Positions 1 through 43,476 of a stretch of 43,476 bases of DNA are shown piece by piece; positions within the stretch are counted from its first letter, which is position 1; the number at the start of each line of letters is the position of its first letter. Location of the stretch: NCBI GenBank assembly GCA_000708835.1, contig DF237657.1:1-43476 (forward strand). Reading direction: 5' to 3'. The translations under genes and the position numbers were made by a program. This DNA comes from Klebsormidium nitens. Taxonomy: Eukaryota > Plantae > Klebsormidiophyceae. Under the pieces are notes generated by a model, which saw nothing but the letters and a program-made list of their open reading frames with translations, made no database searches and was not told where the DNA came from.

Positions 1-56
1 CATGACCGAATGAATGAAATGACCCGTTGCCAAAATAATGTTTGACAAAAACAACA

Positions 57-1349
57 ATGAACGGGGCTGGGCCTAGCAACCGTCCTGCCAAGCGTCAGAA
101 AACAGGTGATGACTACATCAATCGGCTCGTCGGCCGTGTGAACAAGGAGGAGGGTATGGATGTCGAGTGGGGCAAGTCTCGCTACCACGTCCCGCACCAG
201 TGGGTGTACAACTTCAAGCACACCAAGGATCCCAAGGGTGGTAGCCGCAGACAGGCGAAGATGTGGCCGCACGACACGCCTGAAGGAGAGGATTACAGGA
301 AGCTGGTGCCTATCACGACCCCAGACAAGCTGCGAGACTATATGAGCCTTGCAAGGCGCAACAAACGGCCAGAGGCAGACAGTTACGATGCGTACCTTGC
401 ACGGATAGCAGGCGCCTCTCGTTCCGCGAAACCCGTGCAGAACAAGGGGAACCGAGCTCAAAGTGCCCCCCGCTTTTCGAACCCCGTGCAGAACAGGGGT
501 AACCGAGCTCGAACCAGCTCAGCGAACAACGCCGCGTTAGCTTTGCCTGCGGCTTGGCGGAATGGCAATAACCGTGACAAGAAGCCAAATTCTCAGAACA
601 ACAAATGGGCAAGGCTTCATGTCGCAAACAACACTCGGTCAATGCACAGCAGCCACAACGGTACAAACAATGAGGAGGAAGAGGAGTGTGCAATCTGCGG
701 GGAGCCAGGCACCCTCCTGATCTGCGATCTTTGTGAGCGCGGCTTTCACCTGACGTGCCTCGATCCCCCACTCACCAGCGTTCCTGAAGGTGATTAGTAC
801 TGCCCAGATTGCGAGAAGGAGGGCTCAAATGCGGGGATCCCACCAAGGTCAGTAAACAATTCGCAATCGAATGCGAGTTGGATCGATCCTGATGAAGGGG
901 AGTTCAACAAGCGGAAGCTAGTGAGTGAGGTCAACCAAGCTCTCATGAACGAGAACAAGACGGGGCTCCCCCATGACTTTCAAGCAGTACAAGATGGGCT
1001 TCGCAAAGAGAGACAAGCCGAGATCGACCAACTCCGAAACGAGTTTAGGTCCACCCCTAACGTGAAGAAGAAGCGCACCATCCTTGCCAGGCTGCGGCCA
1101 CTAGGGGACAATATCGAAAACTTGCTTCGAGATCCCAGCCTGACCAACAACAACCGCGCCATGTTCACCCCAAACAAGGGTCTGATAGTGCAGAGGGGTC
1201 GCGATCGTGTGCTGTCTTGGCTGGATGCTCCGGCCAATTCCAGGCCAATGCAGAGCCAGCGGCGGATAACACCCACACCAATCCCAAGACCGAACCAGGC
1301 AAACAATCAAACCAACAGGAAAGGCAAACGGAGAATCAATAACATCTAA
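57..1349 (+). pseudogene. PHD-finger protein interrupted by an in-frame TAG at 795-797
   Basis: CAICGEPGTLLICDLCERGFHLTCLDPPLTSVPEGD*YCPDC is a canonical PHD finger with TAG at the conserved Trp; the frame continues without stops into ORF 921-1349. Confidence 0.85.
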
Positions 1350-1389
1350 GTCTCCACGTGCCTCTCGAATGTAGCTTTCTCCTGTGAAC

Positions 1390-1992
1390 ATGGCGCTCAC
1401 AGGACAATGCAACATTGGCACAATAATGGCAGCTAAAGACATGGAGGCCGAAGCTCTTGCAACCTTGAGAGAGAGCCTGCAGCTGAACACCGAGTTGAAG
1501 AAACGGTTCGACAGGTTGGGCGAGTTTGCAGACCGTGTTGAGCATCTTCGTACTGCAAAGCTTGTCAACAATGGCCAGATCATTGCGCTGAAAGAGCAGC
1601 TTGCGCATTTTGAGAGCCGTCCCGAGAGCCTTCCCGTGCGAGTGCCTCGCATTGTACCAGTGCCTCGCATGGTGCACGCGGCCCCTACGAATGAGTGGCA
1701 TCATTTAGCACAGATCCTGGACGACACTCACAACTCCCAGAAGGTTGCTGTTGTGGGGCGCTCGCGCGCTGAGGTCCTTGCTCAGCTAGAGTCTCGGCTC
1801 GGTAAGGCGAAAGCAGCAGTGCTTGCAAAGAGGCTGAGGGTGTACAAGAAGCTGAGCAAGGGGCCCCATTCAAAGGTGGTAGTGTTGACCAGGGGAGCAC
1901 AGACTCCTAGATCCGTAAAACGCCTGCTCAGAGAGCGTCAGATCACACAGCCAGCATTTGTGTTGCATCGTGGGACCATTTCAAAGGTTTGA
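1390..1992 (+). CDS. Hypothetical protein with N-terminal coiled coil and basic C-terminus
   Basis: 200-aa ORF from the ATG at 1390; no recognised family. Confidence 0.6.
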   Translation: MALTGQCNIGTIMAAKDMEAEALATLRESLQLNTELKKRFDRLGEFADRVEHLRTAKLVNNGQIIALKEQLAHFESRPESLPVRVPRIVPVPRMVHAAPTNEWHHLAQILDDTHNSQKVAVVGRSRAEVLAQLESRLGKAKAAVLAKRLRVYKKLSKGPHSKVVVLTRGAQTPRSVKRLLRERQITQPAFVLHRGTISKV

Positions 1993-2000
1993 ATCTTGAC

Positions 2001-2252
2001 TTAGGCTGTGTGCCACAGAAGATGTGGATTCTGAACCTCGGCATTGTCCCCGGTGGCCGCCTGATCGCCCCCCTTGGAATCTGCGTCAGCTGTGGTGGAA
2101 GCATCAGGGGTCGAAGCTACCGCTGGGGTTGCAGGAGCCGTAAGGGTTGCGGTCTTTTCGGAACCGTCATCCTTGAACGTCTTGTCAGCTCCGGCAGTGG
2201 TGGTGGTAGTGGGAGACTTGGTCTGGTCCGTGCTCTTTGTTGTTTTTGTCAT
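2001..2252 (-). CDS. Small Thr/Ala-rich low-complexity protein
   Basis: MTKTTKSTDQTKSPTTTTTAGADK..., 83 aa, with AT-rich sequence upstream of the ATG. Confidence 0.4.
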   Translation of the reverse strand: MTKTTKSTDQTKSPTTTTTAGADKTFKDDGSEKTATLTAPATPAVASTPDASTTADADSKGGDQAATGDNAEVQNPHLLWHTA

Positions 2253-2396
2253 TTGATTGCGGTACTCTCTTGTGAGATAATATTTCGTGCCTACACACAT
2301 GCATGTGGAAGTCTGCACGGAGGGACCGTGCGGTCTGAGTGCCATGGTCACGTGCCGTACCTATACGTCCAGCACTTCGCCAACTCCCCTCTAGCC

Positions 2397-2545
2397 CGCG
2401 GCCGCGGGTCGTAGGGCGCGCGGTAACGTGCTTAAAACAAGTTTCCGCGCGCGAACGCGTTCAGTACGCGTGCCACGGGTGTCAGAGCGCGCTTTGATAG
2501 GCCGCGGCGCGCAAGGCTTGACGAACACTCTTAATGCGCGCGCAG
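2397..2545. promoter_or_regulatory. CGCG-dense non-coding island
   Basis: About 14 CGCG tetramers in about 150 bp, including ACGCGT at 2455 and 2466; function unknown. Confidence 0.4.
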
Positions 2546-2609
2546 ACTAATCGACACGTCAGGAGTCCTGTGCACTTTACCGGCTTTGCCGGAACTTTGG
2601 TGAGCATCA

Positions 2610-2936
2610 CTACCCAAAGGTGCTTTCTTCGCAGAGAGTTACGTTGAGCACACTCCTGTCCTCTTCTTCAAAGAGCTCCCCGAACGTCTTGGAATTCTTG
2701 GGTAACAGATCACCAATCAGTACAAAACAACCATTCTTTCTGCTGGAGGTGCTGAGGAAGCCTTTCTTGCCTAGGAGGGCCATGAAGCATGCGACTGTGG
2801 TACGCTTTGGAATCATGAGCTTCTTTCCATCTTCTTTCAGGCACTTTCCATGCACGATAGCTGGAACATGATCTGGGTACAAGACCAGCAGCTGGCCAAG
2901 ACCTTGTTTGTGACAGTCCTTGGAAGGTTGCATCAT
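2610..2936 (-). CDS. ATG8: ATG8-like ubiquitin-fold autophagy protein ending in an exposed Gly
   Basis: YPDHVPAIV ... KKLMIPKRTTV ... LNVTLCEESTFG* aligns with ATG8 YPDRIPVIV ... KKYLVPSDLTV ... LYITYSGENTFG. Confidence 0.85.
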   Translation of the reverse strand: MMQPSKDCHKQGLGQLLVLYPDHVPAIVHGKCLKEDGKKLMIPKRTTVACFMALLGKKGFLSTSSRKNGCFVLIGDLLPKNSKTFGELFEEEDRSVLNVTLCEESTFG

Positions 2937-3001
2937 GGTGTGTTTGTGTTTGTTTACCCAGATAATATGACTCTCAAGTAGGTGTCTTCTGAACCATAGT
3001 G

Positions 3002-3549
3002 CTGGGTATGGCCTTACATACATACATATCGCCAATTGGAAACCAAAGGGAAAAGTCTGTACTANNNNNNNNNNNNNNNNNNNNNNNNNNNNNNNNNNNN
3101 NNNNNNNNNNNNNNNNNNNNNNNNNNNNNNNNNNNNNNNNNNNNNNNNNNNNNNNNNNNNNNNNNNNNNNNNNNNNNNNNNNNNNNNNNNNNNNNNNNNN
3201 NNNNNNNNNNNNNNNNNNNNNNNNNNNNNNNNNNNNNNNNNNNNNNNNNNNNNNNNNNNNNNNNNNNNNNNNNNNNNNNNNNNNNNNNNNNNNNNNNNNN
3301 NNNNNNNNNNNNNNNNNNNNNNNNNNNNNNNNNNNNNNNNNNNNNNNNNNNNNNNNNNNNNNNNNNNNNNNNNNNNNNNNNNNNNNNNNNNNNNNAATTG
3401 GAAACCAAAGGGAAAACTCTGTACTCCTAATCTGTTATAATTCCTTCCCTGGAGAAGAAAAAAAATATAACAGATTCTAGTATGAGAGTCTTGGTTCCCC
3501 CGGACCTTTGGCGATATGTATGTATGCAAGACCCTGGTGGAAAATGAAA
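3002..3549 (+). repeat. Repeat element copy 1: 117-bp tandem-unit family with inward-facing CATACATACATATC terminal motifs; contains an assembly gap
   Basis: Homologous, in inverted orientation, to 39260-39682; GGCCTTACATACATACATATCGCC near the left end mirrors GGCGATATGTATGTATGCAAGACC near the right end. Confidence 0.85.
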
Positions 3550-3603
3550 AGGAGCCCGCAAGCTCTGCCCTTGGTGCCCGGTTTCTTTCGCCCTAAGCTC
3601 CTG

Positions 3604-3951
3604 TCATCTGCTCTTTCCTGTCAGCACTGCAACGTCGTCCTCCCGTTTGCAGCGCTTGCAGCGCACCCCCCGTTTGCGGCCTGGCAGGTTGAAGATAGGG
3701 TAGCTCGAGGCACCACACTCACACCGCTTGCTGACAACGTTCACCATACCCTCTGTCTTGCAGATGCTGCAGCAGACCCCCTTCTTCTCGTGGGGTGGAG
3801 CGTACAGTGGGCAGGTGGACCGCCCGCACCTGCACCGCAACGACACAACATCACGCATGTCTGGCGCCTTGCACGCGCTGCAGCACACGGGTCTCTCTCC
3901 CTCTCTGGCGAAGCGGGCCATCCTAGCAGACCCGCACCTGCACCTGCCCAT
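3604..3951 (-). CDS. EsV-1-7-type cysteine-rich repeat protein (start uncertain; ORF is open to 4068)
   Basis: Three repeats of the type GVCCSICKTEGMVNVVSKRCECG / PIFNLPGRKRGVRCKRCK, typical of algal giant viruses. Confidence 0.75.
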   Translation of the reverse strand: MGRCRCGSARMARFAREGERPVCCSACKAPDMRDVVSLRCRCGRSTCPLYAPPHEKKGVCCSICKTEGMVNVVSKRCECGASSYPIFNLPGRKRGVRCKRCKREDDVAVLTGKSR

Positions 3952-4147
3952 GTCTCTTTCCAAAGGGCGTGGAAATGACAGCCCCCAACCAGCAAGTACC
4001 CCTTCGAACCAGCTGGAGCTGGCGGGTCGTGGCCTTGCAGCTCTGTCTGGCGCCAGTCCTCGCCTCATTGCGCCTCTGCTTGCCAGCCGTGAAGGTTTCT
4101 GATTGAGGGCAGCTGTGCATTGGATTGCTGGTACTCTCTTGAGAAGG

Positions 4148-5269
4148 ATGGCTCGGACCTTTGCTCTCGAAAGGCTTCCCTTTTGCGCCCCCTCCGGACA
4201 TGCGGTATGGGCTGAATGGCAAACCGGCTACTTTGACATCAACTCTGGTTGCAGCGGGGCGGACGGGTCGAAGCACCTCAGCTGGAAGGCGTTCAGGAGG
4301 TTCGTTCCAGAGGAGGCGACTGCTGAGGGTCACCCGCTGTTTGAACCAGCAAGGAACGGCAAGATTGTCCTGTGCGCTCCGCAGCTCTTCCTGCGGTGGG
4401 CTCAACACGCGGGGGTGTCGGAGGAGGCAGCCTTTGCAATCAGCAAGCAACTGCTGGAAGCCCACGCCAAGCACCTGGTGGACCTTGAGCTCGCCGCCTT
4501 TTACAAGATGGACAGGTTGAACTGGCTGCGTTCCTTGACGATTGGGGCGGGTGACATCTCCCACTATGAGGCCATGAGCAATTGGACAAAGAACGCGAGG
4601 GCACTGGACGGAGCTGTGATGGCGTACTGCAGCATCCCAGTGAGACCACAGGCGTCAGCAGTGCCGTGGTTGCTGACAGAGCTCATCAGGCCGGACACGC
4701 GCGAAGCCTTTGCGCAGCACGTTCGGGTCTCGGGCCGCCTCCTGTGGGAGGAGCTGGTAGGGGACGAGCATCACTTTCTCAACGTGAGGTGCGACGACAT
4801 GATGGCGCTTGTGTGTAGCTACTCCGGGCCCGGAGCTCTGCTCTTGCAGGCAATCTTCTTCAACGCAAAGATGCTGGAACTCAGTAGCTTCGGGCTGTAC
4901 CCCCCAGCCCCCACGAAGGCCAAGGCTGTGACACCGTTCCCAACGCAGCTGGAACTCAGCCCCCAGGGAGTCATCAGAAGCCTGCTCGATAGGGCAGACC
5001 CGTTTCCCGTCGGTTGGAGAGATGCGCTGATGGTCATTGGTGGTCAGAACGCCTCCCTGTTTCGGACTTCTTTTGCCAAGAGGGTGCGGGCCAATTGCAG
5101 CGAGGCCGAGTACAGGGAGGACAAGGACAAAGGAGATGTCTTCACCACCATCAACGGCCTCAAGAGCCTGTGCAGGTCGTGCCGGGGGGATAAGAGGAGG
5201 GCGCTCCTTGAAGTGTTCGATTCGCTCGAGAGAGCGGGTGATCTAGTACCAGCTTGTCATCCAGCGTAG
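4148..5269 (+). CDS. Putative DNA-binding protein: possible diverged KilA-N-like N-terminus and AntA/AntB-antirepressor-like C-terminal domain
   Basis: C-terminal FPVGWRDALMVIG...EY...DVFTTINGLKSLC resembles the FPVDFDDAWxWLG...DY...ILLTxDCFKxLC pattern; recognised by eye only. Confidence 0.5.
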   Translation: MARTFALERLPFCAPSGHAVWAEWQTGYFDINSGCSGADGSKHLSWKAFRRFVPEEATAEGHPLFEPARNGKIVLCAPQLFLRWAQHAGVSEEAAFAISKQLLEAHAKHLVDLELAAFYKMDRLNWLRSLTIGAGDISHYEAMSNWTKNARALDGAVMAYCSIPVRPQASAVPWLLTELIRPDTREAFAQHVRVSGRLLWEELVGDEHHFLNVRCDDMMALVCSYSGPGALLLQAIFFNAKMLELSSFGLYPPAPTKAKAVTPFPTQLELSPQGVIRSLLDRADPFPVGWRDALMVIGGQNASLFRTSFAKRVRANCSEAEYREDKDKGDVFTTINGLKSLCRSCRGDKRRALLEVFDSLERAGDLVPACHPA

Positions 5270-5428
5270 CCAACTGTCTGATCGCAGCACAGGGGTGTTG
5301 GGAACCGTTGTTGGGTTAGGGGCCAGGACATTTGATTCGCCAGAGGTCTGAATGGGTTGTAGAGACACATTGGACCCGTTGTTCTTGTTTAGCGGCTTAC
5401 CACTTACCTTTTCTGCTGTTGATGCCAT
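5243..5428 (-). CDS. Small hypothetical protein (61 aa)
   Basis: ATG-initiated ORF that fills the intergenic space; no motif. Confidence 0.3.
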   Translation of the reverse strand: MASTAEKVSGKPLNKNNGSNVSLQPIQTSGESNVLAPNPTTVPNTPVLRSDSWLRWMTSWY

Positions 5429-5510
5429 ATGCTACGTCCAAGATAATATCTCGTGACATTTGTTGACACTTAGGGCGACACATGCAGCCCGCCTATAGCA
5501 ATCTTACGAC

Positions 5511-6392
5511 ATGGAGGAAACCAAGGATGTATCTGGCAAGTGCGCGATTGCAAATGTGGCGCCTCCCCTCTTGGTGGAGCTGTTGCTCAATCACTCGGAC
5601 ATTGGAGTGCCTGCTGTGACCGCGCTTGCTTGCACGTCAACTGGATTCAGCAAAGCATTGGATGAGCTGTGGCCGTCTTTGATGACAGAGTATGCCAAGA
5701 AGTGTCGAGTACCTCTGATAACTAGGCCGCAAACTCATGAGATCCCGGCCGAGCACCTCCAGCGCAAATTCCCCCCGTTAAATCAAATTTGCATCGTGCG
5801 TGCCTCGCATAGGCTCAAAGGCGATGGATACGATCTGAGCTTTGCCTTCCAAGAGGACGTGTCCGAGTGGACGCGCCAGGAAGCATTAATGACCAGGCAC
5901 ATTGCCCGCTACATGTACTGCTTGACCACCCCAGACCTCGAACGCCTCGAAGTATACAACAGAATATTTGGTGAGAGGTGCTACCGCTTCGAAGACGTCC
6001 TAGCGGCAGGCATGCTCCGTTATGGCCGACGCCCTTATGTTGAGCGCCTCCTTCGGAGGCCGGCCCGTTTGCTTATGAAGGACGAGAAGTTTGCAATTCG
6101 CTGGGCCAAGGCTCGGCACTTGCGCCAGCAATTGGCCGTGCCGGGCATCGCTCTGGATGATGGTTCGCTCTGGGAGTACGCAAAAGAGTACACTCGAACG
6201 GATGCTGGGATGAACGAACTCAAGAGGCGCATCCACTTGCACCACTGGTTTGCAGGAGTAGTGGAGCCAGTGGGCGAGCAAGAAGAGTTACGAGTGAAGC
6301 ATCTTCAAAAGGCATACGCTTTCACGGGTGACAAAAAGCTGATCCAAGAAGCCAACAGGATCTTTGCTGATGAATTTTTGCTGGACTACTAG
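5511..6392 (+). CDS. Hypothetical protein, possible F-box-like N-terminus plus XPA-C-like motif
   Basis: PPLLVELLLNH...ALACTS at the N-terminus; IARYMYCLTTPDLERL...YRFEDVLAAGMLRYG resembles the XPA C-terminal pattern. Confidence 0.5.
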   Translation: MEETKDVSGKCAIANVAPPLLVELLLNHSDIGVPAVTALACTSTGFSKALDELWPSLMTEYAKKCRVPLITRPQTHEIPAEHLQRKFPPLNQICIVRASHRLKGDGYDLSFAFQEDVSEWTRQEALMTRHIARYMYCLTTPDLERLEVYNRIFGERCYRFEDVLAAGMLRYGRRPYVERLLRRPARLLMKDEKFAIRWAKARHLRQQLAVPGIALDDGSLWEYAKEYTRTDAGMNELKRRIHLHHWFAGVVEPVGEQEELRVKHLQKAYAFTGDKKLIQEANRIFADEFLLDY

Positions 6393-7226
6393 GGCACGTC
6401 GATCCTTGGGATCTTGAAGGGTGCCGGAGATATTGCGAGAGGGGCAGGAACGTCCGTGTCTTCGGCAGGTGGATAGGTTCTCGGGACGATGTATGTTTTG
6501 ACAAGGGCCGGAAGCGCCCCGCCTATTACTGGCCCAACAATATAGATCCAGATCTCACTCCACGCTTTGCTGTGGGCTTTTCCCGAAGCAGCAATCAAGG
6601 CACCCAAACTGCGAGCAGGATTCACGCTCGTTCCGTCGATAGGAATCAGAGCAAGATGCGCGACTGTGATGGCAGCGGCTATAGCGACAGGCACCATGAG
6701 ACCTAAAACGTGCCGCCCAACATCGTTCACGGGCAGAAGGCCCGTGACTTGGAGGACAGTGGTGACAAGAAGGGCCGTCGCAATGATCTCTGCGAGGAAT
6801 GCCTGCCACAGATGAAACCCCGGCTGCACAATGTTGACCGCCTGATTCGCTGCATACAAGTCATGGTTTGAAACTGCTCGTGCGAGTAGAGCGCCGCATG
6901 TGCAACCTACGATCTGAGCTACAATGTATACCAAACCCGTTAGTACACTGACAGACCGTTGAATGACAAAGGCAATTGTCACGCAAGGATTCAGATGCGC
7001 GCCCGATGCATTCCCGTAGGCAAAGATCAATGCGCCTATGGTCGTGCCAAACACGGTGGCTATACCAAGGGGTGCAAGTGCTGTCCCGTCAGTCGGGCTT
7101 GGCTCATAGTTCAGTGACCACACTGGTCACAATGATGAATAAGAAGAATGTCGATCCCAAGAACTCTGCACCAGCAGCATTGCACAGACGGAGCATCTTG
7201 TTCTTGTGAGCAGTCGTTGAATCCAT
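6389..7226 (-). pseudogene. PIP-like aquaporin (MIP family) with a frameshift near 7111-7116
   Basis: SGAHLNPCVT and HLALIPIDGTSVNPARSLG motifs; TM1 (AGAEFLGSTFFLFII) is encoded from the ATG at 7226 in a different frame. Confidence 0.85.
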
Positions 7227-7333
7227 GTGATGACTTTTCTCCAGAAAACAATTCTCAGAATTGATCCACCGTTTCAGATCATGTCAACCAAATACAAACA
7301 CGCGGCCAATCTACCCTGTTGCAAAAGCATTGC

Positions 7334-10254
7334 TCAGCCCTTCCTCCTATTCTTAACCCGGAATGGTTGGTCCATTACGTCTCTCAAGCTCAGGAGCGCT
7401 CCGTCTTTGCAAACAGCTTTGAACGATGTGGCCCACTTCTTCATCCTGCTCTTTGCATGATCAGCCTCGAAAGTCCCTACCGGCAAGGGTTCTCCGCGTC
7501 CGCCTGCATCAGAGGTGATTGGAACATTCACCAACAATCACTTGGACGTTCTCGACAGCTGTAGCTGAACTGTACGCCACTTTGAATCTTTCATCTGTGG
7601 TGTAAGATAGCCGATCACATCTGGCATACAGTGCTGCTAAATGCCCTAAGATACTAAAACTTACCACATGTGTCACACTGGCACTCCTCCACGTGATACT
7701 GGACACCTCCTCGTGACCCCTTTGTGTCCCTCTTGACCACGAGAGTGGCCCTGAGCTTGTTACACTCGATGGGGATCCTCCTGATGGTGACGGGGCCCCT
7801 CAACACATGTTGTGTGACCTTCCTCTTCTTGACTGTCAGTGTCTCTTCCTCAAAGACTGCAACACCCGCATCGTCGTCTCTGACAGCGCGCTTGCATCCG
7901 ACCCGCCTCACCTGCAAAATGTTTGTGTTTTAGGATTTTCAGGAATGGACAGGAGCAGGCCATGTCACATTCACATGAGTCAGGCTGCTTGAGATTGCAG
8001 AAAGAGTGAAAGTGCTCACATGTGACTGTGGAGTGGATCTTGAACTGTCTTACCTGGGAATTGTCTCCTTTCCTCAGGTCGATGAAAGGTTCATTAACGA
8101 GGGTGGAAATTCTGGTCGAACCCTCGGGCAGCTCCTGCACATCCTTTGAACCCTTCACAAGGGGCAGGACTTCTCCCTTCAAGCACGCAGTCACCTGTTC
8201 AAGCTTTTGGACTATGCCGTTGGTCTGCCTCAGGTCGTCGATGGTGACCAGAGCCTGATCACGTGCTTCTTCCACCCTGCTTAAGGAGCGCCTCGTCTCA
8301 TCGAGTTCGAGCTGAACCTGCAAACAGCCAAAATGTAGAACGTGTCACATGAATGCGACAACTCTTCCATTCAGTAGCGAAAGGCGCTTGAGAGTGCTGA
8401 CGGCGGGTCGGCAATAGGTGCAAACACACTGTGGGCTCACCTGCGTTCTCTCCTCATGTGCTCTCTGCAATTCTTGAGTCAGTTGGTTGACGACGGCCTC
8501 CCTCTCCGCATTGCCCCTCCGCAACCCCTCTTGAATAGCCTGGTTCGTCAATTCAATCCTCCATATCTTCAACTCTTCAACCTCAGCGTCACGTGCTCTC
8601 CTTGCCTCCTCCACTTGCGCATTGAGTCGTTGGATCGATGCTGAAGACTCTTCCCGTGCCCTTCTTGCATCCAACAAGGCAGCCTCGAGTTCCTGGATGG
8701 AGGACCTCAGGCCCACGACCTCCTGTGCAGAGGCTTGCCTGGCAGTGCTCGCTGCCAACAGTTCGGCCTCGAGTTCATCGATGGTTGACTTTAGGCTCAC
8801 TACTTGCTGTACAGAAGCAGCCTTGGCCCTCCTCAACTCTTTGAGCCTCAGCTGAACCTGCACCAGTCAACATGGCAGGTTGAGTCAGAATTGGTCCCGT
8901 TGTCCACACCTCTCGAAAGTTCACATGCACTGGCGACAGGAACTAGTGTATAGTATTCCAAAGGACAGAATTCACCTGTACTTGCTCCTCCTGGGCTTGA
9001 GTTAACGCTGCCTCCATTTCCTCCTTGTCCCTTTGCGCCTTGAGCACATCAGCCTCAAGCCGTTGGATTGTGGCTTCCGACTTTCCCAGCGCCAGCACAG
9101 ACGCACCCCTTGTCTCCGACACTTCAGCTTCAAGTCGCTGAATGGATGCGTTCAGACCGAGCTGAACATGCGCAGCAGAGGAGCCAGAGTGAGCTTGTGC
9201 AAGTACCTCGTGCACAAAATCCTTGCGCACAAAGTCCTTTGAGCTCTATTGGTGCACTGGTGCAAGTGGGTGCAGCAGCTTGGCTTCCCTCACCTGCATC
9301 TGCTCCAATTCCCGAGTCAGCTCTGCCTCCTTCCTTTTGTTTGCCACCTGCACCAACTCTTGGACCTGACGCAAGGAGGCATCCCGTGCACTCTTTGTTG
9401 TCTTCAGTTCAGCTTCAAGTTGCTCGATGGATGCTTGCAGTTCGAGCTGACCCTGTATGGTAGTGGAAAAGTCAAGGTGAGCTTGCATGCAGCAATTTCG
9501 AGCAGCACATTCGAAGCAAGCAACACTTAGTCCTGTGATCCAAGCGTGCGGCAAAGGCGCTTTGTAAAAGGCTCACCTTCTTGTGCTCCTCCTGTGCTGT
9601 CTCTAGTTGCTGTGTCAGTTGCTCGACAGCTGTTTCCTTCTCCGCATTGCCTCTCTGCAGGTTCTCAAGCTCCGCCTGTATCCGGTCCTTCTCTTGAACG
9701 TATTCCCTGGATAGCTTGCAACAATTCTGGGGGCAGCCTGACCACAGTGGCATAGCTGTGCTCACGAATCCTGCAATTAGATCCTGCATATGTTTGTAGG
9801 CCCGTGTTGTAGGAGACACGCTTTTGACACCCATTGTTGCAAGGGTGGTTCTGTTCTTCTTGAATGACGAAAGGAGGCTGATCAGCTGCTTGAGGATCAC
9901 CCCAGCACTTTGCTCCGCATCAAATATGCTCAGCCCTCGGTAGAACGTTGCCCCTGGGGGTGATCTCAGTAGTTGTTGATATTCTGGCGCCAGGTAATGC
10001 ACTCTGTCTTGAGCATTGTGAATGAGGTTGAAGCGGATCCTGTTGTTTGGTGCTTTTACAAGCATCTCCAGCAACGCTGCCACGGAGATGCTGTACAGAG
10101 TGCATCTTTCTTGGTTTTTCAGGAAGTCCAGGCAGGGATGCATGGCTCCGGTGTTGACAGTGAATGAATGTGACCTGATTTCCCCAACTCGGCCCTTATA
10201 AGCTCGGAAGAGCAGCTGGAAAAACATTGAGCTCTCGTTCCAGCCTTGAGCCAT
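7334..10254 (-). CDS. Seven-exon coiled-coil protein with C-terminal SAND domain (about 706 aa; start uncertain)
   Basis: Exons 10254-9577, 9452-9294, 9161-8976, 8857-8441, 8317-8054, 7911-7665 and 7503-7334; six GT-AG introns of 118-161 nt with consistent phases; the spliced end reads CQCDTCGGRGEPLPVGTFEADHAKSRMKKWATSFK. Confidence 0.8.
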
Positions 10255-10468
10255 GCTAAACGACTTGGGTGGCGAAGGCGGTGCCCGCTGAGAGCAGTGG
10301 GACTTGGTAATGACTGAAGGTGTAGTTTGACTGAAAGAGTCCACGTCATCTTTACCAAAGAGTGTCTAAAAGTGATCCACGGTCTACCGGCGGGTAATTC
10401 AATGTGACCGACGGCTCAAAGCCCAACAACTTTAGCTTTGGCTCTGCTAGATCGGACGCCTCACATCT

Positions 10469-13177
10469 GTTATTACCATTTTCATCGAAAGTGTCGATGC
10501 TCTTGAGCCGTCGATTACATATAGGTACTTATTACCGTTTTCGCCCAAAACGTCGCCCGAACCGGGCGCTTCTCAGGCGATAATACGATAATAATGCCGG
10601 AGTTTAACACCGGCTATCCGCGAACCGCCGGGTTATGACGCCCGGTATTGCAGATACTTCTCTAGGCGCCGCCCGGCTATACTCTGCCGGCCGGACGCCC
10701 CCTTCCAGCAGATCGAAAAGTACGGGCCATCCTGAGGCACTGGAGGTTATTGACATGGTTATAGTTTGCTGCACCGGTGGTCCGATGGCATCCTGGGTGG
10801 TTATTGGGTTGCACTCTCGGGACCCCGAAATGGTTACTTACAAGATATAACCAGCTTGTCTTTGCAGATGTCATGGACGAGAAAATTAACCACGTTTTTT
10901 TCGGGTTAGGACCGACGTCGGGTTATACACCATGCGTCCTCATAACCGAAATATCATGGGTTATGTGCACAACAGGGTGCCCTTTTGGCCATTTTATGCA
11001 CCTTTTCGCTCCGTCCTAAACTTGCCACGATTTCCCTTTTGGCTTACTTTTCTGGTTTTAGGGCAGCGTTTAGGATTCCCTTTTGGTCACAAAAGGTGCT
11101 AAAGGGACGATGGTTTGGGACACTATCTTAATACTCCCTGCTTTTCAAGGTTCCCGTTTGGCCACCAAGAGGTGCTAAAGGGCGCCTAGAACCCTAAATT
11201 TCTAAAGCCTAAATTTCAGGCGGTTTCAAACCTATCAATCGCCTGGAAGCGGTGAATGATGGCGCGCGCTAAGAAAATGAGACATGACGCGCCACTCGTG
11301 AAAGCTGCACGCTCTGGAGATGCCGAGACCTGCAGACAGCTGCTGGAGGAGCATGCAGATGTAGAGGGAGTTCACCGGGCAATCTGGGTGGGTGCAAACA
11401 ATGGACATACCGAGGTCTGCAGGCTGCTTCTGGAAAAAGCAGACGCACCGCTCGTACTCATTGATGGTGCTAGGAATGGGCACACAGATGTCTGCAGGCT
11501 GCTCCTGCAGAATGGAGCGTCCGTGGACACAGTGGATTATGATGATAGTACGGCGCTCATTGTTGGTGCAAGCAGAGGGCACACCGAGGTCTGCAGGCTT
11601 CTGCTGGAGAAGGGAGCGTCTGTGGACGCAGCCAACGAGGATGGAAGGACGGCGCTCTGGGAAGCTGCAAGCNNNNNNNNNNNNNNNNNNNNNNNNNNNN
11701 NNNNNNNNNNNNNNNNNNNNNNNNNNNNNNNNNNNNNNNNNNNNNNNNNNNNNNNNNNNNNNNNNNNNNNNNNNNNNNNNNNNNNNNNNNNNNNNNNNNN
11801 NNNNNNNNNNNNNNNNNNNNNNNNNNNNNNNNNNNNNNNNNNNNNNNNNNNNNNNNNNNNNNNNNNNNNNNNNNNNNNNNNNNNNNNNNNNNNNNNNNNN
11901 NNNNNNNNNNNNNNNNNNNNNNNNNNNNNNNNNNNNNNNNNNNNNNNNNNNNNNNNNNNNNNNNNNNNNNNNNNNNNNNNNNNNNNNNNNNNNNNNNNNN
12001 NNNNNNNNNNNNNNNNNNNNNNNNNNNNNNNNNNNNNNNNNNNNNNNNNNNNNNNNNNNNNNNNNNNNNNNNNNNNNNNNNNNNNNNNNNNNNNNNNNNN
12101 NNNNNNNNNNNNNNNGGGCCGTTCGAAAACACTGAGGTCTGCAGGCTGCTGCTGGAGAGAGGAGCATCTGTGGATGCAGTGGGGCAGGACGGAGGGACAG
12201 CGCTGTGGGAAGCTGCGAGCAGTGGGAACATCGGAATCTGCAGGCTGCTGCTGGAGAAAGGAGCATCTGTGGATGCAGTGGGACAGGACGGAAGAACAGC
12301 GCTGTGGGAAGCTGCGAGCAAAGGGTACATCCGGATCTGCAGGCTGCTGCTGGAGAAGGGAGCATCTGTGAAGGTAGCGGATGAAGACGGGCAGACACCA
12401 TTAGTGGCAGCTGCAGAAGAAGGCCATCTTGACATATTTGAGTTGTTGATGACCAGAGGTGCAGACACCAACTCTGTTCGCATGGGCATCGTCCCTGTTC
12501 TTTGGGACCAGCTTTGTCAGGCCAGGGATGAGCTCCGGGAATGGCGAGCGATACCCTCACAATTGCGAGAAACGATGGTAGAATTTGCAGAGGCAGGAAC
12601 CAAATATCAGAGTGAAAATCCTTGCAAACGGCCCCGCACCGCAGAATCCTGACGAGCAACATCACCAATAAAAACATTACCATGTTCACGTTGGTTTCTG
12701 GTTCAATCCTCTTGCTCCATGAAATTCACGTCATGTGCTAGATGCATTGTGAGATGCTGTTTTGTTTGTGCACCATCATGTTGCCAGCGCTGTTCTGTTG
12801 ACCATATGACACAAGAACCCATAACCGTTCTGACAAAAGTCATAAATATGGAACATGGAACGGTCACCGGGAGCGCAAATCATGATCCTTACTGGTTGCT
12901 TGCATGGTGCATGGCGCTTCCAGTCATGTAATCTTGCAAAAGTATCATGTACCTAAAATCACTTCGTTATGTACATATCTGGATATCCTGGCGTTGCGGA
13001 AGGATGTTCCGGGCAGCGTTCACGTCTCGTTTCACCGTCATGCCATTACAGCCATTGTTTCGGCGGTGGAATTATATGTGGTATATTATATGTTGCTGCA
13101 ATATATGAGCGTCTCTATACGAAATTTTTCACCAACCGGCGGTTTGGCGCGACACTTTCGATGAAAATGGTAATAAT
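10469..13177. other. Segment bounded by inverted copies of a ~30-bp motif and carrying the ankyrin gene (possible non-autonomous element)
   Basis: Identical 27-mer TTATTACCATTTTCATCGAAAGTGTCG at 10470-10496 (+) and 13150-13176 (-); a variant copy at 10528-10558; no target-site duplication seen. Confidence 0.45.
11256..12652 (+). CDS. Ankyrin-repeat protein (99-bp tandem repeats; gap 11673-12115)
   Basis: Repeated DGRTALWEAASxGHxEVCRLLLEKGASVDA units on both sides of the gap. Confidence 0.9.
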
Positions 13178-13181
13178 CAGT

Positions 13182-14190
13182 ATGATGATCAATGTGGAAG
13201 AGGTGAGAGTTACTCGCATCCCCACTGGAAGCGACGGGTTAAGAAAACGACCGTTAGCACTAGACTTGTTTTGCGGAGGTGGTGGAGCGGCCATGGGACT
13301 CTTTACAGCTGGATTTGATGTCCTGGGCTATGATACCAAAGAATAGTGTATATCCGTTTGACTCTGTCAACGAGTGCGCAATGACGGCAGACGTCTCCAA
13401 GGCGGACTTCATCTGGGCATCTCCACCATGCCAACAATTTAGTAGTATCATTCCCACAGCGTACCGTGAAAAATATGGCCACATGTGGCATCATCAGAAC
13501 CTCATAACCCCAATTCGAGAAAAATTGGCACTCAGTGGGAAACTCTACGTGATAGAGAACGTGCAAAACGAGCTGCGAGAACCTGCGATGCTCTGTGGGA
13601 CCATGTTTCAGAACATGAAGGTGTTCAGACAAGTTTGGTCTACACGTAGACCGGAAGTGCAACCACACAGGTAAGAGTCTCGGAAGTCGTTCTCCAATAT
13701 CCCAATCGGTCACAAAGCAGCCCATGGATATCGTCGAAACCGATTCCGGATCGATGGAAGTCCATATAAACCCCGGAGAGTGGAGATGCGAGTACACTAC
13801 CAGGAAAAGTGGAGAATCATCTGGGACAACGGATGCATATTACTTTTCAGCAAGTGGTGTGAGATTCCGATCCATCCGTGAAATCGAGAGATCTGTCAAG
13901 TGCAAGGTGACAGTCTTTGAAGCAGGCCGGTCTCCTCGAACATCTCAAATGTACAAGAGACGCCCTCAAATCGAACAGCAAAATAAAGCTACTGAAATGT
14001 TTCCTATGTACGGGACACCGGGACGAGTACGGGGGACCGTGCAGGAGTGGTCTGATGCAATGCAAATAGATTGGACACAGTCCGGTAAGACGTTCGCTCA
14101 AGCAATACCACCAGCCTATTCTGAATACATAGGACGACAAGCTCTGGAGCAACTAGGCTACGTACTAGATTACACCCCCCCCCCCCTAAT
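13182..14190 (+). pseudogene. C5-cytosine DNA methyltransferase with an inserted MBD domain (about 13769-13897); two frameshifts (about 13340 and 13630)
   Basis: Motif I LDLFCGGGG, motif IV ASPPCQ, motif VI YVIENV, then MBD PGEWRCEYTTRKSGESSGTTDAYYFSASGVRFRSIREI, then AMQIDW...AQAIPPAYSEYIGRQ (motifs IX-X of the short phage-type family). The 3' end is uncertain because of a C12 run. Confidence 0.85.
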
Positions 14191-14949
14191 TCTATTGAAG
14201 TATCTACACTACTTCACTCAACATCTCCACTTCAATGTCAAGCTCCCCTTTCCCCGGCTTCTCAACAGTCCTCCTTTGCCACTCCCGGGCCACCTTTTCG
14301 ACTTCGACGATCTCGACGGTTTCTGCAAAGGTTACAACCACTGCAAGGACACACCAATGTCAGCACGGTACAATTGGGAAAAACGAGGAATAGCACAGGC
14401 GAAGAATAGTGCGTGCTCATCATTCGTTCAAAGGAAGTATCTGAAGGCTCCCTTACCTCGGCAGAAACCTGCTTGCGCACCAATATTCTGCCTCAGCTTT
14501 TTCCAACTGTTCACAGTCGTGAATCTCGGTCGCGGCTCTACCCCGGACCAGCACTCTGGGTCGATGTCAATCCTCAAGTCCTTCCCTACTTGTCTGGCTC
14601 GCGGTACTCGATACAATTGTGTGACATGGACGGAGACCGCCCCTGCAAGATGTAAATATAAGCTTGAAAAAGGTCGATACATAAGATTGCGCATGCAACT
14701 GGAGACAATGCTCATGCCAGGTCATTTCGAGCATGTCCGCAGAACGGGCAGAGAGCTCACCTGCATCTCCAGGAGCCTCTGGCGTCTCACCCTCTGCCGG
14801 CTCACCCCCTTCTCCCGTTCTGCAAGGGTTCCTACCTGAAAAAAAATGGAACGGTGTGAATGCGAGACCATCGATCAGTCAAAACCGGACGTTATGAAGC
14901 TCACAGAACAACCACTTTCGACCAACCAACCAATAACGGAACCGTTTAC

Positions 14950-17900
14950 TCACTCACTCGCAGTGATGCTTGTAGGCAGTGGTGCCTCCGTTCCGTTCTT
15001 GTTCAGGACTCGGATCGATTCCTTCCACTTCTTCGAACTCTCCCGGCCAACATGCGTCTCGAACTCGTAGGGTAAAAAAAGTTTCCTCCCACCTACATAC
15101 AGCATTCGGAAATTCAATACCGTGTTTTGCAGCGATAATTCGATTAGATAGCTGGACAGAGTGAAGACCATTTGCAATCGCTGAGAGAACATTCCAACTC
15201 CACAAGAAACTTACCGCATTCTCGACAGTTGCAGATGACCAAAGGAGTCACATTTGGGTCCTGCTTGTCGAAGTACATCCGGCCAGTCTTTGCTTCCCGC
15301 GTGCTCGGCTGGGATGCTGATGACGGATGGCAGATCACGTCTAGCCGAGTCATGCACTCGATGTGGGAACTGCAAAAAGGCATTTAAAGATTAATAGCGG
15401 CTCCTTTGCACCTTTGCGCATTCGCGCGATCAGATCTCTCGTTTGTTTGACATTTGAATACAGATTGAAAGACCGCATATCAGCTCTTACCGAGATTTTG
15501 ATAGTTTGGTGGCCGAGGGCGTCCGGGGTTCTTTCGCGTGCCGCATTCTAGCAGACAGGGACGACTCCATCGTAGAGTGCAGTGCCAATAGGTCGGCAGT
15601 TGTGACGTCCTCAATGCCTGGCTCCTCTTGCTTGATTACCAGGCAACGTTTCCGATAAGGTGCCCCCTGCAACCCCCGGCCCAGCGAGTTCAGCGACTCT
15701 CCAACGTCCTCAAGTGCCTCAGCCAGCTCGAGGGACCTCTCCCGTGCCTTGGTCACACCAGGATCAACAGCGCCGCCCTCAATCTGGGCCTCAACGCCGC
15801 CCTCCTGGGTCCGTGCCAGTAGTTCCCTGACGTCGAGGGCTCTGTGAAAGAGATGCATAGCCTCCTCCTTCTGACCAAGCACACGAAGGCTACGCGCTAG
15901 GTTTGCCGCTGCCCGCCCGGTTTCCTCGTGCTCCATCCCGAGCTCCTGTTCAGTTATCTCCAATGCTCGCCTTTGAAAAAGCTCCGCCTCCCGGTCGCGA
16001 TCCAGGTTGTACAAACAGACCCCCACGTCACTAAGTGCCAGGGCTATCTCAAGATCACAAGGCCCTTTCCTCACCCCAACCTCCTTCAAAACCTTCTCAT
16101 AACACCCCAAAGCCTCCTCGAACCTCCCCTGCTTAAGTAGTGCATCACCCTCATTCTCCTGTTCCTCACCCTCGGTCTCTCGATCCTCCCGATCCTGCAT
16201 AGGTTGGACATATTGTCATGTCGTGCAGACCGTGAGTAGTTCAAGAGAAAGCGAGCGATGCGACTTGAGACAATCGACTCAGACGAAGTTGCAAGTTCAG
16301 GATAACGCACATCATTCAGCTTCTGTGTGCTGGTAGGAAGATTCCTCAGTACAGTCTCCCTCCAGTCTCCACCACACCCCGCATGCTCCGCAAATCCCTC
16401 AAGCGACACAGCAGCATCTCTTCCACCTGCAGGAAGACAGAAAAGCCGTTTCACGAAAAGGGTTGATCCGTGTGCCTCACCCTGACTGACCCAATCGACA
16501 GATGAAAGTTTGCACCAAATGGGTCGACGGAACCAACGGGGCTGGGGTTGCTCACCGCAATCGCCACACACACATCGTATTTTGGGAGCGTTGTCCGCGC
16601 GCTTCCGCTTCCCCTTCGCCCGCACCTTTGCTTCGGCCTTCTTGAAGAGCACCCCCCAGGTTTTCTTACAGATCACATCGCACGAGGTGTGACCCTCCTC
16701 CACTGGTTCCAGTCTACGGCAAATCTCGTCAGCCAACGTGACCGCGTTGTCGTCCACGTCCAGGTCCTCGACCGCGGCTGGTTTCACCAGATTCAGCTCG
16801 CTGCGTGCTTCGCTGAGCGCTTCTTCCAGAGTTTGCCTGCGAGCCTCGGATGTCAGCCCAAACGCCTTCATAGCAAGAGTGTTTGCGAGGTTGTAATGAT
16901 CGTTCTCGCCTACCAGGGATAGTCTCTCCTTCTCTTGCAAGCTCGACCGAAATGGGGCTTCAGCTGCAAAGAACCGCCCCTGGTTGAAGAGAGCCAACCC
17001 GAGGTCTGTGTAGCGGTCAGCCAGCTCCGCACAAGGGGACGAAGGCAACAGTAGGAAGATGGCGTCCCTGTACCCCAGTTCTGCAGCCGCATACTCTCCT
17101 GCATCATATAGTGTTTCTGAGTCCGTCTCGAGGCTCCTCAAAAGTTTGGCAGTGGGGCTAAGCTGGGAGGGTGCTGGGGCGTCAGCAGGGACTGGGCCGC
17201 GGTCAGGGCTTTGGGTCGGAGGACTCGGGGCCGAGGGCGGTGATGGGGAATCCGCTTGGGCAACCCGCTCGCGAAGCCTAAGGCTCCTCTTGAGAGTGGG
17301 GCTAGGCTGGGAGGGACATGGGGCAACCCGATCTAGAGTGGGGTTGGGCTGAGAGGGGTCTGGGGCGTCGGGGACTGGTCCACGGTCAGGGAGGGGGGAA
17401 GCGGCTTTGGTAACCCGCTCTATAGTGGGGCTAGGCTGGGAGGGGCCTGGGGTCAGGGTTTCTGGGTTTGGGGTGTCGAGTGGGACCACGCCTGGGGCAG
17501 GGCTAAGAGCCTGAGAGATGGGCGGTGGGGGTGGCGGCAATGGGGGCTGGGGTTGGGCCTGATTGCGAAAACGACGCCAAGCCCGTTGAACTATGCTGGC
17601 AGCCCGCGCCCTTGCCCCGGCCCTCGCCCTGGCCTCGAACGGAGAGAGAAAAGGGGGTGGCAGTTGGCCCGGACGTGAAGCAGGCGGAAACAGCCTGTTT
17701 CTCTCTATCAGCATCAACCCGGGCGGGATAGGTACCGCTTCGAATTCCGCAAACGATGTGCCATATGGCACACCGTACGTCTCCCGTAGGAGGCGCTCCT
17801 TGACAAAGTAGCAGCAGTAGACGAGGCATTCTTTTCCCTCCGACTGGTGGCAGGTCGTCGCTGAGACCACCTTGCAGCCGAACCTCTTCTCTATCCACGT

Positions 17901-20223
17901 AAGCACAGCGGTATCCACACCACAGCTGTCAAAATACTCGGCCGTGTTGGTCTCTCGATCGATGAGCAGAAAAGTAAAGTGATTCGGCTTTGTTGCTGTC
18001 GGGACGTCTTTGACATGAAACCACCCCCCCGTGAAGCGTCGCCCTTTTGCCTCCGCGCTCGAGATCTGTCTTGCTAAGGTGTGGGCAGACACGTCGATCA
18101 GGGGGTAGAAAGAGGGAAAACTGGCTTCTAACAGCTGTAAGAACGGGAGCAGATGATTGTAACCATCCAAATACCCGTTGATATCCTTCTCCTCGTCAGG
18201 ATGCTCTATCCGGAAGGAAATCAATTTGTGCTCCCACTTGTTTTGCCACTCATCGTATGTGAGCAGCGGTACTGGCTGTGCAGGGGGCGGCTGAACGGAC
18301 TGCCCGGGTGGGCCCGCCTCGGCCGGCGCGTCCTCTTGGGGCAACGGGGCAGGTTGGAGAGGGGGCGGCTCGGTCGGTTCGTCCTCTCGGGGCAGCAAGG
18401 CGGGTTGGGCGGGGGGCTCGGCTGGCGCGTCCTCCGGGGCAGGTTGGGCAGGGGGGGCTTCGACGGACGGCTCGGGTGCCTCCCCCTTGGCCGGCTGGTC
18501 CTCTCGGGGCAGTGGGGCAGGGGGCTCCTTCCGCGCTCTGGCCTCCGCAGCCAACCTCTCCCGCTCGGCCTCTGCTGCTTGCTCCCTGGCCTCCGCAGCC
18601 AACCTCTCCCGCTCGGCCTCTGCTGCTTCGCTCCCTGGCCTCCGCAGACCTAACCTCCTCCGCGTCGGCCGTCCGTCTCGTCGTCTCGTACTACGTACCT
18701 CCGTCGGTCCACGACAACGTCCTTAACCGTTCCTACCGCGTCNNNNNNNNNNNNNNNNNNNNNNNNNNNNNNNNNNNNNNNNNNNNNNNNNNNNNNNNNN
18801 NNNNNNNNNNNNNNNNNNNNNNNNNNNNNNNNNNNNNNNNNNNNNNCGTCCTCCGCTCGCTCGCGTCCCTCCGGCCGTCCCCGTCCACGTCCGACCCTAC
18901 GTCCCGCCTCGGTCCGACTCTGCTGCTCGCTCCCTGGCCTCCGCAGCCAACCTCTCCCGCTCCATCTCTGCTGCTCCGCGACAAATGCAAAAAGTAAATG
19001 GTCGTAAGCAGGCGAGAATTGACTGTCTAGTTTTAGACATGTAAACTCATGTTTGTTGCTGCGAGTGTCCAAATTTATGTACTGGCCAGATGCATGTGAG
19101 GGGCCTCTGCAGCAAAGAAAGGTCTGGGTATGAGTCTGCACCTGGCGTAGTGCGGAGCTCCTGGACAGGCTGCCCGGGTACATCCACCTCAGCCGGCTCG
19201 TCCTCTCTGAGGAGCTGGGCGGGTTTGACAGGGGGGACAGGCTGCCGGGGTAGGTCCACCTCAACCGCAACTGGGATGAAGCGAGAAAAGTCTTCAGAAG
19301 CTATTCGCTTTGTTAGAGGGACTGCTCTCAACACAAGGAATCTGATGTATGAGTACAGTGAATGAGGTCTACCTGTGAGATTGGTTTTAGGTGAACTCAT
19401 GTTTGTTGCTTTGAGTGTGCAAACGTCTGCACTAACCAGAGGTGCAAGTAACAAACAGTGGCTTGGCCTCTTCTACAGCACCATCCCTCCAGAGAAATCC
19501 TACACTAACGGATGTGCCTTCCTTGTGCCTTTCCCCTTGCTTTGAGAACATAAGACCATGTAACACTGAAGTGATGGGGCCTCTGCAGAAAGAAAGGTCT
19601 GGTGGTAAGTCTGCACCTGACGCAGTGCGGGAAGGGGCGGACGCTGGACCTGCTCCTGCAACCTCAGCTTCCTCCTGGCTTGGCCCTGGTCCCGAGGAAA
19701 GATGTGCCTTCTTCAGATACTTATCCACAGACTCATCCAAGCACTTTTTCGCACGTGCCATTTCCGCGGCCTCTTCTGCCAGTGTGTTCAACTCTTCAGC
19801 CGATGCCTGCTGAAGTCTACGTCTCTGAGCTTCCCTATTTTCAGCATCCCACTCGGCCTTTCTCTTGACCCCTTTCCTCGCCTCTTCCCGTGACAAACAT
19901 GTCATAAACTGCTGATGCACCCAAATTGCTATATCTCTCTGCTCTCCTCTGCTAGCAGCTATAGAAGAACGTAATAGACCTTTGAAGGCATCCTTCGTCA
20001 TGACCACTCCTCCACTTGGAGCGGTCAAATAGTCAACCCCTATTACCAAAAGCAGCCCCGCACGTAGACTTTCCAAGGAACTCTTTATGCTTGGCTCCCC
20101 CCGCTTCAAAAGCGAAAACAAAGCTTTGTCGACTTTCACCGGATGAGAATCAGCAGATCGTGCGTAGCCTTCTAGAAGACCCATCTTCTCCTCCATTGTC
20201 ATAGTATTTTCAGTTGGTGCCAT
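14950..20223 (-). CDS. Large multi-exon protein: AntA-like N-domain, Ala/Glu and Pro repeats, CE-clan (Ulp1/adenain-like) cysteine protease, IQ-like motif, TPR, SAND, TPRs, SAND
   Basis: Phase-consistent GT-AG introns 15093-15214, 15370-15490, 16195-16310 and 16427-16555; further donors at 19141 and 19616 with less certain acceptors; catalytic NHF...YFDS...HQ...EC; the N-terminal junction crosses a gap with low-quality flanks. Confidence 0.7.
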
Positions 20224-20371
20224 GGTATACAGACGTTTCCGCCTTCGTCTCTCGCTCACACGACTCCTGTGCCCCAGAGGAGCTTTGCGACCGACCGCGC
20301 CCTCACAAGCGCAAGAGGGGTGGGAGGAGGAATCCAAAACATAGATAAGAGGGATTGTGAAAGCCTACTCG

Positions 20372-21565
20372 TTGTATACAAATCCATGCCAAATCGATGT
20401 TTTTGTAATACAAAAGCAGTCATAACCCGTTTGGTGTGACGGGCCGGCCACATTGGTGTTTGCGGTGTGGCTCGGACTGTGTGGCTCTCTGGGATACGAT
20501 TTGAAGCCATTGGTTCTGATTTTGTCGACGTGAAAGTGGCTATCCACCGATAAACCTCATTTAATCCAGTGGATTTGTATACAAATGCTCTCAGTTAGTC
20601 GATTTGAATACAATCCATGCCAAAGTGTGGCGGCCNNNNNNNNNNNNNNNNNNNNNNNNNNNNNNNNNNNNNNNNNNNNNNNNNNNNNNNNNNNNNNNNN
20701 NNNNNNNNNNNNNNNNNNNNNNNNNNNNNNNNNNNNNNNNNNNNNNNNNNNNNNNNNNNNNNNNNNNNNNNNNNNNNNNNNNNNNNNNNNNNNNNNNNNN
20801 NNNNNNNNNNNNNNNNNNNNNNNNNNNNNNNNNNNNNNNNNNNNNNNNNNNNNNNNNNNNNNNNNNNNNNNNNNNNNNNNNNNNNNNNNNNNNNNNNNNN
20901 NNNNNNNNNNNNNNNNNNNNNNNNNNNNNNNNNNNNNNNNNNNNNNNNNNNNNNNNNNNNNNNNNNNNNNNNNNNNNNNNNNNNNNNNNNNNNNNNNNNN
21001 NNNNNNNNNNNNNNNNNNNNNNNNNNNNNNNNNNNNNNNNNNNNNNNNNNNNNNNNNNNNNNNNNNNNNNNNNNNNNNNNNNNNNNNNNNNNNNNNNNNN
21101 NNNNNNNNNNNNNNNNNNNNNNNNNNNNNNNNNNNNNNNNNNNNNNNNNNNNNNNNNNNNNNNNNNNNNNNNNNNNNNNNNNNNNNNNNNNNNNNNNNNN
21201 NNNNNNNNNNNNNNNNNNNNNNNNNNNNNNNNNNNNNNNNNNNNNNNNNNNNNNNNNNNNNNNNNNNNNNNNNNNNNNNNNNNNNNNNNNNNNNNNNNNN
21301 NNNNNNNNNNNNNNNNNNNNNNNNNNNNNNNNNNNNNNNNNNNNNNNNNNNNNNNNNNNNNNNNNNNNNNNNNNNNNNNNNNNNNNNNACGGAAACGGTC
21401 GACGATGCGGAGGTGTGGGACGCGGCGGCCAGATCTGCATGCCGATAAATACGGAAACGCTCGACGACGTACCTAATACAAGAGTATATTTGTATACAAA
21501 GCCTATCCAAGCGTGGATTTGTATACAAATGCTCTCGGTTGGTCGATTTGTATACATATCCACGC
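20372..21565. repeat. Array of palindromic TTGTATACAA-core repeats flanking a 753-N gap
   Basis: Perfect ATTTGTATACAAAT at 20573 and 21517; shorter or one-mismatch copies at 20372, 21489 and 21546. Confidence 0.75.
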
Positions 21566-21703
21566 CAAAGCGGCGCAGCGGCCGGATTCGCACGACCAGA
21601 AATCCTTGGTGAGACTTCAAGTGAGAATTTGTTGGGCCCATGCTCCCGATGTAGTGAAAGCACTTGTTAGAGGAGAGGTGGACCACCCAACTTGCACGAG
21701 ACC

Positions 21704-22498
21704 ATGGCCGAGCGACGGCCAAAAGTGGAGGCTGAAGATGAGCCATCCCCACAATTGCATATCCGAGCACTCACTGAGGCTAACGATGCCAACACCATCT
21801 TCCCACAAGTAGCAAAGGGATTGGAAAGCAACACAGCCTTTCAAGAGTCAGTTAACAAGCTTCTAAGCACTTTCGGACTTCACTACAGCAACAGATGCAT
21901 TGTGAATCTGAGCCAGGAAATCCAACAAAAAAACTCAAAAACCAGAATTCAGTGGTACTGTATACCTGGTGCCAGTGCGGAGGCTCAGAACATGTGTAAG
22001 CATATGAACGACATAAAAGATGCCATGGGAAAGGGGGTGTGGACCTGGACACGCGTCCTTATCTTTGCATGTAATCTGATCCAAGCTGGAGCCGTAAATC
22101 AGGAGAGTGTGAAACCTCTATTACAGAGTTTGATCGAACTCATGCAGAAAGAAAAGGAGGTTGCACAAAGGCAGGCTGTGCCAAGGCCGAGGGCGAGAGG
22201 TCAAAAGAGACGGAAGGACGAGGACGAGGGCATGAGACAAAAGTTGGAGGACTCAAGACGAGAAACAGCAGAACTGAAAGCGGAACACGCCGCTCTAACA
22301 GAAGCATATGTGATTTCCAATGGAGTGACCCAACATTTGATCTGCGACTTGTATGCGTGGAAGACTACTGGTGAACTTCAGGGCCTCAAGTACCGAGATG
22401 CATACAAGGAGAGGGTGGCAATGTTTTCCTCAGGTGATAAGCCCTATCCCACCAGCTTGCTTGCATATGCATTCTGGTTGTACGTCTTGGATTTGTAA
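21704..22498 (+). CDS. Hypothetical protein with coiled-coil C-terminal half
   Basis: 264-aa ORF; no recognised family. Confidence 0.6.
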   Translation: MAERRPKVEAEDEPSPQLHIRALTEANDANTIFPQVAKGLESNTAFQESVNKLLSTFGLHYSNRCIVNLSQEIQQKNSKTRIQWYCIPGASAEAQNMCKHMNDIKDAMGKGVWTWTRVLIFACNLIQAGAVNQESVKPLLQSLIELMQKEKEVAQRQAVPRPRARGQKRRKDEDEGMRQKLEDSRRETAELKAEHAALTEAYVISNGVTQHLICDLYAWKTTGELQGLKYRDAYKERVAMFSSGDKPYPTSLLAYAFWLYVLDL

Positions 22499-22509
22499 AG
22501 TGGGTGTTT

Positions 22510-22995
22510 CTTATTTACAGTTTTCGTCGAGAGTGTCGCCTGAGATATGTGACGCTTGAAGATCTGAACGTGCGTTTAAACCCCCCTGAAAATCCTCAGA
22601 AGGTACTGTATGTTCTAATCATGAGCATCACTTGTTACCGACTGGAAGAGTGGCTAGTACTGTCCTAAGCGTGCCCCGTTAACATACGGTATGAGACCTC
22701 CATCAAAAGGCCCATCTTTGAGCTTCCCTGAAGCGCGATTGCACTCTTTGCAATGTACCTGCGTCGCTTGGATTTGGGCTGGAGGTCTTTGGCATGGCAT
22801 AGGAGTATCAGTACTTGTCCACAAAAAGGAACAGTATTCTTCAGTACCCAGTTACTCTGGTCAGGCTCTGCCTACCAAGGACGCTGGGCGGCTGAGGGAT
22901 AGCCAGTGAACTCTGGTATTATTGCTATTTATCGCCTTTTCTTGTAATCCCCGTTACATAATAGGGGCGACAGTTTGGGCGAAAATGGTAATAAG
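22510..22995. other. About 485-bp segment bounded by inverted copies of the same ~30-bp motif family (MITE-like)
   Basis: Degenerate (+) copy at 22510-22540 and (-) copy at 22965-22995. Confidence 0.4.
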
Positions 22996-23340
22996 CATGT
23001 TGCTGGGGTTTTCAAAACCATTGACAGCAGTAGCTGTGTATGCAGGTATAACCCAGAAATCGGTGCCTCCTCAAATCACTGCGGGGCCAGCAAATGAGGA
23101 GGAACAGGTATGTAAAGAATTTGATCTTGCAATGTAGTCCGGAATATCTTGAAGCACACCGATTGGAGATGAAGGTACTTCAGTGATAACCACCTGCTGA
23201 TAATTGATTTCTATCTCCACAGGATGCATCTTGAACGTGTGAATGATTGCGTGCCAGGTTGTAGGCATTGGGATGCATACAAGTTTTGGAAAAGGTCCTG
23301 GGATAACACGTTTTGGGAGGAAAAGCAGGTGGATTAAGGG

Positions 23341-23760
23341 AGTTCCAGTCATGATAAGGCAAATGCTAAGGTAGTGCTGTGAGTATTGAATTTGATTGAA
23401 TTACACAAACACACAAACTTACATATTTCCACGTCAATTAGGGGTGGCACGCATTGTGGTCCAGTCATGACATGGCAAATGCGCAAAGTAGTGCTGTGAG
23501 TATTGAATTTGATTGAATCACACAAGCATACAAACATACATCTTTCCACGTCAATGAGGGGTGGCATGCATTGTGGTGCAGTGAAGATAAGGCAGATGCA
23601 TGGGGTAGTGCTGTGAGTGTTAAATTTGATTGAATTACACAAACATACAAACTTACATATTTCCACGTGTACTAGGGGGTGGCATGCATTGTGGTCCAGC
23701 CCATCATAAGTCAAATGCGTAAGGTAGTGCTTTGAGTATTGGATTTGATTGAATCACATG
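23341..23760. repeat. Tandem array, 117-bp unit, about 3.5 copies
   Basis: GTGCTGTGAGT recurs at 23374, 23491 and 23608, with a variant at 23727. Confidence 0.9.
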
Positions 23761-23969
23761 GGTTTCTGAGGGTTTTTGAGAGTCGAGGCCGCGCGCCGGC
23801 GGCGAGGAATTTGGCCACGGGTATTGAAAAATTGTGCGCCAAAACGGCACCAAGAGTCCCAATGTCGTGAGGGACACTATCGTGCCAGCCTCTCGAAGCA
23901 TGGGAACGGATGGCATAGTCTCTTTATATGCGGCCTATGCGCCCATAGTATCTTTGAGAGCATCCGATG

Positions 23970-24247
23970 TCATTCAGAGCTTCCATTGAAGCAGTAACGC
24001 TCAATCGCATTCTTGAAGAGCCCAAAGTTTGGAGGCAATCTGATAACGTCCTCTACGACTGCAAAATCATCCTTGTCCTCCGTAAAAAAGGGGTAACCAA
24101 CCACAGCAGCCGGGACTCTACACCAAGCTACTTCACACCCTCTTGCCGGCCAAAGCCTTTGTAGACTGTCTTTGATGCACCACAACCTATAATCTCGCTG
24201 CTGCAAACGAAACGCCCTGATGGATCCTTCCACACAGCATGCTGCAT
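23970..24247 (-). pseudogene. Truncated WNK-kinase N-lobe fragment with a frameshift
   Basis: KDPSGRF...EIIGCGASKTVYKGF...EGV/EVAWCRV (1-nt shift near 24133) matches the WNK GxGxxK...EVAW pattern, then homology is lost. Confidence 0.75.
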
Positions 24248-24311
24248 GTGAGCTCGTACTTGTGCGTCAGAAATTCCAAAAAATACGCGCATCCCTAAAG
24301 CAGGGGCAACA

Positions 24312-25436
24312 ATGCTGCCGGCTTTAGATGTGTTTTCCGGGATTGGTGGATTTGCAAGGGCACTCCAAGGGATTGCAACGGTCAAGAAATTCTGTGACAT
24401 TGATCCGTCCGCTCGGGCATGTATACGGCGAAACATGGATAGGGGGCTGCTCGAGGAGGCAGAGATTGAGACAGACATCAGGAACCTCGAGGGGTCAAAA
24501 GACGTTGAAGTGATCGCTGCAGGGATCCCGTGCCTCGGTTTCTCGCCGCTAGGGCTAAAGGCAGGTTTTGAGCATATCCAAACGAAGCTATTCTACGAGC
24601 TTCTCAGGGTCATTGACGAGTGTGATCCCCAGCTCATATTTCTCGAGAACGTGCCAAACATTGTCCTCCACGGCATGCACACGGTGGTCGATGAATTGCA
24701 CGAGAGGAGGGGGTATGATCTGTCCTGGGTCCTTCTGCCCGCTTATGCAGTTGGGGCATACCACACCCGGCTCCGGTGGTTCTGCCTGGCCAAAAAACCG
24801 AATCTCAAGCTGACTTGGGACAATCTGTCCTTCGTACCACACTGCTTTGACACCAAGGACCCGCCGCCCAGGATGATTGGGAGAGACGATCCGGGGTGGC
24901 TTGAGAGGGCAAAGAGATGCTTTCTTTTGGGGAACAGCATCGTGCCTTGCGCAGCCCGTCTCGCCTTCTTTCTGCTGGCAAGTGGTTTCAAGCAGGGAGA
25001 TATTGCTGCACCGACCCTGGTCATGGGGGAACCAGGCCCGGCCCTACGCACGGTGGTGGATGAGACAGCCCCTGGCTTTGTCTTTCCCCGGTGGGGAGGA
25101 GTCGACTCGAAAAGTGTCTACAGCATCCCGGTGATGCACTTTAGGAGGCCCGAGCTGCAGTTGCAACTGTTCCAAAGGCCGCAGCTCGAGGTGCTTCTTA
25201 CAGAAAAGGTCACGTCTCCCGTCATTTATTCGCAATTGCTGCGATTGTGGAGCACCCCTCGTGCCGGTTGCACTGGAAGCAGTCGCATCCTTACTGAGAG
25301 GAGCAGCCGAGATCTCCCGACGCAGGTCAAGTTTGAGGTGGGAACTCCGGAACATGAGAGAAAGGGCCAGCTGAATCCAGATTGGGTTGAAGAGGTTCTG
25401 ATGGGTTATCCAAGAGGTTGGACTTGCTATAAATGA
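24312..25436 (+). CDS. C5-cytosine DNA methyltransferase, intact, with apparently permuted motif order
   Basis: DVFSGIGG (I), GIPC (IV), FLENV (VI), HTRLRWF (VIII), LLGNSIVP (X), then WSTP...LNPDWVEEVLMGYPRGWT (IX-like) at the C-terminus. Confidence 0.92.
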   Translation: MLPALDVFSGIGGFARALQGIATVKKFCDIDPSARACIRRNMDRGLLEEAEIETDIRNLEGSKDVEVIAAGIPCLGFSPLGLKAGFEHIQTKLFYELLRVIDECDPQLIFLENVPNIVLHGMHTVVDELHERRGYDLSWVLLPAYAVGAYHTRLRWFCLAKKPNLKLTWDNLSFVPHCFDTKDPPPRMIGRDDPGWLERAKRCFLLGNSIVPCAARLAFFLLASGFKQGDIAAPTLVMGEPGPALRTVVDETAPGFVFPRWGGVDSKSVYSIPVMHFRRPELQLQLFQRPQLEVLLTEKVTSPVIYSQLLRLWSTPRAGCTGSSRILTERSSRDLPTQVKFEVGTPEHERKGQLNPDWVEEVLMGYPRGWTCYK

Positions 25437-25482
25437 CTGTGCGTGCGTTACGGGTCGTGCAGTTCTTCTTTGCAGTGAATCA

Positions 25483-25863
25483 ATGGATGCGGTTTCAACT
25501 CAGATCAACAGGGCCAAGAGAGTGCTGCAGGTCAACATAGCACCCAGGTGCATCAACAAAATCGGCCCCGCTGACTTTGCAGCCAAGCTCCGAAAGGTTG
25601 CGGAGGAGGCAAAGGGGCTAAGGTCTGCAGGGACGGTCGACCGGGTGGTTGTGATCGTGGATGGAGCAGGCGCAAGCTCTTGTGGCTCACAAGCATTGAA
25701 GGCCCTCGGCCAGCTGTTCAGCCTCGAAGACTGCAGCCTCTTGGATATCGTGAGCACCATCCTCCTGATCAATGCCGATGACACGCTAAAGGGGGCTTGG
25801 GCCGTTGCCAAGCTCATGGAACCTGCAAAGAGGTATGCCCCACTTGTTCGGGTGCTAGAGTGA
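25483..25863 (+). CDS. Diverged CRAL-TRIO/SEC14-like domain protein
   Basis: VVVIVDGAG...ILLINA...AWAVAKLM pattern. Confidence 0.5.
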   Translation: MDAVSTQINRAKRVLQVNIAPRCINKIGPADFAAKLRKVAEEAKGLRSAGTVDRVVVIVDGAGASSCGSQALKALGQLFSLEDCSLLDIVSTILLINADDTLKGAWAVAKLMEPAKRYAPLVRVLE

Positions 25864-25865
25864 GC

Positions 25866-26327
25866 CTACCATAGCTGCATCCAAGCAATCACAAAGGGTG
25901 GCGTGGTCACTTCCTCTATCTCGTCCCACCCAAAGCTAGGCACCTGTAGGCTTTCAACCAGGTCAAAGATGGCGTCCTCTTCCGTCCAGTCCATGGGCAA
26001 TCCTCTCTCATCATAGACTCTGCCATCTGGTGGTGCAGTGCATGTTGACGAGATCTCATGTTCGCTGGGAATCGCTCTGCAGATGGGACAGTCTCGCTTC
26101 TTTTTCAGCCATTCCAAGATGCACGATCGGCAGAATGCATGTGAGCAACGCAACATGAACCGCTCTGGGACCTCGATTGCCGTGAAGCATATGGGGCACG
26201 TCTCTGCCTCTGCATCAATTTCGAGAGTCAGGGGCTTTTCCTTGGGCCTGTGGTGTTTGCAGTAGGTGAAGTTTCCCGCATGGTTCCGGCACGCTGTTCC
26301 TCTCTTCGTAAGGCCCTTGCATAGCAT
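25866..26327 (-). CDS. C3HC4 RING-finger protein with an N-terminal C3H zinc finger
   Basis: CPIC...CSHAFCRSC...CPIC; N-terminal CKGLTKRGTACRN...CKHH. Confidence 0.9.
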   Translation of the reverse strand: MLCKGLTKRGTACRNHAGNFTYCKHHRPKEKPLTLEIDAEAETCPICFTAIEVPERFMLRCSHAFCRSCILEWLKKKRDCPICRAIPSEHEISSTCTAPPDGRVYDERGLPMDWTEEDAIFDLVESLQVPSFGWDEIEEVTTPPFVIAWMQLW

Positions 26328-26410
26328 CTCTCATTATGTGTGTACACGCAATTTGTGCGACAGGCATCTCTCGCACGAAGACTATTTTGTAAGCCTCTTT
26401 CAGTACAAGC

Positions 26411-26659
26411 ATGACGAGGCCTGGCATGAGCGATGGCAGGAGCTTTGGAACGCCTCCGTACTTACCTGCGAGTGAGACGAATCGAAGGATTATGCGGTCT
26501 CTTAATGCAGAGGATGGGGCAGTCTACCGCGAGTATATTAACCGGGATGGTTACGTGATTGTCGAATGGTCGAGAGCGGAGAGCGTAGCCAACCGAGACA
26601 TGCTGTCTCAATGCATTGCTAAGCAGGCGGGACCATTCTTGAGGCCCTTCATGTCATGA
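26411..26659 (+). CDS. Small hypothetical protein
   Basis: 82-aa ATG ORF that fills the intergenic space. Confidence 0.4.
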   Translation: MTRPGMSDGRSFGTPPYLPASETNRRIMRSLNAEDGAVYREYINRDGYVIVEWSRAESVANRDMLSQCIAKQAGPFLRPFMS

Positions 26660-26756
26660 GATTGCCAGACACGGCCACATGCAAGCCCTTCGTTGCCCAT
26701 CAGGGATTGATACTTAAGGGTTAGCTGCTCACGTCAAACATCATAATCAGAGCACG

Positions 26757-27656
26757 ATGGCGGAGTGCAAGGACTGCAAGAGCTGGCTCGCTACAGATGC
26801 CCACAGTGGAGAGCTGTCCTGTGTGGGGTGCGGCCTCGTCCAGCAGGAGAAGCTGACACTTGCAGAGTGCGGCCACCAGGACTTTTTCCATGAAGGAGGG
26901 CTGCTGCAAGAAGCATCCCTTGCAGCGGTCAGTTGGCTCACGTCGCCCACCAAAGGCCTCCCAGCACTCTGTCAGCAGACGGTGGAAACGGTGAAGCAGG
27001 GTCCCAAGGCAGGCCAAGAGCGGCGAAAGGCTGGGCGGAAGGTGCTGGAAGAGTTTGCCCATATCGAGAGGATTGTCGAGCTCCTCCACCTTCCGTCCAG
27101 CGTCGCGAGCACGGCACACTCGTTCCTGACCATCTGTCTGTCAAAGAGGTTCGAGAGGGGTACCACAAGGCAAGCAACCGTCATAGCATGCATCTTTCAC
27201 GCCTGCCGTGCCCACGGCGCTCCGCGCACTGCTGGCGAGCTCTCCACGGTGTCTGGAGTGCCCTCGAGCAACATCAAACAGGCCTGCAAGAAGACATCTC
27301 CCCACCTCACTCAAGCCCATGCTCACAAGGACACGAGGCCAGAGGATCTGATGGCCAGGTGCTGTGCTGCGATCATGAACGATAGGGATCAGAAAGCTGC
27401 CAGGAAGCTCTTGCTGGAGTGCAAGAAGCTGTGTGCGGTCAGGGAGCGCCTCACGGTGTTGCAAGGGAAGACGCCAGCAACCGTTGCAGCCGTCATAATC
27501 TGGAAGGTTGTTCAGGAGCAGAAACTTCCCATCAAGAAGAGGGATGTCAGTGTTGGTTGTGGAGTAAGCGTAGGCACCCTTGTGAAGGCAGAGCATGAGT
27601 ATGATGCACAGGCTGCAGAGGTGAAGAGCCCCGTACTTCTTGATCTTAATTTGTGA
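26757..27656 (+). CDS. TFIIB: Transcription initiation factor IIB homolog
   Basis: N-terminal CxxC...GELSCVGCGLV zinc ribbon plus two cyclin-fold repeats (IACIFHACR...PRT; GKTPATVAAVII). Confidence 0.92.
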   Translation: MAECKDCKSWLATDAHSGELSCVGCGLVQQEKLTLAECGHQDFFHEGGLLQEASLAAVSWLTSPTKGLPALCQQTVETVKQGPKAGQERRKAGRKVLEEFAHIERIVELLHLPSSVASTAHSFLTICLSKRFERGTTRQATVIACIFHACRAHGAPRTAGELSTVSGVPSSNIKQACKKTSPHLTQAHAHKDTRPEDLMARCCAAIMNDRDQKAARKLLLECKKLCAVRERLTVLQGKTPATVAAVIIWKVVQEQKLPIKKRDVSVGCGVSVGTLVKAEHEYDAQAAEVKSPVLLDLNL

Positions 27657-27704
27657 CAAGGCCATCCAAAAATAATATGCACATGTTACATTACCATTCA
27701 ACGC

Positions 27705-28166
27705 ATGGACAACCAACATGTATTGCTGTTAGCAGCGGGCTGCGTTCTCCTGTACTTTCTATGGTTGAACTGCTCAGAGTCCTTTGTCGATGAGGGTTTC
27801 AGGTCGGTCAAACAGACTGCAAAGCGTGCCGGCAATGCAGCCGCTTCAGGGGGGAACACCGTTAAAAACATTGCCAAGAAGGGTGTCAAAGGTGCAACAA
27901 AGGCGCTCGGTGGTGGCAAGAAGAAGAGACCACGGGGTGACATGACCGGGCTGACATTCGTTTGCAAGGCTGTCGACTTTGGCAATGTAGGCAGTGCTGG
28001 TAAGATGATTGGGCCCATGGCCCCCAACAAAGGAGCCAAGGGAGCCAAAGGAGTCAAAGCTGGTAAGAGTGCGGGGAAGGACCGAAGAGGCCCCCGCAAC
28101 ACTCCAACAACAGGTCTGGTTGCAGAACGGAACCTCAAGCCGTCCAAGAGGAGAGGAACCCGCTAA
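27705..28166 (+). CDS. Small membrane-anchored Lys/Gly/Ala-rich protein
   Basis: N-terminal hydrophobic helix followed by a highly basic low-complexity region. Confidence 0.6.
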   Translation: MDNQHVLLLAAGCVLLYFLWLNCSESFVDEGFRSVKQTAKRAGNAAASGGNTVKNIAKKGVKGATKALGGGKKKRPRGDMTGLTFVCKAVDFGNVGSAGKMIGPMAPNKGAKGAKGVKAGKSAGKDRRGPRNTPTTGLVAERNLKPSKRRGTR

Positions 28167-29164
28167 GCCTTAGCCTCAACCGCTACAAGTAGCTTGAAGA
28201 GCTCCTTTGACACCCAAGGACCTGTCTCAGAGCAACACCCTGAAGTACAGAAACCGTATTGGACTGTGTTATCCTTGTAGACAATGTTAATAACCGGCAC
28301 ATGCAACCTGCTATCACTCTTTACTGCTCCATGGATGTAGACTGCCTTGGGCGTCTTCCGGACGGTGACCTCTGTCCGAGGTGGTGCAAACGCCTCGACC
28401 TCCCCGTAACGGATCGCCATTGTTGCTTCTTCATCGGTGCAAGGGAAGCCCTGTACCCCAATGCGGCTCATTGGATCACCCGTCAGTAGCAGATGCCCGT
28501 CCCCAGAGCTCTGACAAACAGCCCCGGATCCGGGCCAGATTGTCAGGTTCTTGTCTCCAAAGCTGAAGCGTATCTCCAGCTTTGAGGCAGCATCTCTTGC
28601 TAGCTCCGTCATGAAGGACGGGAATGGTTCCCCGCCAAGGAGAGGCAGCAGCTTGATGTCCACAAAGGCATCCTTGATCGGCCGGTCAAAGTCTGCAAGT
28701 GTCTTGCATGCCATGCTCATCTCATCTGCAACGTGCCCTAAGCGGCGCCATACCCTCGAGAGACAGTCTACAAGGCGGACAAATCTGCCCCCAGTGTGCA
28801 TCTTGTCCCCTAGGGGGCTGTCTCCGTAGATCTCCTCCATGCAGTAGCCCATGTTGAAGAGCCCCTGCACCTTCTCCTCAAAGAGCCTCCGAGCCTTGAC
28901 TGCAGCCTCCTCGTGCCTTGCTGAGCATGCTTGGACCCACACGTGAACGGTCTGAACGTCGCCCACCAGGAGCTCAAGCCTGCAGAGATCACGAGCCTTC
29001 CTCAGGTCAAAGGCCTCCTGCAGGGCCCATGCAAAGTACCGGAGGGCGCTGCACATGTCGCTGGCATGGTCACCCCTGCTTCCAAGACCCTCAATGCAGT
29101 TGTCAACTTGTAGGTCAATCAAGGCTGCCTTGCGGAGCAGGTTGAGAGCTTGTAATCTGGCCAT
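28163..29164 (-). CDS. Hypothetical protein
   Basis: 333-aa ORF; no recognised family. Confidence 0.65.
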   Translation of the reverse strand: MARLQALNLLRKAALIDLQVDNCIEGLGSRGDHASDMCSALRYFAWALQEAFDLRKARDLCRLELLVGDVQTVHVWVQACSARHEEAAVKARRLFEEKVQGLFNMGYCMEEIYGDSPLGDKMHTGGRFVRLVDCLSRVWRRLGHVADEMSMACKTLADFDRPIKDAFVDIKLLPLLGGEPFPSFMTELARDAASKLEIRFSFGDKNLTIWPGSGAVCQSSGDGHLLLTGDPMSRIGVQGFPCTDEEATMAIRYGEVEAFAPPRTEVTVRKTPKAVYIHGAVKSDSRLHVPVINIVYKDNTVQYGFCTSGCCSETGPWVSKELFKLLVAVEAKA

Positions 29165-29471
29165 CCTGAGAGTGTGAGAAGAGACGGGCGAACAGAGAGC
29201 CTTGTCAACCTTGTCTCAGCATCACACGCCACCAGATGCCAGGAACATCCGCCAATCCATGCCATGACTGCCAGCACATGCCAGCATGTTCCTCACTTAG
29301 GTGCTCAGAAGTAATCTCATTTCTCACACACCTCGATGCAGCAACCAGACTTTCTCCTAGAGCCGCTCCGCCCCGCCAGCATCTGTCCTACGGGCTGCGG
29401 CAAGGTACGCATCTGCACAGCCATAGGAACGTTCTGCGTGTTGGATCCAGAGCACGCCAGGGCCGGAATCT

Positions 29472-30305
29472 ATGGAGGACTACGACCTGCTGGAGAACCA
29501 GGACGGGAGGGAGGTGGGCACCAACGAGACGGTGTACAAGGAATGGAAGAGGAAGCTGTACGGATGGAGGCGCGACCACCCTCTCCCAGAGTATGCCAGC
29601 CTTCTGGACAAGATGACACAGTACTTCGAAAGGCACGCGTTCGCTCCAAACAACGAGCTGGAGGTCCGGCTGGGAAAGGTGCTCGAAAGACCAAGGCGCT
29701 TTGAGCCAGGGGTGTCCGCAAACATGTTCTACAAGATTGTGGAAGGCCTCCGGAGCTTCCAGTCCTGGGAAAACGAAGCGGTGACAAGGCACACCGACTA
29801 CATCTGCGGTGAGAAGCGGCTGCGAATGTACGAAGATCCCGGCATGCCCGCTAAGCTAGTGGCCAAACGGTCTCTCGTGTCCCTTGATGTCACCGCCTTG
29901 GGTTCCCCCTTCGACTTCCGCTTCTCTATCGCGAAAGAGAAGAACCTTGAAGCGACGCAACAGGACATTGCTTCCATCACCGCCAACGCGAAGCATGTCC
30001 GGCACAAGGAGCGCATGACTTTTGCCTACAAAGTGTGGCTCTTTGATTTGACAATCGTCCGGACTCAAGGTGGGGTACCTCTGGCACCGTCCGATGACTG
30101 CTTCGAAGACACGTCAGAGGAGAGGAATGGGGGCCGGGTGTACGAGGTGGAGATTGAACTCAGCAACCTTGCAAGCAAGGTGAAGAAGAACTCGTTCAAC
30201 GCAATGAGGCTGGCAGACTCGACGATCCTAAAGTTCTTTGATCTGATGAACTTTGTTGAAGAGGTAAACATGGAGAGGCTAACATTCCAACCGAGCTCAA
30301 AGTAA
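29472..30305 (+). CDS. Stand-alone RNA 5'-triphosphatase (CYTH/triphosphate-tunnel, mRNA capping)
   Basis: NELEVRLG (motif A) and VYEVEIEL (motif C); RHKER..F; a monofunctional form as in chloroviruses. Confidence 0.88.
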   Translation: MEDYDLLENQDGREVGTNETVYKEWKRKLYGWRRDHPLPEYASLLDKMTQYFERHAFAPNNELEVRLGKVLERPRRFEPGVSANMFYKIVEGLRSFQSWENEAVTRHTDYICGEKRLRMYEDPGMPAKLVAKRSLVSLDVTALGSPFDFRFSIAKEKNLEATQQDIASITANAKHVRHKERMTFAYKVWLFDLTIVRTQGGVPLAPSDDCFEDTSEERNGGRVYEVEIELSNLASKVKKNSFNAMRLADSTILKFFDLMNFVEEVNMERLTFQPSSK

Positions 30306-30559
30306 ATCAGGAACACAAAGTCTCGCACAGTCACTAGCGTCCGCCCTGACAACACTGAAAGGGGCTCATCGCAGAGAAAGCGCACCCGTGAGGAGCTTGA
30401 GGTTCTGAGGTTGAAAGTCATGCGCTGGAACGGGAGATTGAAAAAGGTCAAACACGAACAGGCAACAAGCACAAAGGCGCAAACGATGGGTATGGAATGC
30501 AATCCTGATGCTCAGCCTGACCTGACCTGATGTCATCACTATCTGCTACAAAATTATCC

Positions 30560-31040
30560 CTTGCATGATGCGACGATAACACGGAGGCGCAGGTGAATCC
30601 AACCCCCTCCTATATTTAAAAAAGCAATGTCTCAAATTCTGGAATACTTTTGAAACTTGCGCTCCATCTGCGCATCGTCGCAAGGCTGCTGTCAATTACA
30701 AAGACTCTTATCTCATTGGTGGTATGGCTAATCATCACCAACTACTACAAAAGTCATCCCCTGCATGATGCGACGATAACACGGAGGCGCAGGTGATTCC
30801 ACCCCCCTCCTATAGCGAAAAAAGCGGTGTCTCAAATCTTGAAATACTTTTGAAACTTGTGCTCCATCTGCGCATCGTCGCAAGGCCGCTGTCAATCATA
30901 AACACCCCTTGTCTCATGGTGGTATGGTGCGTCATCACGATCTATTACAAAAGTCCTCCCCTACATGATGCGACGATATCACGGAGGCGCAGGCGAATCC
31001 AATCCCCTCGTGTATTGAGAAAAGCAGTGTCTCTACCAGG
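30560..31040. repeat. Tandem repeat with a 200-bp period (about 2.4 copies) ending at the WNK start
   Basis: CATGATGCGACGAT recurs at about 30564, 30764 and 30964. Confidence 0.9.
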
Positions 31041-31046
31041 GGCTTC

Positions 31047-31984
31047 ATGTCCGCAAGCTGCCGAATAACAGATACAAGCCCGAGTGGCAAGTATGTCAGG
31101 TACGCAGAGGTGATTGGTAGAGGTTCGTACAAGATTGTGCACAGAGGCTTTGACAGAGAGCTGGGGATTGAGGTTGCATGGAGTAAGATTGTACTCAGCA
31201 AGTTGGAAGTGAACGAGGAATTCCACGAGCAGATCCAACGGGAGGTTGACCTCCTCAAGATCATAAGATGCAGTAATGTCGTCGAGCTCCTTGATGCATG
31301 GTTTGATCCGGAGCGCAATGAGTTCCACATTGTGACAGAGCTCTTTCCCAGCGGAAGTCTGAAGGACTATCTAAAGCGCCATGGCCATATAGCTCTACCT
31401 GTTGTGAAAAGGTGGACACGGACCCTGCTGGAGGGTCTTGCGTATCTGCATGCGCAGAACCCGCCAATCGTTCACAGAGATGTCAAGTGCGACAACATCT
31501 TCATCAGAGGAGATGTGGGACAAGTCAAACTAGGCCCGGTGACCTTGGCCTGTCGACCCTCAAAAGCAGGTCCTCCATGTCTAGCGTTGTTGGGACACCA
31601 GAATTCATGGCCGTGGAGATGTTCAACTCTGACTATGACGAGAGGGTTGATGTCTACTCCCTTGGAACGTGTGTCCTGGAGATGACAACACTGGAATACC
31701 CCTTTGCAGAGTGCAAAAACATTGCACAGGTCTACCGCAAAGTGATGGAAAGAAAACCGCCAGACTCTCTCAAGCAGGTTCAAGCCCCCGAGCTGAAGGC
31801 CTTTATCACAAGGTGCCTTGCTGGCCGTTCCAGCAGGCCCACAGCCCAGGAGCTCCTGGACGACCCTCTGCTAAGGGATCTGGGGGAACCGCGGCCATCT
31901 TGGTCAGAGCATGAGGCAATTCTTGTCAAGCTCGAACCCATGAGAAAGGAATCAAAACCACTGAGACTCTCCTGCTGTTTCTGA
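31047..31984 (+). pseudogene. WNK: WNK (with-no-lysine) Ser/Thr kinase with an apparent 5-nt insertion at 31533-31537
   Basis: GRGSYKIV (Lys in subdomain I), EVAW, HRDVKCDNIFI; removing GGCCC restores VKLGDLGLST...GTPEFMA. Confidence 0.88.
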
Positions 31985-31988
31985 GGAC

Positions 31989-32489
31989 CTAAAAGAAGAA
32001 GCTGTTGTTGTTCTTGCAAGTCACTTCACGCCCCGCCGTTGCTGCTGTGATGTATGGATTCGAGTAGATGGCGGACTCCCCTACACCTCCTTCTGATTGC
32101 CGCAACTTCCTGCCATAGATCGAATGCACGGGCTCTTGCCATTGCCCGCAACTTGCAACCGGTATTGAGGTGGTATCGTACATAGGCTGGAACTCAGAGC
32201 GTGGTTGCGTGAGCATCTGAGTGGGCCGTCTGTGTGCATATTCCATCTGACGGACGCCTTGCGACCACGGCCCACCCACGATCGGAGGGGGGCGGTAGCG
32301 TCTAGCAGCTTGCCTCCGTTGCAACTCAATCTGGAGTGCTTCGGTGGAGACCCCATCGCAATACCGGCTGATCCCATCCTTGTACATGAGCACTGTCAGT
32401 GTGAGCATGTGCATACAGAGCAGCGAAAGTATGAGGATGACGGTGGACCAAGAGATGTCATTCACCATTCTGGCCCTCTTACATGACAC
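31989..32489 (-). CDS. Hypothetical membrane-anchored protein
   Basis: N-terminal hydrophobic segment STVILILSLLCMHMLTLTVLM. Confidence 0.6.
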   Translation of the reverse strand: MSCKRARMVNDISWSTVILILSLLCMHMLTLTVLMYKDGISRYCDGVSTEALQIELQRRQAARRYRPPPIVGGPWSQGVRQMEYAHRRPTQMLTQPRSEFQPMYDTTSIPVASCGQWQEPVHSIYGRKLRQSEGGVGESAIYSNPYITAATAGREVTCKNNNSFFF

Positions 32490-32506
32490 TCTTGTGTATT
32501 ATTTTT

Positions 32507-33424
32507 TCAACGGTCAACCACCTGAAAGGTGGGGATTTCGGTCGCTCTCTCGTCCACCTTGTCATCTAGCAGCTCCAAAAACGAGCGCTTCCCCGCGCTT
32601 GTCCTCTCCTTCTTGGCATTCTCTTGCTCCCACAATGGCGTACGTCCTTGATTGCTCAAGACAGCGGGGCTCTCTGTGACGGCCCCGATGACAAAAGCAA
32701 ACGCCTGTGCAATCTCCTCCAGCCTTTTCGCACCCGTTATTATGATGCTCCCACTCTTGAACGCCAGAATGGTCGCGCCCGCAAACTTGATGTTGCAGCC
32801 GGCAAAATGATCCGGCTCGTAAAGGCCAAAGACGCCGTACCTCTCCATGACAACATCCCTCAGCGCCTCCAAGTTGATGGGTGCGTTGAGACGGAAATCC
32901 GTGTTCAGCATCTGGACTTTGGCTGACTGGATCTTGACTAGCTTGTCCACCTGTGTGCAATCAGGACGGAGGGCCCTGATTGTGCGCAGGACAACCTTGA
33001 GTGTACAAACGGCCTCCCAGGCACTCCTTGCGCCAGTCAGGTGGAACTTTCCGTTGGCAAACACCTTGCAATTCTTCCGGGTGGTGCCGACCTTCCCAGG
33101 GGTGTAGCGGAAAGACACCTGATTGGTAAACTTTGCCTGCTTCGAGGCCGTTGCGATCATCGAGATTGACCCTAAAGCCGGCTCCGCAGCAACTCTGTCC
33201 GTGATGGCGGACGCCTGCTGAAGCTTCTTGATGTCGATCCCGGAGTCCGTCTGGAAGATGACTGTCATGGTGGACAGGTCTGGCAGGGTGGCAGGCGGCC
33301 CTTCAAGGCCTTTGCGCTGGAGCGTTGCGGCCATTGAGGCCGATGCTGCCCTCACTTCTGCCTTCCACGAATCCACAAAGCTTCTGACAGCCGCTGACCG
33401 AGTGTCCAACACGGGCCCATCCAT
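32507..33424 (-). CDS. TBP: TATA-binding-protein homolog
   Basis: Two TBP repeats: KVFANGKFHLTGA and YEPDHFAGC...ILAFKSGSIIITGAK. Confidence 0.92.
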   Translation of the reverse strand: MDGPVLDTRSAAVRSFVDSWKAEVRAASASMAATLQRKGLEGPPATLPDLSTMTVIFQTDSGIDIKKLQQASAITDRVAAEPALGSISMIATASKQAKFTNQVSFRYTPGKVGTTRKNCKVFANGKFHLTGARSAWEAVCTLKVVLRTIRALRPDCTQVDKLVKIQSAKVQMLNTDFRLNAPINLEALRDVVMERYGVFGLYEPDHFAGCNIKFAGATILAFKSGSIIITGAKRLEEIAQAFAFVIGAVTESPAVLSNQGRTPLWEQENAKKERTSAGKRSFLELLDDKVDERATEIPTFQVVDR

Positions 33425-33467
33425 GCCTTGCCTTCCCACGACCTTTTTTCAGAAGCTAACAGTAAGA

Positions 33468-33836
33468 ATGCAAGCGGTCCACTGGCTGATTGCTGCTGCC
33501 GCGGTCGTCCTCGTGCTTGTAGCCTTCAAGCGAGCACGCAGGCCTCACGCCAGATATTCCTTCACCTTTTACACCCTCCCAGGATGCAAGTACTGCAGGG
33601 AGGCGATGCCTGCATGGGGAGAGTTGCAGAGGGTTTACAGGGGCCCGGCTTTGCTCAAGGAAGTGAACGCATTGCAAGCAAAGCAGGAAGTGAACGAGCT
33701 GGGGATAGATGGCTTCCCTGCGTACGTCCTGTTTGACAGCAATACCGGCTATGCGTACAAGTACGAAGGCGCAAGGACAGCTCGCGCACTCTCACAGTTC
33801 CTAGCAGAGAAGTCCGCTGAAAAAAGGCTTATGTAA
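33468..33836 (+). CDS. Thioredoxin-like protein with N-terminal membrane anchor
   Basis: CKYC active site; IDGFP cis-Pro motif. Confidence 0.85.
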   Translation: MQAVHWLIAAAAVVLVLVAFKRARRPHARYSFTFYTLPGCKYCREAMPAWGELQRVYRGPALLKEVNALQAKQEVNELGIDGFPAYVLFDSNTGYAYKYEGARTARALSQFLAEKSAEKRLM

Positions 33837-33845
33837 AGTAGAGTC

Positions 33846-34394
33846 ATGACTATCCTGCTTGAAGGGGCTGCATGGGCTGGGTCAGCCATCCTCCTGTACC
33901 TCGCTCTCAAGCCTGAGGTGGCCAAGAGCAGGTCAGGGATGTCCTACATCAAGGGGCCCCACGCCCAGGAGTTTATGCTGCTTGTGAATACAGACATAGA
34001 TCGCCTCCTGGAATGGCTCAGAAGCCACCCTGAGCTGCTAGCTGACCGACGGTGGCAAAGGCTCGTCAAACGCTACAAGACAAAGATGCGCCCAATTGCA
34101 GAGGGGGAGGGCGGGGCAGCTTACACTCGAAACAAGTCGGACGTGAGGCTGTGCGTCCCAGAGTCGCTCGAGGAGCGAGACGTCCAGACCGCGTTGTTTG
34201 TCGCCCTCCACGAGCTGGCTCACATCGCCAACGTGAGTTGGGGTCACGACCAGAGCTTCTGGGACACCTTCAGGGACCTGCTCCGGCTTGCCGTGCGAGC
34301 AAAGATTTACAAGAGACGCAACTACAGGAATGACCCAGCTCGGTATTGTGGCCAAGATATTATGAGCCAACCCCTCGATTGGAAGGTCTCTTAA
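33846..34394 (+). CDS. WLM-like zinc metallopeptidase
   Basis: FVALHELAH...GHDQSFW (HExxH...H). Confidence 0.85.
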   Translation: MTILLEGAAWAGSAILLYLALKPEVAKSRSGMSYIKGPHAQEFMLLVNTDIDRLLEWLRSHPELLADRRWQRLVKRYKTKMRPIAEGEGGAAYTRNKSDVRLCVPESLEERDVQTALFVALHELAHIANVSWGHDQSFWDTFRDLLRLAVRAKIYKRRNYRNDPARYCGQDIMSQPLDWKVS

Positions 34395-34571
34395 GCCCCT
34401 TGTAGCAGCCAGCGGGTGCCATCAATGCGCTACAGGTGCCATGTGAGCCCGCTCAACGCCACTCTGAGGGCTCACGCCTTGACCAGAGCAACGTAGTACT
34501 TCTCCACCTCGAGGAGCGCTGGCTCCGACTTCGACCTTCCGGATGCTGGAGGGCTCTGGAACGCCCTCGTG

Positions 34572-35181
34572 TTATCCCCGTCTTTCACCACTAAAGTCCG
34601 CTTCGTTATGTGTGCAAGGACAAAGAGGAATCCTCTGGTGTCCACTCATGTCCACGAGTTCACTCATCCGTGAGCGACGTCTGCGTCTCCTGCTTCGGTT
34701 GTCTCTGGTGCCTTGACTCACATGTTGGTCGTTGGCAGTCCCTCCATCTCCGAAATCTATGGGCTGGTTGTCCGAGTGATTGTGCGTGCCTGGCAATCGA
34801 CTTGGACCAGCTCCAGAACTTAACCCTGTGACGTGAGGCCCACTGTCTGCGGCTTTCTGCTTTCCTTTCTGAGCACGGGTGCTTCGAGTGGCACCGATGA
34901 TAAAATTCCGGTAGCCCCTTTTCTCAAGCTGGCGTGCAAGGCCTGCATCATCATACAAGTCCCGAATGTAGTTCACCATGCTTACGTCTGGGTGTAAAGT
35001 TGCTCTTCCTTACGTACTTGGCAAGCATCCGGCTCTTTGCAAGCGTTTTTCGCAGGAAAGGTTGAAGCAGAGGTCTTATAACTCCGTACACCCCTCGTTG
35101 CAGGCTGGTGTTTGGGTAGCCGGCGTCCACAAAAGACTGCCTGGTATACTTGTTCAGAGTTGCATCAGTGACTGCTGCCAT
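34572..35181 (-). pseudogene. Diverged histone H3-like fold with a long basic C-terminal extension; frameshift at about 34989
   Basis: TLNKYTRQSF...SLQRGVYGVIR...FL...RKSNFTPxDVSMVNYIR aligns with H3 PFQRLVREIA...RFQSSAVMALQ...YL...KRVTIMPKDIQLARRIR if 2 nt are restored. Confidence 0.6.
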
Positions 35182-35204
35182 TCTTTATCTGTTTTATATT
35201 CAAG

Positions 35205-35438
35205 ATGGATGAAATAAATCCGAGGAAGGGTCCCTCCAAAAGGTGCATTCAGGCCTTGCTTGGGACCAGATTGAAACCGTCACAGTTCCAGGCAATGCGA
35301 GAAACCTTCAACTTGATCCTCGAGAAGACCTTTGAGGTTGCACAGGCAGAGGCTCGCCACAGGCATCAGGTAGGAGCCATAAAGATCTTCCCTCAAGACG
35401 TCCGAGGGGCGCTCAGAGACCTTGCAATCGGAAGGTGA
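35205..35438 (+). CDS. Diverged, tailless histone H4-like protein
   Basis: GPSKRCIQAL...FQAMRETFNLILEKTFEVA...IFPQDVRGALR versus H4 GITKPAIRRL...YEETRGVLKVFLENVIRDA...VTAMDVVYALK. Confidence 0.6.
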   Translation: MDEINPRKGPSKRCIQALLGTRLKPSQFQAMRETFNLILEKTFEVAQAEARHRHQVGAIKIFPQDVRGALRDLAIGR

Positions 35439-35478
35439 TTGCTTAGGGCCAAGCGCACAGGCAGATGGGCAGCACCTC

Positions 35479-36147
35479 ATGGCCAGCGCAATCTCCCCAC
35501 GGGTTGTCCGGCTTCTCGAGAGACAGAGGCACAAGACCCCGTACCAGCAGCACCTCGCGAAGCTGGCACCTGGAGGGCGGGGCCTCACGCCCAGCCCGAT
35601 GCCAAACATTGAAGCAGCCCGGCACGGCCTGCGCTATGAACGAGAGGCTATAGAGAGATTCCAACAGATAACGGGCATTAGGGTCCTTGATGTCGGCCAT
35701 GTGGTTCACGAGCGCTTCGATTGGCTCTCTTGTGTTCCCGACGGAATCACCGTTGATGGCAGGGTGGCCGAGATAAAGTGCCCATACTACCGCCGGATCG
35801 TACCAGGGATCCCCAGCCACTGTGTGAAGCAGCTTCAGATTGCAATGGAGGTCACGGACCTCGACGAGGCTATCCTCGTGCAGTACAAACCAGCCAGTGT
35901 CTTTGGAGCCGAGGAGATTATGATTTCGACCCTGGCTCGGGACAGGACTTGGATCCACAGGAACTGGGACAGCCTGCACAAGAAGGTTGGCCGCCGTCGT
36001 TTCCGGCCGCGGCCTGATATGGATGACATTTTCGTACCTGTGACCAAAGCACCATGGCATCCAACACATCCTCAAGTAAACCAAAGTCCACACGATGGAG
36101 CGATATGGTTGACTCCCCCCCAGGACCCATCGACCCGAAGATCCTAA
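35479..36147 (+). CDS. YqaJ-like (lambda exonuclease family) viral recombinase/nuclease, apparently lacking motif I
   Basis: HGLRYEREA, SCVPDGIT..G...EIKCP, QLQIAMEV. Confidence 0.85.
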   Translation: MASAISPRVVRLLERQRHKTPYQQHLAKLAPGGRGLTPSPMPNIEAARHGLRYEREAIERFQQITGIRVLDVGHVVHERFDWLSCVPDGITVDGRVAEIKCPYYRRIVPGIPSHCVKQLQIAMEVTDLDEAILVQYKPASVFGAEEIMISTLARDRTWIHRNWDSLHKKVGRRRFRPRPDMDDIFVPVTKAPWHPTHPQVNQSPHDGAIWLTPPQDPSTRRS

Positions 36148-36275
36148 AGGGGCTACAATACAGCTTTGGGAAGCCCCTGACGGAGGAGGAGTTCAAGGCT
36201 CAGCAGGCCAAGGGAGGGGCACGAGTAGCAAAGAGCTTGGACCTGCGGGACATTATGCGCAAAGGTGGTGATTAG
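36054..36275 (+). CDS. Small hypothetical protein
   Basis: 73-aa ATG ORF overlapping the YqaJ tail. Confidence 0.4.
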   Translation: MASNTSSSKPKSTRWSDMVDSPPGPIDPKILKGLQYSFGKPLTEEEFKAQQAKGGARVAKSLDLRDIMRKGGD

Positions 36276-36327
36276 GCACGCACGGGCTTACGGTCAAGGC
36301 TCTTTTTCTGGCACTCTACTTTCATCA

Positions 36328-36858
36328 ATGGCAGGGGAACCGCCACTCCGTCTCTTTGCAAGGCAGCAGTTTTCGAAGCTCTTTGATCAACCTCCAGAGT
36401 CCGGCATGGTCATCAACGCCGAGGTAGGGGTGTACAACGCTGCGGTCAAGGGCTGCAGCAGCCAGTTTGGGGCGAGGGCATGCACTTGGGCCGATCCCCG
36501 CTTCAAGAGCAAGTACAAAGAGAAGCTCCGGTCTCTCCTCTTCAACCTCAGAAACCCAAAGAACCCAGCTTTCCTCGATAGAGTGAGATCAAAGGAGATA
36601 GGGTGTAGGCACCTCGCTTCCTTGACCCCAGAGGATATGTTCCCGGAAAATTGGGCCAGTCTCAAGGCGAAACTTGCGAAGAAGCACGTCTTTTCTGCCG
36701 ACCTTCTGGATGACGTCCCCGACAACCCGTTGCACGCTTGCAGCCACTGCAAGTCCAGGAAGATTACTACGTACGAACTCCAGACTCTAGCAGCAGACCA
36801 GTCTACCACGACGTACCTGCTCTGTCAATCCTGTTCCCATTGTTGGAAGATTGTCTAA
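36328..36858 (+). CDS. TFIIS: Transcription elongation factor TFIIS homolog with an altered acidic hairpin (QTLAADQS)
   Basis: Central domain KYKEKLRSLLFNL..PKNP.F and C-terminal CxxC...QT..AD..TT...CxxC..W ribbon. Confidence 0.9.
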   Translation: MAGEPPLRLFARQQFSKLFDQPPESGMVINAEVGVYNAAVKGCSSQFGARACTWADPRFKSKYKEKLRSLLFNLRNPKNPAFLDRVRSKEIGCRHLASLTPEDMFPENWASLKAKLAKKHVFSADLLDDVPDNPLHACSHCKSRKITTYELQTLAADQSTTTYLLCQSCSHCWKIV

Positions 36859-37277
36859 CTCTGCAGCTTGTTTATCATATTCCGATGGTTTGCATTTGCT
36901 TCATTATGAGCTTGCCTTGCATGGTTCGCCACGTGGTCAACTACCTTTGCCGGAGCACCCGCGTTAGAGGCATTGATTGCGGCATCGAGGGACAGTCTGG
37001 CCGCGTTCTTACTTGCCTCCAGAGATGCAATGGATGCCTGGACCGCCTGCTCGTGGTCTCCGTTCTGCAGAGCGTCCTGTGCAATATCATGCATGGCGGT
37101 TGCTGCATGCATCTCATCCACTGCCCCAGTCGCACTGCCAACGGCCTTGGACGCGGATATGTGGTCCAAGGCCGTCCGGGCGGCTGTGTTTGCTATGCTC
37201 GCTATCTCGATTGCATGCTTTGCACTCTTGCGGGCGCTCTGAACGGCTTGAGAAGCAGCCGCGCGAATGAAGTCCAT
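36855..37277 (-). CDS. Ala-rich helical hypothetical protein
   Basis: 140-aa ATG ORF with strongly biased helical composition. Confidence 0.6.
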   Translation of the reverse strand: MDFIRAAASQAVQSARKSAKHAIEIASIANTAARTALDHISASKAVGSATGAVDEMHAATAMHDIAQDALQNGDHEQAVQASIASLEASKNAARLSLDAAINASNAGAPAKVVDHVANHARQAHNEANANHRNMINKLQS

Positions 37278-37442
37278 TGAGTATAGTGCATGTCAATGAA
37301 AAATTTCTCAGGCTCTGGGGTTGATAGACTTTCTCATGCAAGGCAGATGGACTGGGCTGGGCTGGTAGAGTTGCGTCGTACGCACAAGCATGGCATGTAG
37401 TGAGTGAAGGCTCACCGAACGCGGTGATCTTTGCAACGTCGT

Positions 37443-37964
37443 CTAACACTTCTTCAGAACACAGTCTGTGGGCACCCACTGCTTCTTAGTCCCCCCATCG
37501 TACAATTTGCAGTAGCCTTCCTTGACACATATCGATTGGATTGTCTCTGTATCATCCGGGCTGTAATAAAGATTTGCGAGTAACCGGCCATACTTGTCGA
37601 AATCCAATGCATGCAGCCAGATGATTGAGACATTCTCCTTGAGGAGTCTTACAATGTCCTTTTTGATGTAAGTGCCATCCACTTCGAAAACGCCCGGTGC
37701 AATCAAGGATAGCATGCGATTCCGGGCTTTGATTGCCCACTCTTGCACACTCTTGTCCCTGCTCTTCATCTCTGGGCTGTCAATGCCCATGACCCGCACG
37801 ATAATCTTGTGCACGTCATCCTTTTGAAAGGGAAACACAACCTTCAGTGTATCACAATCGTACAATTCTACTACACGACACCATGTCTTTAGACCAGCCA
37901 ATGAGAAGAGCTTTGTGCTGCTGTCATACTTGGAAAGGAGGTCTGTTGCCTCCTCTTGATTCAT
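37443..37964 (-). CDS. SNase-like (thermonuclease) nuclease
   Basis: YDCDT (canonical YDGDT), RVMGIDSPE, FDKYGRLLA. Confidence 0.88.
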   Translation of the reverse strand: MNQEEATDLLSKYDSSTKLFSLAGLKTWCRVVELYDCDTLKVVFPFQKDDVHKIIVRVMGIDSPEMKSRDKSVQEWAIKARNRMLSLIAPGVFEVDGTYIKKDIVRLLKENVSIIWLHALDFDKYGRLLANLYYSPDDTETIQSICVKEGYCKLYDGGTKKQWVPTDCVLKKC

Positions 37965-38015
37965 TCTTATGTTTGTGGAAAAAAGCTCAGGAGAACACTT
38001 CTGCCAGGGAGCCGA

Positions 38016-38960
38016 CTAAAAACACTTATTCTGATAAGTCAACTCAACACCGTATCGTTCGAAGACGCGTCTTGCTTTCTTTAACTGCTCTTTTTCATCA
38101 ACATCTTCATCCAGAATCAAATGAACTCTCTTTTTGTGCTGAGGGAACGACTCTGCATAACCAAGCACCTGTCCTAGTGCGTGCAAGTAATTACTGCTTC
38201 GTTTCACCTCTATGATCTTACTCTGAGTGAGCACATCAACCCTACCGTATTCACAGGCTACCTCTACCTGGCCTCCCTCCTTTTCAGCGAGTTGGTCTCT
38301 GATGGTTGCCTCTATCGTGTCAGCCCCTTTTCGTGGTTGTAGATGTGCCAAGGAATACTTGTAGTCCTCACTAATCTGTTGAATGAGCCCACGGGCTTGC
38401 TCAATCCATTTGCTGACCTTGACCTCAAAGTCAGCACTTATCCACATTGCCAGATGCGTGGCAAGTCTTGGGTGTACAAACGTTCCTCTCTGGCAATTTG
38501 GCCCACTTCTAATAGAATCAATCAAGGCTACATCAGGTAGCTCCTCTGACAGGATTGCAAAACAGTCTTTGAATGCTTGAGATGAGTTGTAATGGTTCCA
38601 GGTCTTTCCTGCAGAGTGGCACATCTGCGTTGCTGACACGTACCCATCACTCAGACGCATCTCTGTGATCATGTTCCCATCATCCCCCCTCAAAGCATCC
38701 ACAAACCCCCTTGCTTGCTCCATTTCTTCGTCGGTAGGTGCTGCCGCTTCCTTGGAGGCTTGGAAGCAAGCCATGTCCACCTCTCGAAGGTCATCTTCAA
38801 ACTTCCAGATGAAGCCATCTCTCAGGGCAAGCTTGGAGGCAGCCAGTGCCAAGCTGGCTGCAGGAACACCTGTAGCCGTCGCGGCATCCCGCTTTGTCGA
38901 GTACCTGGTGACGGAGCCGTTCGACGAGATTGCAAGCAGGGGTCTTGACGGTGGCGCCAT
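38016..38960 (-). CDS. NUMOD1-like + KilA-N + PD-(D/E)xK nuclease fusion
   Basis: YSTKRDAATATGV...GFIWKF; DGYVSATQMC...GTFVHPRLATHLAMWISADF; GRVDVLT...IIEVK...ALGQVLGY. Confidence 0.82.
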   Translation of the reverse strand: MAPPSRPLLAISSNGSVTRYSTKRDAATATGVPAASLALAASKLALRDGFIWKFEDDLREVDMACFQASKEAAAPTDEEMEQARGFVDALRGDDGNMITEMRLSDGYVSATQMCHSAGKTWNHYNSSQAFKDCFAILSEELPDVALIDSIRSGPNCQRGTFVHPRLATHLAMWISADFEVKVSKWIEQARGLIQQISEDYKYSLAHLQPRKGADTIEATIRDQLAEKEGGQVEVACEYGRVDVLTQSKIIEVKRSSNYLHALGQVLGYAESFPQHKKRVHLILDEDVDEKEQLKKARRVFERYGVELTYQNKCF

Positions 38961-39259
38961 CTTGTTGAGCTTGTGGGATTGACTTGTTTGCAAGGACTTC
39001 CTTTTCTGAAGGACGTGCTTGTGAAAGGATCCAACTTTATACTCATCCAATTGGTGCTGGACCTTTCGTGATGTGCCTGGCAGCACTTGGCGGAAAGTGT
39101 GTGACAAATCACAGGACCGCGCCAGAATGCGCCAACTGCTGTCCCATGGCGCCACCATCAAAGCCATATAAAAGGCATTTCTGGGGCTGCTAATCTTCAT
39201 TTCAAGGGTAGCACTTTGAATGTCGAGCAAGCACTTGGGGTAAGACCAGAGGTCAAAAG

Positions 39260-39682
39260 TTTCAGTTTTCCTCCAAGGGACCTTGCATACATACATATCA
39301 GCAAGCCTCCGGAAAAGTCAGAACTCTCATACTACAATCTGTTATACTTTTTTTCTTCTCCAGGGAAGGAATTATAACAGATTAGCAGTACAGAGTTTCT
39401 CATTGGGTTCCCAAGTGCCAATATGTATGTAAGTAAGGACATACCTCCAAAAGATGCTAATATTGTAATTGACTTTTTGGAGAAGAGAATATAACAGATT
39501 AGTAGTACAGAGTTTTCTCTTTGGTTTCCAATTGCTGATATGTATGTATGTAAGGACATACCTCCAAAAGATGCTAATATTGTAATTGACTTTTTGGAGA
39601 AGAAAATATAACAGATTAGTAGTACAGAGTTTTCTCTTTGGTTTCCAATTGCTGATATGTATGTATGTAAGGTCATACCCAG
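39260..39682 (-). repeat. Repeat element copy 2: 117-bp tandem units with 24-bp inverted terminal motifs
   Basis: ATAACAGATTAG at 39374, 39491 and 39608; GACCTTGCATACATACATATCAGC mirrors GCTGATATGTATGTATGTAAGGTC with one mismatch. Confidence 0.9.
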
Positions 39683-39745
39683 AAATATGCCGCAAAGAAT
39701 CCCCTCAGTAAAACCCAAGCAAGGCGAAACGCCCCTTCTGGTAGC

Positions 39746-40387
39746 TCAGCTCAGCGAATTCCGGCGAGCCAGAGCAGACCGCAGCTCAGCCTGGAGATTA
39801 TCCCTGCACTTGGAGACTGACAGCGTATGCACCCACCTTGCCAGCTCATCTGCATGCACCTCGGCAGCCACGCGGACCCTGTCCGAACAAAAGTAGCGTT
39901 TGATTTCAACATGCCGGACAGATACGGGGCTTCCACTCTCAATGAGCGCTGTGTTCATCGCTTTGAGCGTCCGCACGGCCCAAGAGACCCGTTCCGGCTC
40001 CTCGCTCAAAAGCTTTTTCGCATCACTGTACGAACTGAAGGGCGCTTTTGAGCGCAGGATCGAAGTTAACACCCGGCCATCTGCCGAATCAAAGAGTGCA
40101 GCTACAGGGTCGGGCAGTGGAAGGGACGACGTCCGTTTGAGGGGCGGAGGCGGGGGCGCAGGGGGTTGAGCAGCTACCGGCTGCTTGCGTATCTCCTCAT
40201 GCAATTTGGCAATCTGGGCCTCACACGCGAAGACTTTCTCTGCGAGTTTCTTCACTTCAAGGCGCAGATCTGCCACCTCTTGACGAGGTCTGTGAATCCT
40301 GCAGAATGCGTTCTGACCGCATTTTACGCGACAGGGCCGTGGCTTTCTCGTGAGCCTGTCAACCACCTGGTACGGGCAGCCCGCCAT
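39746..40387 (-). CDS. Hypothetical protein: N-terminal C3H finger, coiled coil, Pro-rich linker
   Basis: CPY...PCRVKCGQNAFCRIH followed by a heptad region. Confidence 0.65.
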   Translation of the reverse strand: MAGCPYQVVDRLTRKPRPCRVKCGQNAFCRIHRPRQEVADLRLEVKKLAEKVFACEAQIAKLHEEIRKQPVAAQPPAPPPPPLKRTSSLPLPDPVAALFDSADGRVLTSILRSKAPFSSYSDAKKLLSEEPERVSWAVRTLKAMNTALIESGSPVSVRHVEIKRYFCSDRVRVAAEVHADELARWVHTLSVSKCRDNLQAELRSALARRNSLS

Positions 40388-40392
40388 GTCAT

Positions 40393-40713
40393 CTACACGT
40401 CTTTTGTGAGGGCCTGGATACGCTCAAAGAATGAGAATTGAACCCCAAAGAGCATTAGTTCGAAAAACATCGATGCGACTGTACCCTCATGGTCTTTTTC
40501 GGTGTCCGGACTGTATACGACTTCCAACGATGCAATTAGAACAAAGAGAAAGAGTTGTAAAAGAGTCACAACAACTCTGGCGAGGTCAGTGTGCAACGAG
40601 GTCTTTGCAAGGCGTTTGAACATGCGATCACACGCAAAATCTAACACAACCCCCATTCCAGTGCCTGCAGCAGCATGAAGCAAGCAGTTGCCAAAAAAGG
40701 ACACTCCACCCAT
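40393..40713 (-). CDS. Small multi-pass membrane protein
   Basis: 106 aa with three hydrophobic segments. Confidence 0.6.
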   Translation of the reverse strand: MGGVSFFGNCLLHAAAGTGMGVVLDFACDRMFKRLAKTSLHTDLARVVVTLLQLFLFVLIASLEVVYSPDTEKDHEGTVASMFFELMLFGVQFSFFERIQALTKDV

Positions 40714-40745
40714 GATTGTTTGTAGTTGCTGTAGCTTTTTTACAG

Positions 40746-42836
40746 TCACCCGGAGATCATGTGCTCGAGAAGAGTCTCGCGCAACGAATCCAGGTTTGCA
40801 GGCTTTACCAAGACGCCAGCCATTCCAACTTCCAAGCACCGGTCAAACGTTGCAGATCTCTGGTCAGCGGTCAGGGCAACAACGGTCCGTGGCCTCTTCG
40901 ATTCTGGCAAGGCTGCAATCCTCCTCATAGTCTCAAAGCCGTCCCAGCCAGGCATGGTGAGATCCAAGAAGCAAAAAACGAATCTTGTCAACTCCATTTC
41001 CAGCAGCCGCAAGCAGGCCTCCCCGGATTCTACTGTCTTTGGAGAGCACCCCAGCTTGCGGAGCATCTTGGCAGTTACAAGACGGTTCACACTGTTGTCG
41101 TCCACAACAAGCACACGCATGCCTTTGAGGCTGCCTACAGACTCACTCCGCTTGATGATGGTCCGTTCCACGTCATGACTTACCCGCCCAAGGTGGATAT
41201 AGAACGATGCAGTTGTTCCTAGCCCAATACCCGGGCTTTGGAGCCACACGGCTCCTCCCATGAGGCGTGCCAGGTGTCTGCAGATCGAGAGACCCAGTCC
41301 CATCCCTCCAGCTTTGCGCCCAGAATCCAGCTGTCGGAATCGCTCACAGAGGCTGCCTATTGCTGAAGCTTCGACCCCAATGCCATCATCAACCACGTCC
41401 ACTCGAATCCGGTGTGTCGTACTGGTGGGTGGAGCCTCCTCCTCCCAGACTCGAAATGTTATCGTCGACTTTGTAAACTTGAGTGCATTGTTCAGGAGAT
41501 TCAAACACATCTGCATCGTCCGCTTTGCATCTCCGTCCACATATTGAGGCAAGTTATTGGCTTCTACAGTGAATCTGTATCCAGCCTCCCTTGCCATGGG
41601 CTCTACCATGCGAGATGCCTCACGAACCAGGTTCGTCAGATCAAACGGTGCCGTTCGAAGCTGAAAGTCCCCTCGATTGATCCGTGAAACATCCAGAACG
41701 TCGTCGATAAGAACGGAAAGGAGTCCTGCACTCGTGGAGATGGTATTGACCATCTCCTGGTCCCCTCTCGAAAGCGAGTTGCTGTGCTGCAGCACCGATG
41801 CTATGGCCAAGACGGCATGGAGAGGGGTCCGCATCTCGTGGCTCACCACCGCAAAAAACTCTTCGCGTGCTTTGATCCCCGTCTCAGCTGCCAAGCGCGC
41901 CTCCTTGAGCTCACGGTTCTGGGCCAGCAGATCGCGCAGGATGTGAGCGTGAGAGATTGCAACGCTGATCTGACTGGTTGCAATCTCCAAGACCTCCCAA
42001 TCGTAATCGGTCCAGTTGGAGTCCTTGGCGAGTGCAAGGATGTACTTCTGTGGTAATTGCTGCATTTCGCCCTGGAATGTAAGCTGAGGCAACACCAGAG
42101 ATACCGCATAAGCTCCATGGCGGTGGCCAGATCCAAGCAGGCACGTCCTCGGATCCAGGGGAACTGGTCCCTGAGATGAGATGGTTGTTTGCACCTCGTC
42201 CAAGCCGATCGGAATGACAGTACGGCTCCCCTTCAGTGAACCAACGGCACTCACCACATGCATAGCGTCGGGATGTGGACCAGTCGACCAGACAGCACAA
42301 TCAGTCAGGTTCAAGACCTTGGAAAGCTCCACAATTGTAGTCTCCAAGATGGTCATGGTGTCCAGAGACGAGTAGATGCCCACTGAGAGCATGCGCACAC
42401 TGTGTGTAGCAGCATATTTGCGCCTTAGCAATCCGACCTCTTGATCCAACTCATCTGCTTTCAACTTCAAGTAATGCTCTCGTTCTCGCAATCGCAAGAA
42501 GCGAGGAATCTCCCAGAACAGGAATACTGTCGTAACACCAGAAACCAGTGCCGTGAGACATTTGGCTAGGGTACTACGTGCCACAGACGAATAAGTATCC
42601 ATGAGGATCAACTGGCGGGCTGATAGCAGGTGTGTGCAGCCACAGAACAGAATAAAGAGCACGAATTGCACGAGTGTCCCTTTCTGAGGAAGCTCCTTGA
42701 ACTTGAGGCCAAAGTATATGAGCTCGATAGGGATGGAAAAGTAGGCCACCGAAATGATGGTGTCTGCCCACGCTTGGAGTTGCCCAAGGCTGTGGGAATA
42801 CGTCCACATTCTACCGAGGCACGCACATTGAACCAT
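40746..42836 (-). CDS. ETR1: Ethylene receptor, ETR1-type hybrid histidine kinase (ethylene-binding TM domain, GAF, HisKA, HATPase, receiver), intronless, 696 aa
   Basis: MVQCACL (Cys4/Cys6), ADTIISVAYFSIPIELIYF, FILFCGCTHL (Cu-binding Cys/His), SHEMRTPLH, NLLNNALKFT, DDGIG, GLGLSIC, VLVVDDN...FLDLTMP...LVKP. Confidence 0.95.
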   Translation of the reverse strand: MVQCACLGRMWTYSHSLGQLQAWADTIISVAYFSIPIELIYFGLKFKELPQKGTLVQFVLFILFCGCTHLLSARQLILMDTYSSVARSTLAKCLTALVSGVTTVFLFWEIPRFLRLREREHYLKLKADELDQEVGLLRRKYAATHSVRMLSVGIYSSLDTMTILETTIVELSKVLNLTDCAVWSTGPHPDAMHVVSAVGSLKGSRTVIPIGLDEVQTTISSQGPVPLDPRTCLLGSGHRHGAYAVSLVLPQLTFQGEMQQLPQKYILALAKDSNWTDYDWEVLEIATSQISVAISHAHILRDLLAQNRELKEARLAAETGIKAREEFFAVVSHEMRTPLHAVLAIASVLQHSNSLSRGDQEMVNTISTSAGLLSVLIDDVLDVSRINRGDFQLRTAPFDLTNLVREASRMVEPMAREAGYRFTVEANNLPQYVDGDAKRTMQMCLNLLNNALKFTKSTITFRVWEEEAPPTSTTHRIRVDVVDDGIGVEASAIGSLCERFRQLDSGRKAGGMGLGLSICRHLARLMGGAVWLQSPGIGLGTTASFYIHLGRVSHDVERTIIKRSESVGSLKGMRVLVVDDNSVNRLVTAKMLRKLGCSPKTVESGEACLRLLEMELTRFVFCFLDLTMPGWDGFETMRRIAALPESKRPRTVVALTADQRSATFDRCLEVGMAGVLVKPANLDSLRETLLEHMISG

Positions 42837-43070
42837 GCTTGAACCATGCAGTATGAGTAGGTGTTTTGTCTGAGCAACTGGACGCGAAGCCACACTGGCC
42901 CCAAACACTGGCCCCTAAACTGGCCCCCAAATGCATGGCATGTAACCAAAGTTGAAAGAATATAACCATGCGGCTCATGTGGGGCAGCACCCTGTAACCA
43001 TTCGTACTCCTTTCAAAACACCCATGACACACAGTGTAACCATGGCTATAACCTTAGACCCGCTTTGTAA

Positions 43071-43100
43071 CCAGATTAATTTCGGCCGAAATTAATCTGG
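43071..43100. other. Perfect 30-bp palindrome
   Basis: CCAGATTAATTTCGGCCGAAATTAATCTGG equals its own reverse complement. Confidence 0.95.
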
Positions 43101-43476
43101 CCATCTCGCTTTTCATGACAAACGTTGTGCCCGTTCTAGCAATTGAGATGCTAAAACGTCTTTTTCTACTGTAACCTTACACTTCCTGGTTATGCCAACC
43201 TTACTAATTTCATAGCAAGGTTACAAAAGTTGACAAAAATTCATATGCTATTTATGTAACAACACGTAACCTTTTAGCAACGATTGTGCAATTGAGATAC
43301 GAGGGCGCATAATTCGCACGTTGGTGGTTACACTTCCAAGTCTGGGTTGAAAGGTGGTTATGCTACAGTTGGTTGACTCGGTGCCTGATTCGGTCTTGCC
43401 CACATCCGTACAAGTCTTACTTTATTATAAGTGCTATTAGCTCTAATAATTAGATTATTACCATTTTCGCCCAAAC

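What the first reader, a model, noticed from the sequence alone, without database searches (positions are those of the whole stretch)
13182..14190. DNA methyltransferase with a methyl-CpG reader (MBD) in place of its target-recognition domain
Seen: a short phage-type C5-MTase split by two frameshifts. Between the motif VIII region and motifs IX-X it carries an MBD that keeps all four MeCP2 mCpG-contact positions (R111, D121, Y123 and R133 equivalents: TRK, TDA, AYY, FRS). Established: this interval is normally the target-recognition domain. Inference: a reader-writer that is recruited by existing mCpG and spreads or maintains methylation, a self-reinforcing design unlike DNMT1 or CMT3. I know of no description of this architecture. 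The second frameshift appears to delete the HRLF part of motif VIII, so this copy is probably dead.
Basis: partly seen in the sequence, partly recalled or inferred. Interest (0 to 1): 0.82.

Follow-up and report, generated by a model that had tools for sequence, protein, structure and literature searches.

The report
Giant-virus methyltransferase with methyl-CpG reader
This broken gene, in giant-virus DNA likely lodged in an algal genome, belongs to a small family of DNA cytosine methyltransferases with a methyl-CpG-binding domain inserted inside them, so its intact relatives likely dock on already methylated DNA and would add new marks beside it.

Summary
Observation confirmed. 13182-14182 encodes a compact phage-type C5 methyltransferase in three frames. 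It holds a true MBD (Pfam 27.4 bits; MBD2 fold; R22/D32/Y34/R44 equivalents kept, K30 not). Both frameshifts recur in separate contig assemblies of one sample; the second removes the second Arg of motif VIII, so this copy is very likely dead.

The fusion is not a misassembly. Thirteen further family representatives exist, five with all catalytic motifs and all four reader residues; named relatives are gene models of Klebsormidium nitens and Chromochloris. A sister group of 24 proteins carries a degenerate insert at the same site.

Correction: the MBD does not replace a TRD. The ~210-aa phage parents have only a tiny variable region, and the MBD is added into its loop on flexible linkers. The best reading is a tethered reader that aims a weak writer at mCpG-rich DNA. 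Spreading, maintenance and the target sequence are untested.

I found no description in ten literature searches. The scan earlier noted different giant-virus methyltransferases with degenerate MBD tails on other DNA. New variant of a known kind.

The parts
13182..13343 (+). N-terminal piece of the methyltransferase with SAM-binding motif I (DLFCGGGG from 13263)
   Evidence: PHROG 363 DNA methyltransferase E 1.4e-5; tblastn with P0001, 56% identity
13344..13350 (+). Break 1: TAG stop and net 2-nt loss relative to intact homologs
   Evidence: same letters in contigs of 4 of 4 runs
13351..13629 (+). Catalytic piece: motif IV SPPC (13420-13431), motif VI ENV (13555-13563, followed by a 3-codon in-frame loss), start of motif VIII VFR (13621-13629)
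   Evidence: PF00145 E 0.006; 72/93 identical to P0005, 69/93 to P0004
13630..13633 (+). Break 2: net 17-nt loss removing HRLFESN, including the second Arg of motif VIII
   Evidence: both motif VIII Arg are invariant in 24 of 24 aligned relatives
13634..13690 (+). N-terminal half of the minimal variable region (C-x-H...SLG), shared with insert-free phage enzymes
   Evidence: Cys170 of P0001 is conserved in at least 90% of alignment A1; CNH at 13658-13666
13769..13897 (+). Methyl-CpG-binding domain: R13802, D13832, Y13838 and R13868 match MBD2 R24/D34/Y36/R46; Thr at the Lys32 (K30) position, 13826
13997..14182 (+). C-terminal half of the minimal variable region (MFPMYG...RGTVQEWSDAMQIDW) and motifs IX-X (AQAIPP 14096-14113)
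   Evidence: 46/61 identical to P0004 and P0005; folds onto the methyltransferase core in the P0003 model
14175..14189 (+). Poly-C tract; the TAA at 14187 is out of frame, so the last frame reads on to 14839. Tract length uncertain.
   Evidence: run X2 differs here

Best explanation
This is a frameshifted, very likely dead copy of a giant-virus C5 DNA methyltransferase family in which an MBD is inserted into a loop of a compact phage-type enzyme; in intact relatives the MBD likely docks on methyl-CpG-rich DNA and would tether the enzyme so that it methylates neighbouring cytosines. Shown: the architecture, the intact relatives, both folds, the four reader residues and the lesions of this copy. 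Inferred: (1) catalytic activity on DNA, from complete motifs I, IV, VI, VIII and X and the C5-methyltransferase fold; (2) methyl-CpG preference, from R22/D32/Y34/R44; (3) action beside the bound site rather than on it, because the MBD hangs on two low-confidence linkers and the enzyme keeps its own small variable region; (4) the host's CG-methylated chromatin as the likeliest docking surface during infection. Whether the new mark is itself mCpG, which would close a feedback loop, is unknown.
For: Intact MBD-plus-methyltransferase proteins were found. Of 13 group-A representatives, 8 pass the Pfam MBD cut-off, 9 keep all four residues in exact register, 7 have motifs I, IV, VI, VIII and X, and 5 (P0001, P0002, P0003, P0007, P0128) have both. 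The P0003 model (pLDDT 89) matches DNMT3B, MET1, M.HhaI and M.MpeI at Z 15-16, rmsd 3.4-5.0, 201-230 aligned. pLDDT dips to 51-57 at residues 181-200 and 271-280 on either side of the MBD. Parents are ~210-aa phage enzymes that match in two pieces around the insert. On insert-free columns, the 27 insert-bearing rows form one side of a branch against 35 short relatives (SH-aLRT 98.4). Named members are gene models of K. nitens (GAQ92615) and Chromochloris zofingiensis. K. nitens has CG-methylated gene bodies (PMC5890265 section 9). Precedent for a selfish element using an MBD: PMC6673714 (passages).
Against: No binding or methylation assay exists. Lys30, listed with R22, Y34 and R44 as the 5mC pocket (PMC6023120 passage), is Thr in the window and is not Lys in any of the 9 in-register homologs. 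P0009, P0129 and P0153 have lost reader residues. Group B (24 proteins) keeps an insert with no listed Pfam MBD hit and with the Tyr34 position changed, so the insert is kept without the canonical pocket. The one giant-virus contig of group B has no CpG depletion (odds 1.27). Intact homologs score only 11-15 bits on PF00145, under the cut-off of 22, and I found no activity data for the parent family. An N-core-only tree left A and B unresolved.
Confidence: 0.5

Rival explanations
1. The MBD is a methylation-blind DNA or CpG clamp. It supplies affinity and processivity that the minimal phage enzyme lacks, and the enzyme methylates the viral genome de novo.
For: The parent variable region is tiny. 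Group B keeps a weakly homologous insert whose best conserved part is the RS-x-x-E helix start (hhalign score 29.6 over 22 columns, against at most 14.9 in 30 shuffles). R44 is kept in 13 of 13 group-A proteins while other residues vary, and K30 is lost.
Against: Nine of 13 group-A proteins keep R22, D32, Y34 and R44 in exact register, although some are only about 50% identical to each other. A generic clamp would not be expected to keep Tyr34 and Asp32.
Confidence: 0.3
2. One reading: the MBD acts as the target-recognition domain, reading the methylated strand and directing maintenance or self-reinforcing CpG methylation.
For: The MBD lies between motifs VIII and IX-X, where TRDs sit, and it keeps the four contact residues.
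Against: The enzyme's own variable-region elements are retained on both sides. The linkers are low-confidence. From recalled structures, an MBD fills the major groove of the same CpG from which the base must be flipped. None of the DNMT1/CMT accessory domains is present.
Confidence: 0.12
3. The family is mainly a reader or mask. Catalysis is weak or incidental, and the protein covers mCpG on viral or host DNA to compete with host MBD silencing factors.
For: Pfam methylase scores are low. Several phage C5-MT clades with altered motifs VIII-X showed little or no activity (PMC8256090 passages); I did not test whether those clades belong to this family.
Against: Catalytic Cys, ENV and both motif VIII Arg are invariant in 24 of 24 rows of alignment A1.
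Confidence: 0.07
4. The fusion is an assembly or annotation artefact.
For: The window has four N gaps, and the K. nitens model GAQ92615 is itself a chimera with a partial duplication and a HIT hydrolase.
Against: Single contigs of 4 of 4 runs span the methyltransferase-MBD junction unchanged. The same colinear layout occurs in uninterrupted proteins from Logan and JGI sources.
Confidence: 0.01

Closest known systems
Compact (~210-240 aa) phage C5 DNA methyltransferases (PHROG 363; e.g. annotated DNA methyltransferases of mycobacteriophages Courthouse, U2, Switzer)
   Same: Same core at about 45% identity, with the same ASPPC, ENV, RHRLFE and AIPPAY motifs and the same small variable-region elements
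   Different: They have no insert and infect bacteria. I found no activity or specificity data for them.
Canonical MBD proteins (MBD2/MBD1/MeCP2/MBD4; AtMBD5/6; Pfam PF01429)
   Same: Fold and R22, D32, Y34, R44, S45; 48-50% identity to MBD2 over 42-44 columns
   Different: Lys30 is replaced; the structural match covers only the ~44-residue core; the domain sits inside an enzyme rather than recruiting co-repressors.
DNMT1/MET1 and CMT3/ZMET2 reader-coupled maintenance methyltransferases
   Same: C5-methyltransferase fold (Z about 15); possibly the logic of a reader guiding a writer
   Different: They use BAH, RFTS, CXXC or chromo domains (PMC12344493 section 5) and, from recall, a large TRD. 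No MBD is mentioned in that survey (0 occurrences).
CopiaMBD retrotransposons (PMC6673714) and DNMT-bearing retrotransposons (PMC5890265)
   Same: Selfish elements that captured a methyl-CpG reader or a writer
   Different: Reader and writer are in different elements, not in one protein.
Uncharacterised giant-virus and GEVE 'orphan' DNMTs (PMC11244446, PMC12344493); Pithovirus LCPAC201 C5 methylase A0A481Z4Z4
   Same: Virus-borne C5 methyltransferases left in host genomes; A0A481Z4Z4 is the best viral structural match (E 4e-15)
   Different: Orphans are described as generally lacking companion domains; no MBD insert is described in the parts I read.

Membership tests
C5-cytosine DNA methyltransferases (PF00145) | Motif I, catalytic PC (IV), ENV (VI), motif X | tested here: met
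   Present in the window pieces and, together with motif VIII, in 7 of 13 group-A homologs; motif numbering is recalled
C5-cytosine DNA methyltransferases (PF00145) | Intact R-x-R of motif VIII in one open frame (this copy) | tested here: not met
   Second Arg deleted, two frameshifts; present in intact homologs
C5-cytosine DNA methyltransferases (PF00145) | C5-methyltransferase fold | tested here: met
   P0003 model: the 19 top VIA rows are all C5 methyltransferases, Z 16.1-10.7; next row Z 8.6
C5-cytosine DNA methyltransferases (PF00145) | Pfam gathering score of 22 bits | tested here: inconclusive
   Window piece 16.5, P0001-P0005 11-14 bits, but P0134 34.9 and most group-B proteins over 22
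C5-cytosine DNA methyltransferases (PF00145) | Forms 5mC in DNA | not testable with these tools
   Needs an assay
MBD (PF01429) | Pfam gathering score and fold | tested here: met
   27.4 bits against 21; Foldseek top rows are all MBD family
MBD (PF01429) | R22, D32, Y34, R44 | tested here: met
   Aligned to 2ky8; importance from PMC3315304 and PMC6023120 passages
MBD (PF01429) | K30 of the R22/K30/Y34/R44 pocket | tested here: not met
   Thr at 13826; Thr, Gln, His or Arg in homologs
MBD (PF01429) | Selective binding of mCpG | not testable with these tools
   Needs EMSA, ITC or a structure
DNMT1/MET1/CMT maintenance methyltransferases | BAH, RFTS or chromo accessory domains | tested here: not met
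   None in Pfam scans of 280-389-aa homologs
DNMT3 family | Closest structural and sequence affinity to DNMT3 | tested here: inconclusive
   DNMT3B is top at Z 16.1 but tied within 1 with MET1, M.HhaI and others, 13% identity; not among the 60 of 81 sequence hits shown
TET-linked phage C5-MTs (PMC8256090) | Neighbouring TET/JBP gene and GpC specificity | not tested
   Phage neighbourhoods were not scanned for TET; no TET among the 34 window ORFs scanned
Endogenous giant-virus (Nucleocytoviricota) element | Dense intron-poor NCLDV-type genes with decay | tested here: met
   TFIIB, TBP, TFIIS, mRNA triphosphatase, YqaJ, KilA-N, EsV-1-7 among 34 ORFs scanned; split kinase; CpG odds 0.73 with CpA/TpG 1.24
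Endogenous giant-virus (Nucleocytoviricota) element | Core hallmark genes (capsid, PolB, A32) and a junction with host DNA | tested here: inconclusive
   None among the 34 ORFs scanned of 157 listed; no whole genome held

The most novel reading that the evidence does not exclude
Giant viruses of green algae evolved a one-protein DNA-methylation reader-writer by grafting a host MBD into a minimal phage methyltransferase. It docks on the host's mCG gene bodies and spreads methylation, either more mCG (positive feedback) or non-CG marks that these algae use for silencing, to rewrite host chromatin during infection. At about 340 aa it would be a very small self-propagating methylation system.
Probability: 0.25. 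Interest if true: 0.85.

Novelty: new variant of a known kind. Interest (0 to 1): 0.62.

Why it matters
Feedback between reading and writing 5mC is central to epigenetic memory, but in the systems I recall it runs through separate proteins or histone marks. A single ~340-aa enzyme holding a canonical methyl-CpG reader makes direct DNA-mark feedback testable in E. coli or in vitro, using five intact natural homologs. It would also show giant viruses actively engaging the host methylation system that silences them after integration, and could give a compact methyl-directed writer as a tool. The window's own copy is a relic; its value is that it points to the family.

Tried and rejected
No whole genome is held, so the host junction and other copies could not be examined.

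Contigs for group A were not found. IMG/VR scans with A2, P0003, P0132 and P0008 and a metagenome scan with P0004 gave 179 loci. A group-A insert profile run over all of them plus the window hit only the window gene, so there is no second MBD in the window. A scan with alignment A5 found no usable pattern.

A search restricted to the insert of P0004 returned only itself, so the donor of the MBD is unknown. The ESM Atlas returned only compact methylase clusters. No RNA holder was listed, which is no evidence either way.

Dinucleotide odds in 100 viral loci of at least 8 kb that carry relatives showed no general CpG, GpC or CpC depletion (CpG median 1.18; 9 of 100 under 0.8), so the parent's specificity could not be inferred. 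Ten window ORFs were not in the protein collection by exact match.

The careful N-core tree did not finish; its quick version left A and B unresolved and placed the divergent P0134 apart. The second tree is a fast search with SH-aLRT only, midpoint-rooted. It used 12 group-A rows (P0134, P0010 and P0153 left out, P0272 added), 14 of 24 group-B rows and 35 of about 175 short proteins; no AU test was run.

The group-B insert has not been modelled, so its MBD fold rests on weak profile similarity only.

Rejected: misassembly; the reading that the MBD replaces a full TRD; a functional link to the second methyltransferase at 24312 (intact group-A queries do not hit it by tblastn).

Full report
OBSERVATION. 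The stretch 13182-14182 (+) encodes one gene in three frames. Frame one holds motif I. Frame two holds SPPC, ENV and the start of motif VIII. Frame three holds a C-x-H...SLG element, an MBD, an MFPMYG...W..AMQIDW element and AQAIPP (motif numbering recalled from M.HhaI-type enzymes). The MBD passes Pfam's cut-off (27.4 bits against 21) and matches MBD2 by sequence (E 2.5e-7). A model of the window's own segment retrieves only MBD-family chains down to rank 35 in Foldseek; VIA-align agrees at modest Z (5.0 for AtMBD6, rmsd 2.5, 47 aligned). The Lys32 (K30) position is Thr; one paper lists K30 with R22, Y34 and R44 as the 5mC pocket (PMC6023120, one passage).

LESIONS. Against intact homologs, break 1 is a stop plus a net 2-nt loss, break 2 is a net 17-nt loss of HRLFESN, and three codons are missing after ENVQ. 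Both motif VIII arginines are invariant in 24 of 24 aligned relatives, so the copy is very likely inactive. Contigs from 4 of 4 laid runs cross both breaks and the methyltransferase-MBD junction without indels. All four runs are one sample and may be the source of this DNA, so they exclude a scaffold error but are not independent biology. A poly-C tract at 14175-14186 puts the expected stop out of frame; one run differs in tract length, so this third lesion is uncertain.

CONTEXT. Of 157 ORFs listed, 34 were scanned with Pfam. Hits include TFIIB, TBP, TFIIS, mRNA triphosphatase, YqaJ, KilA-N, EsV-1-7, RING, ankyrin and TPR proteins, a split kinase, an aquaporin, an ethylene receptor and a second C5 methyltransferase. 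The window has four N gaps and CpG odds of 0.73 with CpA/TpG at 1.24. The runs assemble to 72-104 Mb. This fits a decaying giant-virus insert in a methylating eukaryote (inference; no genome held). The nearest named relative is Klebsormidium nitens GAQ92615, in the cluster of P0003. It is a different copy: P0003 is about 60% identical to the window pieces, and the model is rearranged and fused to a HIT hydrolase. P0134 is a Chromochloris zofingiensis gene model. A green-algal host is likely but not shown.

FAMILY. Searches gave 13 group-A representatives with an insert at the same place. Eight pass the Pfam MBD cut-off, three score below it and two have no hit. Nine keep all four residues in exact register; P0132 keeps them with a shorter loop; P0009, P0129 and P0153 have lost some. 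Seven have motifs I, IV, VI, VIII and X, and five have both sets. Others lack an end, which may be decay or gene-calling. Group B, 24 proteins of about 340-490 aa, has an insert of about 100 aa at the same site with no listed Pfam MBD hit (for one protein two families were hidden). One group-B gene lies on a giant-virus MAG contig, L011. A group-A insert profile ranks 21 of 24 group-B proteins above every insert-free protein (E 0.001-1.1), and profile-profile scoring gives 29.6 against at most 14.9 in 30 shuffles, over only 22 columns. This is weak but consistent with a degenerate MBD. A fast tree on 208 insert-free columns puts all 27 insert-bearing rows on one side of a branch against 35 short relatives (SH-aLRT 98.4), with the window beside P0004 and P0005. 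An N-core-only tree did not resolve A plus B. One acquisition followed by divergence is the simplest reading, not a proven one.

WHERE THE MBD SITS. The bulk of relatives are ~210-240-aa phage and metagenome proteins. In 201 of 249 proteins with both motifs (270 examined) the motif VIII-to-IPP spacing is 40-79 aa, against about 120-180 in insert-bearing ones. Annotated actinophage methyltransferases match P0003 in two pieces around the insert. The Cys before the insert and the Gly, Gly, Trp, Ala after it are shared. In the P0003 model (pLDDT 89, pTM 0.76) the MBD is well formed but flanked by linkers at pLDDT 51-57, and the core matches C5 methyltransferases at Z 15-16 with DNMT3B, MET1 and M.HhaI tied. 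So the MBD was added into the loop of a minimal variable region. It occupies the TRD interval but does not replace a full TRD.

MECHANISM. Best supported (0.5): a tethered reader. The MBD binds mCpG-rich DNA and raises the local concentration of a small enzyme, which methylates neighbouring cytosines chosen by its own variable region. Architecture and residues are shown; binding, catalysis, neighbour-site action and the target are inferred. K. nitens has mCG on active gene bodies and CHG/CHH on silent transposons (PMC5890265, section 9), so host chromatin is a plausible docking surface, and the outcome depends on the unknown product. Composition gave no clue to specificity.

LITERATURE. Ten searches showed no paper describing an MBD inside a C5 methyltransferase; (giant viruses + methyl-CpG-binding + viral + methyltransferases) returned none. 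Seen: PMC11244446 (passages; GEVE DNMTs uncharacterised); PMC12344493 (abstract and section 5; orphan DNMTs generally lack companion domains); 10.1101/2021.11.30.470311 (passages); PMC8256090 (passages); PMC6673714 (passages); PMC3315304 (passages); PMC5890265 (passages and section 9); PMC6023120 (one passage); 10.64898/2026.10.09.758095 (two passages, no MBD mention); PMC4738411 (listing only). No supplements were read; domain tables in them, and subscription papers such as Iyer et al. 2011 (recalled), could mention this layout. Earlier AI notes of this scan describe giant-virus methyltransferases with degenerate MBD tails and MBD-HNH fusions on other DNA; I did not test them, and a sequence look-up with P0004 matched none.

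VERDICT. A real, recurrent and apparently undescribed architecture, represented here by a pseudogene, with intact natural homologs ready for assay. New variant of a known kind; interest 0.62.

Noticed in passing
window 40746-42908 (-): Uninterrupted 720-aa plant-type ethylene receptor (ETR1_N, GAF, HisKA, HATPase, receiver) inside giant-virus-like DNA; it may be a virus-carried hormone receptor.
   Followed up: partly
window 24312-25436 (+): Second, apparently intact, conventional-length C5 methyltransferase (PF00145 E 6e-28) without an MBD.
   Followed up: partly
window 13150-13180, 10470-10496 (-), 22964-22997: Repeated upstream motif CGACA...GAAAATGGTAATAA just before gene starts, a candidate viral promoter; 13001-13070 also matches many other contigs of the same runs.
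   Followed up: partly
window 6389-7123 (-): Aquaporin (MIP) gene in the viral region.
   Followed up: no
window 31047-31984 (+): Protein kinase split over two overlapping frames, WNK-like by recalled motif; another decayed gene.
   Followed up: no
protein P0185 (group B): Carries an N-terminal zf-CW finger (E 7.7e-10), from recall a histone-mark reader, on the same methyltransferase: a second chromatin reader grafted onto this family.
   Followed up: no
proteins P0011, P0012, P0130, P0131: About 450-aa relatives; P0011 is a tandem doubling of the compact methyltransferase in one chain.
   Followed up: no
protein P0123 (GAQ92615): The K. nitens gene model joins a partly duplicated MBD-methyltransferase to a HIT hydrolase that is a separate gene in JGI contigs; probably a mis-joined model of a decayed viral locus.
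   Followed up: partly
window 42-797 (+): ORF ending in a PHD finger, another chromatin-reader domain in the viral region.
   Followed up: no

Follow-up and report, generated by a model that had tools for sequence, protein, structure and literature searches.

A head-to-head pair of small genes with predicted H3-like and H4-like histone folds in a likely giant-virus element of Klebsormidium nitens

Do two small genes that lie head to head in the genome assembly of the alga Klebsormidium nitens (Eukaryota; Plantae; Klebsormidiophyceae) encode a pair of histones, and if so, which ones and for what use? The DNA analysed, referred to here as the window, comprises positions 1 to 43,476 of contig DF237657.1 (GenBank assembly GCA_000708835.1), 43,476 nucleotides in length. 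A preliminary description of the window, made from the sequence alone, had presented the pair as tailless histone-fold genes, H3-like on the minus strand and H4-like on the plus strand, and had proposed a viral packaging or decoy module built of H3 and H4 only. The divergent arrangement was borne out in the DNA, with start codons at 35181 (minus strand) and 35205 (plus strand) and 23 nt between them. The features of the locus and its flanks are as follows.

32507..33424, minus strand: TBP-like neighbour (Pfam TBP, E 8e-13)
33846..34394, plus strand: WLM/YgjP-like metallopeptidase neighbour, under the Pfam cut-off
34472..34627, minus strand: remnant frame of 51 codons without a start, also present in relatives X5 and X6
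34572..34628, minus strand: last 19 or so codons of the minus-gene tail, past the likely deletion junction
34629..34988, minus strand: remainder of the minus gene, with alpha3, a possible further helix and a Gly/Ser/Pro-rich tail
34988..34990, minus strand: frameshift of the window copy, at the L2/alpha3 junction
34990..35181, minus strand: codons 1-64 of the minus gene, covering alpha1, L1, alpha2 and L2 of the predicted fold; likely H4-like here, 'H3-like' in the preliminary description
35182..35204, no strand: spacer of 23 nt, A/T in 18 of 23 positions
35192..35198, minus strand: TATAAAA box inside the spacer, candidate shared late promoter or initiator
35205..35438, plus strand: plus gene, an intact ORF of 77 aa with a predicted histone fold; likely H3-like here, 'H4-like' in the preliminary description
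35479..36147, plus strand: YqaJ-like recombinase neighbour (Pfam, E 4e-10)
36328..36858, plus strand: TFIIS-like neighbour (Pfam, E 1e-15)

The neighbourhood of the pair is viral. Pfam searches with 30 ORFs of the window, which is gene-dense and contains four N gaps, revealed giant-virus genes for TFIIB, a stand-alone mRNA triphosphatase, TBP, thioredoxin, a WLM-like peptidase, YqaJ, TFIIS, SNase and KilA-N, alongside plant-like genes coding for an ETR1-type receptor, ATG8 and a kinase. From viral genes standing beside plant-like ones, a depletion of CpG to about 0.7, the splitting of the kinase and a second, about 81% alike copy of the YqaJ gene in run X1, we infer that the element is a decayed endogenous giant virus. 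Viral inserts of Klebsormidium are classed as Phycodnaviridae-like in the available text of PMC5294986, and the host element is likely of phycodnavirus type. Scans of viral contigs with the plus protein, its relative P0001, YqaJ, WLM, TFIIS and TBP as queries found no locus, and a metagenome scan gave a single YqaJ locus (31%), which was not used. In run X6 the start of a 94%-alike YqaJ gene lies on a contig that continues upstream in unlike sequence, with no cover over the histone pair; this is a hint that presence of the pair varies among relatives and is not counted as evidence. The zinc ribbon of the TFIIS-like protein (36328-36858, plus strand) reads QTLAADQ, and this gene is possibly decayed; the usual motif of the TFIIS zinc ribbon contains an acidic DE pair.

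Other genes of the window merit a brief record. At 40746-42836 (minus strand), an intact, intron-free gene encodes a 696-aa ethylene-receptor-like kinase (ETR1_N, GAF, HisKA, HATPase and receiver domains); it lies 32 nt from its neighbour inside the viral block and is likely a virus-carried plant hormone receptor, and a literature search found no paper combining 'giant virus' and 'ethylene receptor'. The ATG8-like ubiquitin-fold ORF (2610-3023, minus strand; Pfam E 7e-7) has no introns. The protein kinase split across two frames (31047-31984, plus strand) is WNK-like by eye, and a second fragment resembling it occurs at 23967-24478, near 24128. A C5 cytosine methyltransferase is encoded at 24312-25436 (plus strand; Pfam E 6e-28), and inspection by eye added a second, broken methyltransferase-like region (13318-14839, plus strand) and an aquaporin-like fragment with an NPARS motif (6389-6697, minus strand).

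The frameshift that had been noted in the minus gene is real in the window copy. The minus ORF meets a stop after 76 codons, and a second frame carries on to 34572; the X1 contig shows no difference from the window at the break, and it may be the source of the window rather than an independent copy. One contig of run X5 covers both genes with 52 differences in 566 nt (about 90% identity), and small indels leave its minus frame open at the break site; the same open frame was found at a loose end of run X9. An assembly error is an unlikely cause of the break. An intron in place of the frameshift, considered because of a GTAAG near the break, was rejected, as the X5 sequence stays in frame across the site and carries synonymous changes to either side of it.

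Comparison with X5 also shows how the genes have evolved. By codon position, counted from 40 of the 44 listable differences, third-position changes make up 7 of the 8 differences upstream of the break in the minus gene, 7 of the 10 downstream of it and 10 of the 21 in the plus gene. Classed by hand, changes in the minus gene are 13 synonymous to 5 non-synonymous (pN/pS 0.12, p 2e-5), with ratios of 7:1 upstream and 6:4 downstream of the break, both significant, and those in the plus gene 10 to 11 (pN/pS 0.31, p 0.008). Both are thus real genes under purifying selection, and the genuine reading frame of the minus gene runs across the break. A stronger constraint on the minus gene than on the plus gene is not claimed: p was 0.011 when the count ended 16 codons past the break, a limit set post hoc, and 0.19 with all listed rows.

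The 3' end of the minus gene is affected as well. Alignment to the window ends at 34627 and 34629 for X5 contigs and at 34626 for an X6 contig, each of which continues in unlike sequence, so the window copy likely also carries a deletion near 34628, and the last 19 or so tail residues are likely an artefact of this deletion and not the true end of the gene. The remnant frame at 34472-34627 could represent either the 3' part of a gene since lost or the true C-terminal end of the H4-like protein. A long basic C-terminal extension had been attributed to an H3-like protein; it is indeed long and does belong to the minus gene, but its charge (18 K/R versus 11 D/E over 106 aa) is concentrated in two basic patches within 34629..34988, one with an Arg run, and its carrier is likely H4-like. 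The tail in X5 has an in-frame gap of 12 nt. As the H4-like gene is frameshifted, it is likely dead in the window copy, and the module here would be a fossil.

Whether the products are histones was approached through predicted structure, embedding searches and whole-fold alignment, and both are very probably histone folds. AF2 models the plus protein (pLDDT 68) with helices at 12-20, 25-52 and 63-75, a short-long-short order with an alpha2 of 28 residues, and residues 1-64 of the minus protein with helices at 6-19 and 26-60, the modelled part stopping before alpha3; these helix lengths resemble those of a histone fold. In the ESM Atlas, the ten matches listed for the plus protein (top 0.91, recognition 2917) are all either clusters of histone folds or clusters without a name; they include clusters of NF-Y/archaeal type and, at 0.88, a viral 'TAF domain' cluster. 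The truncated minus ORF matches an unnamed bacterial cluster best (0.89), with CENP-W and HMf-type clusters behind it at 0.83-0.86. The sole protein relative of the plus protein among 1.84 billion representatives, P0001, is 55% identical to it. A PDB sequence search with P0001 gave 73 matches, and the 60 listed are all H2B chains or fusions, with E mostly 0.4-1.2. The same search with the minus ORF gave a weak H2B match over a gap-free stretch (E 0.18). Both folds are basic (pI 10.5 and 10.8).

For whole-fold alignment, natural H3, H4, H2A, H2B and archaeal histones served as references, at most 12 to a family, and scores were compared with those of shuffles and of overlapping six-frame decoys of the window at two gap settings; the minus query was the read-through with X at the break. 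At neither gap setting did any of 992 decoys or of 200 shuffles reach the score of the plus protein as H3; 7 decoys reached its score for archaeal histones, 14 for H4, 136 for H2B and 147 for H2A. For the minus protein, 0 of 703 decoys reached the score for H4, 4 for H2B (9 with alphaC included), 19 for H3, 118 for archaeal histones and 228 for H2A; at softer gaps H4 stayed at 0 and H3 rose to 93. The order of the families was unchanged from an earlier run in which the read-through lacked one residue. With P0001, of 1158 decoys, 0 matched the scores for H2B, archaeal histones and H4, 12 that for H2A and 47 that for H3. Two adjacent genes each score highest in the window for complementary histones, which speaks against a chance likeness.

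Standard detection was otherwise blank or faint. Pfam gave no match for plus, minus or the minus read-through, and word-index homologue searches with plus, the longer minus ORF and the minus read-through gave none. PDB sequence searches returned no histone for plus or for the minus read-through, whose top match is a synthetic PPR repeat summed from three weak stretches. With the low-confidence monomer models, Foldseek, VIA-align and BFVD put no histone in a prominent place, and neither Foldseek, a check that had been proposed earlier, nor BFVD had a histone among the matches listed for the plus model; structural superposition of these models gave best Z values of 5.1 and 4.8 to unrelated helical chains, and a TAF5-TAF6-TAF9 chain at Z 4.2 was level with unrelated entries. 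Profile-profile comparison (hhalign) with histones reached a probability of at most 4.5%, local HMM scores were weak (10 of 500 shuffles for plus as H3, 9 of 500 for minus as H4) and a first scan with an H4 pattern found no match. A three-chain complex prediction, with minus as two natural pieces plus the plus protein and the alignment unused, scored 0.02 with a mark of 0.34 and gave no answer on an interface. The claim of histone folds thus finds moderate support in the whole-fold alignment, ESM matches, helices and homologue, and none in Pfam or Foldseek.

If the folds are histones, the names given earlier are probably swapped: plus fits best as H3 and minus as H4, and H3/H4 is the best-fitting canonical pair by sequence. 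A maximum-likelihood tree over 70 columns, with 31 sequences (five for every type of core histone, eight from archaea and the three queries), has, in its best form, plus and P0001 joining H3 (78/89) and minus joining H4 (92/84), on long branches and with neither starred. This phylogeny places the pair with H3 and H4 as had been expected, with the labels reversed, but AU tests rejected none of five alternatives, including the earlier labels (p 0.19-0.49; for minus, p 0.49 with H3 and p 0.19 with H2B). The homologue P0001 fits best as H2B or archaeal histone and poorly as H3.

Residue maps, numbered from the reference histones, agree in part with this assignment. The minus protein aligns without gaps to H4 51-86 and keeps Y51, R55, L58, F61, L62, T82, D85 and V86; the H4 R78-D85 clamp appears as K59-D66, with K for R78. 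The plus protein keeps H3 E59, R63, K64, P66, R69, R83, E94, F104, E105, I119, P121 and D123, has a three-residue insertion in L2 relative to H3 and has lost the L2 arginine R116. Neither protein has an N-terminal tail, as had been claimed: plus starts two residues ahead of the E59 equivalent, without an alphaN helix, and the GRGKGG tail of H4 is absent from minus. We take C110, H113, L126 and I130 to be the four-helix-bundle residues at which H3 meets H3'. In an alignment that depends on the register chosen, plus and P0001 have E for C110, H or K for H113, G or T for L126 and D for I130, so that the tetramer residues appear not to be kept. H4 R45 corresponds to Ser26 of minus and H3 T118 to Lys60 of plus, with no difference listed in X5 for either codon; P0001 keeps Thr at the T118 position. 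The available text of PMC9145170 describes the same H4 R45/H3 T118 swap in the Marseillevirus nucleosome, as S43/R199. The Ser/Lys swap would fit both pairing of the two proteins and the reversed labels, being a matter of two residues noticed post hoc.

The spacer may explain how the genes are expressed together. Green algae generally keep H3/H4 genes as divergent pairs, and the cellular divergent pairs compared are 302 and 529 nt apart. Neither of two putative RNA runs aligned to the pair. In the window, the 23 nt of the pair (22 nt in X5) is the shortest divergent gap measured, the other neighbouring pairs being 43 and 83 nt apart. The TATAAAA box is separated by 10 nt from the start codon of the minus gene and by 6 nt from that of the plus gene, too near for a standard Pol II TATA box, the usual spacing of which is 25-30 nt. 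It has no difference listed in X5, and it is one of three TATAAAW matches in the window, where 2.3 are expected by chance. In chloroviruses, late elements are found 6-31 nt away from the start codon, and in poxviruses and ASFV they overlap the start, according to the text available of PMC5294985. The earlier statement that 23 bp is too short for promoters consequently holds against cellular pairs and fails against giant viruses, given the gaps of 43 and 83 nt and the chlorovirus distances. A shared late element in the spacer is the simplest candidate reading; transcription starts that overlap across the spacer are possible and not required. The chlorovirus motifs AAAAATANTT and ARNTTAANA are at chance level in the window and absent from the spacer. 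Elsewhere, the same 10-mer, AAAAATAATA, one mismatch from the chlorovirus late motif, stands at 27668-27677 (plus strand) and 32497-32506 (minus strand), directly upstream of two small genes, and A-tracts precede six genes of the window at about -25 to -40.

The interpretation we prefer, held at a little short of an even chance, is that a tailless H3/H4-like heterodimer with a basic tail packed viral DNA late in infection without forming a standard tetramer, and that it is dead in the window copy. The plus H3-like and minus H4-like proteins would form a handshake heterodimer, and the short, A/T-rich shared spacer would give matched late expression of both genes. The dimer would bind viral DNA and compact it late in infection. 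For its grip on DNA it might use a patch of basic residues in alpha1 and an L1-L2 site where Ser/Lys stand in place of R45/T118, and the H4-like subunit, through its Arg-rich tail, would add charge neutralisation. Because residues of the H3-H3' bundle appear to be lost, such a particle would differ from a standard tetrasome. Of the viral H3-H4 packaging module proposed at the outset, a divergent viral histone-fold pair is still the best reading, while its labels are likely reversed and its (H3-H4)2 tetramer contacts appear not to be kept. One point speaks against a packaging role: a single protein relative among so many representatives is odd for an essential packaging protein. A fuller form of the packaging reading, rather unlikely with all its parts taken together, is that the pair is an ancient, unfused H3/H4-like heterodimer of a phycodnavirus-type lineage of streptophyte algae, with dimers and a protamine-like tail giving non-nucleosomal packaging, the Marseillevirus-type swapped minor-groove pair present, the H3-H3' tetramer face discarded and HMM surveys blind to it. 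If true, deep-branching viral histones would not be confined to fused repeats.

Several other explanations compete with packaging. The pair could be a TAF6/TAF9-, TAF11/13- or NC2-like cofactor that, with the viral TBP and TFIIB, steers host RNA polymerase II. The distance to the pair is 1.15 kb for TBP, 0.9 kb for TFIIS and about 7 kb for TFIIB, the proteins lack tails and an alphaN helix and have a degenerate tetramer face, and the NF-Y/archaeal-type and viral 'TAF domain' clusters and the tied TAF5-TAF6-TAF9 chain lean the same way. The neighbourhood is weak evidence, however, since TBP, TFIIB and WLM are common across giant viruses in the available part of PMC8575486; no TAF, NC2 or NF-Y chain is among the PDB sequence matches listed for plus, minus or P0001, and the Arg-rich tail and R45/T118-type swap suit bulk DNA binding, which leaves the cofactor a minority possibility. 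An improbable alternative is that the genes are half of a full viral nucleosome kit, with cryptic H2A/H2B elsewhere in the element, or are themselves H2A/H2B-like. Many histone-bearing giant viruses have the complete set (PMC11222145, available text), the minus protein has its H2B-like stretch, a possible alphaC-like helix and low H2B decoy counts, and 43 kb with four gaps is a view of part of an element. Plus, however, is poor as H2A and has no docking domain, the H3-H3' face that an octamer requires appears to be lost, nowhere else in the window does a segment score above the pair for H3 or H4, and the best decoys for H2A/H2B sit in other genes, for example TFIIB.

An accessory decoy, which would soak up host histone chaperones or poison host nucleosomes, would suit a rare, fast-changing family; phycodnaviruses use the host RNA polymerase and have none of their own, as far as the text available of PMC5294985 goes, and the Arg run could act as a nuclear signal. 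Such a role is distinctly improbable: the proteins are tailless and show about 20 identities across the fold, whereas the single viral histones known to act on the host are 64-75% identical to their cellular counterparts (PMC9145170, available text). It is very unlikely, finally, that one or both proteins are real without being histone folds, the likeness being a chance one among short basic helical proteins. All standard detectors are blank, the Atlas puts an unnamed bacterial cluster first for the truncated minus ORF, and the comparisons were many (six reference sets, three queries, two gap settings); against this stand the complementary top scores of the two neighbours, the independent match of P0001 to H2B and archaeal histones with none of its decoys as good, and fitting AF2 helix lengths.

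Several parts of this picture are already known (PMC9145170): histones encoded by viruses, divergently transcribed histone genes in Marseilleviridae, H3/H4 in insect iridoviruses that lack H2A/H2B, and H3 and H4 as separate genes in medusavirus. In the available text of PMC11222145, a survey by HMM searches finds that many singlets are recent transfers from hosts and that, among viral histones, those of deep divergence are for the most part fused repeats; likewise in part, PMC13681535 describes classes of phage histone folds and PMC8575486 finds histones commonest in Pimascovirales. The open-access main texts searched held no report of a histone pair in such an element. A complete virus record of 182 kb (G001) carries a near-canonical H3 and, 42 kb off, an H4 behind a long KAAAD-repeat arm (L008, L014); 67 canonical eukaryotic H4 loci (L015-L081), many in full histone clusters, occur in records labelled bacterial or archaeal and represent contamination. 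HMM surveys would likely miss a pair as diverged as the present one. With the copy here broken and its function predicted, significance is limited; an H3/H4-like pair that is under selection, separately encoded and highly diverged, and that resides in what is likely an algal element of phycodnavirus type, would nevertheless widen the range and forms of viral histones, and the Ser/Lys swap offers a sharp test of pairing.

Among cellular proteins, TAF6/TAF9, NC2 and NF-YB/C are tailless histone-fold heterodimers with extensions that act near TBP; no sequence match to them was seen for the pair here, their extra domains are absent, and the link is one of neighbourhood only. Among viruses, as described in the available text of PMC9145170, medusavirus and clandestinovirus likewise have separate H3 and H4 genes with a very divergent H4, but their H3 is tailed and 43-44% identical to cellular H3, and H2A/H2B are present. 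The H4-H3-like doublets of insect iridoviruses (IIV9, IIV22, IIV25, IIV30 and AMIV) likewise have no modified tails and no H2A/H2B reported there; their folds are about 23% identical to cellular histones, a packaging role has been proposed, and they provide a precedent for H3/H4 without H2A/H2B in virions. They are, however, single fused proteins of Pimascovirales that keep the minor-groove H4 Arg, whereas the pair here consists of two head-to-head genes with this Arg swapped, a long C-terminal tail on the H4-like protein and a likely phycodnavirus-type element as host. The H-delta/H-gamma (H4-H3) doublet of Marseilleviridae shares the divergent genes, the Ser/basic R45/T118 swap and a short or missing alphaN; Marseilleviridae have doublets with a partner H2B-H2A doublet, keep both R-D clamps and form four-helix bundles, whereas the genes described here are singlets in which the H3-side clamp and the H3-H3' residues appear not to be kept and for which no partner was found in the window.

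Follow-up and report, generated by a model that had tools for sequence, protein, structure and literature searches.

The window, i.e. the whole stretch of 43,476 nt that we have analysed and to which all positions refer, carries on its minus strand (40746–42836) a gene for an ethylene-receptor-type hybrid histidine kinase: the intact open reading frame (ORF) of 696 codons runs from an ATG to a TGA with no internal stop, and its product contains, in this order, an ethylene-binding domain, a GAF-like domain, a HisKA domain, a HATPase_c domain and a receiver domain. The Pfam domains and the best matches, which are streptophyte receptors, bear out the first-pass annotation, which had recognised here an intact, uninterrupted and intronless receptor of the plant type; the best full-length cellular match has an E-value of 2.5e-117, and chance resemblance to ethylene receptors is, at the level of sequence, not an issue. 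An alternative, longer ORF that starts with a GTG reaches position 42908; we have placed the start at the ATG at 42836, because the homologues on two metagenome contigs (L001 and L002) begin at the same Met-Val-x-Cys-x-Cys.

The stop codon of the receptor gene (40746–40748) is followed on the same strand by an ATG at 40713, with 32 nt in between, which is the distance to the next co-oriented gene that had been annotated; the receptor is also, as had been annotated, the last ORF before a non-coding stretch, since no ATG-initiated ORF of at least 70 aa has been found in the 640 nt located 5' of its ATG (42837–43476). Upstream of the receptor, this stretch contains a conserved non-coding element (42940–43160, no strand assigned), where GTAACC repeats flank a perfect 30-nt palindrome (43071–43100); eight of the 16 GTAACC sites of the window occur within 42942–43331. 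Over 192 nt, the element shares 78% identity with a gap between genes of the metagenome contig L086 that is likewise non-coding; L001 matches it in part, and the comparison with these two relatives has revealed a paired change in both arms of the palindrome.

Downstream of the receptor, two conserved ORFs on the minus strand, neither of which belongs to a known family, complete a receptor-linked trio: a hydrophobic ORF of 106 aa (40393–40713), 65–70% identical to the ORFs that adjoin the receptor on L001, L003 and L086, with no match in Pfam or PHROG, and an ORF of 213 aa (39746–40387), 39–61% identical to the syntenic ORFs of the same three contigs, with no match in Pfam. The trio is separated by an SNase-like gene, a KilA-N gene and one small ORF (37443–39676, minus strand), which are missing at this place in L003, while L086 has a weak KilA-like counterpart of the KilA-N gene, from a block of virus-type genes (26757–37277, no strand assigned) that has been delimited by Pfam and by its ORF-by-ORF collinearity with L003, at 34–73% identity. 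The genes of this block are a TFIIB-like gene, two unknown ORFs, an mRNA 5'-triphosphatase, a Ser/Thr kinase and another unknown ORF, together with TBP-like, thioredoxin-like, metallopeptidase-like, YqaJ, TFIIS and TPR-like genes.

The window as a whole is occupied by dense, intron-free ORFs on both strands (coding density 77% for ATG-initiated ORFs), one of which encodes a C5-methylase; a protein with the EsV-1-7 cysteine motif is encoded as well, and a PIP-type aquaporin is a plant-type gene located in the same element as the receptor. The codon usage and GC3 of the receptor match those of the neighbouring genes. A Pfam scan of the window ORFs has found none of the hallmark genes for the major capsid protein, DNA polymerase B, A32 ATPase, D5 primase-helicase and VLTF3, with the 43 kb representing part of an element; no tRNA has been found in the window, no phosphotransfer (HPt) or response-regulator partner gene near the receptor, and no upstream promoter word shared among 38 ORFs; the unknown ORFs have given no match in either PHROG or the PDB.

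The ethylene-binding domain (42489–42788, minus strand; residues 17–116) consists of three hydrophobic helices and is recognised by the Pfam profile ETR1_N (1.6e-22; score 80 bits, cut-off 27; match to positions 2–97 of the 97 in the profile). Three hydropathy peaks occur at about residues 26–45, 49–79 and 88–111, and AlphaFold predicts N-terminal helices at residues 15–48, 52–77 and from 82 onward, with a pLDDT of only 55–74 in this region. The C4/C6 pair (42819–42827, minus strand) is located just upstream of the domain. The GAF-like domain (41955–42353, minus strand; residues 162–294) is shorter than that of the plant receptors: its Pfam score of 19.8 bits lies under the cut-off of 22.4, its alignment to the plant GAF domain needs deletions, and an alpha/beta fold is predicted by AlphaFold at residues 179–271. 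The histidine-kinase core (41190–41870, minus strand) comprises HisKA at residues 323–389 (55.9 bits) and HATPase_c at residues 435–549 (72.3 bits), and matches the ETR1 catalytic domain (PDB ID:4pl9, 1.8e-23) and the ERS1 dimerisation domain (PDB ID:4mt8, 2.3e-16). The receiver domain (40773–41114, minus strand; residues 575–688; Response_reg, 67.5 bits) matches the ETR1 receiver (PDB ID:1dcf, 6.8e-20).

Direct reading and alignment have located in the binding region the residues C4, C6, D25, Y32, I35, P36, I62, C65 and H69, where Tyr32, Ile35, Pro36 and Ile62 are positions known from ETR1 mutagenesis; K92 aligns with Lys91 of ETR1. The kinase contains H333 in the H-box, N450 in the N-box, D483/G485/G487 in the G1 box (DxGxG) and G511/G513/G515 in the G2 box (GxGxG), and the receiver contains D579/D580, D625 and K678, so that the protein has the ETR1-type receiver with its phospho-accepting aspartate, not the ERS type. 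Every residue that the first-pass annotation had listed as kept from ETR1, i.e. Cys4/Cys6, Asp25/Tyr32/Cys65/His69, the phospho-histidine, the N, G1 and G2 boxes and the receiver aspartate, occupies its aligned column. The roles of Asp25, Cys65, His69 and Lys91 in ETR1 have been described (PMC10266040). This residue pattern is identical to that of the aligned subfamily-1 receptors (Erythranthe ETR1, Sphagnum, Mesotaenium), while the subfamily-2 proteins of the same alignment do not have complete H, N, G1 and G2 motifs.

Comparison with known systems places the protein next to the streptophyte subfamily-1 receptors of the Arabidopsis ETR1/ERS1 type, represented by Erythranthe ETR1 and by Sphagnum, Mesotaenium and Selaginella proteins: in common are the domain order, the cysteine pair, the copper/ethylene residues and the Lys91 equivalent, as well as the complete H, N, G1 and G2 boxes and the receiver aspartate. 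Streptophyte receptors are also its best cellular matches, with 40% identity over the full length and 41–47% in the binding domain; unlike them, the gene of the viral array is intronless, its GAF region is shorter and its product is about 40–70 residues shorter overall. Bacterial and cyanobacterial ethylene-binding-domain proteins (e.g. Thermoleptolyngbya P0138; SynEtr1 type) also conserve the binding-domain residues, but their domain identity is 34–36%, their downstream architecture is different, and they are separated from the viral and streptophyte receptors with 100% bootstrap support.

Known viral histidine kinases are only 14–28% identical to the receptor. Those of other giant-virus metagenome genomes (klosneuviruses, Marseillevirus LCMAC and Sylvanvirus) have the kinase and receiver folds in common with it, at 15–28% identity, and their entries in the structural search show no sign of an ethylene-binding domain. 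The hybrid histidine kinases of the phaeoviruses EsV-1 and FirrV-1 are likewise hybrid sensor kinases that giant viruses encode and that have a membrane N-terminus; a role in sensing the state of the host has been put forward for them, and phaeoviral kinases have been proposed as sensors for viral activation (PMC12993054). A BFVD structural search has given only 14–21% identity to them, no Ectocarpus or phaeovirus protein occurs among the sequence matches of the receptor, and that identity has led us to reject classical phaeoviruses as the source of the kinase. Insertions of the Physcomitrella type have also been rejected as a source, with a GC content of 34% there and 53% in the window. The earlier statement that no virus-encoded ethylene receptor is known holds in part: in the literature that we have searched, “ethylene receptor” occurs in no paper together with “giant virus” or “NCLDV”, but the Phaeoexplorer study (doi 10.1101/2024.02.19.579948) lists an “ethylene-binding-domain-like” class of histidine kinases, noted in brown-algal viral insertions, with a viral-related clade in the Ectocarpales.

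At least 10 homologues of the receptor, 59–79% identical to it, are located on densely packed, intron-free metagenome contigs, and relatives at this level have been found only on gene-dense contigs (L001, L002, L003 and L086) where synteny is kept. Contig L003 is collinear with the window over 26.7–42.8 kb, through the TFIIB, capping triphosphatase, kinase, TBP, YqaJ and TFIIS genes; the receptor-linked trio is found again on L001, L003 and L086, flanked on both sides by viral-type genes. The proposed position of the receptor within a virus-like gene array has thus been confirmed on independent contigs, with regard to both its two neighbours and the block. Searches of the IMG/VR viral contigs with the receptor protein and with the clade alignment have returned no relative, and a metagenome scan has returned only generic bacterial kinases, 29–38% identical over the kinase core; exact-sequence comparison of the receptor and of ten window proteins has yielded no recorded match. 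As for the virus family, the low-confidence triphosphatase model (pLDDT 51) has its best matches among giant-virus (NCLDV) capping enzymes from many families, at no more than 23% identity; its sequence search has given no named close kin, so no family has been assigned, and the TFIIB/TBP/capping set of the window and its relatives has no named close kin either. Another receptor gene, also intron-free but very divergent, adjoins a YqaJ gene on contig L087 and hints that receptors of this kind may have been captured more than once.

The viral receptor clade is under strong purifying selection: between viral copies, pN is 0.19–0.28 against a pS of about 0.75 (saturated) in every domain of the receptor. 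The copper/ethylene-binding, kinase and receiver residues are invariant across the full-length viral copies, the exception being the Lys91 equivalent, which is a threonine in the L002 copy; the N-terminal cysteine pair is also present in L001, L002, L003 and P0008.

Neighbour-joining trees with 200 bootstraps, whose sampling leaves aside chlorophyte, early streptophyte-algal, fungal, amoebozoan, diatom and brown-algal receptor-like sequences, support the viral receptor clade with 100% and the separation of viral and streptophyte receptors from the bacterial ones with 100%, and place the viral clade outside a crown of the sampled Zygnematophyceae and land plants with 96%. In these rough trees, the viral clade is the sister of the streptophyte ethylene receptors. 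The position outside the crown, the neighbour-like codon usage and the saturation of synonymous sites between viral copies together point to an old acquisition of the receptor and not to a recent land-plant capture, and the notion of a captured land-plant ETR1 is not supported; that the capture took place by way of an mRNA, as had been proposed, can only be inferred.

We consider it probable, at roughly 0.6, that the gene belongs to a virus lineage and encodes a subfamily-1-type ethylene receptor that would act as a ligand-responsive sensor rather than as a mere decoy, because every full-length viral copy keeps the residues for ligand binding and for the phosphorelay unchanged. The putative receptor would enter an internal membrane via its three N-terminal helices and dimerise via Cys4/Cys6; Cu(I) would be held by Cys65 and His69, aided by Asp25, and ethylene would be bound there, with a link between Asp25 and Lys92 relaying the signal to the active histidine kinase. 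The kinase would then phosphorylate H333 and, subsequently, D625 of its own receiver, from where the phosphate could pass to phosphotransfer proteins and response regulators of the host, and the receptor may also act through a CTR1-like partner of the host. In the infected cell, or in one with a latent infection, signalling would in this way be coupled to the level of ethylene, a cue of stress or development.

Among the alternatives to such a sensor, the one that survives best concerns the state of this particular copy: the window may derive from a giant virus inserted into the genome of a eukaryote, where the receptor would be carried along without being transcribed and would owe its intact look solely to the young age of the insertion. 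Inserted giant-virus regions are usually silent, and the window is interrupted by N at four places (1,631 in total) and is therefore a scaffolded draft assembly; the Ser/Thr kinase gene (31047–31984) and the aquaporin gene are each read in two frames, with one frame change apiece; gene-poor stretches occur at 7–9 kb and 22.5–24.3 kb; the observed/expected CpG ratio is 0.53–0.9; and an out-of-frame upstream ATG, created by a short tandem duplication, precedes the receptor start. The receptor copy may lie within an endogenised element and, given the gapped draft, the two split-frame genes and the upstream ATG, may be decaying or silent. However, 14 of the approximately 16 ORFs common to the window and L003 are full length, and no host junction or host-type gene has been seen in the window; we regard a silent relic as a serious possibility that falls short of being probable, and it would concern one copy, leaving the conservation across the lineage unaffected.

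It is also conceivable that the viral protein is a constitutive damper, i.e. that an extra receptor lowers the sensitivity of the infected cell to its own stress ethylene, with ligand sensing and phosphorelay both dispensable. Plant ethylene receptors are negative regulators that repress the response when unliganded, the viral protein has the same architecture and residue pattern as ETR1, and viruses often retain receptor copies as modulators. A pure damper would need neither the binding nor the catalytic residues, and the invariance of D25, C65, H69 and all the kinase and receiver residues in the viral clade, with every domain constrained, counts against this explanation, which we find unlikely.

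We give still less credence to the possibility that the N-terminal domain responds not to ethylene but to copper status, to redox or to a different small unsaturated molecule, which some non-plant proteins with this domain may do. The host may neither make nor use ethylene, and ethylene-binding-domain proteins with no assigned role are present in cyanobacteria, fungi, amoebae and diatoms (PMC6324907); yet every copper/ethylene-binding residue of ETR1 is present in the viral receptor, whose nearest relatives are the streptophyte receptors and not the bacterial proteins. Lastly, that the receptor belongs to the host and merely borders an insertion, a caveat of the first-pass annotation that stems from the receptor being the last ORF before the 640 nt of non-coding window end, is highly improbable in view of the recurrence of the trio between viral-type genes on L001, L003 and L086, the conservation of the non-coding tail on L086 and L001, the composition shared with the neighbouring genes and the identity of only 35–40% to the closest cellular receptors.

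Returning to the ligand-responsive sensor, a wider reading of its biology may be offered tentatively, at rather less than even odds: an undescribed giant-virus lineage, probably of green-lineage (streptophyte-related) hosts, would for a long time have had a functional ethylene receptor, from which it would read the stress or development of the host to set its own programme (e.g. latency versus production), feeding into the two-component relay of the host. Sensor kinases are known from giant viruses, but to our knowledge nobody knows what those detect; in the present case, the ligand chemistry of the sensor domain is well understood and the residues that it requires are kept across the viral clade, which turns the idea that viruses sense the state of their host into a concrete, checkable claim. 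The finding also touches the early history of ethylene signalling, with a viral clade that branches beside the streptophyte receptors and not within the land plants, and the presence of plant-type genes (the receptor and the PIP-type aquaporin) in one element indicates an unsampled virus–host system. Judged from the sequences, an entire lineage of viruses appears to possess a sensor of its own for a gaseous plant hormone; if true, no earlier viral receptor for such a hormone would be known.

The receptor that we have examined is encoded on the minus strand by a single open reading frame of 696 codons, which runs from an ATG at 42836 to a TGA at 40746 with zero internal stops. Its ETR1_N domain (residues 17-116) scores 80 bits in Pfam against a cut-off of 27, and the HisKA, HATPase_c and Response_reg domains are each far over their cut-offs; a GAF match at residues 162-294 scores under the Pfam threshold. 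The catalytic, dimerisation and receiver portions have counterparts among PDB fragments of Arabidopsis ETR1 and ERS1. The AlphaFold model, of medium confidence (mean pLDDT 74), has three helices at the N-terminus; its other parts are a long coiled coil, a small domain of alpha/beta type and the folds of the kinase and the receiver.

The key residues have been identified by direct reading and by alignment with the plant, algal and cyanobacterial proteins obtained from our searches: C4, C6, D25, Y32, I35, P36, I62, C65 and H69 are kept at the N-terminus; Lys 92 falls in the column of ETR1 Lys91 (the functional roles of ETR1 Asp25, Cys65, His69 and Lys91 are described in PMC10266040); the kinase motifs are present as H333 of the H-box, N450 and the G1 and G2 glycines; and the receiver retains D579/D580, D625 and K678. 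This pattern is exactly that of the subfamily-1 receptors of the same alignment, whereas the subfamily-2 proteins aligned with them have lost the kinase motifs that the viral receptor retains. The first-pass annotation had described an intact ETR1-type frame whose stop lies 32 nt from the next same-strand ATG downstream; all the ETR1 residues that it named are found, and the spacing is reproduced.

ATG-initiated ORFs on both strands cover 77% of the window, which is interrupted by four N runs (3065-3395, 11673-12115, 18743-18846 and 20636-21388); these mark a scaffolded draft assembly and give rise to blocks that look GC-poor and, in mechanical ORF lists, to several long ORFs that are spurious. 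The recognisable genes concern transcription and mRNA (TFIIB-like, TBP-like, TFIIS, mRNA 5'-triphosphatase), nucleases and DNA binding (YqaJ, KilA-N, SNase-like), signalling and redox (Ser/Thr kinase, thioredoxin-like) and chromatin (C5 cytosine methylase, methyl-CpG-binding domain, PHD finger, RING finger), besides an EsV-1-7 cysteine-motif protein, a PIP-type aquaporin and an ATG8-like protein; the 43-kb window lacks genes for capsid, polymerase, packaging ATPase, primase and VLTF3. The GC3 of the receptor (0.60), its CpG ratio and its codon usage are inside the range of the window's other genes, and its RSCU correlation with the pooled neighbours is 0.63.

The PHD-finger, methyl-CpG-binding-domain and C5 cytosine methyltransferase genes, located at 57-797, 13724-14839 and 24312-25436, constitute a small set of readers and writers for chromatin and methylation in one element. 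An autophagy-type gene is also located in the viral array: the ATG8/ubiquitin-like ORF at 2610-3023 (minus strand; Pfam ATG8, 29.8 bits), which adjoins an assembly gap. The ORF at 3604-4068 (minus strand) carries three EsV-1-7 cysteine-rich motifs (Pfam 1.4e-15), familiar from phaeoviruses and brown algae; this protein, together with weak matches to DUF5763 in the window and to DUF5755 and DUF5767 on two gene-dense contigs (L001 and L002) with relatives of the receptor, may tie the lineage to algal viruses.

The window's copy of the receptor may sit in an inserted, decaying element, a reading to which three features point: the gaps of the draft; the kinase and aquaporin genes, each lying in two frames with one frame change apiece; and a tandem duplication at the receptor start site that creates an out-of-frame upstream ATG. 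The Ser/Thr kinase gene (31047-31984), with two overlapping frames, has a single 306-aa ORF as its counterpart on the related contig L003, and its frame change may stem from decay or from an error in the draft assembly; that of the aquaporin gene (6389-7226, minus strand) could alternatively be a very short intron. The duplication, 11 nt long and covering the start codon, is not seen in L001; the upstream ATG starts an overlapping reading frame about 80 codons long and could lower translation of this copy.

Upstream of the receptor, positions 42961-43141 match a non-coding gap of contig L086 (78% identity over 192 nt) and, partially, L001; this conserved match includes a 30-nt perfect palindrome, with a paired change in both arms in L086. 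The region 42892-43331, where a 13-nt unit occurs in three tandem copies together with eight GTAACC hexamers (half of the window's total), is a possible regulatory or replication element.

In the full-length search, receptors with 59-79% identity are restricted to two JGI metagenomes, several assemblies from Logan and one from ENA, where they lie on intron-free contigs densely packed with genes, and the next matches are land-plant receptors at 31-35%. Among 1.8 billion cluster representatives, the best cellular full-length matches are an angiosperm ETR1 (40% identity, E 2.5e-117) and receptors of Mesotaenium (38%), Spirogloea (39%), Selaginella, Sphagnum and conifers. Taken by itself, the binding domain shares 41-47% identity with land-plant receptors versus 34-36% with cyanobacterial proteins. 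In rough neighbour-joining trees (Kimura distances, 200 bootstraps), whose sampling is limited to viral copies, Zygnematophyceae, land plants and bacteria, the viral clade is monophyletic (100% bootstrap), viral and streptophyte receptors group against the bacterial proteins with either half of the protein (100%), and the sampled Zygnematophyceae and land plants group to the exclusion of the viral clade at full length (96%). From these groupings and identities, the receptor is judged to be of streptophyte type, yet no recent land-plant capture; of the proposed capture of a host receptor, the plant type is supported, a land-plant source is not.

A second, very divergent, intron-free receptor gene (L087:1697-3805, Logan SRR14092358; 36% identity), with a full GAF domain, branches in the trees closer than the main viral clade to the receptors of streptophytes; it lies beside a YqaJ gene 38% identical to that of the window, and a triphosphatase copy with 94% identity to the window's (L004) comes from the same run. 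The aquaporin, which among solved structures is most similar to plant PIP2 proteins (E about 2e-31), is a second plant-type membrane protein of the element, and as such a further hint that the host is of the green lineage. In Klebsormidium, genomes and transcriptomes have been reported to contain giant-virus core genes with phycodnavirus affinity (PMC5294986), which we regard as a lead to the host rather than a finding.

Across the eleven aligned sequences of the viral clade, five or six of which are full length, the H-box and the N, G1 and G2 regions show no variation at all; in the sequences that include the N-terminus, the binding-domain residues are invariant too, apart from a Thr at the Lys91-equivalent position in the L002 copy. 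Compared with three full-length relatives, the window's receptor has 0.19-0.28 non-synonymous differences per site and about 0.75 synonymous differences per site, the latter saturated, alike in each receptor domain; by this measure, the receptor is held under constraint through a long divergence inside the viral lineage. A constitutive damper is the less favoured function, as it could do without ethylene binding and without phosphotransfer, while the residues for both are strictly retained; a ligand-responsive sensor is favoured for the same reason. Such a sensor might hold down host stress responses or time the viral programme, the second of these being the role suggested for kinases of phaeoviruses (PMC12993054).

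The window from 26.7 to 42.8 kb is collinear with L003, ORF by ORF, in the order TFIIB, two unknown ORFs, triphosphatase, kinase, unknown ORF, TBP, thioredoxin, peptidase-like, YqaJ, small ORF, TFIIS, TPR-like, 213-aa ORF (39746-40387), 106-aa ORF (40393-40713) and receptor; the last three, all on the minus strand, are found again as a trio on L001 and L086, and viral-style ORFs also continue beyond the far side of the receptor on L001, L003 and L086. The caution that the receptor could be a host gene at an insertion edge is therefore very unlikely to apply, given the recurring trio, the viral-style ORFs on both sides and the conserved non-coding tail. Between the collinear block and the trio, the window has an extra segment relative to L003 (37443-39676; SNase-like, KilA-N and a small ORF), which suggests that this segment is mobile or variable. 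On L086 (JGI 3300060284), the closest relative, an N-terminal receptor fragment 88% identical to the window's and a second copy without a single ORF lie at ~6.5-11.6 kb, separated by small opposite-strand ORFs, which indicates that the receptor is duplicated or disrupted in that genome.

Among predicted structures of viral proteins, the receptor is matched best by histidine kinases from giant-virus metagenome genomes and from EsV-1 and FirrV-1, with a low identity of 14-28%. The view that no virus-encoded ethylene receptor is on record stands in so far as, among the papers covered, "ethylene receptor" occurs together with neither "giant virus" nor "NCLDV"; texts naming Nucleocytoviricota and ethylene do so mostly through EDTA, and the exception, the Phaeoexplorer study (doi 10.1101/2024.02.19.579948), qualifies it with an "ethylene-binding-domain-like" histidine-kinase class that includes a viral-related clade in Ectocarpales. 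Kabbara et al. (PMC6324907) report viral kinases from Ectocarpus, as well as homologues of the receptors from diatoms, amoebae and early fungi. The proteins of both studies are absent among the sequence matches to the receptor, so the viral clade is at most their distant relative. Virus-encoded sensor kinases are already known; in this one, the sensing part is an ETR1-type module that is conserved in full.
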